Shown: positions 1 through 64,000 of the stretch, one piece after another
Layout: the number at the start of each line of letters is the position of its first letter
Position numbering within the stretch: position 1 is the stretch's first letter
DNA from: Octopus bimaculoides
Lineage: Eukaryota
Length of the DNA stretch: 64,000 bases
Direction of reading: 5' to 3'
Assembly (NCBI RefSeq): GCF_001194135.2
Contig: NC_068983.1
Coordinates: 61,224,934-61,288,933 of the forward strand
Position numbers and translations under genes: made by a program
The notes under the pieces: generated by a model
Databases searched by the model: none
Seen by the model: the letters and a program-made list of their open reading frames with translations, nothing else
Told to the model about the DNA's origin: nothing

Positions 1-321
1 GTCGATTTGGCTAGAGTGTCTGCCGGAGCGGTAGGTGACTAGGTGACTGGCAGGTTTCCTGAAGTTGGTATTGCAGACCATAAGATCGGTTGCATCACAG
101 AACTCCAGCAGTCTGGTTCCCTCCTTGTTGCGGGAACCGAAGCCATAGCCTCCATGTATGCCATGGAAGCCTCCAGCACGACGTCCGACATGACCATTGA
201 AGTCTCCAGCCACAAAGAGAAGGTCCCTATCACTTGTCGACGAGGTAGTTTGCAAGAGGGTGTCATAGAATTGGTCTTTCAGACCATCTGGTAGCCCCGG
301 TTGAGGTGCATAGGCTGATGC
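1..321 (-). mobile_element. RTE-clade LINE, apurinic endonuclease domain; runs off the left edge of the window
   Basis: Reverse strand gives 107 stop-free codons: ASAYAPQPGLPDGLKDQFYDTLLQTTSS...LFVAGDFNGHVG...GYGFGSRNKEGTRLLEFCDATDLMVCNTNFRKPASHLVTYRSGRHSSQID. SAYAPQ, GDFNGHVG and SQID are typical of RTE/BovB APE domains. It has no start codon, so it is absent from the ORF track. Confidence 0.92.
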
Positions 322-574
322 AGATAATCTAGGACCTAGGTTTTGAAGTTTGCAAATTATGTTTGTTAACGTAAATTTGATTAGTTCTCATTGGCTAAAT
401 TCACCTAGACAAAATCTCAAATGTCACTACATCAATATCAGTATATACTTGTCTGAAACGCCTAGCTGTTAATAGACCGAGAACAGTGAAAAAGTTTTCA
501 AAGAAAAAATTATTAAATAGTGCAATACAGTAGTATTGCTTCCCAGTTAAACAAAGCACTATCAGGTTAAAGTG

Positions 575-669
<95 letters not shown>

Positions 670-680
670 ACACACACACA
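575..680. repeat. Compound (TG)n/(TA)n/(CA)n microsatellite
   Basis: Seen directly in the sequence. Confidence 0.95.
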
Positions 681-1445
681 AATGTGTAATGCTGTCTGTC
701 TGTGTGTATGTTTGGGGTTACTCTAACTCCTCTCACACCATCCGACCGATTTTAATGATTTTTGGCACATAGGTAGATCACATGTTATGATGTTCAAATA
801 AGGCCAGAATTTTTCGAAAACTCGATAATGCTCAGTTGGCATCAATTTTTGTGGCGTTTGAATGGAAATTCCCATAACGATGTTATTTTTCCTGCAGCTT
901 TTGCATATTCTGTCTGATTTTGATGAAAATCGATGAGTGAGCGAGGCTCAGGGCAGTGAGTTGATGTCAGTATATAGTGTTGACAAAAAATTGATAATTG
1001 CGCCTGAGCAGTGGTTTTATAAAATCAATAGCTTTTTTTTGTTGGGAAATACCCATAGGGATTTTATTTTTGGCCTTAACAGTTATATTTTCATGTAAAT
1101 GGTCACATAGATTCTATTTTATGACATAACCTTAACACTTTTCTTTGGATTTTGCTGAGATTGGACATGCTGATCAATTTTGTACAGAGGGTGGCATTAA
1201 GGGGAGAGAAATAAACATCACTTTCAACAGGTTGAGGTACACCCAAAAGTTTGACTGCGATTTCAGACGGTCCACTATGTAGGAGTATGTCAAAAGCATT
1301 AGCCGGATAAAATCCCTGCCGAACCAGATATAACATCTTAATGGGTAATAGTTAGAATGAGGAACGTAGAAGATTTCAATACAAGGTCACAGGTGGGCTT
1401 AACTTCAACATGGAAAACATGAGCAACGCTGAGTCCAACAGCTAG
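662..1445 (+). mobile_element. Probable non-autonomous Helitron (microsatellite-headed type); 5' boundary approximate
   Basis: Starts in a TA/CA run followed by (GTCT)n/(GT)n and CCGACCGATTTTAATGATTTTTGGCACA. Ends GAGCAACGCTGAGTCCAACAGCTAG|T, i.e. a short AGC-AAC-GCT hairpin then CTAG before a T, the usual Helitron 3' terminus. Confidence 0.6.
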
Positions 1446-1505
1446 TGTATATTGGAAATAAAAGTATGCAGTTAACATATGTGTTTTACTCCATTCACTA
1501 AATTT

Positions 1506-1540
1506 ATATATATATATATATATGTATGTATATATGTATG

Positions 1541-1574
<34 letters not shown>

Positions 1575-2019
1575 TGTATGTATATATGTATGTATGTATA
1601 GATGTATGTATGTATGTATGTATATATGTATGTNNNNNNNNNNNNNNNNNNNNNNNNNNNNNNNNNNNNNNNNNNNNNNNNNNNNNNNNNNNNNNNNNNN
1701 NNNNNNNNNNNNNNNNNNNNNNNNNNNNNNNNNNNNNNNNNNNNNNNNNNNNNNNNNNNNNNNNNNNNNNNNNNNNNNNNNNNNNNNNNNNNNNNNNNNN
1801 NNNNNNNNNNNNNNNNNNNNNNNNNNNNNNNNNNNNNNNNNNNNNNNNNNNNNNNNNNNNNNNNNNNNNNNNNNNNNNNNNNNNNNNNNNNNNNNNNNNN
1901 NNNNNNNNNNNNNNNNNNNNNNNNNNNNNNNNNNNNNNNNNNNNNNNNNNNNNNNNNNNNNNNNNNNNNNNNNNNNNNNNNNNNNNNNNNNNNNNNNNNN
2001 NNNNNNNNNNNNNNNNNNN

Positions 2020-2063
<44 letters not shown>
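1506..2063. repeat. (TA)n/(TATG)n microsatellite interrupted by an assembly gap (N 1634-2019)
   Basis: Seen directly in the sequence. Confidence 0.95.
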
Positions 2064-2068
<5 letters not shown>

Positions 2069-2940
2069 ATTATTTTAATGTCTACTTTTCCATGCTTGGA
2101 TGGGTAATTATATATATATATGGGTGGGGTTTGTAGATACATACATACATGCATACATACATACACACACATAGACATTGTGTGTGTGCATGTATGTGTG
2201 TATGTATAAATGTTTACGATTTGGGCTGTAATTACAGAAACAGAATGTATGTGTAAATGTGTGCGAAGGTTTTCAAATATCATCTATTGTCATACAATGA
2301 TATCTTGACCTTTTCAAAGCCAACATTGTGTTGTTAATGATAGTCCTCTACAAAGTAATGTGTGTCCAGTGTAGACCAACAGGATAATGCTATCCTCCAT
2401 TCTGTATTACTACAGTTAATGTCACATTGCTGCACTTTTCTGAATGGCATTTGTATTTTGATAGTTTAGTAGTATTTTATCATTCATCATCATCATCACC
2501 ACCACCACCACTACCACCACCACATCTGCTGCTGGTGTCTCTATCATTGCTGAAGTTACACAGCCACTGCTGCCAGCACCACCATGCTCCCCCCCGACTT
2601 CTCCCTCTCCTCCTCCACCACACTTACCATTCCTACCAACCACTGACTCCACTACCACTGCTGCCATGACCATCGCCATCACCACTGCTTTTGGTGCTCT
2701 TGCACTACCACCACCATAACATAACTAGAATTTTTGTTTTGTAGTTTTTCCTTTTAGTTTCTCTCCCAACACCTCCTTTCTTCTCCTTCCTCTCCCGTCT
2801 CTTTCTTTCTTTTTTTTCCTGTCTTCATTTCTTTTCAAATTATTCAGTTTCAGACATAATTAGTTCTGCTGTCACAGCATTTTTCGCTAAAATGTCCTGG
2901 AGTGATTTTTCCTCCTAGACCTGTCTGCCACATCAGAATT

Positions 2941-3213
2941 GATACTGGTGGTGGTGCCACATAAAAAGCACTGGTGTTGGTTCTACATAAAAAGTCACCT
3001 GTGCTGGTGTTATGTTAAAAGCACTGGTGCTGATGTCACATAAAATGCACCCAGTAAACTCTGTGAAGTGGTTGGCATCAGGAAGGACATCCCACTGCAG
3101 AAGCCATGCTAAAACAGAGACAATGAAGCCTGGTGCAGCACGTGGCTTTACCAGCTCTGTTCAAACCCATGCCAGCATAGAAAACAGACATTAAATGATG
3201 ATAATGATGATGA
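2941..3213 (+). mobile_element. Old RTE-LINE 3' UTR/tail fragment
   Basis: GTGGTTGGCATCAGGAAGGACATCC...CAAACCCATGCCAGCATAGAAAACAGACATTAAATGATGATAATGATG; same family as copies at 10501, 11624, 20767 and 41860. Confidence 0.75.
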
Positions 3214-3424
3214 CATGGCGTGTATGGCACCCCTGCTTTTAATGGCTGCATTAGCAACATAAATAAAATAGAATGTACACCACTAGATCCATGGAGTATA
3301 TGGTGCACTCTATGGTGCTTGTATATCCCTCAGTACCTCTGCTAGTCACTGTACTGTATGTCATAGCCAGTTTTGAGAGTAGCGTGTAGTTTTTCCACGA
3401 CTTTTAGTGATCAATGAATGTTAT

Positions 3425-3600
3425 AGCTTGTTGTTTAACCCCAGGTCATCCTTGATTGAGCTGATCTATGAGCAGTGGGAATTCAACTGTTTTATCCTGT
3501 CTGTAATTTAAGGAATACATTATATCTAAAATGACCTTTTTTTTTAAGGTAGTATGGTTGATTTAATTGAGATTTGGCTACTATTTCTAGTTGTTCAAGA
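3425..3600 (-). repeat. Dispersed ~190-bp repeat family ending in CTAAACAACAAC (LINE/SINE tail-like)
   Basis: Reverse complement matches CTAGAAATAGCAGCCAAATCTC...GATCAGGG...GGGGCTAAACAACAA seen at 11920, 14130, 23395, 26930, 35835 and 60890. Confidence 0.6.
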
Positions 3601-3926
3601 GATTGCATGGAAGCCTTTTAGTTGGCCATAAGGAAGCTCTCATACAAAGATGAAATAAGAGAGTATTGTAGTTCGCTTGAAGCATTGTGTATTGTTTGTA
3701 AAGAATAAAAAGTTTAGAAAGGTATAACAATGCACTATAGAACAAAAAATGGACTATATACCTGTTGTAACTTGGTTATCTATAGTCCGATGATATTTCG
3801 GAATTACAATTCCTTCTTCAGATCTTATTTGCTGGACTCCAGCAAATAAGATCTAAATATGAAATATCATATGTACTTATTCATTGAGTAAATATTACAT
3901 GTATTGACACATACCAATAATATTTA

Positions 3927-5122
3927 TTAGGTTATCAAGAAAGTTCTTGTGGTTTTTAACCTTTAAATTCAGATGCACATATCTTGGTTCAAACAACATT
4001 TATTAATCGAAATAAACACCATCAGAATCAACACACTTTTTCCAACGTGAAACAAGTTTATTTATGCCAGTAGTGTAAAAATCCTGCGTTCTTGTGGCGA
4101 CGAAGTTGTTGAAGGCATGTTTGACATCGTCTTGGTTTTTGAAGCATTTCTTACACAGGAAGTTGTCAAGATGCTTGAAAAGGTGGTAGTTGGTAGGCGA
4201 GAGGTCTGATGAGTATGGCGGATGAGGCAGAGTTTCGTAACCCAATTTGTTCAACTTCTGCAGGGTCAGTTGTATGACGTGTTGTACGAGCGTTGTTGTG
4301 GAGAAGAATTGGTTCTTTTCTACTGACCAGTGCTGGCTGTTGTTGTCGGAGTTTCTTATGCATTTCATCCATTTGCTGACAGTAATTCCCTGCCTTAATG
4401 GTTTCGCCTGGATCCAAACTGGTGCAACTTTGGCTTCGGGAAGTGCCATGGAGATTCGTCAACGTCCAACCACTGAGCTGAGCATCACCGGTTGTCATAA
4501 AGAATCCACGGGTCGTTCTTGTTGCATAAAAAAAGGGATGACGACACTTCAAAACGGCATTTTTTTGATTGTCGTTCAATTCATGCGGCACCCATTTCTC
4601 AAGTATTTTTGTTTTTCCAATCTCTTTCAAGTGGTTGGAAATTGTCGTATACGTTATGTCTAATTCAGAAGCAAGCTCTCGAACAGTTGTGAGTGGATTG
4701 GCTTTGACTAAGGCTCTTAGTTGATCGTTGTCAACATCCGATGGCTGACCACTACGCTTATCATCTTCGAGACTCTTATCACCGCTACGAAATTTCTTGA
4801 GCCACCATTGTGGTGTACGTTCATTAGTGGTTCCTGGGCCAAACGCATCGTTGATATTGTGAGCTGCTTCAGCAGCTTTTCGGCCTAGCTTGAACTGGAA
4901 TAAGAAAATTGTGCGAATTTGCTTTTTGTCCATGTTATTTTCAATATTCTGGAAAAAATGGCTTAATTATTCAAAAAGAAAAAGAGTAACACAATTAGAT
5001 AGAGCGAAAAATGGGCTTTAAAATGATATATAAAGTCAAGGTAATTTAATAAAAATTAATTTGAAAATACATCGTTTAAAACCAAAATTAAAAATTCCGC
5101 AAGAACTTTCTTGACTGCCTAT
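3927..5122 (-). mobile_element. Mariner DNA transposon (Hsmar1/cecropia-like), both ends present, internally deleted
   Basis: Imperfect TIRs TTAGGTTATCAAGAAAGTTCTTGTGG (3927) and reverse-complement ATAGGCAGTCAAGAAAGTTCTTGCGG (5122). TA target duplication at 3925-3926 and 5123-5124. Transposase motifs WVPHEL, HNNAR, LPHPPYSSDLSPTNYHLFKHL, GVYFD*. Confidence 0.93.
4003..4933 (-). pseudogene. Mariner transposase pseudogene (frameshifts, deletions)
   Basis: ORFs 4166..4933 and 4003..4449 carry the N- and C-terminal parts in different frames. The segment expected to hold the first catalytic Asp (TCDEKW) is missing and the second motif reads HNNAR. Confidence 0.9.
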
Positions 5123-5364
5123 TAGTTTTTAGCTGAAAGCCTATTCTCCTGCTTCATTTCATGTTTGTCAATTTGTTTTGTAATTTGTGTTACCATCCAA
5201 TTTTCCATTTGATTTCGTTGTAAATTTTTATATCTCATATTATGTGTCTGACCCCAAATCAGGCTGTATTGTCCCCTCTATGTTGGCCTCATGTGAGCAA
5301 TAAAGAAACAAGTTGTAATAAATTAGTTATGGTTTTCTTAAAATGTCATCTGTTTCTTTTATAG

Positions 5365-5403
5365 ATTCAATGGACTAAACTGAAAACACAGCCCATCTGC
5401 CTG
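5365..5403 (+). CDS. BLTP3B: BLTP3 coding exon (39 nt, phase 0/0): IQWTKLKTQPICL
   Basis: ttttatag| acceptor, |gtaagt donor; matches recalled human IPWTKLKTHPICL. Confidence 0.9.
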
Positions 5404-5452
5404 GTAAGTAACTACATGTATGTATGTTTGTATGTGTGTTTGTATGTGTGTT

Positions 5453-5460
<8 letters not shown>

Positions 5461-5509
<49 letters not shown>
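5461..5509. repeat. (GA)n microsatellite
   Basis: Seen directly in the sequence. Confidence 0.95.
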
Positions 5510-5514
<5 letters not shown>

Positions 5515-5948
5515 TATATTGGTATGTGTGTGTCAGTGGGTTTGTATGTATATATATACATTTGTATATATGATTTTGTGTAGATTTGTGTATGTTTTGC
5601 AGAGTGTTATTGCTTGATCCCTCAATTTATGCTTATCTTTCTACTCTGCTGTAAATTATGAGATTTTCCATATATGACATATATTTTTAATTTCTGAAAG
5701 AAAGATGTATTCAATTTTAATGAAGTAATCCACGAAGTTGTGGTGGATATATAGTATAGAAAATATGATATAAAACAGTAGAAACAGAATTCACTTGATG
5801 TAGCAAATCAATATGTATGGATGGATTAGGATAAAATTGCTTCTGAATAAGCATGCTCTTTTTGAAAACTTTCTGTACTCTGTTGCAAAAATACAGCTAT
5901 TTATGATCACCTTTTACGAATGTTGATGTATTTTCTTGTGAATTCTAG

Positions 5949-6034
5949 TACCTGGATGAAGTCGTTTTGGAAGTGGAAACATGTGAAGAACCAAGATCTC
6001 CAAACAATCCTCAAATGCCGACTTCTAATGTCAG
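5949..6034 (+). CDS. BLTP3B: BLTP3 coding exon (86 nt): YLDEVVLEVETCEEPRSPNNPQMPTSNV
   Basis: ttctag| acceptor, |gtgagt donor; TCEEPRSP motif. Confidence 0.9.
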
Positions 6035-6834
6035 GTGAGTAGTTGAGTTAGTGTTTCCAAATAAAATATTATATGGTGTGAGTTATATTGTATGTATGCT
6101 GTAGTAGCATGCTTTCCCTGATATCAGTCTGAGAGTGAATTTCACTCTTTTTAGAATTAATTTTAACTTCAGAAAAAAACGGTATAATTAGACCAATTTA
6201 AAACTGGATCATTATTTCAAAAACACTTCTCCCATTGATATTGTGATTCTAGATCTATTAAGTCCTCATTTTGGCATAGAATATTAACCAGCTTCAATCT
6301 TACATTCCACTTTCCTTTTAACTAAATAGACCTGATGCATCACATCATATTCAATTTCTAATTCCCCTGATAACATTTATATCTTTTTTTTTTTTTTGCA
6401 TGTAGTTCCCAGTTATCCATTTACCAGCAACTAATCTGTGTTGGTTCAAAAATGAACATCAAAACAGCTTATTACTCTTGTTTATAAACCTGAGGTATTC
6501 TGTGTATGTAAGAAATCAATATTCTTTTTATTGATGGTGGTGGGTGACACAGTCAATTGAGCACTGACAATAGAGCACTCATATTTAGATCAGTTTCTTT
6601 AACACTCTGAGTTCAACTTCTGCTGGGGTTAATTTTGACTTTGCCATTCATCTCTCAAGGGTTGATAAAATAAACACTAGTAGTTTGTGAGTGTACTACT
6701 GATAAAATGACTTGTCAATAAAAGTATTGATCAATAAAAGTATTGATCAATAAAAGTACTTATCTCAATCTATCAGTTCTGAAATAGTCTCCAGTTTTGT
6801 GTGTCCTGAGAGTGTTGTCATTGTTGTTATCACT

Positions 6835-6873
6835 GTCTGTCTGTCTGTCTGCCTGTCTGCCTGTCTGCCTGCC

Positions 6874-6909
<36 letters not shown>

Positions 6910-7090
6910 NNNNNNNNNNNNNNNNNNNNNNNNNNNNNNNNNNNNNNNNNNNNNNNNNNNNNNNNNNNNNNNNNNNNNNNNNNNNNNNNNNNNNNNNNNN
7001 NNNNNNNNNNNNNNNNNNNNNNNNNNNNNNNNCTGCCTGCCTGCCTGCCTGCGTGCGTGTGTGTGTGTGTGTGTGTGTGCGTGTGTGTGT
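6835..7090. repeat. (TCTG)n/(CCTG)n/(TG)n microsatellite with gap (N 6910-7032)
   Basis: Seen directly in the sequence. Confidence 0.95.
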
Positions 7091-7659
7091 GCTGGTATGA
7101 ATTAGATGACATTGCTACTTAGGCCCTTGTCATTTTATCTTGTGAAGCCCATCATCCTGAAACTTGACCTCTATCCTTTTATTGACTTCATTATTCTTGT
7201 TCCATATCATTCGTTTAGGAGTGATGCTAGTCAAGTTTGTAATAGTGTTACCATGTCACTGAAGACTGAGTTTTTGAATTCTCCTCTACCACATTCTTAG
7301 CAGTAATCATCATTGCCACCGTCACCACACCACTATCATCACCATCATCACTTCTACAACCATACCCCACCACGATCATTTTTTGTCCATTTTTTTCCCC
7401 CAAATTGGCATGAGTTGGATTAAATTCATTTAGGCTGTATCCTATGGCCAGATAACCCTTCCTATCACCAACCCCCTTTTTTGCAAGTAAGATATTTTTT
7501 GCATTGGTTTTCACTTGATAGAAATGATGAAACCATCAAGCTTTGTCATGTTAATTTATAGGAGACATAAGCAATATCACTGTTTTGCTTTGTGAAGACA
7601 TGTGGAAAGCAAATATTTCTATAAGCATATATGCACACACACATCCACCCACACACATA

Positions 7660-7770
7660 TATCTATCAATCGACCGACTGATCGATCCATCGATCAATCC
7701 ATCCATCAATCCATTGATCCACCCATCCATCCATCCGTCCGTCCGTCTGTCCATCCATACATACATATAA
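7660..7770. repeat. (ATCG)/(ATCC)/(GTCC) tetranucleotide microsatellite mosaic
   Basis: Seen directly in the sequence. Confidence 0.85.
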
Positions 7771-8556
7771 TAGGCATCCATGCAGTTTTTATTTACCAAA
7801 TTTCATTCACAATGTGTTGACTGACCTGAAGCTAGAGGAGTAGGCCACATAGCAAGACTAAATCTGAAACCACATAGTTTAGAAGTGAACCCCTTACTCC
7901 ATACAACCATGACACAGTGGCAATAACATTCTTAATTCTTTCTAAAGCTTTTATTGTTAGGTTGCTTTTAAATGTAAAATAAATGCCAGTAGACATCCTA
8001 AGGGAGACAGAAGCATGTTTGTCCAAAAACAAAGTGGAGAAGATTCACAGAAACTGAAACACTGACAGCAGTTACATCTGGGCACAACTGCAGTCCATTG
8101 CCAAAGATTGAGACAGGTGGGGATCTCTTGTTGGTGTCCTATGCTCTACGTTAGGTCAAAGGAATGGATGATGATGGTGAAATACAATTAGTAGTGTTAA
8201 AAAACGCAGAGAGAGGAGGCTGGTATTTATTTTACTGACACATGGAAGGATGAAAGGTTAAGTTATCTCCAGACAGAATTTGAACTCAAAATAGAGATAG
8301 ATCATATAGTTTGTTGTGTATAACATATGGACATAGCTTAGTGTGTAGCACATAACACAGAGACTTAGTTACATCAGCTAAATATATAAACACACATGGG
8401 TGGGGGCATTACATGTGTAATACAAAGTGTGTAACACAGACCTAGGATTTTATTTTTTGTACAAATGAAACGTTTATCAGTATTAAGTTGAACTAACTGA
8501 AATGTGATGTGTATGTGTCATCTGTCCTTTACTTTCATCTGATTCTATACATGAAG

Positions 8557-8662
8557 GCCGGGGAAATATGGTTTTGTGGAACGAGCTATTGATGGAATCT
8601 ATGTTCACATTAATTCAGTCCAAGTCAACTTCCGCTCGAAAACATTCCAGGCATCCTTGCAG
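8557..8662 (+). CDS. BLTP3B: BLTP3 coding exon (106 nt): PGKYGFVERAIDGIYVHINSVQVNFRSKTFQASLQ
   Basis: AAG acceptor, |gtgagt donor, phase 2/0 fits neighbours; resembles recalled human EYGFAEKVVEGISVSVNS. Confidence 0.88.
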
Positions 8663-9082
8663 GTGAGTAAAGCGGTTTTTATTGTTAGTGACTAAATATG
8701 TAAAATATTTCTGTGTACTTTGCTGGTCTGTAAGACATCAATCCTGCTGAGAGTGGATGAGTGGCATCCTCATCATTTTTGTTGTCATTACCACCCTTAC
8801 ATGAACATCCATGATGTGATGTCATACCTCTGAATAAGAATAACCCACTAAGAACAAGGGTTAATCCATGAATAGCCTGGAACAAAGACTGCCACAATTC
8901 ACATAGAACAAAGAGTTGTTCCAGAAATCCTTTTGTTATTTTCTACTAAGACCAAAAAATAAAACTCATTAGCATCATCATCATTGTTGTTGTTTTTGCC
9001 TTTAACATTTTATATATCAAATTTACAGTTGAGACATGTAATGACAATCTGTTTTACTGTTTATTTCCTTTTTCATTATTAG

Positions 9083-9326
9083 ATGTCTCGGGTGAAAGTT
9101 CACAGTGTGACCCCAACCTGGCAGGTCACATCTGACCTCCGTGTCACTCGCTTAAAAGACATTTCTCGAGGGGAGGTGATAATCTTTAAAGAGGTTGATT
9201 GGCAAGCAACTCGCATCGAAGCTCAAGCAGTTGACACGATGATGAAGGGAGTGATAACTCAAACACCAATTAGACTAATTGCCAATCAGGCCAAATTAAG
9301 GATTGCTGTGAAGAAAAATATGAATG
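9083..9326 (+). CDS. BLTP3B: BLTP3 coding exon (244 nt): MSRVKVHSV...FKEVDWQATRIEA...KKNMN
   Basis: ttattag| acceptor, |gtaaga donor; ORF 9083..9352. Confidence 0.93.
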
Positions 9327-9495
9327 GTAAGAGTATTCCAGATTTTTCATAATTTTATATCTTTAGAGTTTTGTTTTGTTTTGTTTTCTTTGGAAGGCCT
9401 TCACAATGGTGGGTAAATGATTTATTTAAGCAATTTGGGTCAGGATGGAAAATATTAAGACAGAATTGTATGTATGTTTATGTGTCTTGTTTCAG

Positions 9496-9659
9496 ATTGT
9501 AGCATTGTTTCATCCCGAGTGATCCTGTTGCTAGATGATCTGCTATGGGTGCTAACTGAAACACAATTGAAGGCAGCTTTGCTGTATGCAACATCACTAC
9601 AGGAAGTCATTGAGAAATCTGCTCGACAAAGCAAGCAACTAGCAGCAGAGAAGTTAAAG
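9496..9659 (+). CDS. BLTP3B: BLTP3 coding exon (164 nt): CSIVSSRVILLLDDLLWVLTETQLK...EKLK
   Basis: tttcag| acceptor, |gtatgt donor; conserved LDDLLWVLT. Confidence 0.93.
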
Positions 9660-10004
9660 GTATGTTATTTTTTTCTCTTTATCTTATTATCTCATATTTA
9701 ACCCTTTAGCATTCAGATTACTCTGCCAGATGTAATGCATATTTATTAACATTGTTTTAAATGCATTATTTCATAGTAATGAGATTTCAATGATGTGATT
9801 GTTTAATATTTACTATGACATAGTTGAATGGATATGAGAGGCTGGATCTGGCCAGTTTAAACACAAAACAGAATATTTGGGCAGGATATAGCTGGTCTAA
9901 ATGCTAAAGAGTTAATATCCCATTTCTTATTTTTTCTGTAGGTTTGTTTTTGGATTTTTTTTTCATTGCCATTCATTTTTCTGAGTTCAAATCCCACTGA
10001 ATAA

Positions 10005-10227
10005 ATTCTTTTATTCTTTTACTTGTTTCAGTCATCTTACTGCAGCCATGCTAGAGCACCGCCTTTAGTTGAACAAATCGCCCCCTGAACTTATTCTTTG
10101 TAAGCCTAGTACTTATTCTATCGGTCTCTTTTGCCGAACTGCTAATTTATGGGGACGTAAACACACCAACATCGGTTGTCAAGTGATGTTGGGGGGCAAA
10201 CACAGACACACAAACATACACACACAT

Positions 10228-10284
<57 letters not shown>

Positions 10285-10450
10285 TACGACGGGCTTCCTT
10301 CAGTTTCCGTCCACCAAATCCACTCACAAGGCTTTGGTCGGCCCGAGGCTATAGTAGAAGACACTTGCTCAAGGTGACATGCAGTGGGACTGAACCCGGA
10401 ACCATGTGGTTGGTAAGCAAGCTACTTACCACACAGCCACGTCTGCACCT
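10005..10450 (-). mobile_element. tRNA-derived SINE, family 1 (near full length)
   Basis: Reverse strand: A-box-like TGGCTGTGTGG, B-box-like GGTTCAGTCCC, central (TA)/(TG) microsatellite, tail GACTGAAACAAGTAAAAGAATAAAAGAAT. Related copies near 12955, 17140, 20000, 22535 and 27550. Confidence 0.85.
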
Positions 10451-10500
10451 ATGCCATGCCTGTAGTACACTCTCGGAGTATACTACACTCTTGGAGTATA

Positions 10501-10650
10501 CTACACTCTCGGAGTGGTTGGCATTAGGAAGGGCATCCAGCTGTAGAAACTCTGCCAGATCAGATTGAAGTCTGGTGTAGCCATCTGGTTCGCCACTCCC
10601 CACTCAAATCATCCAACCCATGCTAGCAAGGAAAGCGGACGTTAAACGAC

Positions 10651-10680
<30 letters not shown>
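10501..10680 (+). mobile_element. Young 5'-truncated RTE-LINE 3' tail ending in (GAT)n
   Basis: CTACACTCTCGGAGTGGTTGGCATTAGGAAGGGCATCC...GCGGACGTTAAACGACGATGATGATG. Confidence 0.85.
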
Positions 10681-10682
<2 letters not shown>

Positions 10683-10949
10683 AACATTGTGCTTCGTGGG
10701 GACTGGCATGTCAAAGAAAAGACTCAACATTACCTCTGCATGTTGTAAAAAGCAATTAAAAGACAATAGAGGTAGGATTTGCACTCTGACCTTGTAAAAC
10801 CCTCACTGGCAACGACTACCAACACCAAACCAACCCAACCCATTGGTTGGAGGGTTGTTGCCCAAGCAGTGCTAAGGTGTCATCCACCAGGAGTAGGGAA
10901 TCACCAACAAATAGTGGTAGATGCAGCAACACACTGTTACGGCGCATGC

Positions 10950-10954
10950 CTCCA

Positions 10955-11005
<51 letters not shown>
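10950..11005. repeat. (CTA)n(CTG)n trinucleotide repeat
   Basis: Seen directly in the sequence. Confidence 0.9.
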
Positions 11006-11006
<1 letters not shown>

Positions 11007-11241
11007 ACATTTAACATTGATCTTGCATGACATTGACTCATTCATGACTTGAATATTTATTCTCAACTGACGATTAGCTATTGATATTATTTCATAGGGT
11101 AATTAATATTGATTGTTTTCATTGAGTGATTAATATTGATTGTAATTATTGTCATCAAAAACTTGAGAAAGTACAGTCTAATATTGAGTTCTGTTATTCT
11201 CATGTGAACTGGGCTACAGATTTTCACTTCAATATTTTCAG

Positions 11242-11422
11242 AAACAAGGCCATATTGCTTCAGACCAACTGAAAAGAATTCAGATGATGAAACAGGCCAA
11301 AGGTGTTCATCCATCGAAGGCTTCTCGTGTGTTTACCAAGTTTGATGTTCTGTCTACCTCGTATCACCTCATCACTAGTCGTATTGACTTGCATCTCTGT
11401 GATGATATGCAACCACGCAAAG
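11242..11422 (+). CDS. BLTP3B: BLTP3 coding exon (181 nt): KQGHIASDQ...FDVLSTSYHLITSRIDLHLCDDMQPRK
   Basis: attttcag| acceptor, |gtaatt donor; resembles recalled human FDVKETSHHLVISHLDLHICDD. Not in the ORF track. Confidence 0.92.
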
Positions 11423-11623
11423 GTAATTGATTAACTTCTTTCTGATTTCTTTCATTTTCAATTACGGTGTCTCAGTTATTTCTGTCTGAATCTACTTCAG
11501 ATTCTTCAACCTGGCTGAATCTGCAGAACGCTTATCTACCAAACTGAAGGCTTGTTAATTCCTATCCAATCACTCACACTGCAAATTATTAATGACAGTT
11601 TCAGTCCATCTAATTACAGACAA

Positions 11624-11886
11624 CATCATCATCATCATCATCATCATCATTTAACGTCCGCTTTCCATGCTAGCATGGGTTGGATGATTTGATTGGGGAC
11701 TGGTGAACCAGATGGCTGCACCAGGCTCCAATCTGATCTGGCAGAGTTTCTACAGCCGGATGCCCTTCCTAACGCCAACCACTCAGAGAGTGTAGTGGGT
11801 GCTTTTACGTGCCACCCGCACGAAGGCCAGTCAGGCGGTACTGACAACGGCCATACTCAAAATGGTGTATTTTACGTGCCACCTGT
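11624..11886 (-). mobile_element. Young RTE-LINE 3' tail, antisense
   Basis: (CAT)n TTAACGTCCGCTTTCCATGCTAGCATGGGTTGG...; reverse complement of the 10501 copy. Confidence 0.85.
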
Positions 11887-11919
11887 ACAATACTGCACAA
11901 ATAGAGGAGTCTATTCGAG

Positions 11920-12120
11920 GTTACTTGACCTCTGGAAATAGCAGCTAAATTTCCCTTAAATAACACCATATTATCATTGATAAGTGGTGATGCTGTTTAA
12001 GACTACATTGGATTTTGTTGTATTAGATACTCAATGCTTGAATAAAAGAGATAAAAGCCTGGAGTACTTTTGATCATATGCATCCTCAGTCAGGGTTGAT
12101 TTGGGTCTAAACAGCTACAG
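11920..12120 (+). repeat. Dispersed ~190-bp repeat family (CTAAACAACAAC-tailed)
   Basis: TTGACCTCTGGAAATAGCAGCTAAAT...CAGGGTTGATTTGGGTCTAAACAGC. Confidence 0.6.
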
Positions 12121-12619
12121 CAGAAGATAACCCAGGGAGGTGTAATTTAATGTAGAATGTAAGATAGCCATAATAATTGATCATCAGTATTTCAATAGGT
12201 TGCTGTTTTGGCTCAAATCTTCTCTATGATATAACCTAGCGAAGTGATTGACTAAGAATAATTTACAGTGTAGCTAGACATTAGCTGTATTTTAGAATTA
12301 AAGATATGCCAATGGCATTGCTTCAGTGCTTTCCTTTGAGTTTAAATTACTATAGATTGAAGAATCAATCATTTCTAAAAAGTGATATTTTGTTAATATT
12401 TCTGTGGAATATGTTATTTGTAGAATATTCCTAAATATCGGTTGTGTGTCTTTCAACAAGACTGATTAATAAAGTTGTTTAACACCTATGTTCAGTGTCT
12501 CTTCTTAATGTTTTGGTAGATGAAACTATTTTTTACTCTGCTACCTTACCAGCTTCAGTTGCATTTGAGAAAGATGTGGAGTACATTCACTGACTCCATC
12601 TTCAGTGACAGTCGAATGC

Positions 12620-12668
<49 letters not shown>
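12620..12668. repeat. (AAT)n microsatellite
   Basis: Seen directly in the sequence. Confidence 0.95.
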
Positions 12669-12882
12669 TCTTTCTACTGGAAGCACAAGGCCCCAAATTT
12701 GGTGGAAGGGATTAAGTCGATTACATCAACTCCAGTGCATAACTGGTACTAATTTTATTGACCCCGAAAGGATGAAAGGCGAAGTTGACCTTAGCGAAAT
12801 TTGAACTCAGAACGTAATGGCTGATGAAATACCGCTATGCATTTTGCCTGGCATGCTAACGATTCTGTCAGCTTGCCACCTC
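12668..12882 (-). mobile_element. tRNA-derived SINE, family 2
   Basis: Reverse complement of the 40163 copy (ATTTGAACTCAGAACGTA, GCATGCTAACGATTCTG). Further copies near 18835-19022 and 41620-41777. Confidence 0.8.
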
Positions 12883-13454
12883 ATTCAGTGATAATAATAA
12901 TAATTTCAATAATAATGTCCATTTTGAGAATTCTTTGAGAGTGTTGAATTTGAAGCTCAGGACTGCATGGCACCTTGGGCAAGTGTCTTGTACTACAACC
13001 CTGGGCTGATTAAAGCCTTGTGAGTGGATTTGGTAGATGGAAACTGAAAGAAGTCCATCATATGTATATATGTGTGTGTGTGTGTATTACTGTCACCTTG
13101 CTATAACATCTTGTGATTGACTGCCACTGTTATGCAAGAGTGTCCTTCATTTCCAATATTCTGTGGAAATGTGTGGTCTTGGGGGAAATATTAGCTTAAT
13201 TGGAAATAGGTGAAGGTTGGTATCCTACCATAGAAAGTCTGCCTTAACAAACTCTGTGACCCATGTGAATCATGGAAAAGTGGATGTCAAAACACTGATT
13301 TTTATGGTTATGATGATGACTATGTAATTTCCCGTTGCATACTTACAGTATATGAATTTCTCATCAAATGTTTATAGTTCATTGTTTTGTATGGATTCCT
13401 CATTTAATGTTTTTAGCAGTTAATGTTGCAGTCATTCATTATTGTATTTTCCAG

Positions 13455-13550
13455 ATTCAGCCACAACATATTGTTCTAAAATTGAGGGTGGTGCCATGCA
13501 GGTGACTCTCAACAAGCTGTCAATTGATTATTATCCCTTCAATCCTGCAG
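13455..13550 (+). CDS. BLTP3B: BLTP3 coding exon (96 nt): SATTYCSKIEGGAMQVTLNKLSIDYYPFNPA
   Basis: tttccag| acceptor, |gtaatt donor; conserved GGAMQ...IDYYP. Confidence 0.93.
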
Positions 13551-14129
13551 GTAATTTAACTTATTTAATATATTCATCTTTTGAGTGGATTACTTGGCTG
13601 CTTTGTGTGATTTGCTTTGCTACTTTTGTAATATTTCAAGATGTACACAAAATGTTTGGTCATCTAACATCATTGGTTTGCATAACCTTTTGTGTATTTC
13701 TTTAATTTTAATTAATCACAAATTGGTGACTGAAATATTTGGAATAATTTTCTCTCCTTGTCAGAAGAGAATGGATAAGTTCCATTGATTGAGATATTAT
13801 TCTTGTGAGATAATGGTTAGTATGACTGAATTTCATATTGACAGTTTCAAGAATTTGTCTTGTAAATATGGATTAACTATCAGAATTACAATATCTTAGT
13901 GGGGATAGCTGGACTTTATGTGGGAAAGTGTCATAACAGTTGGCTCTTGTGTAGGATAGACATCTATTTGGTCAGATTATATGTATGGAACAGCTGTCAG
14001 AATAGTTAGATTTTATATGGATCAGCTATCTATATAACTAGACTATGTGTGAGACAGCTGTCGGGTCTTGACTGAGACAGCTGTGTAAGTGATCAGACTA
14101 CATGAGTCAAAGTGAGAACTTCTATATAG

Positions 14130-14311
14130 TCATTTAACTTGCTAGAAATAGCATTCAAATCTTTCTCTAATTGCATTATATTCATTTAAAAAATAGATGC
14201 TACTCATTGAATACAATGAACTATTGGTGAAGGACAGAACGGTCATGACTGTAATGGCTTTGATCGTAGGTATGCTTGATCAGGGTTAACCCAGGGTTAA
14301 ACTGCAACAAC
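14130..14311 (+). repeat. Dispersed ~190-bp repeat family (CTAAACAACAAC-tailed)
   Basis: TTAACTTGCTAGAAATAGCATTCAAATC...GATCAGGGTTAACCCAGGGTTAAACTGCAACAAC. Confidence 0.6.
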
Positions 14312-15407
14312 TTGACTGCTTATGTGAAAGCTGATAAAATAGCTATGCCTCTCATGTGTCAGAATGACTTAACTATATGTGGGGTAGTTTTTAGAATGAA
14401 CAAGCTGTATGAGTGGGTGGGGCTGCAGTTGACGGAATAGCTAGATTCCTTGTGGGGCTGGAGTCAGTTGTTACTGTGACCACGTATATAACATGCCAGA
14501 CTAAATATTGTGTCACTAATTAATGTTAATTTGTTACTTTGATATATCGACTCTGATGTAACATGTTATGAAATTTCAGTGATGACACTGTCTCCTCTGA
14601 CCTCATTAATCAAAGTTAATGACAGTTGGGATTGGCTTCAACAATACTTAGTATATGATTTTATCAGAAAATTATTAATGACTGAGAAAGACATTTTATC
14701 TCTAGATATGTTTTATCAACTTATTCACTAATGTACCTCAGACACAGTCCTTATATTCTTCTAACAGACTAATTCTATTTCATTAGGCATTTGCAATATA
14801 ACCCCTTTCTTTTTGCTTTATAATTTGTTGCTTTGCTGATGTAGAATTAGTCATGCTTTCTTTGTAGTATTGCTCTAGCATGGCCAAATGTAGCTTAAAT
14901 CTCTTACACAACTAAAGAACACCCTACACATCTTGGTGGAGAAAGAATTCTCCGGACAGGTTTCCAGTTAGTCTGAAATTGTTTTTACAATTACTCTTAA
15001 CATTTTTTATAACTTCCAGATGAGGCATTGATAATGAGTAGAGGTGAGTTGATTTAACCTTGTTGCTTCTTGAATGCCTAAATCTCTTTCTCTACGACCC
15101 ATTTCATCTGCTTAAAACTTCTACAGCATTCTGAAGGAATTTTGGTGATATATATTTTAAGGGGAGTGCATTTATTATAGCAGGGGCAAGATAGACTGTT
15201 ATCATTTGGTTATGGGATCAGATTATTGATTAATAATAATGAAATTCAGTGGTGAACTGATTCTTTTATGAGTCTATCCTAGAAAATGTATATTTGAATA
15301 AAAATTGTGACATTATCTGCAGTTTTAGAATAAAAACAACTCCATTAATTAGGATTAATGAAAAATGTAACCATCTAGGGCAAAAAAAAGTTATTAGACT
15401 TTTGATA

Positions 15408-15619
15408 TAGGGTGGGCCAAAAGTAGGCTTACAGTTATTCAACTATCTCTTTCGTATTCATATATTAACAGTTTAGATCTTAATTATAAAAAAATATGAA
15501 ACCATTATTCTATGCTAATTTAGATAATTGTAAGATAGAAATTTAAATGTAATAAAATGTTTTAAAAGAAATTTAAAGTGCCTACATGATAACTGTAAAC
15601 CTACTTTTGGGCCACCCTG
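15408..15619. mobile_element. Tc1/mariner-type MITE (212 bp)
   Basis: ~30-bp TIRs TAGGGTGGGCCAAAAGTAGGCTTACAGTTA and reverse-complement CAGGGTGGCCCAAAAGTAGGTTTACAGTTA. TA duplication at 15406-15407 and 15620-15621. AT-rich non-coding core. Confidence 0.88.
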
Positions 15620-17861
15620 TAGTATTTAGGTTCCAGATATTCTGTTATTCCTGACAATAATAATAGGACTTACTATAAATGGGCTTTTGAACAAGGTTAA
15701 ATTAGATAAATTTGAATATTTACGATAATTGTTTAGGAAGATTTGTGGAAGTAGAGGAAATGTAAATACTGAAATATTTCTACTGGCCTCATTAAAAGCA
15801 CTAATTTCCTCAGATTCCACTGTTTTATTAAACATACCATAGCTTCTTCTGAGCTGTTACTTAAGAAGAAAGACAATAACAAGTTGTATATGCATCACTC
15901 AGAGAAAATGTTTTTGTAACTCAATTCTAATAGGTTAGAGCGGGGATGGGTAAATAGAGGTAAAGAAAGAAATAGAAAATCTATAAACTATACTGATGTC
16001 CTTTAAGAGGTGACTTAATACCTTATCCTATGATTAAGTTCATTAAAATAATTATCCTAACACACTGTCTTGTAGTGCCTTACTTTTCTTATTGGAAACT
16101 ATAAAAAAATCAGAACATTTCTAGCATGAAGCTCTGCTACACACTCTACCAAAACAACCCTTGCCTTCCCAGCATTCCATTTCCCATCATATGTTTGTAA
16201 TGTATATCTAATTACTTATGATTAAGCATAAGTGATAATCTTTTCAATCATTGTACTTTGGTAGAGTCATAATAGTCCCCTCTCCCATCACTACATTATT
16301 TTCTTTGCATCAGGCATCTTCTGTTTAGATAATTATTCCCTCTTATTCCATTGGTAAAACCATATAAAGCATCATTGACCAAACCCTACATCTATGATTT
16401 AACTTTTTAGTACTCTTAGGGTGATGTAAACAGCAGTATTTGTGTGTGTGTGTGCATGTGTTTAGTTAATAGCCAGTATGACTCTACCAAAATACAACAT
16501 TAACTGTTTCAACAAATAATTTCACACCAGATCTCTTCTCAAACATACTGGAAAGAAATCATCTTCATTATTTTACGAAAATGTGGAAGCCTACTTAACT
16601 TTGATTTAAACTAATAACATTCATTCATATTTTTTTATGGACTTGGTTTTCATTTTTCTAGAGTACACATATTGAATGAGGCAATGCATAAATAAACTGA
16701 TGTTTTTATTAATATTTAGCAGAAGCAACAAAGTAACTCAAGGGCTGAGAGTTTCATGCGTTCTTATGAAACTCTTGGCCCTTGAATAAATATGTTGCTT
16801 CTGCTAAATATTAATAAAAATATACATTAAACACTCATGTTTTGAGTTCTATTTTTCCTGTTTGCATCACCAAACCTAAACAAATTGATATAGATAAAAA
16901 TAGATAACCAACTGGGAATTAATCCTACATCACTAGATTTTTATATATATTCAAACAGAAACCTTAAACTGAAAGCTTTTAAAATTATACATTACTCTGC
17001 TCTAGAGTGTTGAAATATAGTTGATCAGTTGGACAGCCTAATTAAAATGTGCATAAACGGTGCAGCAAAATATCTTAAATTTCCAGATATACCCAGCCCA
17101 CAGAGAGCCAAATTTAAAATACTGAAATAGTTTCTAAATTCATGCAACAGATGTGAGCATGACCATGTAGTTAAGAAGTTTGTTTTGCAACCATATAGTT
17201 TCAGGTTTGACTTCTCTTTGTAATTCCTTGAGTAAGTATCATCTATCATTGTGTAAAATTATTTCTTATATTTGTCAGAATCAGCGGAGGTTTTTGATAA
17301 AGTGCAGATATTGTCTTTCAGCCTGCATCGCATTGTCCTCCCCTATCATATTGCTTTTCCTCCCCAAGCTTTTGCTTTATTTTGATCTGCTGAAGAGTTT
17401 GTTTGTTTATAGGGATTATTTCCTTTTGGCTAAAAGGGCTTCTAGCTGTGACTGATGCATTCTACATATATATATGTTTATTTTGTGTGTGTGTGTGTGT
17501 ATGTGTGTGTGTGTGTGTGTTTGGATCCTCTGTATGAGTGTACTTTGGATAATTGAGCATGAATTTATTTGTTAGAGTCTTTTACATCTTAAAATTCTTC
17601 AAATATCATTCCCTTCATTTCTCCTCCTTCTTTCTTGTATATTATTCTTTCCATCAGTCCAGCTTGGGAAGTGGTTGCCAATTTTTTTACTGTGGCTGGT
17701 GATACTATCAACCAAATGAGCTGGGTGCATTGTTTCATAATTTCAGCTGTTTTATGGTTCTGTATAAACCAATGTATTGCATAAAGCTGCTGTTACAACA
17801 CCAATAAGAGTTTCCAATTTCCACCTCAGAGTTTAACATATTTTGTTTTTGTCATTTGTAG

Positions 17862-18017
17862 GTGGAGAACGAAAGCAATGGTACCGATACAGTGACCAGG
17901 TTGGTTCACGGAACCATTGGGTTGGTGGATTGTTTGCCAGTCACAAAAAGGAGGTTCAAAGGGCCAGATCAGCATTTGGAATGTCATCTCCATCACAGTC
18001 CCCTTCACACTCAACAG
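17862..18017 (+). CDS. BLTP3B: BLTP3 coding exon (156 nt): GERKQWYRYSDQVGSRNHWVGGLF...SPSHST
   Basis: tttgtag| acceptor, |gtaatt donor, phase 1/1. Confidence 0.9.
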
Positions 18018-19261
18018 GTAATTCTTCATACATGAACACTTCTGTATAATGTTGCTTTCCTGTTGGATTTGATATTTCAAATTAAGATAGACTTAATTCT
18101 CATCTCTTCACCCTAGTTTAATGTCCATTCCTATTAATTGTTGGAATTAAAAAAAAAAAAGCTTTTATTCAGAGAAGTGGGTGAAATGCTCTTAACTTTC
18201 GTGGCAGGCCTTCTACGAACAATGATATTGCTGTTGTTGATATTTAATGTGAACATGCATAGGTTGGAGTTAGTAGTAGGAAAGGTTATTCCAGTAAGGG
18301 CTGGGAAAAATACTTATTGTGAGGTCTAAGTGGTGAAAGTGAGACTGGTGAATGTGAGATTGGATAAAAGGGCTTGGGTGAAGAGCTAATTCAGAGAAGT
18401 AGAGACTGTTCATTTTGCAAAAGAAGTGACAATGAGTGGAACCAACATATTTGTGAGCTAGTGAATCATGTTTGATTGGATGCAGTCTAAGATGTTAGTA
18501 TGCAAACAACAGTACTGTTCCATTGATGTACTCCAATGTATATATTTACTTAAATTTTGTTGAGAATCAGTAACTAATTAGGGCTGTAGTATTTGTTTAT
18601 TCTAAAATAGATCCCCTAATGCTTAATGACATGGTTTTGGCAATATTGTATGTGTAAGGTCACCATGAAAAATTATATCTGAGATTGTGTGGGTTTTAGT
18701 TGTGAGTGGTTCAGGATTAGAAAGGGTGAGAAGCAATATTGTTACTTTGGTGTGAACAATATTTGAGTCTTTAAAACTAGGCTGTTATGTCCCTATTGAA
18801 GGCTGCTCTCAATGTCTTTATTCTTGGAGTCATTTGATGGGGAAAGGGGGTAAGTTGATTACATTGACCCCAGTGTTCTACTGGTACTTATTTTATTGAC
18901 CCTGGAATGATGAAAGGCAAAAGTCGACCTTGGCAGAATTTGGATTCAGAATGTAAGGACAGATGAAATACCATTAAGCATCTTGCCCAGCATGCTAATG
19001 ATTCTGCCAGCTCATTGCCTACAGTTTAGAAATAATGATATAAAAGAGAGAAAAGAGGAACATAAAAAAAAAGCAAAAAGAGCAGAAGTGAAGAAGACAT
19101 CCACAGTTCTTGAGTGGTGAACATTTCTGCTATAAAAGTAGAAGGCTTAAGATAATCTCTTATTAAATTTTTGTCCTCTTTCTAATATTAAACTAATGTT
19201 TGATTATTTGTAGTATCCATCATGTTCAGTAATTTATGTGTATTGATTAACTATTTTACAG

Positions 19262-19642
19262 ATCAACCTCAAGGTACATCATCCACACCATCATCATCTT
19301 CAACTGGTAGTAGTATCAATACAAATAGTAGTAGCACTAAACCTCAAATGTCATCCACAGTCTCTAGTGCCAATGAGAAAGTGACTGGATCAGGAAGTGG
19401 ATCAAGTGTGCCAAACCGATCTTCTCATGGTGGGGAGAAGAGGTTGTGTTTACTTGAGAGCTGCTTTGTTCTTGAAGTGGACGAGTTCACAATTTTCTGT
19501 ATCTCCACAGCTGATAATAAGAGAAACAACCCTCACAAATTCTTCTCTTCAGAGAAGAGGGTGTTACATTTACCTCAAGATATGCCAATTTTACACATGG
19601 AGTTCACTGAATATTATTATCCTGAGGGAGTCAATTTGCCAG
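19262..19642 (+). CDS. BLTP3B: BLTP3 coding exon (381 nt): Ser-rich linker then LLESCFVLEVDEFTIFCIST...LHMEFTEYYYPEGVNLP
   Basis: ttttacag| acceptor, |gtaagt donor; ORF 19222..19650. Confidence 0.93.
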
Positions 19643-20631
19643 GTAAGTAACCTTTACACTCACAGTTGTAATGTCTATTTGTTCTGCAACAGTTTATTGT
19701 AAAAACTGCCTTAGTTCACACATGGTTTTTTGGTGTTATTTTATTCTTTTACTATTTTGTCAGAGCTAGGTAAGGTAGCACTATGACCCCTTTTCAAGGT
19801 CCCCAAAACTAGTGAAAGAAAGGTACCTTAAAACTAGAAACCTGGGTTGAATACTTGCAAGAGTGTACTTTGCTAACGGTACCCATGGGCCAGGTGAAGG
19901 TGCTAAACTGGACAGCAGGTTAAATCTACCACACAAAAACAGAAATAGGCTTCTAACAAGCTTCCATATAGTTTCTATTTACAAGCCTTCAGTTATTCTG
20001 AGGCTATAGCTGAAAACAAATGCCTCAAAGTGTTGTGTAGTGACATTGAACCCGAAACCATGCAGTTGCAAAGTGAACTCCTTTACTATACAGCCATATT
20101 TATGACTGAACACAAACATGGACACGTGCAATTACAACTACTCACCGCCATACATATGAGTAAATATACTTGATCGTACTCAGACGTGCGTGCACACACA
20201 AACATACAGATACATCTACATACTGAGTAATGATGTCTTTCCAACGTCAGTAAATCAGTTATATGATTCGACCCTTTTGTTACCATAATTCTATTGATAT
20301 ATACTATCTTCTTTCCATTTATTTTTGAAAATAATGAAGAATTTGTTAAATAACTTTTTCAATTTAATTTGGTGTTTGGAATATAAATTAATATGGAAGA
20401 TGTGAATTTAGATCATTTTGACCTAGAGGAAAGCCAAGCAAATTCTATCATGTCCATTAATCTCCCTTATCAAGCCTTCATGAAATTTATTCACTATTTG
20501 GTAAGTAGAAGTTTATCCAGATCATAAATGAAAATAAAGAGGGAAATTCTGGTTTGTTCTGCTTCTCTATAACCAATCATTGAATCAGTTTTGTTTTATA
20601 TGGATTGATTTTCTTTTTGTCTATTTTTCAG

Positions 20632-20738
20632 TGCCACATGCTAATCTGTATGTATTGTTAAACCCTGTACAGCTGAGAGTCGACTATCTTACACTCCTCT
20701 GGCTTAACTATTTTGTGTTGCAGCTGTCCAAAAATCTG
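20632..20738 (+). CDS. BLTP3B: BLTP3 coding exon (107 nt): PHANLYVLLNPVQLRVDYLTLLWLNYFVLQLSKNL
   Basis: tttttcag| acceptor, |gttagt donor; NLY...DxxTLLWLN motif. Confidence 0.92.
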
Positions 20739-20766
20739 GTTAGTATTTATGTTAGCTCTTCTCTTT

Positions 20767-21687
20767 CATCATCATCATCATCATCATCATTTAACGTCCG
20801 CTTTCCATGCTAGCATGGGTTGGACGATTTGACTGAGGACTGGTGAACCAGATGGCTACACCAGGCTCCAATCTGATTTGGCAGAGTTTCTACAGCTGGA
20901 TGCCCTTCCTAACACCAACCACTCCGAGAGTGTAGTGGGTGCTTTTATGTGCCACCGGCACGAAAGCCAATCAGACGGTACTGGCCACGCTCAAAATGGT
21001 GTATTTTACGTGCCACCTGCACAAGAGCCAGTCCAGCGGCACTGGCAACAATCTCGCTCGAATGTGTTTACATGTACCACCAGCAAGATTTCGCTTTCGC
21101 TTGCCCCAACAGGTCTTTGCAAGCCGAGTTTAGTGTCCAATGAAGGAGACGACGTTGGCATGGGTGCCAGTCGTCGAATTTAGTTCGACTTCGATTTCAC
21201 TTGCCTCAACAGGTCTTCGCAAGCAGAGTTTAGTGTCCAACGAAGGAAAGGTATGCATAAGTGGGCTGGTTATACCACTGGCATAGGCCACAGGTTATGG
21301 TCTCACTTGGCTTGCCGGGTCTTCTCAAGCACAGCATATTTCCAAAGGTCTCGGTCAGAAGTCATCGCCTCGGTGAGNNNNNNNNNNGCATAGGCCACAG
21401 GTTATGGTCTCACTTGGCTTGCCGGGTCTTCTCAAGCACAGCATATTTCCAAAGGTCTCGGTCAGAAGTCATCGCCTCGGTGAGGCCCAATGTTCGAAGG
21501 TCGTGCCTCATCACCTCATCCTAGGTCTTCCTGGGCCTACCGCTTCCACAGGTTCCCTCAACTGCTAGGGTGTGGCACTTTTTCACACAGCTATCCTCAT
21601 CCATTCTCGCCACATGACCATACCAGTGCAATCGTCTCTCTTGCACACCACAACTGATGCTTCTTAGGTTCAACTTTTCTCTCAAGG
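20767..21687 (-). mobile_element. Young 5'-truncated RTE LINE (ORF C-terminus, 3' UTR, (GAT)n tail); contains gap N 21378-21387
   Basis: Reverse translation LREKLNLRSISCGVQERRLHWYGHVARMDEDSCVKKCHTLAVEGTCGSGRPRKT is the RTE RT C-terminal region; tail identical in type to the other copies. Confidence 0.9.
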
Positions 21688-21905
21688 AAAAATAGATGTT
21701 AACATGATGATGATGATGATGATGAATGTCCTCTAATAGTTTTGTATGTATTAAGTAGATGTTATCTATTTCTTCCTGTCTTCTCACTTTGTCTAGCTGA
21801 TCAGCAAGCATGGACAACTAAGACACCTTGCACTGTCTCTTGTAAATCAAAGATAACAACATTTGTGTATCTTACTAACAACTGTTTTTCACCTTTGTTT
21901 TGCAG

Positions 21906-21968
21906 AAAGAAAATACAGATGGACCTCGTGAACACATTGATATCAAATTTGAAGCTTTAATGCCGAAA
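21906..21968 (+). CDS. BLTP3B: BLTP3 coding exon (63 nt): KENTDGPREHIDIKFEALMPK
   Basis: TACTAAC branch site at ~21873, ttttgcag| acceptor, |gtaagt donor; resembles recalled human EHVDVRVDGLMLK. Confidence 0.88.
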
Positions 21969-23394
21969 GTAAGTTGACTTTGCTGTTGATACTACTACTA
22001 CTACAACTAGGAAACTTCTATGTGGTCATTCAACTTGGAGATAGTAGTCAAGTCTCCTTCAAATCTTGGAAAATGATAATTATTCTGGTTGGAATGCTTT
22101 TGATCATAGGTCTGCTTGATTAGGGCCAACAATTATTATCTTTATTGCTCCTAGTATTATTGCTGTACTTTCCATTATATATGTCAAAAAAACTTTATGG
22201 TTATAACATGAGATTCTGCACTTATTTTATGCAGTGGTATTGTAATGAGTTTCAATCTTGTCAAATTTTCAATGAAGATTTAAGTGCTATTCATTTCACT
22301 TCACTTTCGTTACTTCATAGACTTGAGAACAGCATCAAAGACACACAATCTGATTTCCTTTCGTCTCTTATTGTGAGGCATTGTGATCATCAAAAACTGG
22401 AATTTATCTATGGATGGCCTAATACCTACAGAAATGTAAACAGTTTCACTAGAAATTATAATATTTTTAAAACATAAATGATTCATTTGTGTTTGCAAAT
22501 AATAGTGTAACTTATTCATGTCACTCCTAAAGTGAAAGCATGTGGCCTAGTGGTTAGGGGCTGAGTTAACAATCATAAGTTCATGGGTTCAGTTCCTGGA
22601 CTGGGTGGTGCAGTGTGTCACTGAGTAAGACACATCATTTCACATTGCTCAAAGCTACTCAGCTGAACATGAGTACTAGTTGACTGCTGGTGCAGCCCTC
22701 TAGTTGCTCCAGCTATCACATCCTTGATATTTCACTGGGTCAAGTATGAGAGAATCGAAAGGATGTTTATGTCTGCTTATACCAATAACATGATATTTGT
22801 GTCGCTTGGGCCCCTGAAACATCTGTTCACCTTGCATATGTCAATAACATATAATTATCTGGACTACTTTGGTTCCCAAAACATATTTGGGTCTCTTTCA
22901 TTCCTGAAATTTATCAAAATCCATCAAGTTATTTACTTACTGGTGTTTGTTCTTTAGAATTCTGGTTGTCTTCTTGACTACTGAATCAACTATTGTAGAG
23001 TGTTCAGTTCCCACAAAAGTGAAATTTTTAGTTACATAATTAGATTCCTAAATTAATGAAGTACTTCTGTTTTGTTGAAAATGTTTTTATTATTGTAATA
23101 TTTGTAATGGTTAGAGGGAACAGCTAAATGCTGATAGTGAGAAATATTCAGTATCAGCATCCAGCTACTATTTCTAAAGACTAAATTTGTAAAACCTTTT
23201 AATAGGCTTATGGCCTCTTGATTCTCCATCTTTTCTCTTGTCACTGATGTATATTCATTGTTTTTTGCTAGTTGAATCTTTGTTGGGAGTGGTTGACCAT
23301 TAGGAACATTGCAGACATGAAACACCAGCAAACAGTTTTCTATCTAGATTCAAATATTAACTATTTAAAGCTATGAGAGAACCTTTATATGATC

Positions 23395-23581
23395 ATTCAG
23401 CCTGCAAATAATAGTAGCCAAATTCTCCTCAAATCACACCCTACAGTGTTAAAAGAAGGACACATTGAATTATGTAGTCCTGAATACACTGCCCATAGAA
23501 AATAAGAAGGAGTGATCACAGCTAGATTGTTCTTGACCATAGGTTTACATGATCAGGGCTAGCCTAGAGCTAAACAACAAA
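23395..23581 (+). repeat. Dispersed ~190-bp repeat family (CTAAACAACAAC-tailed)
   Basis: CCTGCAAATAATAGTAGCCAAATTCTCCTCAAATCACACCCTAC...GATCAGGGCTAGCCTAGAGCTAAACAACAA. Confidence 0.65.
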
Positions 23582-23781
23582 GGCTACTTAAATAACCTCC
23601 CACAATATCAACTATATAAATTATTGTTAGAGAAATAACATTGGATTAACATAATATGTGTGAAAGTAATGAATGTGTTAAGTGAAATACATTAGTAAAG
23701 AAGGGCTCTGGCTGGAGAGATCCTTCTCTTTACATGTTTTACTAACAACCAGTCTAACTCTTTATTTTTCTTTATCTCCAG

Positions 23782-24778
23782 CTATTAATCCCTGCTGAAA
23801 GTGGATCCTATCCACAAGTAGCTGAGCGACCAGATACTCTGTTAGTTCAAATCTCCAAAATGTCAGCAACCAATAAACAGAGTGAGGAAGACACCAGTCA
23901 TGAGAAACTATTACTGGCACTGGAAGAACAAAGCCAGTGCTGTCTACTTAAATCAACAGAGTTCCCAATGGATCAGAACGAACTTTTGGTGTGTCCACAA
24001 CATGTATGTAGTCATGTCTTAGAAAAGGACTGTCTTAATGCCTACATAGACTCATATGTGAAACAAGTGTTGACAAACTACAAGTTGTCATTGTCTGGCA
24101 CTAACACAACTACAAACGCAGCTGAAATAGCTGACAGGAGAAGATTGAAAACCAACAGTCTCAAGCTGGATGCTGCATATGATATCTGGAATGTACATAT
24201 TGATCAGATATGGATGGACTTCACCACACGCAAGTCTCGGCCTGTTCCTTTTCTAGAGTCTTTCCCAGTGACATTTTGGTTTTGGCGAACTCAGCCCTGT
24301 AAAAGTAGGGGGAAGAAGGAAGGAGAGAGTAGATTTGACCATAAAGGCAGTTCTAACTTGAATGGGAGTCAGGATTATAGTGACACTTCTGAATTAGCTG
24401 ATAGTGATAGTTCAACAACACTTTGTGATAATGATGGCCACACGGACATCTGTGCAATAGTATGTATCAAATCAAAAGTTCAAGTCCTAATCACACATTA
24501 CCAGTATTTGTTCATGCTACGGCTTGCTGAGTCTTTAACAACCTTTCAAAAACAACTAGATGCTGACACTGAATATTTCTCCGGAACATTGGCATCTTCA
24601 TCAATTTCTTTAACAACATTTGTGCAGGACATTGAAGTAGCGATGGTTTTCCGTAAACCATCTGAGAGTTCATTCCATAATGGAAACATGACTGAGGCTC
24701 ATAGCAGTACCATAAAAGGAAGTATACCAGAACTGTCGCTTCCTGACCGGCAAGCAGAATTGGATGGTTGGCCAAACA
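23782..24778 (+). CDS. BLTP3B: BLTP3 coding exon (997 nt): LLIPAESGSYPQVAERPDTLLVQISKMSATN...DGWPN
   Basis: tctccag| acceptor, |gtaagt donor; ORF 23860..24846 contains W-V-HIDQIW-DF, FLESFPVTFW and HYQYLFMLRL. Confidence 0.93.
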
Positions 24779-25146
24779 GTAAGTTAATGTGCACGACTGT
24801 CATTTGTTTGATCTTGCTTCCCTCCAGGGGGTACAAATATATATAATACCCTCTCACCTTTCCATATATACATCATCATCATCATACACACACACATCAA
24901 ACATCCTCTCACCTTCCCAAACACAATCCTTCCTTCTATAAACACCACTAATATATAATGTGTTATTTCTGTTCTTTTGCTTTCACTCATCTGTCAAGTT
25001 TCATAAATATTTTGTATTTGTTATCTATAATCAATGTAAGTCTAATTATAATCATTATAGATTTTATTAATTCTTCCTAAGAACATGTAATAATTTCCTG
25101 CTGTATTGTTTGTTGATCCATCAATGAATTTCTATGTTATTTGCAG

Positions 25147-25766
25147 ATGACATGAACAACTATGATGGCAGCTTAAGTTACATCTCAAAATCTTACAGTG
25201 ATTCTCGTTTAAATATCTCCAAGCATAGAAGTATGAATGGAGAGCTAATGGAGGGTTTGATCCATGAAGATAGCATGCAACCATTGAATACAGCATTAGA
25301 GAACAGTACTCCAAACATTAACCTCTGCAGTAGTGAAGGTGCATCAGAATCTGTAATGCCTATGTCACTCGTAACATATAGTGCAGCTTCAGACACTGTT
25401 TATTCAACAATAAGTTCCTTAAGCAGTTCAGATGCTAAAAGTGCTGGGCCAGCAGTTACATCACGCAAATCCAGTTTTAAAAGTGAAAAGAAAAAAGTTT
25501 TATCGACAGCTTGGTCAAATTTTACTGACAAGTTGAGGTCCATGAGTGATTTAAATGACGATTCTTTGCTTGGTACTGAAGACCTGGAACCAGGTCAGAC
25601 TGATTATTCTTCAGATGATGAGTCGTTTGAACATCTGTCATTAGAAGACGCTGAAGAACTTCCTGCATTTGAAAAAAAACAAACTCTTGATGCTCAGGGC
25701 TCTTTTGAAACTACAAGCCAAGACAGCAGTTTAGAAACTACATCAACAGCTCGGGAAAAGCAACTA
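25147..25766 (+). CDS. BLTP3B: BLTP3 coding exon (620 nt): acidic/Ser-rich, probably disordered region
   Basis: tttgcag| acceptor, |gtatgt donor, phase 1/0; ORF 25134..25856. Confidence 0.9.
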
Positions 25767-27295
25767 GTATGTGTTATTTATATTTTCTCCTTTTATGTGG
25801 TTAGCTTTGCAATAACTTCATATGAAAGTTTTCTTTCACTTATTTTTCCAATATGATGTGGCACAGTGTGTTTAAAGTGAAGATATATGACTATTGGGCA
25901 TGTGTCCATGCACTTACTACAGTTAATCATTTGTGTTTGTGGCAAAGGCACATAACTTTGCTTGCTTCAGTCTGCCTTGCTGGTAACAAGTTCTACTTTT
26001 ATTTCATAGTTGAGTTGTTAGAATTAAGAAAGACATGCAGCTGTAAAAACAATTAGACCAACAATATACAGATGTTCAAATTAAATAAAATAATCATTCT
26101 TTAAAAATCTGTTTAAAAGCTAGAGCACAAAACTAGTGATGTTGATGAAGTTAATGTTCTTTATGAGCTTCAGTTACTTGACAACTAGTTCAGAGAAACA
26201 GATGTTATTGCAGTAGTTATAGAAGAGGCTGGGAGGAAAATACAAAACATATGTGAGTCTATACCAGTAGTGTGTTGGTGAGTGTTTGTGTGTCAGTCTT
26301 CTCTTGAATGTGCTCTGTTCCAGATATGTGAGCAGTTGTTACAATATGAGTTTTATTAGAGTTTTGTAGATGGTCAGCAAATGATCAGAGGTTGAGGTAT
26401 TTCAAGCCCTAAAAAAGAAACCTAGAGTTTGTGATGTTTTTCTACAGATACCTAGCATGAGCATGTCAAAATAGATGTAAAACAGAGAAAATAAGTCATA
26501 ATGTGTGAAGATATACTGGAAGGAGAGAGTTCTGCCTGACTAACTATCAACATATCAGTTACAAAAATATCAGATTTTGTTATAGAGAAGAAGTTTCACG
26601 TATTAGTGGATGCCTGTTATAAATTACTCATCTGGAAATAGTTTATATTTTCTGTCACTTTCCTAAAGTATGCTAAATATTTATGTTGCATATTGTTTCT
26701 TCAAATGCTTACTCATTAATTACAAAATTTGTTTTTTTTTTTAATCCATAATTGGCCTACCACCAACATGATGTTTTGTGTATATTACGTTTCTGAATGA
26801 CTTTGTATGTTTCATTTTTAGACCCTATAAGTTACATCCATTTACACTGGCCCCATTGATCCACTTCTATCCCTATCACCAACTTGCTTCTCATCTTTAT
26901 CTCCAGCCAATGAAGGAACCTTTATTTAATCAGTTGACCTGCTAGAAATAGCAGTCAAATCTCTTACACTAGTATCATAAAAAAGAAAGGATACATTAGG
27001 TAATGTAGCTTGAGGTACACTATTATTGCAAACAAAAAAAAAAAACCCAAACGGGATAGTCTTGGCTTGACTGCCTTTGATTGTACATCTATTTGATGGC
27101 AGTTGAACATATCTCTAGCAAATCAATATTATTCACTATCATTATATGTCCTCACATTTGCAGCTATTTCAATAGCATATAATTTCAAGTCCTTTCTCAA
27201 TGCAAGCTCATATTGTGTAAAGTAAAAATGAAGCTACACAGTGAAGCAATAAGTTAAATTCAATCAAATCATTGCATACGTTTTTTTTTTTTCAG

Positions 27296-27452
27296 ATCAA
27301 TGTTTCAATCTTCCATTTGAGCCGAACTGAAGCATTTGTCCAGAACTTGAGAAGTGGTACTGTGTTACGTTGTCAATTACAAAATATTGATGTTGCTGAA
27401 TCAAGAGGTTTCAGCTGGGAAGGATTCCATCGCAAGTTTACCTCATCAAAAG
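27296..27452 (+). CDS. BLTP3B: BLTP3 coding exon (157 nt): INVSIFHLSRTEAFVQ...FHRKFTSSK
   Basis: Long T tract + cag| acceptor, |gtattt donor, phase 0/1. Confidence 0.9.
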
Positions 27453-27549
27453 GTATTTTTCGTATATTTTTGTAGTAAAATTAACATTGTTTCCTAAGGG
27501 TCCCTATTGTTCTATTCCATTAATGAAGTCAATAGCTTAAATGTATATC

Positions 27550-27923
27550 ACAGGCATGGCTGTATGGTTCAGAAACTTGCTTTGCAACCATGTAGTTTCT
27601 GGTTCAGTCCTACTGCCAGACATCTTTGGGCAAGTGTCTTCTACTATAGCCTCAGGCTGACCAATGCCTTGTGAAAGAATCTGGCTGATTGAAACTGTGT
27701 TTTTGTGTTTGTACTTGTCTCCCACCACTGCTTGACAGCCTGTGTTGGTTTGTTTATGCCCTCATAATTTAGCAACTTGGCGAAAGACAATGATAGAAAA
27801 AGTACCAGATTTAAAAGTAAAAAAAAAAAAAGTACTGGGGTCAATTTATTCAACTAAACCCTTCAAGACAGTGTCTTAATATGGCTACAATCCAATGACT
27901 GACACAAGTAAAAGATAAAAGAT
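27550..27923 (+). mobile_element. tRNA-derived SINE, family 1 (diverged)
   Basis: CAGGCATGGCTGTATGGTTCAG...GGTTCAGTCC...GGCAAGTGTCTTCTACTATAGCC...ACAAGTAAAAGATAAAAGAT. Confidence 0.8.
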
Positions 27924-28646
27924 CCATTTTCTAAAATGTAATTTGAGTAGCAGGTATATGAGTCAATGACATGCTAAATTACCAGCTGAAAGGTAACTTG
28001 TTCAAATCTTTGACCAGCATTGTTTTGTGTCTAAGGACAAGTCACTTAACTTCTAATTGGCTCATTGATTAGCCATCTGCTGTGATAGGTGATGGGTTGT
28101 TGGAACATGCACATGGCTTGTGTATTTGAGTTATTGATGTGAAGTCTGCAGTGCATAACTGTTCAGCTTATCAGTTTTCTCCTGTAGATAATCTATCTTT
28201 GAGGAGAAGATTACCAAGTCAAGTGTACACTCAAGTTCTAAATGTGAGGGAAAGTGTCCACATAATACCTCTGATGTAGTCTTACTGATGATCCATTCAT
28301 TGTTAATTAAGAAATAGATGTGGAGAGAATACAGCCTTGTCACAACTAGATTTCACTGATGTTTCATAATCTTGTGGGTTAAGTTTACAGAAGGTTAAGT
28401 TTACAGAAGGTTAAGTTTCCTAAATGTTTTCTGTAACATCTTCATTACCTAAATCATTATTATCTAACTTTGTCAACATTTTATACGTCTTCCTCTATCT
28501 CAGCTTACATTAATCAATATGTGGGACAGGTTCCTCTGTCTATCAATTAATAGGTAGCTGAATAGTTTTCTGTTTGTTATTTATTACTTTAAACACATTT
28601 CTCATCCAATTTGGCTGGTAAATCTGCAGTTGTTGTTTTGTATTAG

Positions 28647-28906
28647 GTTTACAGTATGAGACAAAATCAATGTCAACAGCCCAGTTCCCAGTACGACTAA
28701 AGTATATGATTGGTCCTGGTCTGGCTGAATTAAAGAATGATCTCATTGGACAAGAGCGGGGATTTTTACACATTGACTTGGCTGACATCAACCTGACATT
28801 CCAGATGTCAGCTCTTATGAATATAACTGATCTGATTGAGGACGAGCTCCCTCCTGTCTTCATGCCACTCTATATCAGCATCAAAGACCTGACACTGACA
28901 TTACAG
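28647..28906 (+). CDS. BLTP3B: BLTP3 coding exon (260 nt): LQYETKSMSTAQFPVRLKYMIGPG...EDELPPVFMPLYISIKDLTLTLQ
   Basis: tattag| acceptor, |gtaagg donor, phase 1/0; ORF 28670..28996. Confidence 0.9.
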
Positions 28907-29437
28907 GTAAGGCTTTTTGGACAGCTATTGAATAATTGTTTTATTTTACAGTTTCAAGCTGTTGTATCGGACACTGCTGCTATAGGCAGCTACTGAACAG
29001 ATAACTGACTGTTTTCAGGGGTATGGAATGTAAATATTAGGGTCAAGTTAGAGGTGCATGCCAGAAAACAGGGTTCAATAAAATCAGTACCAGAAAGTGA
29101 AATAACAAAGGCTTAATGCCTCTCTAAGTTGGGTAACAGACTTAATCTGTCACACGGTTTAACATCACTGCCCCGCCTTTAGTGAAGCTCGCTCTGTTTG
29201 CAAGTATTCAGGCCAGGCCTCCAGTTTGAGGATATATTCCTTCTTTATTCTCACGAGTTTCTGTCCTCTTTCTTGTTAACTCTCTCTCTCTCTCTCTCTC
29301 TGGTTGGCCAACTATGTACCCCCTAAGACACCTGTTTCTGTCTTTCTGTCACACTCTAACTTTTATCATCTGATGCAAAATTACCTCCTCCAATGTCCCC
29401 TCCCTTCTCAAAGATGCCTTATCTTACAAGTTACTTG

Positions 29438-29710
29438 GTGACCCTGCCAGTGCTGGTGCCACATGAAGTGGTTGGCATTTGGAAGGGCATCCAGTTGTAA
29501 AAACCATGCTAAAACTGACCTTGCCCGTGCTGATGCCATGTAAAAAGCACTCAGTCCACTCTGCAGGGTGGTTGGTGTTAGAAAGAGCATCCCGCCATAA
29601 AACAGACACAGAAGCCTGGTGTAGTCTTCTGCCTGGCTGGCTACTCTCAAACCATCCAACCCATGTCAGAATGGAAGGTGGACGTTAAACAATGATGGTG
29701 ATGATGATGA
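29438..29710 (+). mobile_element. Older RTE-LINE 3' tail fragment
   Basis: GTGGTTGGCATTTGGAAGGGCATCC...GGACGTTAAACAATGATGGTGATGATG. Confidence 0.75.
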
Positions 29711-30177
29711 AATGCCTTTCCTGTTACCAATCCTCACCTGTTTCCAGGCAAGGTAATATTTTGCGATGGCTGAACATGTTCTCCCAGAAAGTTGGAAATG
29801 AATGACAGCTTCTATGATGGTGACACTCATTTACAACTGTTGAATGATGTCATATACTGGAAGGCAAAGTTTGCTCAACAGATAGCAAGTACCACTTCTT
29901 TATAGTTGAGTAATTAGTTACTGGAAGGGCATCCAACTGTGAAAACAATTGCTCCAAGAACATCTTCACTTGTATAGCATAGCAAATATAAGACAACCAG
30001 ACACACACACTTTTTAAAGAATGTCTTATTGATATTTTAATTTAGTCAAAATGTATCAGCTGTTACGTGTTGTTACTTATACAGTATATATTTGTTATTA
30101 TAAACTATACTAGTATTTCTTCAGACTTCTACTCATATTGTTGTTAAAAGTACACTATGCACAAAGCAGAGAAACTA

Positions 30178-31353
30178 TTGGGCTGGCAAGAAAGTAGTTT
30201 CGATTTTTTAATGTGAAATAAAAGTCATATTTTTCATACAAAGAATGAACTTAAATCAATTATATATTTTCCATTTTGTTTGATGACCTTTTGCCATCTT
30301 TCTGGCAACTTCATGATTTCATGTAACTTCTGGTCCTTATCAGCAAAAAAATGGAAGCAAGTGTGATTTCAGTTCATATCATTATTATTGAAAGAATTTT
30401 GCAAACTTCAAAATAAATGGTAATCTGATGGTGCAAGGTCAGAGCAATATGGTGGATGTGACATCACTTCCTAATTTTTCATGAGTTAGCAGAGATGTGT
30501 GTGGTCTAGCGCTGTCATGGTGGAATATGATTCCTTTACGATTTGCCAATTCTGGCCGTCTTTCTCTGATTGCTTTCTCCAGTTTCATTAGTTGTTGATA
30601 GTAAACCTCTGAATTGATTGTTTGGTTTCTGGGAAGCAGCTCACAATACACAACACCTTTGTAATTCTACCAAATTGCCAGCATAACCTTTTTTTTTATG
30701 CAATTCAACTTTTGATATAGTTTGTGCTCATTCATTATGCTTCGACCATGATTGTTTTCGATTGATGTTATTGTAGACAATCTATTTTTCATCACCTAAG
30801 TGAGTCTTTTTCAATCTATGTGGAACCCAAATATCAAGCTTTTCAACGAGTCCAAGACATTTTAAATGATTTTAAATTATCGTGTGTGATACATTTAACC
30901 TCTCTGCAATCTCTTGCAATATGACATTCAGATTCAATTATGGCTTTGATTTGGTCATCATCAACTTCAGTAGATTGACCAGAACATTGGTCATATTTGA
31001 GTGAAAAATCTCCAGAATGGAATTTTTAAAACCAATTATGATATGTGCATTCTCTTAAGTGATCAGCACCATAAACTTCACATATCTCTTTGTGAGCCTC
31101 AGCAGCTTTCTTTCCTTTACGGAAATAAAGAATCAAAATACGGCGAAAATGTTCGTTTTTACACTCCATCTTAAAGTTGACACTGAACTAATAGCTGTGA
31201 ACAAAATTACGTACAATTTGCTTCTAAAGTAAGCTAAAAGTAATGGCTATCAAATGTCAAAAGGAAAAAAATCATAACATTGACAAAAGTCATTCAAAAA
31301 GATCATAGCTCTATCTATTTGTGAAAAACGAAATTACAGTCTTGCCAACCCAG
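30178..31353 (-). mobile_element. Second mariner transposon (mellifera-like), decayed transposase, ATG at 31169
   Basis: TIRs TTGGGCTGGCAAGAAAGTAGTTTCG and reverse-complement CTGGGTTGGCAAGACTGTAATTTCG. TA at 30176-30177 and 31354-31355. Motifs MECKNEHFRRILILYFRKGKKAAEAH, DIWVPH, IIFHHDSARPH, HPPYCSDLAPSDYHLF. Confidence 0.92.
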
Positions 31354-31489
31354 TATTCTCAATATTGTCCTTAACAAAAAGCAAGAAAACCAGTTTTTTT
31401 TTTAACCCTTAAAAATCTAAGGTTTAATGTTTATAAATCTATAATACTGAAATCATTTTACATTAGTTATCACTGTTACTATTTCACAG

Positions 31490-31595
31490 GAAGACCGTCC
31501 ATCCAGCTGTGGCAACTCTAGTCAACCACCAACTGTAATTTCATTGCATCGTTCAATAATCGATCGTGGAGGGGATGGAGTCTTTCATATCAGAG
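31490..31595 (+). CDS. BLTP3B: BLTP3 coding exon (106 nt): EDRPSSCGNSSQPPTVISLHRSIIDRGGDGVFHIR
   Basis: ttcacag| acceptor, |gtaaac donor; resembles recalled human KRSDDGVFHIG. Not in the ORF track. Confidence 0.9.
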
Positions 31596-32275
31596 GTAAA
31601 CATGTTTGTATTTCTGAATAATTTGGAAGAAGAAGCATATATGTAGTTTTAATTTATTATTTAATGTTGATATAACATGAAGAAAGGTTCAGAAATGTGT
31701 TTACTCATTAGGAAAGTAAATAATCAAAGGGAGAAAATGTATTAAAAAAAAAAAAAAAAAAAGAGTCAAAAGACACATTTTAAGTGATATATAACTTCTA
31801 TTTAAATGAATGAGTTTTCAACTAAACACAGTGCTGGATATAAATAAAAAGATCAGTTCTCATACTCAAATGATCTGTCTTTGCACATGCACTCAGGTAG
31901 TTTCTAGGATGTAATACTAAGCTACATAACACCTAAGTTTTTGGAGCTAGCAAATAACTAGGAGGCAGCTCCTCTTCATAATATAAATAATCTTACTGCT
32001 GTACATTGCAAAGAAATTCTCTACTGGTGCTCAGTAATACTCTGTAGCAATTACTGTGCTCAGAGAAGACTTTTTGAATGATTTTAACTGAGGTGTCCAG
32101 TATTGAATCAAACTGACACTTATAGAATGTCTGAAAGTAAATTCTGAACTAGATTTGAACTTCAGAATTTACTTTCAGACATTCTAGATTTGAACTTCCC
32201 TCAATTATTTTTTCCATTTTATATTATTTAAAAATGTTAACTCTCATACAATGTGATATTTCTTTTGACCAACAG

Positions 32276-32784
32276 GTGCTAGAGAGAGCGAATATTACAA
32301 AAGGATCTCAAAATCATCCTTGATTACCAAAAATTCATCAGGTGAAGACCAAAACACCTTAGAAGCAGCTTTATATGGTTCTGTTAGTACTTCTAGTCGA
32401 ATAATTGAACAGTTACATAATGAGAATGAAGAACTGGTATCTGTTAATAGAAAGCAAGCTGAAACTTTAGAGAATTATACAATGCTTATGGCAGAAGTTG
32501 CCAGTTTGAAGGATGAAAACCAGAAACTTAAGGAATCTTTAGATGAAAAGGTCTCTCAGATACAAGATTCTAATCAGAATTTCTCCTCAGAACATATAAC
32601 ATCATTAGAAACTGAAAATCTGAAGCTATTACAAAAGATTACTTACTTAGAAGAAGAAATACAAACATCTGTTAAAGAAAAGGACTCGTTACTAGCAACA
32701 ATGCACCTGCTTCAAGAAGAGTTGCTTTCATCAGAGCAACAACGCACCAGTTTCCAGCATCTACAAAGTCCTAATCAAGCATAA
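32276..32784 (+). CDS. BLTP3B: BLTP3 last coding exon (509 nt), C-terminal coiled coil, TAA stop
   Basis: ccaacag| acceptor; in frame with ORF 32320..32784; heptad-rich ending DSLLATMHLLQEELLSSEQQR. Confidence 0.92.
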
Positions 32785-35624
32785 TTTATTAAAATTATCC
32801 TGTATAACAGACTTTGAAGGTCTCACTGACTGTTGCTTCTGATTTTACTGGTTACCCATTCAATATTATTTAGTTTTTCCTCTATAGTAAGATATCTGCC
32901 AGAATACAACATGATGTATAGAATGGTTCCTTGACAAGTTTTTATAATCTATCTTATATTTATTCAATTCTTTAAAAAATGACAAGGTTTTTGTTTTAAT
33001 CCCCATTTTGTAATGCAATGGGAATAACATAGAAATAGTTAAGAATTGTTAATGAGATTAGAAAGGTAATAATTTTTCTAACATTTTGTCAGTTATACTA
33101 TAAGTATTCTGATGAGATCATAATGAATGATTTATTTCAAAATGAAATACAACACTTGCAGTTTTTCATCTAAATTTCATTCTAATTTTCTCAGAAGGAA
33201 TGGAACATTTACTTATATTGCTATGAAGTAGTTCTGTTTCTTCTACTACATTTGTTAGAGTTTTAAGAAAATTAGAAAATAACCTAGATCTATTTTAGTT
33301 TCACTATCAGTTTCATGTAAGTGATGCTATCTGGTTGTAGTTCTAAAACAGTTTACTGTATATAGGTGTTTGTGTACACTTTTGCGTATACACACTGCTA
33401 TGTAATATATATTTGGTTGTAAATAGTTGTCTTTGTTTGTGTGTGTGTGTGTGTATGTGAGAGAGAGAGCATGTGTGTATGCATGTATGTATGCCTATAT
33501 ATACACATACACACATACATATATATGAAAAGTTTGTAAATACTTTAATATAATTGAAAGATGTATTTCTGGTGTATGTGTAGTGAATTATGGAAAAAGG
33601 AATTCATTTTATATATATATGATATAATATATATATATATATATATACGAGTTAAAGTACTGGACTAGAGTCAAACCTTATATCAGCTATTGTGCTGTGC
33701 TCCTGAGCAAAGGACATAACTCTATTCTTTCAATTGAAACTGATAAAAACAGGTTCTATCCTACTTCATGGTTGAGTGCTTAGTGGTAAAAACAATTGCT
33801 CTAATAAAAGGAAAATCATCTTTCGCATGAATGCATGGAAAACTGAATGTAAAACAGTTAAATATATTATGTATGGAAAGATAAAATATATATACATCAA
33901 GCAAATGTTTAAACATAAGGCAAATGAATTCTTACAAGGTGTTGGGGAAATTCCTCAAGAATTACTTTGAGCCATGTGACTGCAGAACTTCTGGACATAT
34001 CTAATGTTATAGTGAAATACACTGAATACCAATGAGAGGCTAAGGTACCGGAGAATGATATAAATTCAATGAGAGTGTCACCTCTGTTGGTCCAATGATC
34101 AATACATTATGTCACATTTCAAAGATTAGGCTTTTGCAATTGATAAACTTTAAACAGTGCACTCCACTTGTGACTGGAAATACTGATTGTACTACATGTC
34201 TATGCACCTTATCATGCACATAGATGATGCTCGCATGTCGGCACTCAGTGTGTAGCAGTGGGAGATGTAGGGTATTGTTTCCAAAGTCTTTCTCTGATAT
34301 AATTCAATATTTTGACTGAGTCAGTTAACAAAATAAAATTATTTATCAAGGTTTTTTTGGCATATGAAATATGCCAGACACATTTGTTTTACCCAAATGC
34401 TTCCACTACACTGTCAATGATTTCAGTTGTGTCACAGTTTCTTCAGAGAAACAGATTAGTGTTGTGTTATGTGGAGTTATTTGGTGTAGTGTGGTGTGTT
34501 AGTGGGTAACACCAGTCAACTCTGCTCCATCAAACTTATGGCATGAGAACAGAGTGGTATGTGATATAGAATTGCATTTGGTGTGTTGTGTGATGTTTGT
34601 GTTTTGTGAGTGTATCACTGTAATCAGCTTCTATGATATATCAGGGTCCAATATTGTGCAGGAACATGCTGGCTCCTAGTAACTTCAAATGTGGTTGTCT
34701 AAGGTTGCACTGAAGTTCACTGAGTATCTTCTGACTTTCTTTGTCTAAGATAAGAACCACTGCTAAATTTAGTCATTAGAGAAATATGAAGATAAAGAAT
34801 ATCTGATAATAAATTTAGCAGTCACTATGTTAAATAAGTTACCTCCATAAACACCTAGTCTCTATTCAGCTTTAAAAAAAAAGTTGTCACTAAAGGTATT
34901 ATTATCCATTGTTTTATCAGTGAGGTGGTGTAGATGGTATAGAGCCTGATCAGATGCTTTATGGTTGTTAAATGTCTCATGTTTCTGAGTTGAGATTCCA
35001 TTAAGTTTGATGTTACCCCTTATTCTCTTATTGAGTATTGGTAAAATAAATTCCAATACTGAAATGAAACCAGTTGACTATTCCTTCTCTTTCACAACAT
35101 GGCTATGTTGGTTTTGATCTTTAAAAAAGATTTATTTGGAAATTGGTGAATAATAATTTGTCATCTAGTTGTGTTGTAGTAATTATAAATAGATCAAATC
35201 AGTACAAATGTACACATATGTGTGTATAATATATAAAATGTAATTTGTTTGTCTTAAACTTCACATTCTACTGAAAGAAGCTAGTGTTGTTATGAAGCTT
35301 AGACACTTCGGTTAGAAATAATTTCACCCTGTCTGATCTTGTAACCCAGAAGTTTACTAAGCTGAAAGAAGCTGTTGTCCAAATATATGACCCACCCTAT
35401 CACCTGCCTGTATGTATATGAACACTGTACACATATTGCCAAAATATTGCAACTGAAGAAGTTTTAGTGCAGAGTCTACAAAGAAGGTTTCAATAAATAT
35501 TTTTAAAAGTTAAAAGCAGAAGTCTTTCTTTAATTCCACCTTGTGTGGGTTGGCTGAGAATGAGAGAAAAGACCGTTTGTGTGTGTGTGGTGCCAACTTC
35601 ACTGTAGTGTTTGATCAATTATAC

Positions 35625-35630
35625 AATAAA
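35625..35630 (+). terminator. Candidate poly(A) signal for a ~2.9-kb BLTP3 3' UTR
   Basis: AATAAA followed by GT-rich sequence at the end of a stretch lacking recognisable transposons; other AATAAA hexamers exist upstream. Confidence 0.3.
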
Positions 35631-36926
35631 AAAACAAATGGTGAACATTTTGATGTGTCCTGTGCTTAATTATAAATACTGTGACCATCTTAATTTTCCA
35701 TATCTTGAGACACTTATAGTTCTGTCTGTGCGTCTCTATTCAATGTAACTAAGTAAGCTGCTTAATTAAATGGAAGGGCATAACCAGCTTATCTAAATGC
35801 AGCCCTGAGCCAATGAGAGAGCCTCTATTCAACAACTTGACTTGCTAGAAACAGGAGCTAAATATCCCTCAAATCACACCCTAGTGGCATAGGTATGCTG
35901 TACTTATGAAAATGACAAAGTGATTATTGTTAGAATGTCTTTGATCAATATCTCTGTGCTATCAAGGCTGAACAACAATTGCTGGTCTAAAGGAACAGAA
36001 CCAAAATGTTACTTGTATCTTCTTCGTATTTCTGTAAATTCATCAACAAAAGGAAACAGTAGAAACTACAATGTAGTTCCAGAGACTTCGTTCAAATATT
36101 TGCAACAGAACAGAATCCACTAAAGGTACATGAGCCAGTTGGTGATGTTAAAGGTGAGTAAATAATTAGATCTACCATCCAACACAAAGTGTTATACCTT
36201 AAACAAGGCGCTCCACCTATACGAATCAACTAAATTGACCAGTACTGATATATCACCATTGAGCAACTGATAGTAGTCAGGACATCAAACCCCCAGTTAA
36301 TAGTAGTAAAGATATCCAGGTTCATCCTTTGAGAGTAATCTGTAGTGTTCTCTTTTGTTCTGGATATACTATCTGCACATTTAAGCTCATTTTACATTGT
36401 AGTCCCTACTTCAAAAGTTGCAATATGAAGAGAAGTTTTAAGGAAGGTTTGGAAGCTTCAATAACTACATTGGTAACTTTTTCAAGTTCCTAAGTCCCAG
36501 TAACATACTACTTTCATATAAACATTCAAAAATTAGAAGGATGACTATCTTGCAGGTACATGGTAACTTCACAAGTGTTGGTGCTACATAAAAAGCACCC
36601 AGTACACTCTGTTATGTGGTTGGCATTAATAAGGGCATCCAGCCATAGAAACCATGCAAAAACAGTAGAATGTGGTGGAACCCTGGCTTGTGTGTTCTTG
36701 TCAAGCCATCCAACCCATGCTAGCTTGAAGAAAAAGGCAGATCTTTTTCATTTGCTTTCAACCACTTGAATATTTTTCAATTCTCAATGAATTGTTTTCA
36801 AATTTTTCACAGATGCAGTTTTGCATGCTGATGATGAATAATAATTAACAAGAGAGAAGTATTTAGTTATATATTTTTAGCCAATGAAATGAGTTGTGTT
36901 CTCACAAGTGGAAACTGAAAATGTCT

Positions 36927-36957
36927 GCTGCCATGGCAACCAAGTTGCCATAACAAC
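36927..36957. promoter_or_regulatory. Tandem RFX X-box-like motifs
   Basis: GCTGCCATGGCAAC-CAA-GTTGCCATAACAAC; each is one mismatch from GTNRCC(N0-3)RGYAAC. Confidence 0.35.
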
Positions 36958-37758
36958 AAATAATATCATTGAAAATGAAGGGAAGCATGAGGCTTAAAAA
37001 AAAAAAATTTAATGAAAGAAAAGAAAAACAAAAAAGGATTTTTTTAAAAAGAAATAATTTAATGAAAGTAAATGAAATAATTTTTTCTTGAAGATTTATA
37101 TTTATATACAATAATAATATTATTGGCCATATTCACAGTTCTTTGACATGCTGCTAGAATTAACAGCCAAAACAAAAAAAAAAAACATTGAAATTACTGA
37201 AATTGAGATATCCATTGCAGTATCTTTTCAAACAAGTCTTGTTTTTCACCACATAAATTGCAGAGCTACAAGTCCACTGTTGAATGATGAATACCACAGC
37301 ATCGTTTATTTCCTCATTTCAGACAGGCTCAAATGCTTTCTGCTTATTAAGTATGGGTCCTGTCCTGCATGTTTTCAAACTTGACTCTGTAGTTCACCAT
37401 TTTATAGCGAAATTAGTTTCCTGGTATCTCAGGAATATGTGAGTATGCATGCCATGGGGTCACTGTAAATAGTTGTTCCTAACAAAATTGATTGATGAAT
37501 GAATTCTTTGAGTGTATTATGATCTCAAGACAGTATGGTGAAAAGAAAAACTTCTTGAGTTTCATGACACACACTGCTGAAAACCCTCTGAGTAGCATTT
37601 GACCTCAGTTTTATTTTCTTGAAAAGCCTGTTTTGTCTATTTCAACAGTTCTGCTAGGACCACCAATTTCTGTTGGTTTGCATAGCAAATTGTCTGCTGC
37701 AGTCACACCAATTCCTAATTCTTCTTTACAAAACTTGTTATCTCTTTCACCCAGCAGT

Positions 37759-38100
37759 CATCATCATCGTTTAACGTCTGCTTTCCATGCTAGCATGGGT
37801 TGGACAATTTAACTGAGGACTGGCAAGCCAGAAGGCTGCACCAGGTTCCAATCTGATCTGGCAGTTTCTACAGCTGGATGCCCTTCCTAACGCCAATCAC
37901 TCCGAGAGTGTAGGGGGTGCTTTTATGTGCCACCAGCACGAGGGCCAGCCTTGCTCAAAAGGTGTTTTTTACGTGCCACCTGCATGAGAGCCAGTCCAGC
38001 GGCTCTGGCAACGACCTCGCTCAAATGATCTTCTGATGTGCCACCAGCACAAGTGCTAGAAGGTGACGCTGGTAACGATTATGCTCAAATGGTGCTACAC
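37759..38100 (-). mobile_element. RTE-LINE 3' tail/UTR fragment
   Basis: (CAT)n CGTTTAACGTCTGCTTTCCATGCTAGCATGGGTTGG... Confidence 0.85.
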
Positions 38101-38237
38101 CCAGCAGTGTATAAATGAAATTGTAGTTCTAAGTGGAAGGGTTTCCCTTTCCAGTCACGTTTCTTCTGACAGACACAGACTCTCAGCATTGTCTCTTATT
38201 ACACTTCCAGTATATGCAGCCATGTTGTTTGTTATAT

Positions 38238-38660
38238 CATTATCATCATCGTTTAACGTCTGTTTTCCATGCTGGCATGGGTTGGACAGTTTGACTGGGG
38301 GACTGGCAAGCCAGGAGGCTGCACCAGGCTACAATCTGATGTGGCAATGTTTCTACAGCTGGATGGCCTTCCTAATGCCGACCACTCTAAGAGTGTAGTG
38401 GGTGCTTTTTATGTGCCACTGGCATGGGAGCCAGTCAGACGGCACTGGAATCGGCCACATTCGGATGATGCTTTTTGCGAGCCATCAGCACGGGGAGCCA
38501 GTCAGGTGGATCTGGCAGTGACCCATACATGAACGGTGCTCATTGCGTTCCACCAGCGCTGGTAATGGCCACAACTACAATTTCCATTTGATTTGATTTA
38601 CTTGACTTAATAGGTCTCCTCAAGCACGGATTGTCGCCTGACGATTCAAAGGTACTTTTT
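38238..38660 (-). mobile_element. RTE-LINE 3' tail/UTR fragment (second, tandem copy)
   Basis: Same tail motif as the copy ~480 bp to the left. Confidence 0.8.
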
Positions 38661-40162
38661 GTGCTCCAAAGAATTGTCATGACAACAAACAGTTTTGACT
38701 TCCACTGTGAGGACAGTGGCTTAAATTTCATTGGCTAAAAATACATAACTTTAAATGCTTCTAACTTCTTTATTTTAAAATTTTCCAAAATAATAACTGC
38801 AATATTTGACATCAGCCTGCAAAACTATATCAAATGTACATTCTTTGAAAATTTTCAGATTAAGATTTGTGGTTGAAAGCAAATGAAAAAAAAATCCAAA
38901 AAGGACTTTAAATGATGATGATGATATTTTGTTTGAGTTTCACTTTCTTCAGGCAAATTGTTAGTGGAAAATCGACGGAATTATCACATTTATCTATAGT
39001 TATAGTTTTCTAGTCATAGGGAGAAAGTATGATAAAAGAAGGGAGAAAAGAGGAAAGTAATAGATAGAAAATGAGAGTAAAAAGAAGAGGAGGAAAAAAG
39101 ACGGAGAAAGTCGAGTGAAAGGAAGACAAGAGGCAAAAAAATGGAGAAAAATAGAAAAAAAGAAAGAGAGATTTTTTTCCTTTTTGTTTTTATTTTACTT
39201 TATTTCTTCTGAACTATTGAACATTCCTCCAAAACAGTACACTCCTAAAATTCTTTGTATCTATTCTACATTTTGTTTATTCTTTTGCCACCCTACCCAT
39301 TCTTAATTCAGCATCTCTGCCATTTCAACTGTTATGATATTTTTCATTCATTATTTCTTGTAGTTCATCTGCTATCCCATACTGTATGCATCTTACCGGT
39401 TTCTTCTTTTCCTTTTCTTCTCCAATTTTATTCCTTTCCTTTTCTCCTTATCTTCCCTTTTCCCCTCCTTTATACTTTCTCCTTACCATCACACCTTGTC
39501 TTGAAAAGTACAAACCCCCATCTCTTTTCCAGTTACGACATGCCTGAAGATCCTGTGAACCTACAGGTGAAACTCAGAGTGGCAAGAGGTTGATTCAACC
39601 AAAATAACCTAACATTAATCACTACCATGATTTTGACTACTCTTTTCGACACTTAATACTAAACAAATATATATGTCATCATCATTTGATGATATATATA
39701 TATATATTCTATGCTGGCATAAGCTGAACCGTTTGACAGGATCCAACTCATCAGAGGACTACATTGAGCTCCAAATAACAAACACTTTACAAAGTGTGCT
39801 GGATGCTTCATTTTCTGGCACTTGCTCTACTGAGGTCACCCAGTTAATTGCAAGACAAAAAAAAAAGATTCTTGACTCAGTGGGAGTATAGTAAAGAGGG
39901 AGGTGGCTTTATGCCAACTGTTGAGAAGCTAATGTATGATAATGTGACAAGAATGTGTCTTACTGTGGAAGAGTTGCATGATTACTCCATATAAGGGTGG
40001 GTGGGAGTAGCTGGAAAGAGAGATAAAGATGGTGGTGACTAGGTATTGGAGCTTATCCTGGCAGTATGAGAAGGTTGGTATAAGAGAGAATATGACAAGA
40101 GGATTGGGAAGCATGGGTAGATAGTGCATAAGAATATAGGGAAAGGGTGACATGAAGGTAGA

Positions 40163-40392
40163 GGCAGCAAGCTGGCAGAAACGTTAGCACACTGGGCGAA
40201 ATGCTTAGCGGTATTTTGTCTGTTGCTACGTTCTGAGTTCAAATTCCGCCGCGGTCGACTTAGCCTTTCATCCATTCGGGGTTGATTAAATAAGTATCAG
40301 TTACGCACTGGGGGTCGATGTAATCGACTTAATCCTTTTGTTTGTTCTTGTTTGTTCCCTCTGTGTGTAGCCCCTTGTGGGCAATAAAGAAT
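40163..40392 (+). mobile_element. tRNA-derived SINE, family 2 (well preserved)
   Basis: A-box-like TGGCAGAAACGTTAG, B-box GAGTTCAAATTCC, tail GCCCCTTGTGGGCAATAAAGAAT. Confidence 0.85.
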
Positions 40393-40984
40393 ATGAAGGT
40401 AGAAGTGTATGTAGTGAACAAGGGTGGAAATGTGATTGATGGTCAATAGCCATTTGAGAGGGAAGGTGCAAGAAGTAAGAGTGGGTCAGGGAGGAGGAAA
40501 TGGTGACAATGCAGAAAGTGTGGAGAGTAGCTGTATAAAACTGCAGATGGATGAGAAATAAGGTGGGTGGGGATAAAGACATAGTGAAGAGATGAGATCA
40601 GAAATATGTAGGGGTAGATGTAGTGAGTGGAGAACGAAGGTGGAGGGAGAATCTATGGCAGATATGAATGGGTGTTATGGATGAAGTACAAAAGTCATAA
40701 AATGTAACTCAGGAGAAAGGGAGATATGATACTGAGAATAAGGAATCAATGTCAAAAGGAAGTGGTTCCTAGGATAGGGATAACTGGTAGCACAAAAGGG
40801 GGTGAAATATGTGCAGTTCTGCTTTCTTTTGAGTAAAGTAGCAAAATAGTGCCATAGAAGAATGATGGGGTTAGGAAGATGAGAAGTAGGTGGTCAGGAA
40901 GTCTTGACAGGGACAGTATGCGTGTGGACATGAACATAATGCTTGTAGAATCTTATTTTCACTATGATGGATAAGTCTTGTCAA

Positions 40985-41490
40985 CCATCTCCATCTTTTT
41001 TTCATCTCACCTGTGAAGTTTAACATCCTGAGGTCAGTTTTCACAACTCCACCGTACATCTTCCTTTTCCAGGTTTCACCCACATTTAGCTATTGGCATT
41101 TTATGCAGCTCTCCTCATCCATATGCATCAAATGATCATACCAGCACAGACTTCGCCCTTGTACCATTACATTTGATTCCTCTTACACTGTTTTCTGTCA
41201 ACTCATTAGCACTTTGTAGTACATGTGCCTTAATGTTACCCAACCAACAGTTTGCTAGCTTCATTCCTTTCTAGTCTGCATGCCCTCTCTGTTCAGGACC
41301 AACATCTCATTAGCATGTAACATTTCTGTTCATACAAACTGCTTTTCACTCCGAGACTTTTTTTTATCAACAGAGGTAATAGCTCTTTATACTTCCTCCA
41401 TCCTATTCTTATTCTAGCAACAATACTTTCAGAACATTCTCCTCCTCTGCCAATTTGGTCACCTAGGTAACAAAAATTATCTAATCCCTT
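40985..41490 (-). mobile_element. Decayed RTE-LINE reverse transcriptase C-terminal fragment
   Basis: DNFCYLGDQIGRGGECSESIVARIRIGWRKYKELLPLL (ORF 41293..41496). Confidence 0.8.
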
Positions 41491-41514
41491 GAGCAATCCT
41501 TCTAGGTATTGGAG

Positions 41515-41518
<4 letters not shown>

Positions 41519-41595
<77 letters not shown>

Positions 41596-41608
41596 AGAGA
41601 GAGAGAGA
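41519..41608. repeat. (CT)n(TA)n(GA)n compound microsatellite
   Basis: Seen directly in the sequence. Confidence 0.95.
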
Positions 41609-41859
41609 TGAGGTCAGCAATTTTGGGGGAAGATGTAAGTTAATTACATGGGCTCCAGTGCTTGGCTGATACCTATTTTATTAACCTTGAAAGGATAAAA
41701 GAGTTGACCTCTGAAATTTGAACTGAGAATGTGAAGGCAGATGAAATGTCACTCAGCATTTTGCCTGGCATGCTAAAACATCTTGTATTTTAATAATATT
41801 TAATATTATTAATAATAAACATTACTACAACAGGTCCAAGCTATTGAGTCAATTTGTTT

Positions 41860-42330
41860 GTGATTGAACCAAATTTGATGACTGGCACCTGTGCCAGTGG
41901 AGTGCTGAGAGCACCGTCCGAGCATGATCATTGCCAGATCAGCTGTCTGGCTTCTGTGCAAGTGGCACATAAATAGCACCATTTGAGCGTGATCGTTACC
42001 AGCGTCACCTTACTGACACTTGTGCCGGTGGCACATGAAAAAACATTCGAGCGAGGTTGTTGCCAGTACCGCTGGATTGGCTCCTGTGCAGGTAGCATGT
42101 AAAAAACACCATTTTGAGTGTGGCCGTTGCCAGTACCGCCTGACTGGCCCTTGTGCCGGTGGCACGTAAAAGCACCCACTACACTCTCGGAGTGGTTGGC
42201 GTTAGGAAAGGCATCCGGCTATAGAAACTCTGCCAGATCAGATTGGAGCCTGGTGCAGCCTTCTGGTTCGCCAGTCCTCAGTTAAATCGTCCAACCCATG
42301 CTAGGCGGACGTTAAACGATGATGATGATG

Positions 42331-42332
<2 letters not shown>
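41860..42332 (+). mobile_element. RTE-LINE 3' UTR and (GAT)n tail, young
   Basis: CACCCACTACACTCTCGGAGTGGTTGGCGTTAGG...GGACGTTAAACGATGATGATG. Confidence 0.85.
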
Positions 42333-42361
<29 letters not shown>

Positions 42362-42789
42362 TTTATGTTTTGTTTTTGATGCTGTTGACACTGCTGGATG
42401 GAACAGTACTGTCCAGGGGATGAAACCATAGCGATTTCTGTCTGGCAGCTGATAATGGGACTGTATAATTTCGTATGCTTTGTGAATTTTTTTTACATCT
42501 TGGGGTCTCCTTATTTTGAGTTGTCCTTCATTTTCATAAAGTTGAAAGTGTTTGTGGATTCATGGTGATTACTTATATATTAATATTGGTTGATTTATTT
42601 CATAGATAATCTTATTAGGCTTGGATAATGGTTTCTAGTTTTGGGAGGTTAGGTGGCGCATATATATATATATATATATATAGTAAAGCTTATTTGCCAA
42701 CATAATGTGGCAGTCCTAGTTGGGATGAATGTTACTGTTATTTGGCCCCAGGAAACATCGTCTCCAGCTGGCTATATGACACTATCTGT

Positions 42790-44555
42790 GTCCTTATATT
42801 TTCAAACTATGGGTAAGGAGCATAAATATAAATTCTCCTGGATAGGGAGTAGTGTAGGTATACTTTTGACAGAGAAGTGGATAGACAAGGTGATTGAGGT
42901 AGTCAGGGTATGTGATAGGATTATCAAGTTAAGAATAGTCTTGTATAATGTAACAGCAACATTTATCTCTGCATATTCTCCACATGCTGGATTCACTGCT
43001 GAACAGGACTGTTTCTATCAATCCATTCTGCAGACTACCTCAACAATGAAGTGTGCATGGAAATTTCAGCTTTGGCATTAGAAAAGAGAACAGAACAAGG
43101 CTTCTGGAGTTCTGTGATACAAATGATTTGCTGGTCTACAACACAAACTTCAGGAAACTAGCTGGCCATCTAATCACTTATCAGTTTGGTGGGCACTCCA
43201 GTCAGATTGACTACATTCTCACCAGAAACAGGGACAAAGAGATGCTCATAATTGCAAACTCCTTTCTCAGTGAGGAATGTATGACTCAACATAAATTAGT
43301 GGTTAGTAACTTCAGATTTAAGGCTAGAAAGACAGTGATGCAAACCAGTCTGGAAAAAGAAGCTATGAAAGCTCAAAGATTCATCAAACAGTCAGAGGTT
43401 TAGAGACATTCTGATTAAAGCATTTGATGAGAAAGAGTAGGAGGCTGTGGCGTTTAATGTAGAGGACAAATGGAAGTCCTTATGGGACAACCTTCTGAAG
43501 GCTGCATACCAAATTTGTGATTGTGGCAAAGTCTCAGCCAGATAGAGAGTGACTTGGTGGTGGAACAGTGAACTAGATAGGGCCATACAAGCAAAAAGAT
43601 AGGCTTGGAAAGATTGGAGAAATGGAGGCAACAAAGAACTATATCAGGTAGCCAAATGGGAAATCAGGTGTTAGGTTTATCTAGCAAAGGCAGAAGCAAA
43701 AAGGAAGAGGTTTCTCAATGTCTTACAGAGTGAAAATCAGAGACATGAGGTGTTTCAGATCGCTAGACAGTGTATCAGGGAGAATTGAGATGTAGTGGAA
43801 GAGACCTGTGTAGGATGGATAATGGTATGTTTGGACTCAGAGACACTGAAAAGAAACCGGCATGGAAGTACTATTATGAAAGGCTATTAAATGTGGAGAC
43901 TGAATGGGAGTCTAGGAAACTCTCTTACATGATCTGTTGTGCCTGGGGAGAGTCATTTTCTTTTTGTGCCTTATAATTTAACACACTCACTGGTAAAATT
44001 TCCACTTGCTCCTTTTTTTAAAAAATTTTTACTGCTTGTGTCCATAGCTTGCATTGGGTACACCACATGAACCCAACAGAAAGATTCACTATTTGTGTTG
44101 GCAGCAGTATGATAAATAAGACAATTAAGGATATGAAGACAGAGAAAGCCCCTGATCCATCAGTAGTTACCACTGAGATACTTAAAATAACTGACAGAGT
44201 AGGATATGGTCTAGTCACATTTATAGTGAATCAGGTTATTCAAGAAGGTGTCATCCCCAGTGATTGGTATCGCAGCTGCTACAAGGGTAAGGGAAATGCC
44301 TTAGAAGTAATTAAAGAGGTATCAAATAGCTGGACCAGGTTATGGAAGTTATGGAAAGGGTTATAGCTCAATTGATTAGGAACAGAATAAGAATAGATGA
44401 AATGCAGTTTAGCTTTCTGCTGAGAAGAAGCACTACTGATGCTATCTTTATAGTCAGACAACTGCAGAAGTATTTTGTTAAGGATAAACCATTGTACTTG
44501 GTGTTTGTTGACTTGGAGGAAGCCTTTGACAGAGTACCCTGCTGTGTGATTTGAA
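42790..44555 (+). mobile_element. Old RTE LINE: endonuclease and N-terminal RT, many stops and frameshifts
   Basis: VGILLTEKWIDKVIEVVRVCDRII, ISAYSPHAG, RLLEFCDTNDL, SQIDYIL, KAPDPS, CYKGKG, EMQFSF...STTDAIFIVRQLQ...FVDLEEAFDRVP. Confidence 0.9.
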
Positions 44556-44780
44556 TAGCATAAAAAAATAGTTGGTTATTTCTAGCAGTTCAAGTAACTG
44601 CAGAGAGGTTCCCTTATTGGCTTGTGAAAATAAAAAATATCATCTATAGTAGAGTTGTAATTATGCATAATAACAGTATATGCTGATGAAAAAGATAAGG
44701 AAGGGATGAGTGAGGAGCAGTCGTTATTCTTAATAAAGTATGTGAACATCAAGTACCTATATGCTATAGTTTTTTCCTGC

Positions 44781-45210
44781 ACTCAGACCTGGACACAACA
44801 CAGCAATGGACTACTGACTGGCAACTCAAGCTGGCTGTGGACCACCATACATTTTCGGAGGAAAACCCAGCTTTTACATACTCCCTCAACAACACCAATC
44901 TTAAGTCTGCTAGTGAATACAACCTGGGTATTATTGTCAACAGTGATTTGCATTGGACAAACCACGTCTCTAAAATTATCAAGAAGGCTGAGGTAGTCTT
45001 AGCATCATTCAGTAAGATCCCCTCCAGCTATCTATTTAAAGCTGTATATAGCTATGGTACATCAACACTTAGAGTTTGCATTGCTAGTTTGGAATCCTTA
45101 TCTTGCTCAGTATATCAATCTCCTGGAAACTGTTCAAAAACATGCAATCAGATGGATACCTACTGTCAGGCATTTACCATACTCTGAACATCTTGCTTCC
45201 CGGGGTAAGC
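44781..45210 (+). mobile_element. CR1/L2-like LINE, RT C-terminal fragment
   Basis: DLDTTQQWTTDWQLKLAVD, YNLGIIVNSDLHWTNHVSKIIKKA, HLEFALLVWNPYL...LETVQKHAIRWIP..RHLPYSE. Confidence 0.85.
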
Positions 45211-48010
45211 TTACAAAATCAAAAAATAACACAGCACCCATGACTTTTGGAAACATTTTTTCATGGACACCACAGCCTTCAAAACTCCCATGTCTCCTGA
45301 AATTTGCTTAAGGTACATACATGGTTCATGCACTTTTACCTACTTTTTCTTACAAATTGTAGTGCATCTGAGCACTGTATATAATAAGTTTATTATTATT
45401 ATACATGTGATCTGATTATTACTTGTAAATAGATTAATCTTCAACTGAAATATTTATTAATATAAGCATGTGATCATTTTATAATTTAGTAAGAAAATTA
45501 ACAACAAAAACAAACAAAAAGACAAAAACAAAATGATTCTTCCACTAAGGGTTATATTAATTAATGGTTATACAACAGAATTTCAAATCAAAATAGTATT
45601 AAACGAGAACATAAAGTAAATTACTGAAAGATTTAAGGCATATTACAGTTGAAGATGATTTCAACATTACCCAGTCTTTGATATGTAGACATTAACGACT
45701 TCAACAATATGTTTTTTCGATAAGCTTTATTTATTGACAGATCAAATCAATGGAAAAGAAATTAAAAAAAAATAAATATAAAAGGGTGGAAAGAAAGGAA
45801 GTAATTTTGCAGCAAAGTCTTATAATAACTAAGAATAGCTGGAATAGTTTCCTTCCAAATAGTAGAAACCATCAATGAACAACTGAAGTTCTCTGACAAT
45901 ACAGCAAGCTCAGTGAGTGTATCATATATATATNNNNNNNNNNNNNNNNNNNNNNNNNNNNNNNNNNNNNNNNNNNNNNNNNNNNNNNNNNNNNNNNNNN
46001 NNNNNNNNNNNNNNNNNNNNNNNNNNNNNNNNNNNNNNNNNNNNNNNNNNNNNNNNNNNNNNNNNNNNNNNNNNNTATATATATATATATCTCATGACCA
46101 GTGGGCAATGATGATTTCATTACTATAAATCAGTAACCAGGCAATTGATGAAATTATCAGTATCTGATGAAAGATTGACAATATTAAAAGGGAGAGGTAA
46201 ACATAAAGCAAGAAATAGAGGGACTTTGGGGGAATTTAAGTAACATGTGTGCTGTTAGTAATTACAAAGAAATTCAATTCAATATATATATTTACAGGTA
46301 AGGTACATAAATATACCAAGGAGTGAAAGACAATAAGTATGGTAGACAGTTAAATTAGTAGAAAAAAAGACCAAAAAAAAAAAAACCTAAACAAAAAAGG
46401 ATTTTGTCAGAAACGATACTGATACTTGGTGGTTAACAGATATAGGAAGTCATCTACTGCTTATGCATAGTCAGTTTGGAATGAACCTTTCATGTATATT
46501 CTGACAACATAAACAAGTAATAAAAAGCTACAGCCAGTTGGAATGTATTTTTAAATAATTACTGTCAATAATGGAAAAGTTGTGGAAACAGTATGTAATG
46601 ATAGCTGTAATGACATGAGTAAAGAGATACTGCTTTGATAGTAGTAGTATATTAGTCACAGCCTTTTTACTGAACAACTCAGTCAACACAGCTCTTTATA
46701 TAGTCTTCTGGCGGTTATATCTCCTGAACCATGTTTAGATGATGAAAGGTGGGTGGGTGGGCAGGCAGGCGGGAGGGGACTTATGAAGTACATATAAACA
46801 CACATTTAACACAGTAAACCAACAAAATAAACATTGTAAAAAGATAGGTTAATACCAGTTTCAGTCACTGCATAGGTTAATAGTCAATCTGAAGGTAATT
46901 GTGATCTTGCTGGCACTTACCTACATTGTTGAATCTACAAACTGATGGAAAATTGAATATTTGTATTTAAGCACAAGTGTAACACATTTTATACAAAATA
47001 TATTAAACATTATCAGTATTATTTCAAAGAAAGCAAGTAGAACTGTATATTCCATCATCATATTAAAAAAAAAAGTTAGTGAGGGAGTTTGAGGGTGGAG
47101 AAAGAAATAAAACTTTTGACTCAAGAGTAGACTGCTAGCTAAAACAAAATTACTTCCCATGGGAGAAATGCATTAATTTTCATTGTATTTATATTGAGAG
47201 AAGGAACATAACACAAGATGAAACATTGGCACTTATAAATACCTCAATACTTGGATTAAAGACACCAAAATGCAGCATTCTAGTCAATGGTATAACTTGG
47301 GTATTAGAGAAGAAAAATTCAATTTCTGGAAACTTAGAGTTTAAGGCCATGCTAGAACTGAATCAAATGAAAATTTAAAGGACATACTAAAATATCTGCA
47401 TAGCCATGAAGGAAATTTTAGTTAAACATTTACCAATACAACAATCAAAAAATAACATCCTTAAGATAATGTTTCGTTATCTAATTTAGTGCTGTCATGC
47501 CTACGTGTACGAACGTACACACACACACACAAACAAACATAAATGAATGGAAAGAGCCCTCTGTACACGAAGCAGATTACACAATTATTGGAAAACAGTT
47601 AATTCCATTGTTGCTCAAAGTGCAAACAAACAAATGCATGAAGTATACACCTGTGATGCTTCAGATCATATTGTGGATTAATGCACAATATATATATACG
47701 CACATGCACACATATGACAACATTAGTTCAGTTTACTAAACAAAATAAAGGGCTTGAAACATTTAGTGCTAAGTTAAACTGTTTATCGAATATAATCTCT
47801 ACCACACTATAATAGTGTTTTAGATCAGAGTTAGACCTTGACTAGAGGATAAAAATAAGAGACAAATTAGTTTTCAAATATAGTTAGAAGCCAAGATAAT
47901 GAAGGCTAAAGAGAGTTAAAGTCTAGTGTATGTCGGTTTTATGTCCTTATAGCAGAAATGGAGTGGGGGAACGAAATGATAGAATAAATGTAAATTAAAT
48001 AAAAATGAAA

Positions 48011-48057
<47 letters not shown>

Positions 48058-48229
48058 GATATATTCATAGAGAAATATTTGTAGAGATAATACGAAAAAC
48101 TGTTAGTTTTTGTGAAATAAAGGAAAGAAATATTGTTTACTAGCTAAAGGGAAGTAACTATTATGAACCGTTAGAAACTTTTGAGTTAAGTCTATTTAAA
48201 AAAAAAATCTTTTGTGACTGGATTGTCAA

Positions 48230-49450
48230 GTCGCCATTCAGGGAAGTTATTGATGCCTCTGTTCATGGAAAGAGGGAAGGTTTGGCATAAAGTGTCTAGG
48301 TCAACTGTGAATTATGCATGTGAGCAGAATGTCAAAGAATAATGGTTATCATCAGCATAGGAGTAAGCATTACTAAAAGTGATGACAAGCGATCTTTAAC
48401 ATAGTAATGTTAATAGATTTGGGGATGAGAGACCCCCCCCCCCCAGCTTATCAAAGAGATTCTTATGTTACACAAACTCTTACAAATTGTGATGACCTCT
48501 CTGAAAAGATGTATTGTAGCGTAATTAAGACTTCAGTTGTTGAGACCAGAAGTGAGAGTGATAGGCAGATTATTGGGAGGATCTAAGAGTTTACCTGAAA
48601 CAGAGGTATGGCACTGTGACATGCTTCCAAAGAAGCATGTCACATATTCTAGTATAGAAAGAAATATTGAAATGTTCAGCAAGACTCAAGAGCATTTGTT
48701 TGAGAGTAGTAGAAAATGCATTGTCAAGACTGGTGACTTTGCTGGTTTAAAGAGACTGGAAATTTTTTTGCACTTCCTCATTGTTGGTATGTCATGGTGG
48801 GACTGATGGAGTGAAGTTGTGTTAAACGCATGCATTGTGGAGCTGGCAAAATACAGAGCTGCAAATGTGGAAGATTTTTCTGTAAGAGTACTGCTTAAAG
48901 AGGCACCTTGGTTGAAGAGAGGCAGATAGCAGGGTTTTGCAAGATTAGTAAAAAAGAACAAAAATAACTAGTTGCAATTTGGGATGAGAGTGTTTACAGA
49001 CTGTGTGAATCATAGAAGCATTCTTTGCTTTTGGGATGCTAGCTTTGGGAATGCAGTGATGATTAAAAACTATTCAGTGGAATTGAGTGAGTTTCTGCAG
49101 GCTGGTTGTGGGGCGGTGGTGTGTGAGTCAGGATTAAGGCTTTGGTTGTGTGAGGGATATGAAGGGAGATGTTTAGGAGGATGGCTTTGGTTGCTTAGCT
49201 GTTTTAGATAGATCAATGGTGAAGCATATTTGCTTTCAGAAATAGAGCAAAACTAGCAGAGCTCTGACCAGTTACTTTGAAGTGTTATAGTATTTTAGGG
49301 TGTTGGTTTGTTGTAGGAGTAAGTTGATGTATAGCTCATAGCCTTGACTAAACAGATGATTTGATAGAAGTATAGAATGGCGACAATTTAGTAAAAGTTA
49401 GGTTTAGTGGTGAGAAAGAGATCAATGGCATTTGAAGTGCCTGTGTGACA
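48230..49450 (-). mobile_element. Very decayed CR1-like LINE RT fragment
   Basis: Reverse strand shows remnants KPAKSP, LWKH..VP, DPPNNLPITLTS, LFDKL..GLS and SYADDN. Confidence 0.6.
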
Positions 49451-49499
49451 GAGATATAAGTGATGACATTAACGGTTGAAAAAGTGTTTAAAGTGGCAC

Positions 49500-50500
49500 C
49501 TATGCTCTTCCCAACCTTGCTGAATTTATCCTACTCTTAATTGCTACTCCTTTTCTCAGGATTTCTACCAGTTGGTCACTGGTGTGTTTGTTCATGGGTA
49601 CCAAGTTGGGCTCTAACTATGCCAATTTGTTAGCTTGGTCATGTTGAATACCAAATCTATTTCACCAGATCTACAACCCTTACCAATAAACAGTATAACA
49701 TTTTCATCACTTTTGACAACTACTTCTATCCTACCTTAGATCTCACAATCACCATCACTACTACTTCTGTGAAATTTATGGACAATCCTGTTTCTAATGA
49801 TTACCTCAACCTCTCCACCTTTTACTACTTTATCTCTTACCACTCCACTCACACTAAATCCACTATCTCTTTCTAACAATTCATCTGCATTACTAATTGA
49901 CTTTAAGGCTCAGTCATACCACATAGTTCATTACTTCATAAGAGTGGTTGCCCACAACTAATCGTTGATACTGCTTACCACTGAATGGTCATGCTTCTAC
50001 TCATCTACATTCCTGCTCTTTTACCTCTCCCGAGCACCATCCCATGGAGCTTTTGTCTCTTTTAGTCAGACATCACTTCTTACATTTTGCTCTAAATAAC
50101 CTTTCTCTTCCTTCACTGGATTTTTCTGTTAGCTCCTGTTGCAACATCTGTCTCGCTACCCAAAACCTTACCACCTTGTACCGTGTACACCCATTACGGC
50201 ATAAGATAAAACTCTGTGGTTTGTGGTATATTGTAAAAACTAGATCAGCAGTTCATTTTGGAGAACACCTTTTAAATGTTCAACACAAGAGCATCAGATT
50301 TTTCCAACTTGCAACCCATCACATTAATTTTTCTGGTCACCTCTGCTTGCATCTCACCATCTTTAATGTTTTTATCCCAAGGATCTCCTGTTTCATATTT
50401 GCATTATGAACAATTAATTTTCCATCGAAACACAGCCTATCAAGTTGAGGTTAATAGTTGCCTATCTCTAATAACACTGCCTTCCTCTTAACACTACCAT
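49500..50500 (+). mobile_element. Penelope-like element remnant (RT plus GIY-YIG endonuclease)
   Basis: YQLVTGV..MGTKLGSNYANL (PLE RT motif QxxGxxMG) near 49565; CGLWYIVKTRSAVHFGEHLLNV...ATHHINFSGH (GIY-YIG) in ORF 50044..50409. Confidence 0.72.
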
Positions 50501-51677
50501 ACACTGATAAATACCCTCCTGTGCACTTTATCTATCTAGCAATGCATACTATTCTGATTTGTTCATACCACCTGCATAGTAAATAGTACATTACCTCATC
50601 ACTATTTTCATCTACTCTCCAGAACATACTCAAGCTTATACATCTCATTTATCTCATTCAGCTCTGAAATATTAGGCTGAAAAGCACCATTCTACACACT
50701 TCCACTATACCCATTTCAATTTTCATTCACCACGGTTGCTTTGCTGTAAAACATTACAATTCACATAGCATATTCTTTCTTTTTTAATGCTCCAATAAAA
50801 GACTACAGTGTGAAATTCTGGCTTCTGCATTCCTTCTAAATTTATGTTCCAGATTATCATTATAAATATATGCACGCACACACACACAGACAGACATAGT
50901 TGCACATGTATATTTACACAAAACACACAACTATAATTAAACATTTCATGATTCAATATCACATTACTTAGTGTAGTCATGGTCTTTCAGATGCGATTAT
51001 GAAAGATCTCATAGGTGAAACTTAGATGCAATAGTGGATCAGTAACTGTTTATTTACTATTATAAATATAATAAACTCTACAGAATGTATTGATTTTCTT
51101 TTGTTTATGGCTGTATACATGTGTGCATGTGTGTTTGTGTGAAAATTAGGTTGATAGATGTAATCAATTGAGAAAATATCTTACATTAATTTCTTTAAGT
51201 TGCATCATTAACAAATCTTTATTTTGTCGGTATAAGAAGACTGTGGAGAAAGTGATAGCTGCAACTTTGATTGGTTTATTGCTAAAGAAGAGCTTAAACA
51301 GTTTGTCACACTTAAAAAGTTTTAATTTTTTTTATGCAGAGTAAAGTATTAGAACTGATTAATTGTTGGTTGTAATTTATGTAGTGGTATGTATCATTTT
51401 AGAAGTTACTCATCCACTTGTAGTAAATAGTGAAATCACATAATAATGAAGTAGGAGAGTACTTCATTGTATAAAATGTATAGATTAGATTGAATTTCTA
51501 GGTATAAAGTACATCTTACACCATTGACAATGTGCTTTTTTGGTCAACAAATATAGAAACCAAGTATATGAGGAAAGAGTTGGAAAGCCAATGCTTTGAC
51601 AGAGTTCGTTAACGAAACATACATATAGGGAACATACACATAAAATTGTTCTGGAATGTGATAAAGGTCACCGTACA

Positions 51678-51714
<37 letters not shown>

Positions 51715-53988
51715 AATAGTTCTACTATTCTGACAGAAATAGTAATAACAACAACAAGGTTTCAAGTCTAGCTGATATTAGCTGTAAAGCAGAATTTACA
51801 GAATTTCTTGTCTAACTGAACAGACAGCTACTTGACGCCTAGGTTAAAAAATACAAAGTTTTCTCATCTGGTTTCTGCTAGCTCCTACTCTGTCTCACCA
51901 AACCACAATTTAATAAATGTTCACAAGTGAAAGGGCAAAAAGGGAACTGAAGTATATCAGTTGAATAGTAAGGAAAAAATTAATGATTATATATAGGAAT
52001 ATAACGTTGAGTCAGTCAGTAAAATGCCTGAAAATACTGACATTGAATTCAGAATTGTCATTGAATAAAGGGAAAATTCTGGCCATTAGTGACGAGAATT
52101 ATCTATAATACAATGACATAACTGGTTCAATTTGACAAAACTCTGTAATATTCTATGCTAGTTGTATTACTTGGGATTATAAATGCTAATGGCATCAATT
52201 AAGTATTTAATTAAAACCATATAACTTAAGTGTTCAGAACTGCAAATATGCAATTGTGTATTATTGTCACAGAGAGATAGTTAAATAAGTGTGGTAGGTG
52301 AGTTGGTTACATCTAAATGTAATGAGATACTACAATTTTATTGCTGCTTACAGCTCTACACATCATAGGAGATTTTTTTTTTTTTCCGGAAAAGTGAGTC
52401 TGATAGTCATTACAATCCAGCAGAATCAATCGTTGAAAGGTGTTGGTCCAATATTAGTGATGGAAGTGGTAACAACAGCAATGGTAGATTCAACAGCAAG
52501 AGTAACAGCAGCTTTGTCACTACCTACATAAGGGACTGGGCAAATTAATCACCTCTATTAACTCTTGAATAGCAAAGGAATAAAAAGGTTAACAGAAATA
52601 AACATTACAATTACTAGAGAGTAAGTGGTAGCAGGGTATATAGTGGGGAAAGGAAGAATGGTGGTAAATTTAGCACCAATATTTGGAAAATGTTTCACTT
52701 CAACTTTATTATTTAAAATAGTTTAGAATTTAAGTTTACTATTTCTGAGTTAAATGCAAACACAAATTACACATTAAGACAGGAAAGAAAAAAAAAGGGG
52801 TTAATTTCTAATATAGAGATTATAGAATAAATTAAACCTCTTAATTCGTAAAGACTAACACATATATTTCACATTTGTTTGCATAGTATGTTGTAGTTAA
52901 AAGGCGCAGAAAGTTTTGAAAAGGAAATGAAACAATTCATTTTTTTGAAAATCTGATTAATGTATAAGTTACTGTTTAGAAGGAAAATAGTTCAAATTAA
53001 GAAAAGATATATGAATATAGCTCTTTGATTGTGATTTAAACTAAGGCTATGTTCATCACATCTTTATAAAGTAAGGATATTACTGAAACTAATTTTTTAT
53101 CACTTTTGCAAACATACACACAATTCATAAGCGACAAGCATTTTATCAGTGTTTACAAGTTAACATTTGATTGAGAAAAATATATACGTAATAACAATTA
53201 TATGTTGATGATAGATTATTATAATTATCATCATTTTTAAAAATAAAGTATACATATCTATAGTATCTACTACGGTCTAAATAAGACCCTGAGGTAGTAT
53301 CATTTCACAAGACTGAAGGAGATATGTTCCAGAAGGTACCTTCAGCACATGTGTGTTTGAGATTATTTCATAAAGAATATTTATATTTAACTCAACAATG
53401 TTCTGAGTCCCTTTACTTCATTCTTGTTTTTTTTTCTCTTACATTACAAATTATCATAGTTAAGTTAAAAGTACAAGCAATAGAATTATTTTTAGATAGG
53501 TAAAGATTAAAGAATAGTAAAGAAATTTGAGAACACTAATTTGAAAATTAACTTAAAAAACAAGAAATGTTTAACAATAAAAAAAAACAAAAAGAAAAAA
53601 AAACAATCTAATACATTTGTTGCTGTATTGATCTCAGCTTCTTTGATGAATTAATTGATTTGTTAACTATGAAAATCAGAATTGCTCAAACATTTTTCAA
53701 GCCCTTAGACATACATCCTTTTAGTCATCACAAGATATCTTGTGATTAGAGCTGAAGGAGTTATTTTCACACACACAAAATCTTTCCTGTTTTGCTCACT
53801 GCACATAGTTTAAATTGCTAGTAGCAGCACGCCATGATTTATAATAGTTTTAACAATTAAATTTTATTCTTCATTGCACATAATTTGACACTGATGTAAA
53901 ATGCCTGGCTGCTTCACAACCTAACATTATATAGTTAGTTTACAGTAATAAAAAAATATCAATTTATTTAAAAAGAAAATAAATTTAA

Positions 53989-54032
<44 letters not shown>

Positions 54033-54219
54033 CAGTCAATAGAGAAATTCACATCATTACTGACTTACGTTGATTATATATAGGAAAGCAAAAAAAAGGA
54101 ATATATACAGTGTATTAGCTGAATTGGCTTTCATGTAACAGTTACTAGTTCATTGTGGAATGACAAAGCTTAATGATGAAAGAATAGATTAAGTCAAAGA
54201 CCACATTTTGTATAAAGGT

Positions 54220-54525
54220 TTAGTGAGCAGTAGTTACTTCATTAGTACTCTTACCTAGGTTAGTCAAAGCTACAGCTGGTGAAGGGCAAGGAGGAGAACA
54301 GCGAGGGCTAGAAGTGTTTGTTCTAGGGGAGCCTTTAGCTGAGGATTGTAAAATATTACGTATAACTGAGCTATTATTGCTGTTACTAATGTTGCTACTA
54401 CCATTGTTGTTGCTGTAGTCCTTGTTGAAACATTCTAATGAATGTACTTTTGTCAACTTTCCATTCTCTATCCCAGCAGCTACATAAGAGAAGACACACA
54501 AAACTGCATAACAGATCTGGTCAGC
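54220..54525 (-). CDS. MADD: MADD (DENN/MADD, Rab3 GEF) canonical last coding exon: ADQICYAVLCVFSYVAAG plus Ser/Asn/Pro-rich tail
   Basis: ttttcatttcag| phase-0 acceptor. With the upstream exon it reads HKFKSSM-ADQICYAVLCVFSYVAAG, matching recalled human MADD [24 protein letters not shown]. Confidence 0.88.
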   Translation of the reverse strand, partial: ADQICYAVLCVFSYVAAGIENGKLTKVHSLECFNKDYSNNNGSSNISNSNNSSVIRNILQSSAKGSPRTNTSSPRCSPPCPSPAVALTNLGKSTNEVTTAH

Positions 54526-57500
54526 CTGAAATGAAAAATATAAACATTTTTTTATTATTGAATATTTCATTAAGAAATTAATTACTGCAACTGTAGCTAC
54601 AAGTTACAAATATTTTAGTTATATGCAGAGAAATTTGTTTTGTAATATCAAGAAAAGCTTTAATATATAAGCTGTTACTGATTGAAATCTGGATGTAAAT
54701 TTCTTAAATTGGTAAAATACATTTAAAAATTATAACTAAACAATTTTATTGGTACATTATCTAAGTTGCTTACCGATTAATGTTTTTTGAACATTATATC
54801 AATTTTTAACATAATTTTAATAAAACTTAATGTTAATTTTTATTCTAAGAAATTGTCACAGAAAGTGAAAATAATCAAGAAATAACTCTAGAAACCAGAC
54901 ATGTATTATGAATTTCTAAATAAATTGATTTCAGCTACTGAAATAAGTGACATGATCTCTTTTTGAAAGTAAGTTTTGCTAATGTCTACATTATTTTATG
55001 AAGATTAAAATGCAGATTTGAAAAAACACAGGTAGTTTGATATAATCAAGCAATATATTTCAGCTGAAAAAGCTGGTGAAGCATATATTTTGGCAGTTTA
55101 TACAGGTATAATTATTATATATTAATATTACATACTTAAGTTGAATTAAAATCAAGGGGAAACAAGTAAACTATTGAAATTCAACAATATTGTAACTGGC
55201 AGATGATATATATATATATAAATTAATAAGAAATATTGATATAAATTATAGGTAAATGTTATATGATCACACCTGTCATTAATTTAAAACTGAGGAGAAA
55301 GAAATGAAATATATAATCAAAAGTCAGGTTTAGTATAAGCAGAAATAATATGGTTTAGGTTATGATTAACTGAACTAATTATGGCTCTCTGGATCAATGT
55401 CAGAAACATTAAAAAATATCCAGTAAAACCTAAACAAGTTTGTTAGTTGTCAATGCTAGTTAGTTAAATGCAAATAATGATGAGGCTTTATCAAATGGAA
55501 TCTTTTATTTCAGCAGTATTTTATCCAAAGAAATATTAACTTTTTAAAATACTATACAAGGTCTTTAAGACATATTTTAATGAAAACCACAAGAATACAA
55601 GGTGAATGTATGGCAAAATTGATGAAACATTGGAAAAATACCTTTCAGAATTTTGTTTACATTATGAGTTCAAATCCTACAAGATCTACTTTATTTTACA
55701 TCCTTCTGCAGTCAATAGAAATAAGTACAGAATGCCAATGTGATTGACTATAGCCTATAAGACTGTTCCCCAGCATGGCCAAAATCAGTAAATGGATAAA
55801 AATATGTGATAATGTTGTATACATATTAACTCCCATTTGTAGAGGTTTATTATTACTTGTCAAAAATGCTGTTACACAAAGTGCATAATTCAAAAGTAGG
55901 AACCTGTGAAAAAGCACACAATTTTCTTAAGAATGTATGGTTAGGTCTGTCATGAGAAATCCATTTAAAGATAATTTCTGATAACACTGAAACTAAAAGT
56001 CCAATTAATGTCAATTAATGGAAAACTCTCTCAAAGAGTCTATACTTTGCAGATGTTGGTGCTTAAACAAGTTACATCCAGACTGGAAAAGCCAGACTAA
56101 TGATGGCAAATAGTTGTATATGGGGCTATGAGATCAAACTAATTTGTTTCTAGGTGCAATACTTTATTTTACGTTGCTCCATTTCATCTGGCCATATGAA
56201 ATTGGAATCACTTTATTTGGGAAAGTGCAATAGACTATCATCCTACCCAACAGCTAATTTACTACACATCTATATGGTTAACACTAATGAATCTTGCCTT
56301 AAGCACTAGCTATACATATATCTGCTATTTCTGGAAAAAAAAAAAATTAGCAGAAGATAAACAAAGTAAAAAATGAAAATGTAGGGTATCATAATCATCA
56401 TCATTTTACATCAGCCTTCCATGCTGGCATGGCATGCAGTTCTAATTAAAATAACTATCCAGTGAGAAATTAATCTATCATTCACTTAAAACCAGAGTTA
56501 AACACTGGTCCATAAGAACTATAGAAGGCATTATATTAAATCAAGTTAGGAAGCATTATTTAGATGTTTCATAATCTATGAATAAAGCAAGAAGAAGGGG
56601 AAGAAGAAAACAATGGACATTCATCCAAGTAAAGAGTTAAAGTTATTAAAAGAACAGTTAAACATTGAAAATTATTAAACTGTCTCTCATATTTTCCTCA
56701 CATTTTAGTTGTTACTTTACTATTAGCTGAGTGGAAGTAGGTTTTTCAGAAATAATGTTCATTGTCAAATACTTAGTAAAATAAATTGTGAAGTAGCACT
56801 AAGTCACTATCCTTTTTAAATGCTGTTATTCTTGTATTTCCTTATACGAGGAGCTTATTTTCAAAACCGGTGTAAGTGTACATTTGGTTGATTTCATGAT
56901 AACTATTAAAATACAATCTGCAAGCTCCTGGCTTCACACACATGAAATTTTTTTCAGTCAAACTGGGATAGATGCTATATAAACAGTAAGTGAATCTTAG
57001 TCTTCCAATCAAAATCAGATATATTCAAGTTGTTTCCTCAATCACTCAAAAGTTACTCTGATGCATATATCTGGTTTTGAAAGTAAGCTCTTCATATATT
57101 TGTGTGTATTTATGGCTCCCTAATTACTATCTTCGATGTCTCCATGCTTGATGCTTTCTAAGAACAGAATACATGTCTATTAGTTATTATTGTTTTTTGG
57201 CTCTAAATTAGCACTGATTGAGTAGCTCTATAGGCACAGGTGTACATCTGCCATGAAAATGACATTTTAAGACAACAGGATGTGATTTGAGGGAAATTTA
57301 GCTGCTATCTTAAGCAAGTAGAGTGATTGCATGAGACTCTCTCACTGGCAGATGCAAATTCTAGTAATTCAATAATCTAAAATTCTAGACTTACATTATC
57401 ATTATTGTCCATTAATGATGCTGTTAGAAGGATAAGTCTCCAAATATTCTCATATATCTTGAACATGTTTTAACTCAGGAGAGTCTTACTTTTACTTATG

Positions 57501-57711
57501 CCTTTCTCACTTTAACTCTACTATAAGCGCATTAAACAAAACATAGCAAATAGTTTTGTATCCATCAGCATTTTTATATTTTAGATGAATAATTACTTTG
57601 TCTATTTATTCTAGTTAAAATGACTGTTCTGTTATTGAAATAGCTCTTGAAACTACAAGTATATATATATATATTGCTGTTATGGTGAATAAAAGAGAGA
57701 GTAATATACAT

Positions 57712-57713
57712 AT

Positions 57714-57795
<82 letters not shown>

Positions 57796-57839
57796 NNNNN
57801 NNNNNNNNNNNNNNNNNNNNNNNNNNNNNNNNNNNNNNN

Positions 57840-57891
<52 letters not shown>
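57712..57891. repeat. (TA)n(TAGA)n, gap (N 57796-57839), (GA)n microsatellite block
   Basis: Seen directly in the sequence. Confidence 0.95.
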
Positions 57892-57894
<3 letters not shown>

Positions 57895-57948
57895 AGTTTA
57901 ATAAGTTTTCAGTATTCAAATGAAAAAGTTACTGCACAAAAGCCAGTG

Positions 57949-58059
57949 TCAAGTTAAGTATGTCCTACTCTTTATACGATAGGTGGATTTCTTTGAGCTT
58001 GAGCTCATTGCCATATGTTTCGCAAAGACACGGTGAACCATTAAAACCATCTGATTGGC
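57949..58059 (-). CDS. MADD: Candidate alternative MADD last exon: ANQMVLMVHRVFAKHMAMSSSSKKSTYRIKSRTYLT*
   Basis: aatctttctttatctttag| phase-0 acceptor, 36 codons to TGA, ATTAAA at 57902-57897; the start aligns with the canonical exon (A-[ND]-Q-[MI]-x3-V-x2-V-F-[AS]). Confidence 0.55.
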   Translation of the reverse strand, partial: ANQMVLMVHRVFAKHMAMSSSSKKSTYRIKSRTYLT

Positions 58060-60889
58060 CTAAAGATAAAGAAAGATTACGTTTCACAACAATTTTATGT
58101 ACAAAGATAATCTGAATTGATTCAATACCGTATTTATTCATGCATACAATGCACATTTTTTAATCAAATTTTTAAAACTGGAAACCTGTTTTTCCTTTCA
58201 TTAAAGATTTTCATTTATGCAATTGAAGCCCCATGAAATTAGATACAAAATATGAAATGTAGTTGTTTAAAATGCTTTTCACTTCCTGAAAACTTTAAGT
58301 GTTGTTTCAAATTCATTAAGATTCTGATTTTATGAAGTTTTCTTTTTGAAAATTTTCAAAAGGTGGGATAGAATAAAAATTAGCATGGCTTATAAAGAAC
58401 AGTGGAAATGAATTTTTGCATAATTGTAATCTCTTATTTAAGAGAGTGAAGTTTGGTTTTAAATACAACTAACAGAGCTACCTTTTTATACCAGGTATAT
58501 TATCTTAGTAAAAAACAAATGGGAGTGATTTGAATATCCTATTTCTAACATGCCGAGTTATTTAATGAAAGTCTTGCTTGTAAGATCATAGAAAAATAGA
58601 TGCATACTTAAAATAGTAAGGTGTGATTAGAGAGATTTAACTGTTCTTTGTTAAATAAACCAAAAGCAGTCCAAAAGGGATTTCTGTTAGAGTGACACCG
58701 TTTTTAATGTTTATAGGATATAAACATATACGTCAGTTACAATTGTTTTATATATAGTAACACATAAAGGATTCAACTTTAGGAAACAGTTTTCAATTCA
58801 GATTGTGTTGATAAATTTGTATGAATATTCTTGAATTTGTACTCATTTACAGATTTCATTATTGTTGTTCTTTAGCCCTAAGTCAGTCACAAAATAAGAT
58901 AATTTTCTGCAAAGAGCTTTAAATACATTTATTAATAATATTGAATGTGTAATTTCCACAATAGTAGCTTTACAGTATCGGCATAATTTTACAGCTTACA
59001 CAAGTAAAGTTCAAATGTTACTTCCAAATTTGTCTTCGTTAAAATACATGAACTCTTTGTATTGCATTTTCTACAGCCTTTATATATATATATATTTTCA
59101 AATTTTTTTCATACATCATAATACTCAAGAAGAGTCTGTGCATATTGTACATGAGAGATATTTTTCCGAGCTTTCATTCCCCATAATTAGGTTTGTGCAT
59201 TACACAGGAATAAATACAGAATTCATCATACTATACCTGATAAAGTTACAATGATATTATAAACAAAAGGTTACCATTGCCATTAATCTAACTTACAAAT
59301 TTGATAAAGTCACCTAAAATCTAATTTTTATATTATCAAGTACTTTTTCTTATTTTCATGGTAATTTACAGCAATTCTATTATATTGAGAGGCATTTTCA
59401 GTGAGGGATTTATTTCCAGGATAGTTATTAACATTTTTCCAGTAGTTACATTGACACACATATATTAATATGTAATTTTATAACTTTGTGAGTTTTAAGT
59501 AGATATAAAGACATTGTTAATGATGTTTACTAACACAAAAACTGTTCTTTGACATTCCGAGAGTGTAATGATAATAAAAAGCAACTGATCTTGGCACAAA
59601 TGTACTAGTTAAGGAAATTTGAGAAAAACAAATGGTTCTTTAATTGCAATCAAGTACTAGAATCATATACTAAAAGAAAAAATTATATATATATATATAT
59701 ATATATACGCACACACACACACATATATATTCCCCTGTGTATGTGTGTGTGTACACATACTATGACTAAAATAAAAGAAACAACATTGGAGTCTATATCA
59801 ATAACAGAAATCTGAACACAGTGAACAAAAATAAACAACATAATATAAATACACACTAGGTAAGAAAGGAGAGAAGGAAAATGCAATAATTCTTCCTGCA
59901 TAACTCAGTATAACTTGTAAAGGAATTTGCCAACATAATCAAAACTCTAGCAAATGGAATGCTTCTGGTATTGATAAACAGAAACCAGAATTAACAATGT
60001 ACGATAAAGAGATGATGAAAACCAACTCTAACCCGATAAGAATAGGAATTTTCCAGCCTTTATTTCCACTATTTTTTTCTCTCTATCTCTGACTGTATTA
60101 CAAAGGATGTTAAGTGAAAACAACAGTTAAAATGTTGAGAAAAAATTAAAAAATATCTCCTCTATATGGTTGATTTAAAAATATATACAAGACACAAACA
60201 AGGCATTCAATAGAGTTCAGTTTTGAGGGGTATAAAATTATTTCTCAGTCACCATTAATCCCAGGTCTGCTCTGATCCTGGTTGTTAGCACTTGTCAAGG
60301 AACCCATTAATTAGTCAATTAGTAGAAGCTGGTTCTGTGGTTTAGGCACATAGGACTCAAAAGAGGACTGATTCTTAGACATGTAACACAGAGGCCTACC
60401 AGTGTGCAGATTTGCCCTGGTGGCATGTAAACAAGTCACCCATATCTAAGCTAGAGAGAGCAGGAAACTAGCAAAGTTAACTAAGCTGGTAAGAGGCAAT
60501 GGGAAATTACTGCTGTATCTTTCCCAAGAAACAACACAAATCTTCAAACTTTGGCATGTTAGCATGATGTATGAAAAGTGAGAGAAGGGTCTATATCTAT
60601 TGGAGGACCTGTTAAAAAGTAGATCCAACAGTAATATCAAAATGGGTACAGGATTAGACAAATATTTCAAAGTTACTCTAAAAAGAAGAACACTAATTTT
60701 GAACTTGAAACATCAAGATAATTAAACCAGAGAAGTAGGGCAGAACCAGTCATTCAGAGTTGATGCTTAAGCCCAGGTAAATCTTCATGAGGCAAGCTCA
60801 AGATGAAAGAGGTTTCAACCATAGACATTATGACTTGTTTTTCAAACACAGTGCATCCAGTACAACATTATTGAATAAGTCCTTCCTAT

Positions 60890-61145
60890 TTTTAGATGGT
60901 AGCTTGTTATTTGTAGAGAATTTGATGGTCAACTGTAACAGGTCAAGTGATTATAGAGAAGCTCTTTCTTTAGCCTGTAGTAATGAGGGTGTTGCTGTTC
61001 AGACCTGGGCTGTCCTCAAATGAGAGACTTGATTTTTCAAGTATAGTATATCTAAAACTATATTATCTAATGTATATCTCCCATTTCTAAATGGTGGGAT
61101 GTAGTATAAAAGTAATTTGGCTGCTACTTCTAACAGGTCAAGCAG
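60890..61145 (-). repeat. Dispersed ~190-bp repeat family (CTAAACAACAAC-tailed), extended copy
   Basis: GTTGCTGTTCAGACCTGGG...AATTTGGCTGCTACTTCTAACAGGTCAAGC. Confidence 0.55.
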
Positions 61146-62223
61146 CCATATATAGGCTTCCTCGTTGTAATACTTAGGAATAGATACAACTAAGATACAA
61201 CATAGAGAAATGACAAAGAAAATTAAAGAGTATTGCCAAAAAAAAAAAAAACCCTTAAATACTAGAAAAATAAGACTATAATAGTCTAGCAATCCCAGTT
61301 ATAATCTACAGCTTCAAACTGAAAACTGGGTAAACATCCAGTGTGCTAAAAACCCAATTCCTCTATCTAAACAGCTGATATCAATGCATCATACACACTC
61401 ACACACAAAAAAAATTAGTCTGATATAGTAATCACAATGGGCCTAGAAAAATATTTACAAATAAGGAAAAATAGACTAATGTAATACAGCACAAACTTTT
61501 CTTTACAGACACGGTGATAATTAAAAACAAACTAGAAGTTAATTACATAAAGGAAACAGGCTCAAATAAAGGCAACAAAAAAAGTAGGAAAGTAAACAAT
61601 AAAATGCAGAGAAAATCACTTTGTGGGTCAGTATGATGCAAGACTGGAACAAGGAGAAAAATGGGTCAATATGAGCTAGGCAGAAATGCAAGATACAATT
61701 CTTAACTATACTAGATCGATGCATAACTACAACAAACTTTCAGAATAAAATTATTTATTATAAAAGTACATTATTCAACTATATTTAATAGGATTATTAA
61801 AGAACTATGTTGAGCTGTAGAAAATTTATTCCTGCTTGTTTCACAATAACAGAATCATACGAGATGATAAAACAGTAAATTGGGTTGAAATGCAGATGCA
61901 AATAATTTTTTTAACATTCTATAACCTACTCCGTATTTCCAATCAGTATTCAAATCCTTAATTCAGAACCAATCTTTTGGCATTGCTCAGCTAATATTAG
62001 GAATTATAACTCAAACTGAATAAGATAAGTTTGCAGGAATTCCCATTTCCTATTGACTAGCTTAATCTCTCTTTATTTTTATTAAATATAATTTTATTCC
62101 CCACATTTATAAATAATTTCATTTGTTTTGACCTTGGGACTCATTTGGATTAATGTCAAATGGAAATCAATAAAAATAGAATCATCACAGTACAGCCTTA
62201 CAAACTGGAATGTAGCAACTTAC

Positions 62224-62270
62224 CATGCTGGATTTAAACTTATGAGGAATCACTTGCCTAGTTTTGGGAT
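62224..62270 (-). CDS. MADD: MADD penultimate coding exon (47 nt): (D)PKTRQVIPHKFKSSM
   Basis: Very long polypyrimidine tract + ttacag| acceptor, |gtaagt donor, phase 1/0; resembles recalled human VPEIKEVVSHKYKTPM. Upstream exons lie beyond the window. Confidence 0.88.
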
Positions 62271-64000
62271 CTGTAATGACAAAAAGAAAAAAAAAAAAAA
62301 GAGAAAGAAAAAAAGAAAAGAACATTGAATTTTTTAGTGATTTCATTTTTTCTGCTTTAGATATACCATAGAATAAATAATTATCAACTGGGATCTCCTT
62401 GATATGCATAATTCATATAAACTCCTCTAATATAAAAAAAGTATTAATCTATAATGTGATGAACTTATGCTTACACAAGTGGCGTAACCATTTTGTTCAA
62501 TCTTCACAGCAAGGCTAAAATTATGCTTACTTAAAAATGTATACTTTACATTTCAAACTAATGGAAAAAGTATATGCACATTTGAGCTTTTTGCTTTCAG
62601 TTATTGTAAATATTTGAAATAATAGGTGCTGTGATGCACACATGTTTATAAGAAGACTCGTTCTATCACCTACTTTTGATTCATTATGTAGAATTTACAT
62701 TATTTTTTTTATGAAGATTATAAAATTGTGAACCACAGAGAGACAAATGTTAATATGCCATCTATAATAATAAATGGAAAGATTGTGTGCTTGTGAATTT
62801 GTTAGTTTAACTCCTCTGAGACTATCAAACAACCTTGATGAAACTTGATACGTGTGTGGGGCTCGAAGGTGTACATAATAATGGTGGAGGTAGTAATTAT
62901 TACCAGGTACCACATGTGGTCAGGAACGTAGTATCCATATCAGTATTAACAAGGAGTGTACAAAAAGTACAGTAAAATGTCTGGTAATATTGATTGATAA
63001 CCAAAACTTTGACGCACATTAAAGTAATGAACAACAAATGTCGCTGTGAAATGATTGCTATAAATCACTTTGATGACTTATTGAAAAAAGTTGCTCTGCT
63101 CAGTTGACAGCAAAAGATTTCCTCCTTGTGGTTTATATAAGAAGTAAGACTTGGAACTGTTAAATGAGAGATTCATAGCAACAAAAGAGCTGAGTGAGAC
63201 AATTATTTTGAGAAAATTTTAGTGTAAGTGAGTAGACAAAGGCCAATGAACCAAAAGCATAGGTAAATATATATGTTGGTAGGGGAAAATAACACTAATC
63301 AATGATGCACAACCATTGAAAAACTGCTATGGATTGGCGATGAAATATACCATAAAGTGAGGTGGATTTAAAGAGACTTGAGAAGTAGTTAAGTTATAGT
63401 TGAAGTTGTAGAGCCACAATTAAAGGGAATGTACAATGTTCAGATAAAGCAGTAGGCTTTGATGTTTGCAGTTAATATTTACTAAGATACTAGCTGAGGT
63501 TCAGAGTGAATCTCTAAGTTATAGTGCATAGTTAAATGACTGGAGGAAGATACAGTTTGGTAAAATTATTCCAGAATAACAAAGTATTTTCAAGGTTTTA
63601 ACACATAAGTGATGGTAGATGGTAATGAAAGCTGATACATTACAAGATCATTTTCACAATTTAAATGTTTTGCCTTATCGGTCAAATAGTAACACAATGT
63701 AGAAAAATCTGTTTAAACTAAGATTAGAATAATAAACTATTCTTACAAATATGCATATCCTTAGACTTAGCAAAGATAAAGATCTTAAAGTGGTAATTTA
63801 TAAAAACATTTAATTCTTTAAATAAAGAGCTGAGACAGTTCAGAAGACCAAAAGTACTCTTGTAATGATAAGAGTAGCATTTATAGTAATAACAATCATT
63901 CCATAGCCTTTGAGACAATCATCAGATCATATTACCAATGTGGTAATATTTGGCAACTGCACTTCAAGAAAGACCAAATTCTTTTAGGAAATGTGTCAGG

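What the first reader, a model, noticed from the sequence alone, without database searches (positions are those of the whole stretch)
57897..58085. Apparent duplicated, alternative last exon of MADD
Between the 47-nt exon (phase 0 end) and the canonical last exon lies a second phase-0 acceptor. It opens 36 codons starting ANQMVLMVHRVFAKH, against ADQICYAVLCVFSYV in the canonical exon: identical A, Q, V, V, F at the same offsets from the splice site, plus N/D, M/I and A/S. It has its own TGA (57949) and ATTAAA 46 nt later. This is the signature of tandem exon duplication giving mutually exclusive C-termini. It would swap the conserved terminal helix of the Rab3/Rab27 GEF and replace the long 3' UTR with a short one. 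The ORF track shows only a different frame here. I do not know whether it has been described.
Basis: partly seen in the sequence, partly recalled or inferred. Interest (0 to 1): 0.72.

Follow-up and report, generated by a model that had tools for sequence, protein, structure and literature searches.

The report
Conserved alternative C-terminal exon of MADD
The short reading frame in the last intron of this animal's MADD (Rab3 exchange factor) gene is a real alternative exon, found from nematodes to insects and molluscs, that gives the protein a different final helix; other species' gene models already carry it, but I found no study of it.

Summary
On the minus strand, ...ctttatctttag|GCC (58059) opens ANQMVLMVHRVFAKHMAMSSSSKKSTYRIKSRTYLT, with TGA at 57951-57949 and ATTAAA at 57902-57897.

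The exon is nevertheless real. MADD proteins and transcripts of Artemia, Centruroides, Lygus, Timema, Elysia, Mya, Pristionchus, Rotaria and marine copepods end, after the same ...K[YF]KSxM junction, in a second kind of C-terminus, [AS]xx[ILM]x[LIM]x[VLF]-H-R-[VI][IFV]. The same species also have canonical ADQICY isoforms.

Scored with a profile of those foreign peptides, the window peptide ranks first of 59,319 open positions in the window (HMMER E = 0.004).

The Eurytemora genome has the same order: penultimate exon, alternative exon, canonical exon. An ant and an unidentified animal contig show it in part.

AlphaFold models put the start of the last PH-like domain's C-terminal helix at the first residue of either exon.

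Unresolved: whether the exon is terminal (own poly(A) site) or a stop-carrying cassette, since both forms are seen elsewhere; whether it arose by duplication; and whether this species uses it, because no RNA data were available.

The parts
62224..62270 (-). Constitutive 47-nt penultimate coding exon of MADD, (x)DPKTRQVIPHKFKSSM, ending in phase 0 before gtaagt. It encodes the last strand of the C-terminal PH-like domain.
   Evidence: Sequence. With the canonical exon it matches Pfam PF25328 PH_MADD at 34 bits against a cut-off of 27. The same junction ...K[YF]KSxM| occurs in all homologues.
58060..58085 (-). 3' splice site region of the alternative exon: pyrimidine-rich tract tctttctttatcttt plus AG.
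   Evidence: An AG in phase 0 preceded by a tract that is pyrimidine-rich in three of the four loci sits directly before the homologous exon in L001, L002 (Eurytemora) and L004 (Harpegnathos).
57952..58059 (-). Alternative exon coding sequence, 36 codons: ANQMVLMVHRVFAKHMAMSSSSKKSTYRIKSRTYLT. The first ~18 residues are the alternative C-terminal helix with the invariant His-Arg.
   Evidence: Rank 1 of 59,319 open positions against a foreign alternative-type profile. HMM E = 0.0044 over the whole window. H and R are invariant in the 12-sequence alignment A3. G+C is 39.6% against 25-27% in the flanks.
57949..57951 (-). TGA stop codon of the alternative reading frame.
57927..57935 (-). Candidate weak 5' splice site GCA|GTAACT (GT at 57932-57931). 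If used, the exon would be a 127-nt stop-carrying cassette (58059..57933).
   Evidence: A cassette arrangement is seen in transcript contig L006. A comparable AAA|GTAATT lies 2 nt after the stop in Eurytemora. Use of this site is not shown.
57897..57902 (-). ATTAAA, a possible poly(A) signal 46 nt after the stop. It is followed by (CT)n at 57891-57840 and a 44-N assembly gap at 57796-57839.
   Evidence: A hexamer of this kind is expected by chance about once per 500 nt in DNA this A+T-rich (own estimate). Its function is not shown.
54220..54525 (-). Canonical distal exon: ADQICYAVLCVFSYVAAG helix plus a 83-residue low-complexity tail and TAA.
   Evidence: ADQICYAVLCVFSY[VI]AAG is nearly invariant from nematodes to molluscs.

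Best explanation
The frame at 58059-57952 (minus strand) is the orthologue, in this probably molluscan genome, of an old alternative exon of MADD (also called Rab3GEP, Rab3-GEF or AEX-3). It lies between the 47-nt penultimate exon and the canonical ADQICY exon.

How it works: when the penultimate exon's donor (62224|gt) is spliced to the proximal acceptor at 58059 instead of the distal one at 54525, translation continues in phase 0 into 36 codons and stops at the exon's own TGA. The protein keeps all seven strands of its last PH-like domain (Pfam PF25328). Its closing alpha-helix changes from the near-invariant ADQICYAVLCVFSYVAAG plus a long low-complexity tail to ANQMVLMVHRVFAKHMAM plus a short basic tail.

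The two helix types share residues at positions 1, 4, 7/8, 11, 12, 13 and 17. By helical periodicity I infer that this face packs on the beta-sandwich. They differ on the other face, which is C5-Y6-L9-C10-Y14 in the canonical type and x-L-H9-R10-[VI] in the alternative type, with His-Arg invariant. The switch therefore most likely keeps the fold and re-specifies a surface that contacts another MADD domain or a partner.

Shown: the sequence anatomy; homology to alternative isoforms elsewhere; the conserved genomic order, complete in Eurytemora and partial in two further loci; and the predicted helix start at the exon boundary.

Inferred: that the exon is used in this species, which face of the helix is buried, and any functional consequence.

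Undecided: whether the mRNA ends at a proximal poly(A) site or carries the exon as a stop-containing cassette. The protein is the same in both cases.
For: 1. The gene is MADD. The penultimate plus canonical peptide hits PF25328 PH_MADD above its cut-off, and the alternative junction peptide hits the same region at E = 3.4e-4. There are 32 MADD fragments as homologues.

2. Alternative-type C-termini follow the identical junction in other animals: Timema monikensis P0068, the copepod-like P0055 and P0176, and P0069. They also occur in Artemia franciscana isoforms X1 and X2, Centruroides sculpturatus X3, Lygus hesperus A0A0A9Y2W5, Elysia chlorotica RUS85082.1, Mya arenaria WAR01175.1, Pristionchus entomophagus GMT06973.1 and Rotaria magnacalcarata CAF5173020.1. 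Artemia, Centruroides, Lygus and one unnamed insect transcript cluster also have canonical ADQICY isoforms; for Timema the canonical forms come from sister species.

3. The window peptide ranks first of 59,319 positions against a profile that excludes it. HMM E = 0.0044. H and R are invariant in the 12-sequence alignment A3.

4. The genomic layout recurs after an AG in phase 0. Eurytemora L002 has penultimate 16150, alternative 16281 and canonical 17481. L001 has alternative 1274 and canonical 6351. Harpegnathos L004 has penultimate 18453 and alternative 18743.

5. The exon's G+C content is exon-like.

6. In AlphaFold2 models the terminal helix starts at the first residue of the alternative exon (P0055, helix 202-220) and of the canonical exon (P0034, helix 227-253). 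The alternative model matches tandem-PH proteins in the PDB.

7. The two helix families are similar only in register.
Against: There is no transcript, junction or 3'-end evidence from this species. Its MADD is not in the searched protein collections.

The window peptide departs from the family consensus after position 13: AKHM where the others have [VI]xxx. Only the first ~13 residues carry the signal.

The alternative junction peptide is below Pfam's gathering score (21.2 against 27 bits).

The exon is absent from the corresponding intron of Homarus and Branchiostoma, so it can be lost. A conserved-looking relic that is no longer spliced cannot be excluded.

The buried and exposed faces are assigned from helical periodicity, not from coordinates.
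Confidence: 0.85

Rival explanations
1. Chance open frame. An AG followed by 36 open codons in an A+T-rich intron happens to resemble the canonical exon. There is no exon.
For: Similarity to this species' canonical exon is expected 0.24-0.57 times per intron by chance. DNA identity in the first 45 nt is 22/45, unremarkable after correcting for about 480 AG sites (my own count). ATTAAA is common in such DNA.
Against: The peptide ranks first of 59,319 positions against an independent profile of alternative C-termini from other phyla, and sits in exactly the right intron, strand, phase and register. H-R is invariant. Its G+C is exon-like. A homologous exon occupies the same genomic position in Eurytemora, and alternative-like exons sit upstream of the canonical exon in L001 and just downstream of the penultimate exon in Harpegnathos.
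Confidence: 0.03
2. The exon is a stop-carrying internal cassette, not a terminal exon. It is spliced in between the 47-nt exon and the canonical exon, for example through GCA|GTAACT at 57932. The canonical exon then becomes 3' UTR, so the transcript may also be subject to nonsense-mediated decay. This rivals the reader's reading of the mRNA architecture, not the protein outcome.
For: Metatranscriptome contig L006 reads penultimate | alternative exon (30 codons, TAA, 21 nt) | ADQICY canonical exon. The Mya arenaria model P0135 continues from the alternative exon into the canonical exon out of frame. GT sites lie shortly after the stop in the window and in Eurytemora.
Against: The window's candidate donor is weak and lacks the +5 G. 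An insect transcript (L007) runs at least 85 nt past the alternative stop without the canonical exon. ATTAAA lies 46 nt after the stop. The Mya model may be a predictor artefact.
Confidence: 0.4
3. A relic. The exon was functional in an ancestor and still looks conserved, but this lineage no longer splices it.
For: The exon is missing from the equivalent intron of Homarus and Branchiostoma, so loss does happen. The window peptide diverges from the consensus after residue 13.
Against: The frame is open for 36 codons where about 5% of AG sites would be (own estimate from the base composition). The acceptor, phase, invariant H-R and hydrophobic pattern are intact, and G+C is elevated exactly over the frame.
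Confidence: 0.1

Closest known systems
Alternative-C-terminus MADD isoforms annotated or assembled in other protostomes: Artemia franciscana XP_065577246.1 (isoform X2) and X1, Centruroides sculpturatus XP_023229824.1 (X3), Lygus hesperus A0A0A9Y2W5, Timema monikensis (P0068), Elysia chlorotica RUS85082.1, Pristionchus entomophagus GMT06973.1
   Same: They share the junction after ...K[YF]KSxM, the phase, and the motif [AS]xx[ILM]x[LIM]x[VLF]HR[VI][IFV]. A stop follows within roughly 25-70 codons in the complete examples. Artemia, Centruroides and Lygus also have ADQICY isoforms.
   Different: The window peptide has AKHM after HRVF where the others have [ST][VI]xx. Its tail (SSSSKKSTYRIKSRTYLT) is unrelated to theirs. 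No transcript is available for this species.
Human IG20/MADD alternative splicing of 'exon 34', which distinguishes the neuronal and neuroendocrine isoforms KIAA0358 and IG20-SV4
   Same: It is an alternative exon near the 3' end of the coding region of the same gene. The literature reports alternative splicing of exons 13, 16, 21, 26 and 34 (PMC12603207) and neuron-restricted isoforms (PMC3994957). My recollection, not verified here, is that the event changes the C-terminus.
   Different: Positional and sequence correspondence was not tested. No vertebrate or amphioxus alternative-type (HR) C-terminus appeared in the profile search, and the amphioxus intron has none.
Tandemly duplicated alternative exons that swap one structural element, for example SNAP-25 exons 5a and 5b (from general knowledge)
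   Same: The two exons are adjacent, are entered in the same phase, and encode alternative versions of the same helix. Their similarity is specific to the shared register.
   Different: The exons differ greatly in length (36 against 101 codons). The proximal one carries a stop. At the RNA level both can be present in one transcript (L006). Common descent is not demonstrated.

Membership tests
MADD / Rab3GEP gene, C-terminal PH-like domain (Pfam PF25328 PH_MADD) | The penultimate plus terminal exon peptide matches the C-terminal third of the PH_MADD profile above the gathering score. | tested here: met
   The canonical junction peptide scores 34 bits against a cut-off of 27, at profile positions 61-92 of 92. 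There are 32 MADD homologues at 63-83% identity over the conserved part.
MADD / Rab3GEP gene, C-terminal PH-like domain (Pfam PF25328 PH_MADD) | The alternative junction peptide also matches the profile above the gathering score. | tested here: inconclusive
   It scores 21.2 bits, E = 3.4e-4, at positions 61-90. This is below the 27-bit cut-off, and the shared 16 residues contribute much of the score.
Alternative-type ('HR helix') C-terminal exon of protostome MADD | Located in the intron between the 47-nt penultimate exon and the ADQICY exon, on the same strand. | tested here: met
   Window order on the minus strand is 62224 > 58059 > 54525. Eurytemora L002 shows the same three-exon order; L001 has alternative then canonical, and L004 penultimate then alternative.
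Alternative-type ('HR helix') C-terminal exon of protostome MADD | An AG acceptor directly before the first codon, in phase 0. | tested here: met
   The acceptor is tttag|GCC. The in-frame TAG of the acceptor bounds the stop-to-stop frame exactly at 58059.
Alternative-type ('HR helix') C-terminal exon of protostome MADD | Motif [AS]-x-x-[ILM]-x-[LIM]-x-[VLF]-H-R-[VI]-[IFV], in register from the first residue. | tested here: met
   ANQMVLMVHRVF fits every position. It ranks first of 59,319, with HMM E = 0.0044, and H and R are invariant.
Alternative-type ('HR helix') C-terminal exon of protostome MADD | The exon is included in mature mRNA of the species. | not testable with these tools
   No sequence of this species is in the protein or transcript collections.
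Tandem-duplicated, mutually exclusive exons | Significant similarity between the two exons that implies common descent. | tested here: inconclusive
   Within this species the similarity is not significant. At family level the in-register score is +6.8, every shifted register is negative, and permutation p = 4.4e-4. Shared structural constraint would explain this equally well.
Tandem-duplicated, mutually exclusive exons | The two exons are never present in the same mRNA. | tested here: not met
   Homologous transcript contig L006 carries both. Only the first is translated. This is another species, so the window itself is untested.
Alternative last exon with intronic polyadenylation | A poly(A) signal and cleavage site are used downstream of the exon's stop, and no donor site is used. 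| tested here: inconclusive
   ATTAAA lies 46 nt after the stop, but it is followed by (CT)n and an assembly gap. A weak GCA|GTAACT lies at 57932. Homologues show both architectures.

The most novel reading that the evidence does not exclude
MADD has carried a second, alternative closing helix for its C-terminal PH-like domain since before the split of ecdysozoans and spiralians. That helix is marked by an invariant His-Arg, and no paper in the searched library describes it. It could act as an isoform switch that re-specifies an interdomain or partner surface, for example Rab3-GTP or kinesin-3 binding or autoinhibition of the exchange factor, possibly in a tissue-specific way. The proximal exon's stop and possible poly(A) site would add a change of 3' UTR.
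Probability: 0.4. Interest if true: 0.6.

Novelty: new member of a known kind. Interest (0 to 1): 0.45.

Why it matters
MADD is the exchange factor for Rab3 and Rab27. It links synaptic-vesicle precursors to kinesin-3 and is mutated in human neurodevelopmental and endocrine disease.

The canonical terminal helix is one of the most conserved stretches of the protein. ADQICYAVLCVFSY is nearly invariant from nematodes to molluscs.

An equally old alternative helix with its own invariant His-Arg implies a second, selected state of the C-terminal domain. Functional work on Rab3GEP, AEX-3 and Rab3-GEF has not addressed it, as far as the searched library shows.

For this genome, the practical result is an exon and a protein isoform that a standard annotation could miss. 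The frame has no ATG-initiated ORF longer than 33 codons.

Tried and rejected
1. A word-index protein search with the alternative junction peptide found no candidate. This is uninformative, because even the constitutive 16 residues found nothing and the species is absent from the collection.

2. Solved-structure sequence search: only chance hits to CYP17A1 through the low-complexity tail.

3. tblastn of the window's alternative peptide alone against L001 gave noise. The homologous exon there was found only later, with the family profile.

4. Genomic look-ups for Nucella (P0002), Zootermopsis (P0039) and Nippostrongylus (P0037) were not on record.

5. Literature. Searches for MADD alternative last exon, exon 34, KIAA0358, IG20-SV4 and aex-3 isoforms found no description of this C-terminus. 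Li et al. 2008 (PMC2760438) is not held. The Drosophila Rab3-GEF paper and the 2025 JBC paper do not discuss C-terminal isoforms.

6. The ATTAAA and the 36-codon length were rejected as evidence in their own right. Both are common in 70% A+T DNA.

7. A chimera of a foreign PH domain with the window helix was not submitted for structure prediction.
Full report
**What is in the sequence**

- The 47-nt exon occupies 62270..62224. It reads (x)DPKTRQVIPHKFKSSM and ends in phase 0 before gtaagt.
- About 4.2 kb downstream in the intron, tctttctttatctttag|GCC opens a 36-codon frame at 58059: ANQMVLMVHRVFAKHMAMSSSSKKSTYRIKSRTYLT.
- The stop TGA is at 57951..57949 and ATTAAA at 57902..57897. A (CT)n run (57891-57840) and a 44-N assembly gap (57796-57839) follow.
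- The canonical exon begins at 54525 (ADQICYAVLCVFSYVAAGIENGKL...) and stops at 54222..54220.
- Joined to the 47-nt exon, the canonical peptide matches the end of Pfam PF25328, 'MADD C-terminal PH-like domain', at 34 bits against a cut-off of 27. The alternative junction peptide matches the same region at 21.2 bits. The gene is therefore MADD. Only its last two or three exons lie in the window.

Not by itself.
- I scored every AG-preceded open site against the first 12 or 15 residues of the canonical exon. The candidate is the best of 138 (or 111) sites in the intron.
- The window-wide frequency of equal or better scores is 6/3,463 (or 15/2,914). That predicts 0.24-0.57 such sites per intron.
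- A profile of 28 canonical exons from other animals makes the candidate second of 3,463 non-canonical sites. That is about 0.08 after correcting for the intron.
- The ATTAAA and the open length are both unremarkable in DNA that is about 70% A+T.

**What decided it**

The first search, with the alternative junction peptide, found nothing. Even the constitutive 16 residues found nothing, so this species is simply not in the collection.

The canonical peptide retrieved MADD fragments in which ADQICYAVLCVFSY[VI]AAG is almost invariant from nematodes to arthropods and molluscs.

A profile search built from those fragments returned some sequences with a different continuation after the same ...K[YF]KSxM junction. 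They do not continue with ADQICY. They also do not begin with V, as intron read-through would (GTn). They show a third kind of sequence:
- Timema monikensis: ANECILSLHRVISVVVARRM...
- A copepod-like metatranscriptome protein (P0055): AVKIAISLHRVISVLLAQ...
- A marine eukaryote transcript (P0069): ENFIALAFHRIISVQTIL...
- The window, for comparison: ANQMVLMVHRVFAKHMAM

An exhaustive HMMER search with these four aligned found the same kind of C-terminus in more species:

| Species | Record | Alternative C-terminus |
|---|---|---|
| Artemia franciscana | isoforms X1 and X2 | SHSIALSVHRVFSV... |
| Centruroides sculpturatus | isoform X3 | AGLLFLAVHRVIAV... |
| Lygus hesperus | A0A0A9Y2W5 | GEDLVLSVHRVISI... 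|
| Elysia chlorotica | RUS85082.1 | AYTIGLLFHRIISV... |
| Mya arenaria | WAR01175.1 | AETIPMTVHRIITV... |
| Pristionchus entomophagus | GMT06973.1 | ASAIAWALHRVFSI... |
| Rotaria magnacalcarata | CAF5173020.1 | ANKILLAFHRVVSI... |

In Artemia, Centruroides, Lygus and an unnamed insect transcript cluster, the same species also has canonical ADQICY isoforms. This is therefore a genuine isoform pair. It is spread over Ecdysozoa and Spiralia.

**Significance for the window**
- A profile made only from three foreign alternative peptides ranks the window peptide first of 59,319 open 12-mers in all frames of both strands. It scores 26.0 against 22.7 for the runner-up. Among AG-anchored sites the scores are 26 against 14.
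- An HMM of 14 foreign alternative peptides, searched against all 3,469 stop-to-stop frames of the window, puts this frame first with E = 0.0044.
- The hit also lies on the right strand, in the right intron (6% of the search space), and in register from the first codon after an AG.
- His9 and Arg10 are invariant in all 12 aligned alternative sequences, the window's included.
- G+C over the frame is 39.6%, the same as the canonical coding sequence (40.2%). The flanks are 25-27%.

**Genomic layout elsewhere**

| Locus | Penultimate exon ends | Alternative exon starts | Canonical exon starts |
|---|---|---|---|
| Eurytemora carolleeae (L002) | 16150 | 16281, tttttag\|ATQIALSLHRVFTILTSQKMQTMLTLRK* | 17481 |
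| Unidentified animal contig from a metagenome (L001) | not found | 1274, AKLIVFQFHRVVSIQTAK... | 6351 |
| Harpegnathos saltator (L004) | 18453 | 18743, AEEAVRCMHRIFSVAFTL... | not in the locus |

The corresponding introns of Homarus americanus (716 nt) and Branchiostoma belcheri (870 nt) contain nothing of the kind. No deuterostome alternative-type sequence appeared in the profile search. Vertebrate introns were not examined.

**What the exon encodes**
- AlphaFold2 models show two consecutive PH-like domains, both for the natural alternative isoform fragment (P0055, aligned with alternative-type sequences) and for a canonical fragment (P0034).
- In each model the closing helix of the second domain begins at the first residue encoded by the respective exon. 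The alternative helix is 202-220, with pLDDT 83 then 71. The canonical helix is 227-253, with pLDDT 93 then 82.
- The alternative model's best PDB matches are tandem-PH proteins: FACT Spt16M and Pob3M, Rtt106, centaurin-alpha1, and the IRS-1 and Dok7 PH-PTB regions.
- The two exons therefore supply alternative versions of one structural element.
- Family consensus sequences are ANQIALSVHRVISVQLAQ (alternative) and ADQICYAVLCVFSYVAAG (canonical). They agree only in register. The summed column score is +6.8, every shift from -6 to +6 is negative, and column permutation gives p = 4.4e-4.
- Agreement falls at positions 1, 4, 7/8, 11, 12, 13 and 17. The difference falls at positions 5, 6, 9, 10 and 14.
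- By helical periodicity these are two faces. I infer that the shared face packs on the beta-sandwich and that the other face is the isoform-specific surface.
- The in-register similarity fits an ancient exon duplication. It fits shared structural constraint equally well, and I cannot separate the two.

**mRNA architecture**

- The metatranscriptome contig that encodes P0055 (L006) contains, in order, the penultimate exon, the alternative exon (30 codons, TAA, 21 more nt) and then the canonical ADQICY exon. There the exon is an internal cassette with a stop.
- The Mya arenaria model runs from the alternative exon into the canonical exon out of frame.
- In contrast, an insect transcript (L007, Logan SRR14212515) continues for at least 85 nt after the alternative stop with no canonical exon.
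- In the window the only GT sites after the stop are TTT|GTGCAG (57937) and GCA|GTAACT (57932). Neither matches the donor consensus at -1 (G), and GTAACT also lacks the +5 G. ATTAAA follows 29 nt after the second site.
- Both architectures give the same protein. They differ in the 3' UTR and in possible exposure to nonsense-mediated decay.
- I put roughly 0.4 on cassette and 0.5 on terminal exon. The remainder is 'not used'.

**Comparison with what is known**
- The alternative C-terminus already sits in public protein records of other species (RefSeq isoforms, transcriptome-derived UniProt entries). The kind is therefore known to databases.
- In the searchable library I found no paper that describes it.
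- For human IG20/MADD, the literature reports alternative splicing of exons 13, 16, 21, 26 and 34 (PMC12603207). It also reports neuron- and neuroendocrine-restricted isoforms KIAA0358 and IG20-SV4 (PMC3994957).
- Whether 'exon 34' corresponds to this exon was not testable here. The key paper is not held.

**Verdict**

It is a new member of a known kind. It is of moderate interest because the isoform pair is ancient, sharply conserved and apparently unstudied. Use in this species, the 3'-end architecture and the function all remain to be shown.

Noticed in passing
window 19222-28996 (+), possibly to ~32800: Several long open frames on the plus strand match Pfam PF24917 (bridge-like lipid transfer protein 3A/B, UHRF1BP1/SHIP164-like) at successive profile positions: 413-514, 677-891 and 1223-1292. 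This is a large multi-exon gene convergent with MADD. A coiled-coil frame at 32320-32784 may or may not belong to it.
   Followed up: partly
window 4003-4933 (-): A Mos1/mariner-type transposase remnant. It has the HTH_48 domain and a partial DDE domain, split over two overlapping frames, so it is frameshifted.
   Followed up: partly
window 54246-54262 (-), inside the canonical exon's reading frame: CTAG|GTAAGA at 54254 is a good donor-like site 32 nt before the canonical stop. The 'last' exon might be spliced further in some transcripts. Not examined.
   Followed up: no
window 57796-57839 and 57840-57891; also N runs at 1634-2019, 6910-7032, 21378-21387 and 45934-46075: Assembly gaps are bordered by microsatellites: (CT)n and (TCTA)n next to the alternative exon. 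The sequence directly downstream of the putative poly(A) signal is therefore not continuous.
   Followed up: no
L006 (JGI 3300018929 metatranscriptome contig), nt ~640-790: Here the alternative exon is an in-frame 114-nt cassette (30 codons, TAA, 21 nt) followed by the canonical exon. The 21 nt before ADQICY (gcagcatcccaactttttcaa) look like a pyrimidine tract ending in CAA rather than CAG.
   Followed up: partly
L005 (Homarus americanus) 12796-13512; L003 (Branchiostoma belcheri) 16929-17798: The last intron is short and has no alternative-type exon. This suggests loss in decapods, and absence or strong divergence in amphioxus.
   Followed up: partly
P0076 (Drosophila simulans GD24817): After ...RKYQSSM this gene model continues with FGGGGGGGGGG... 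This is neither canonical, nor alternative-type, nor GT read-through, so it is a third kind of continuation. It could be a gene-model artefact or another exon.
   Followed up: no
window 42653-45187 (+): A run of open frames of 96-142 codons, of which the three scanned (42653-43081, 43053-43403, 44049-44366) have no Pfam match at E <= 0.01. It may be a decayed retroelement. Not identified.
   Followed up: partly
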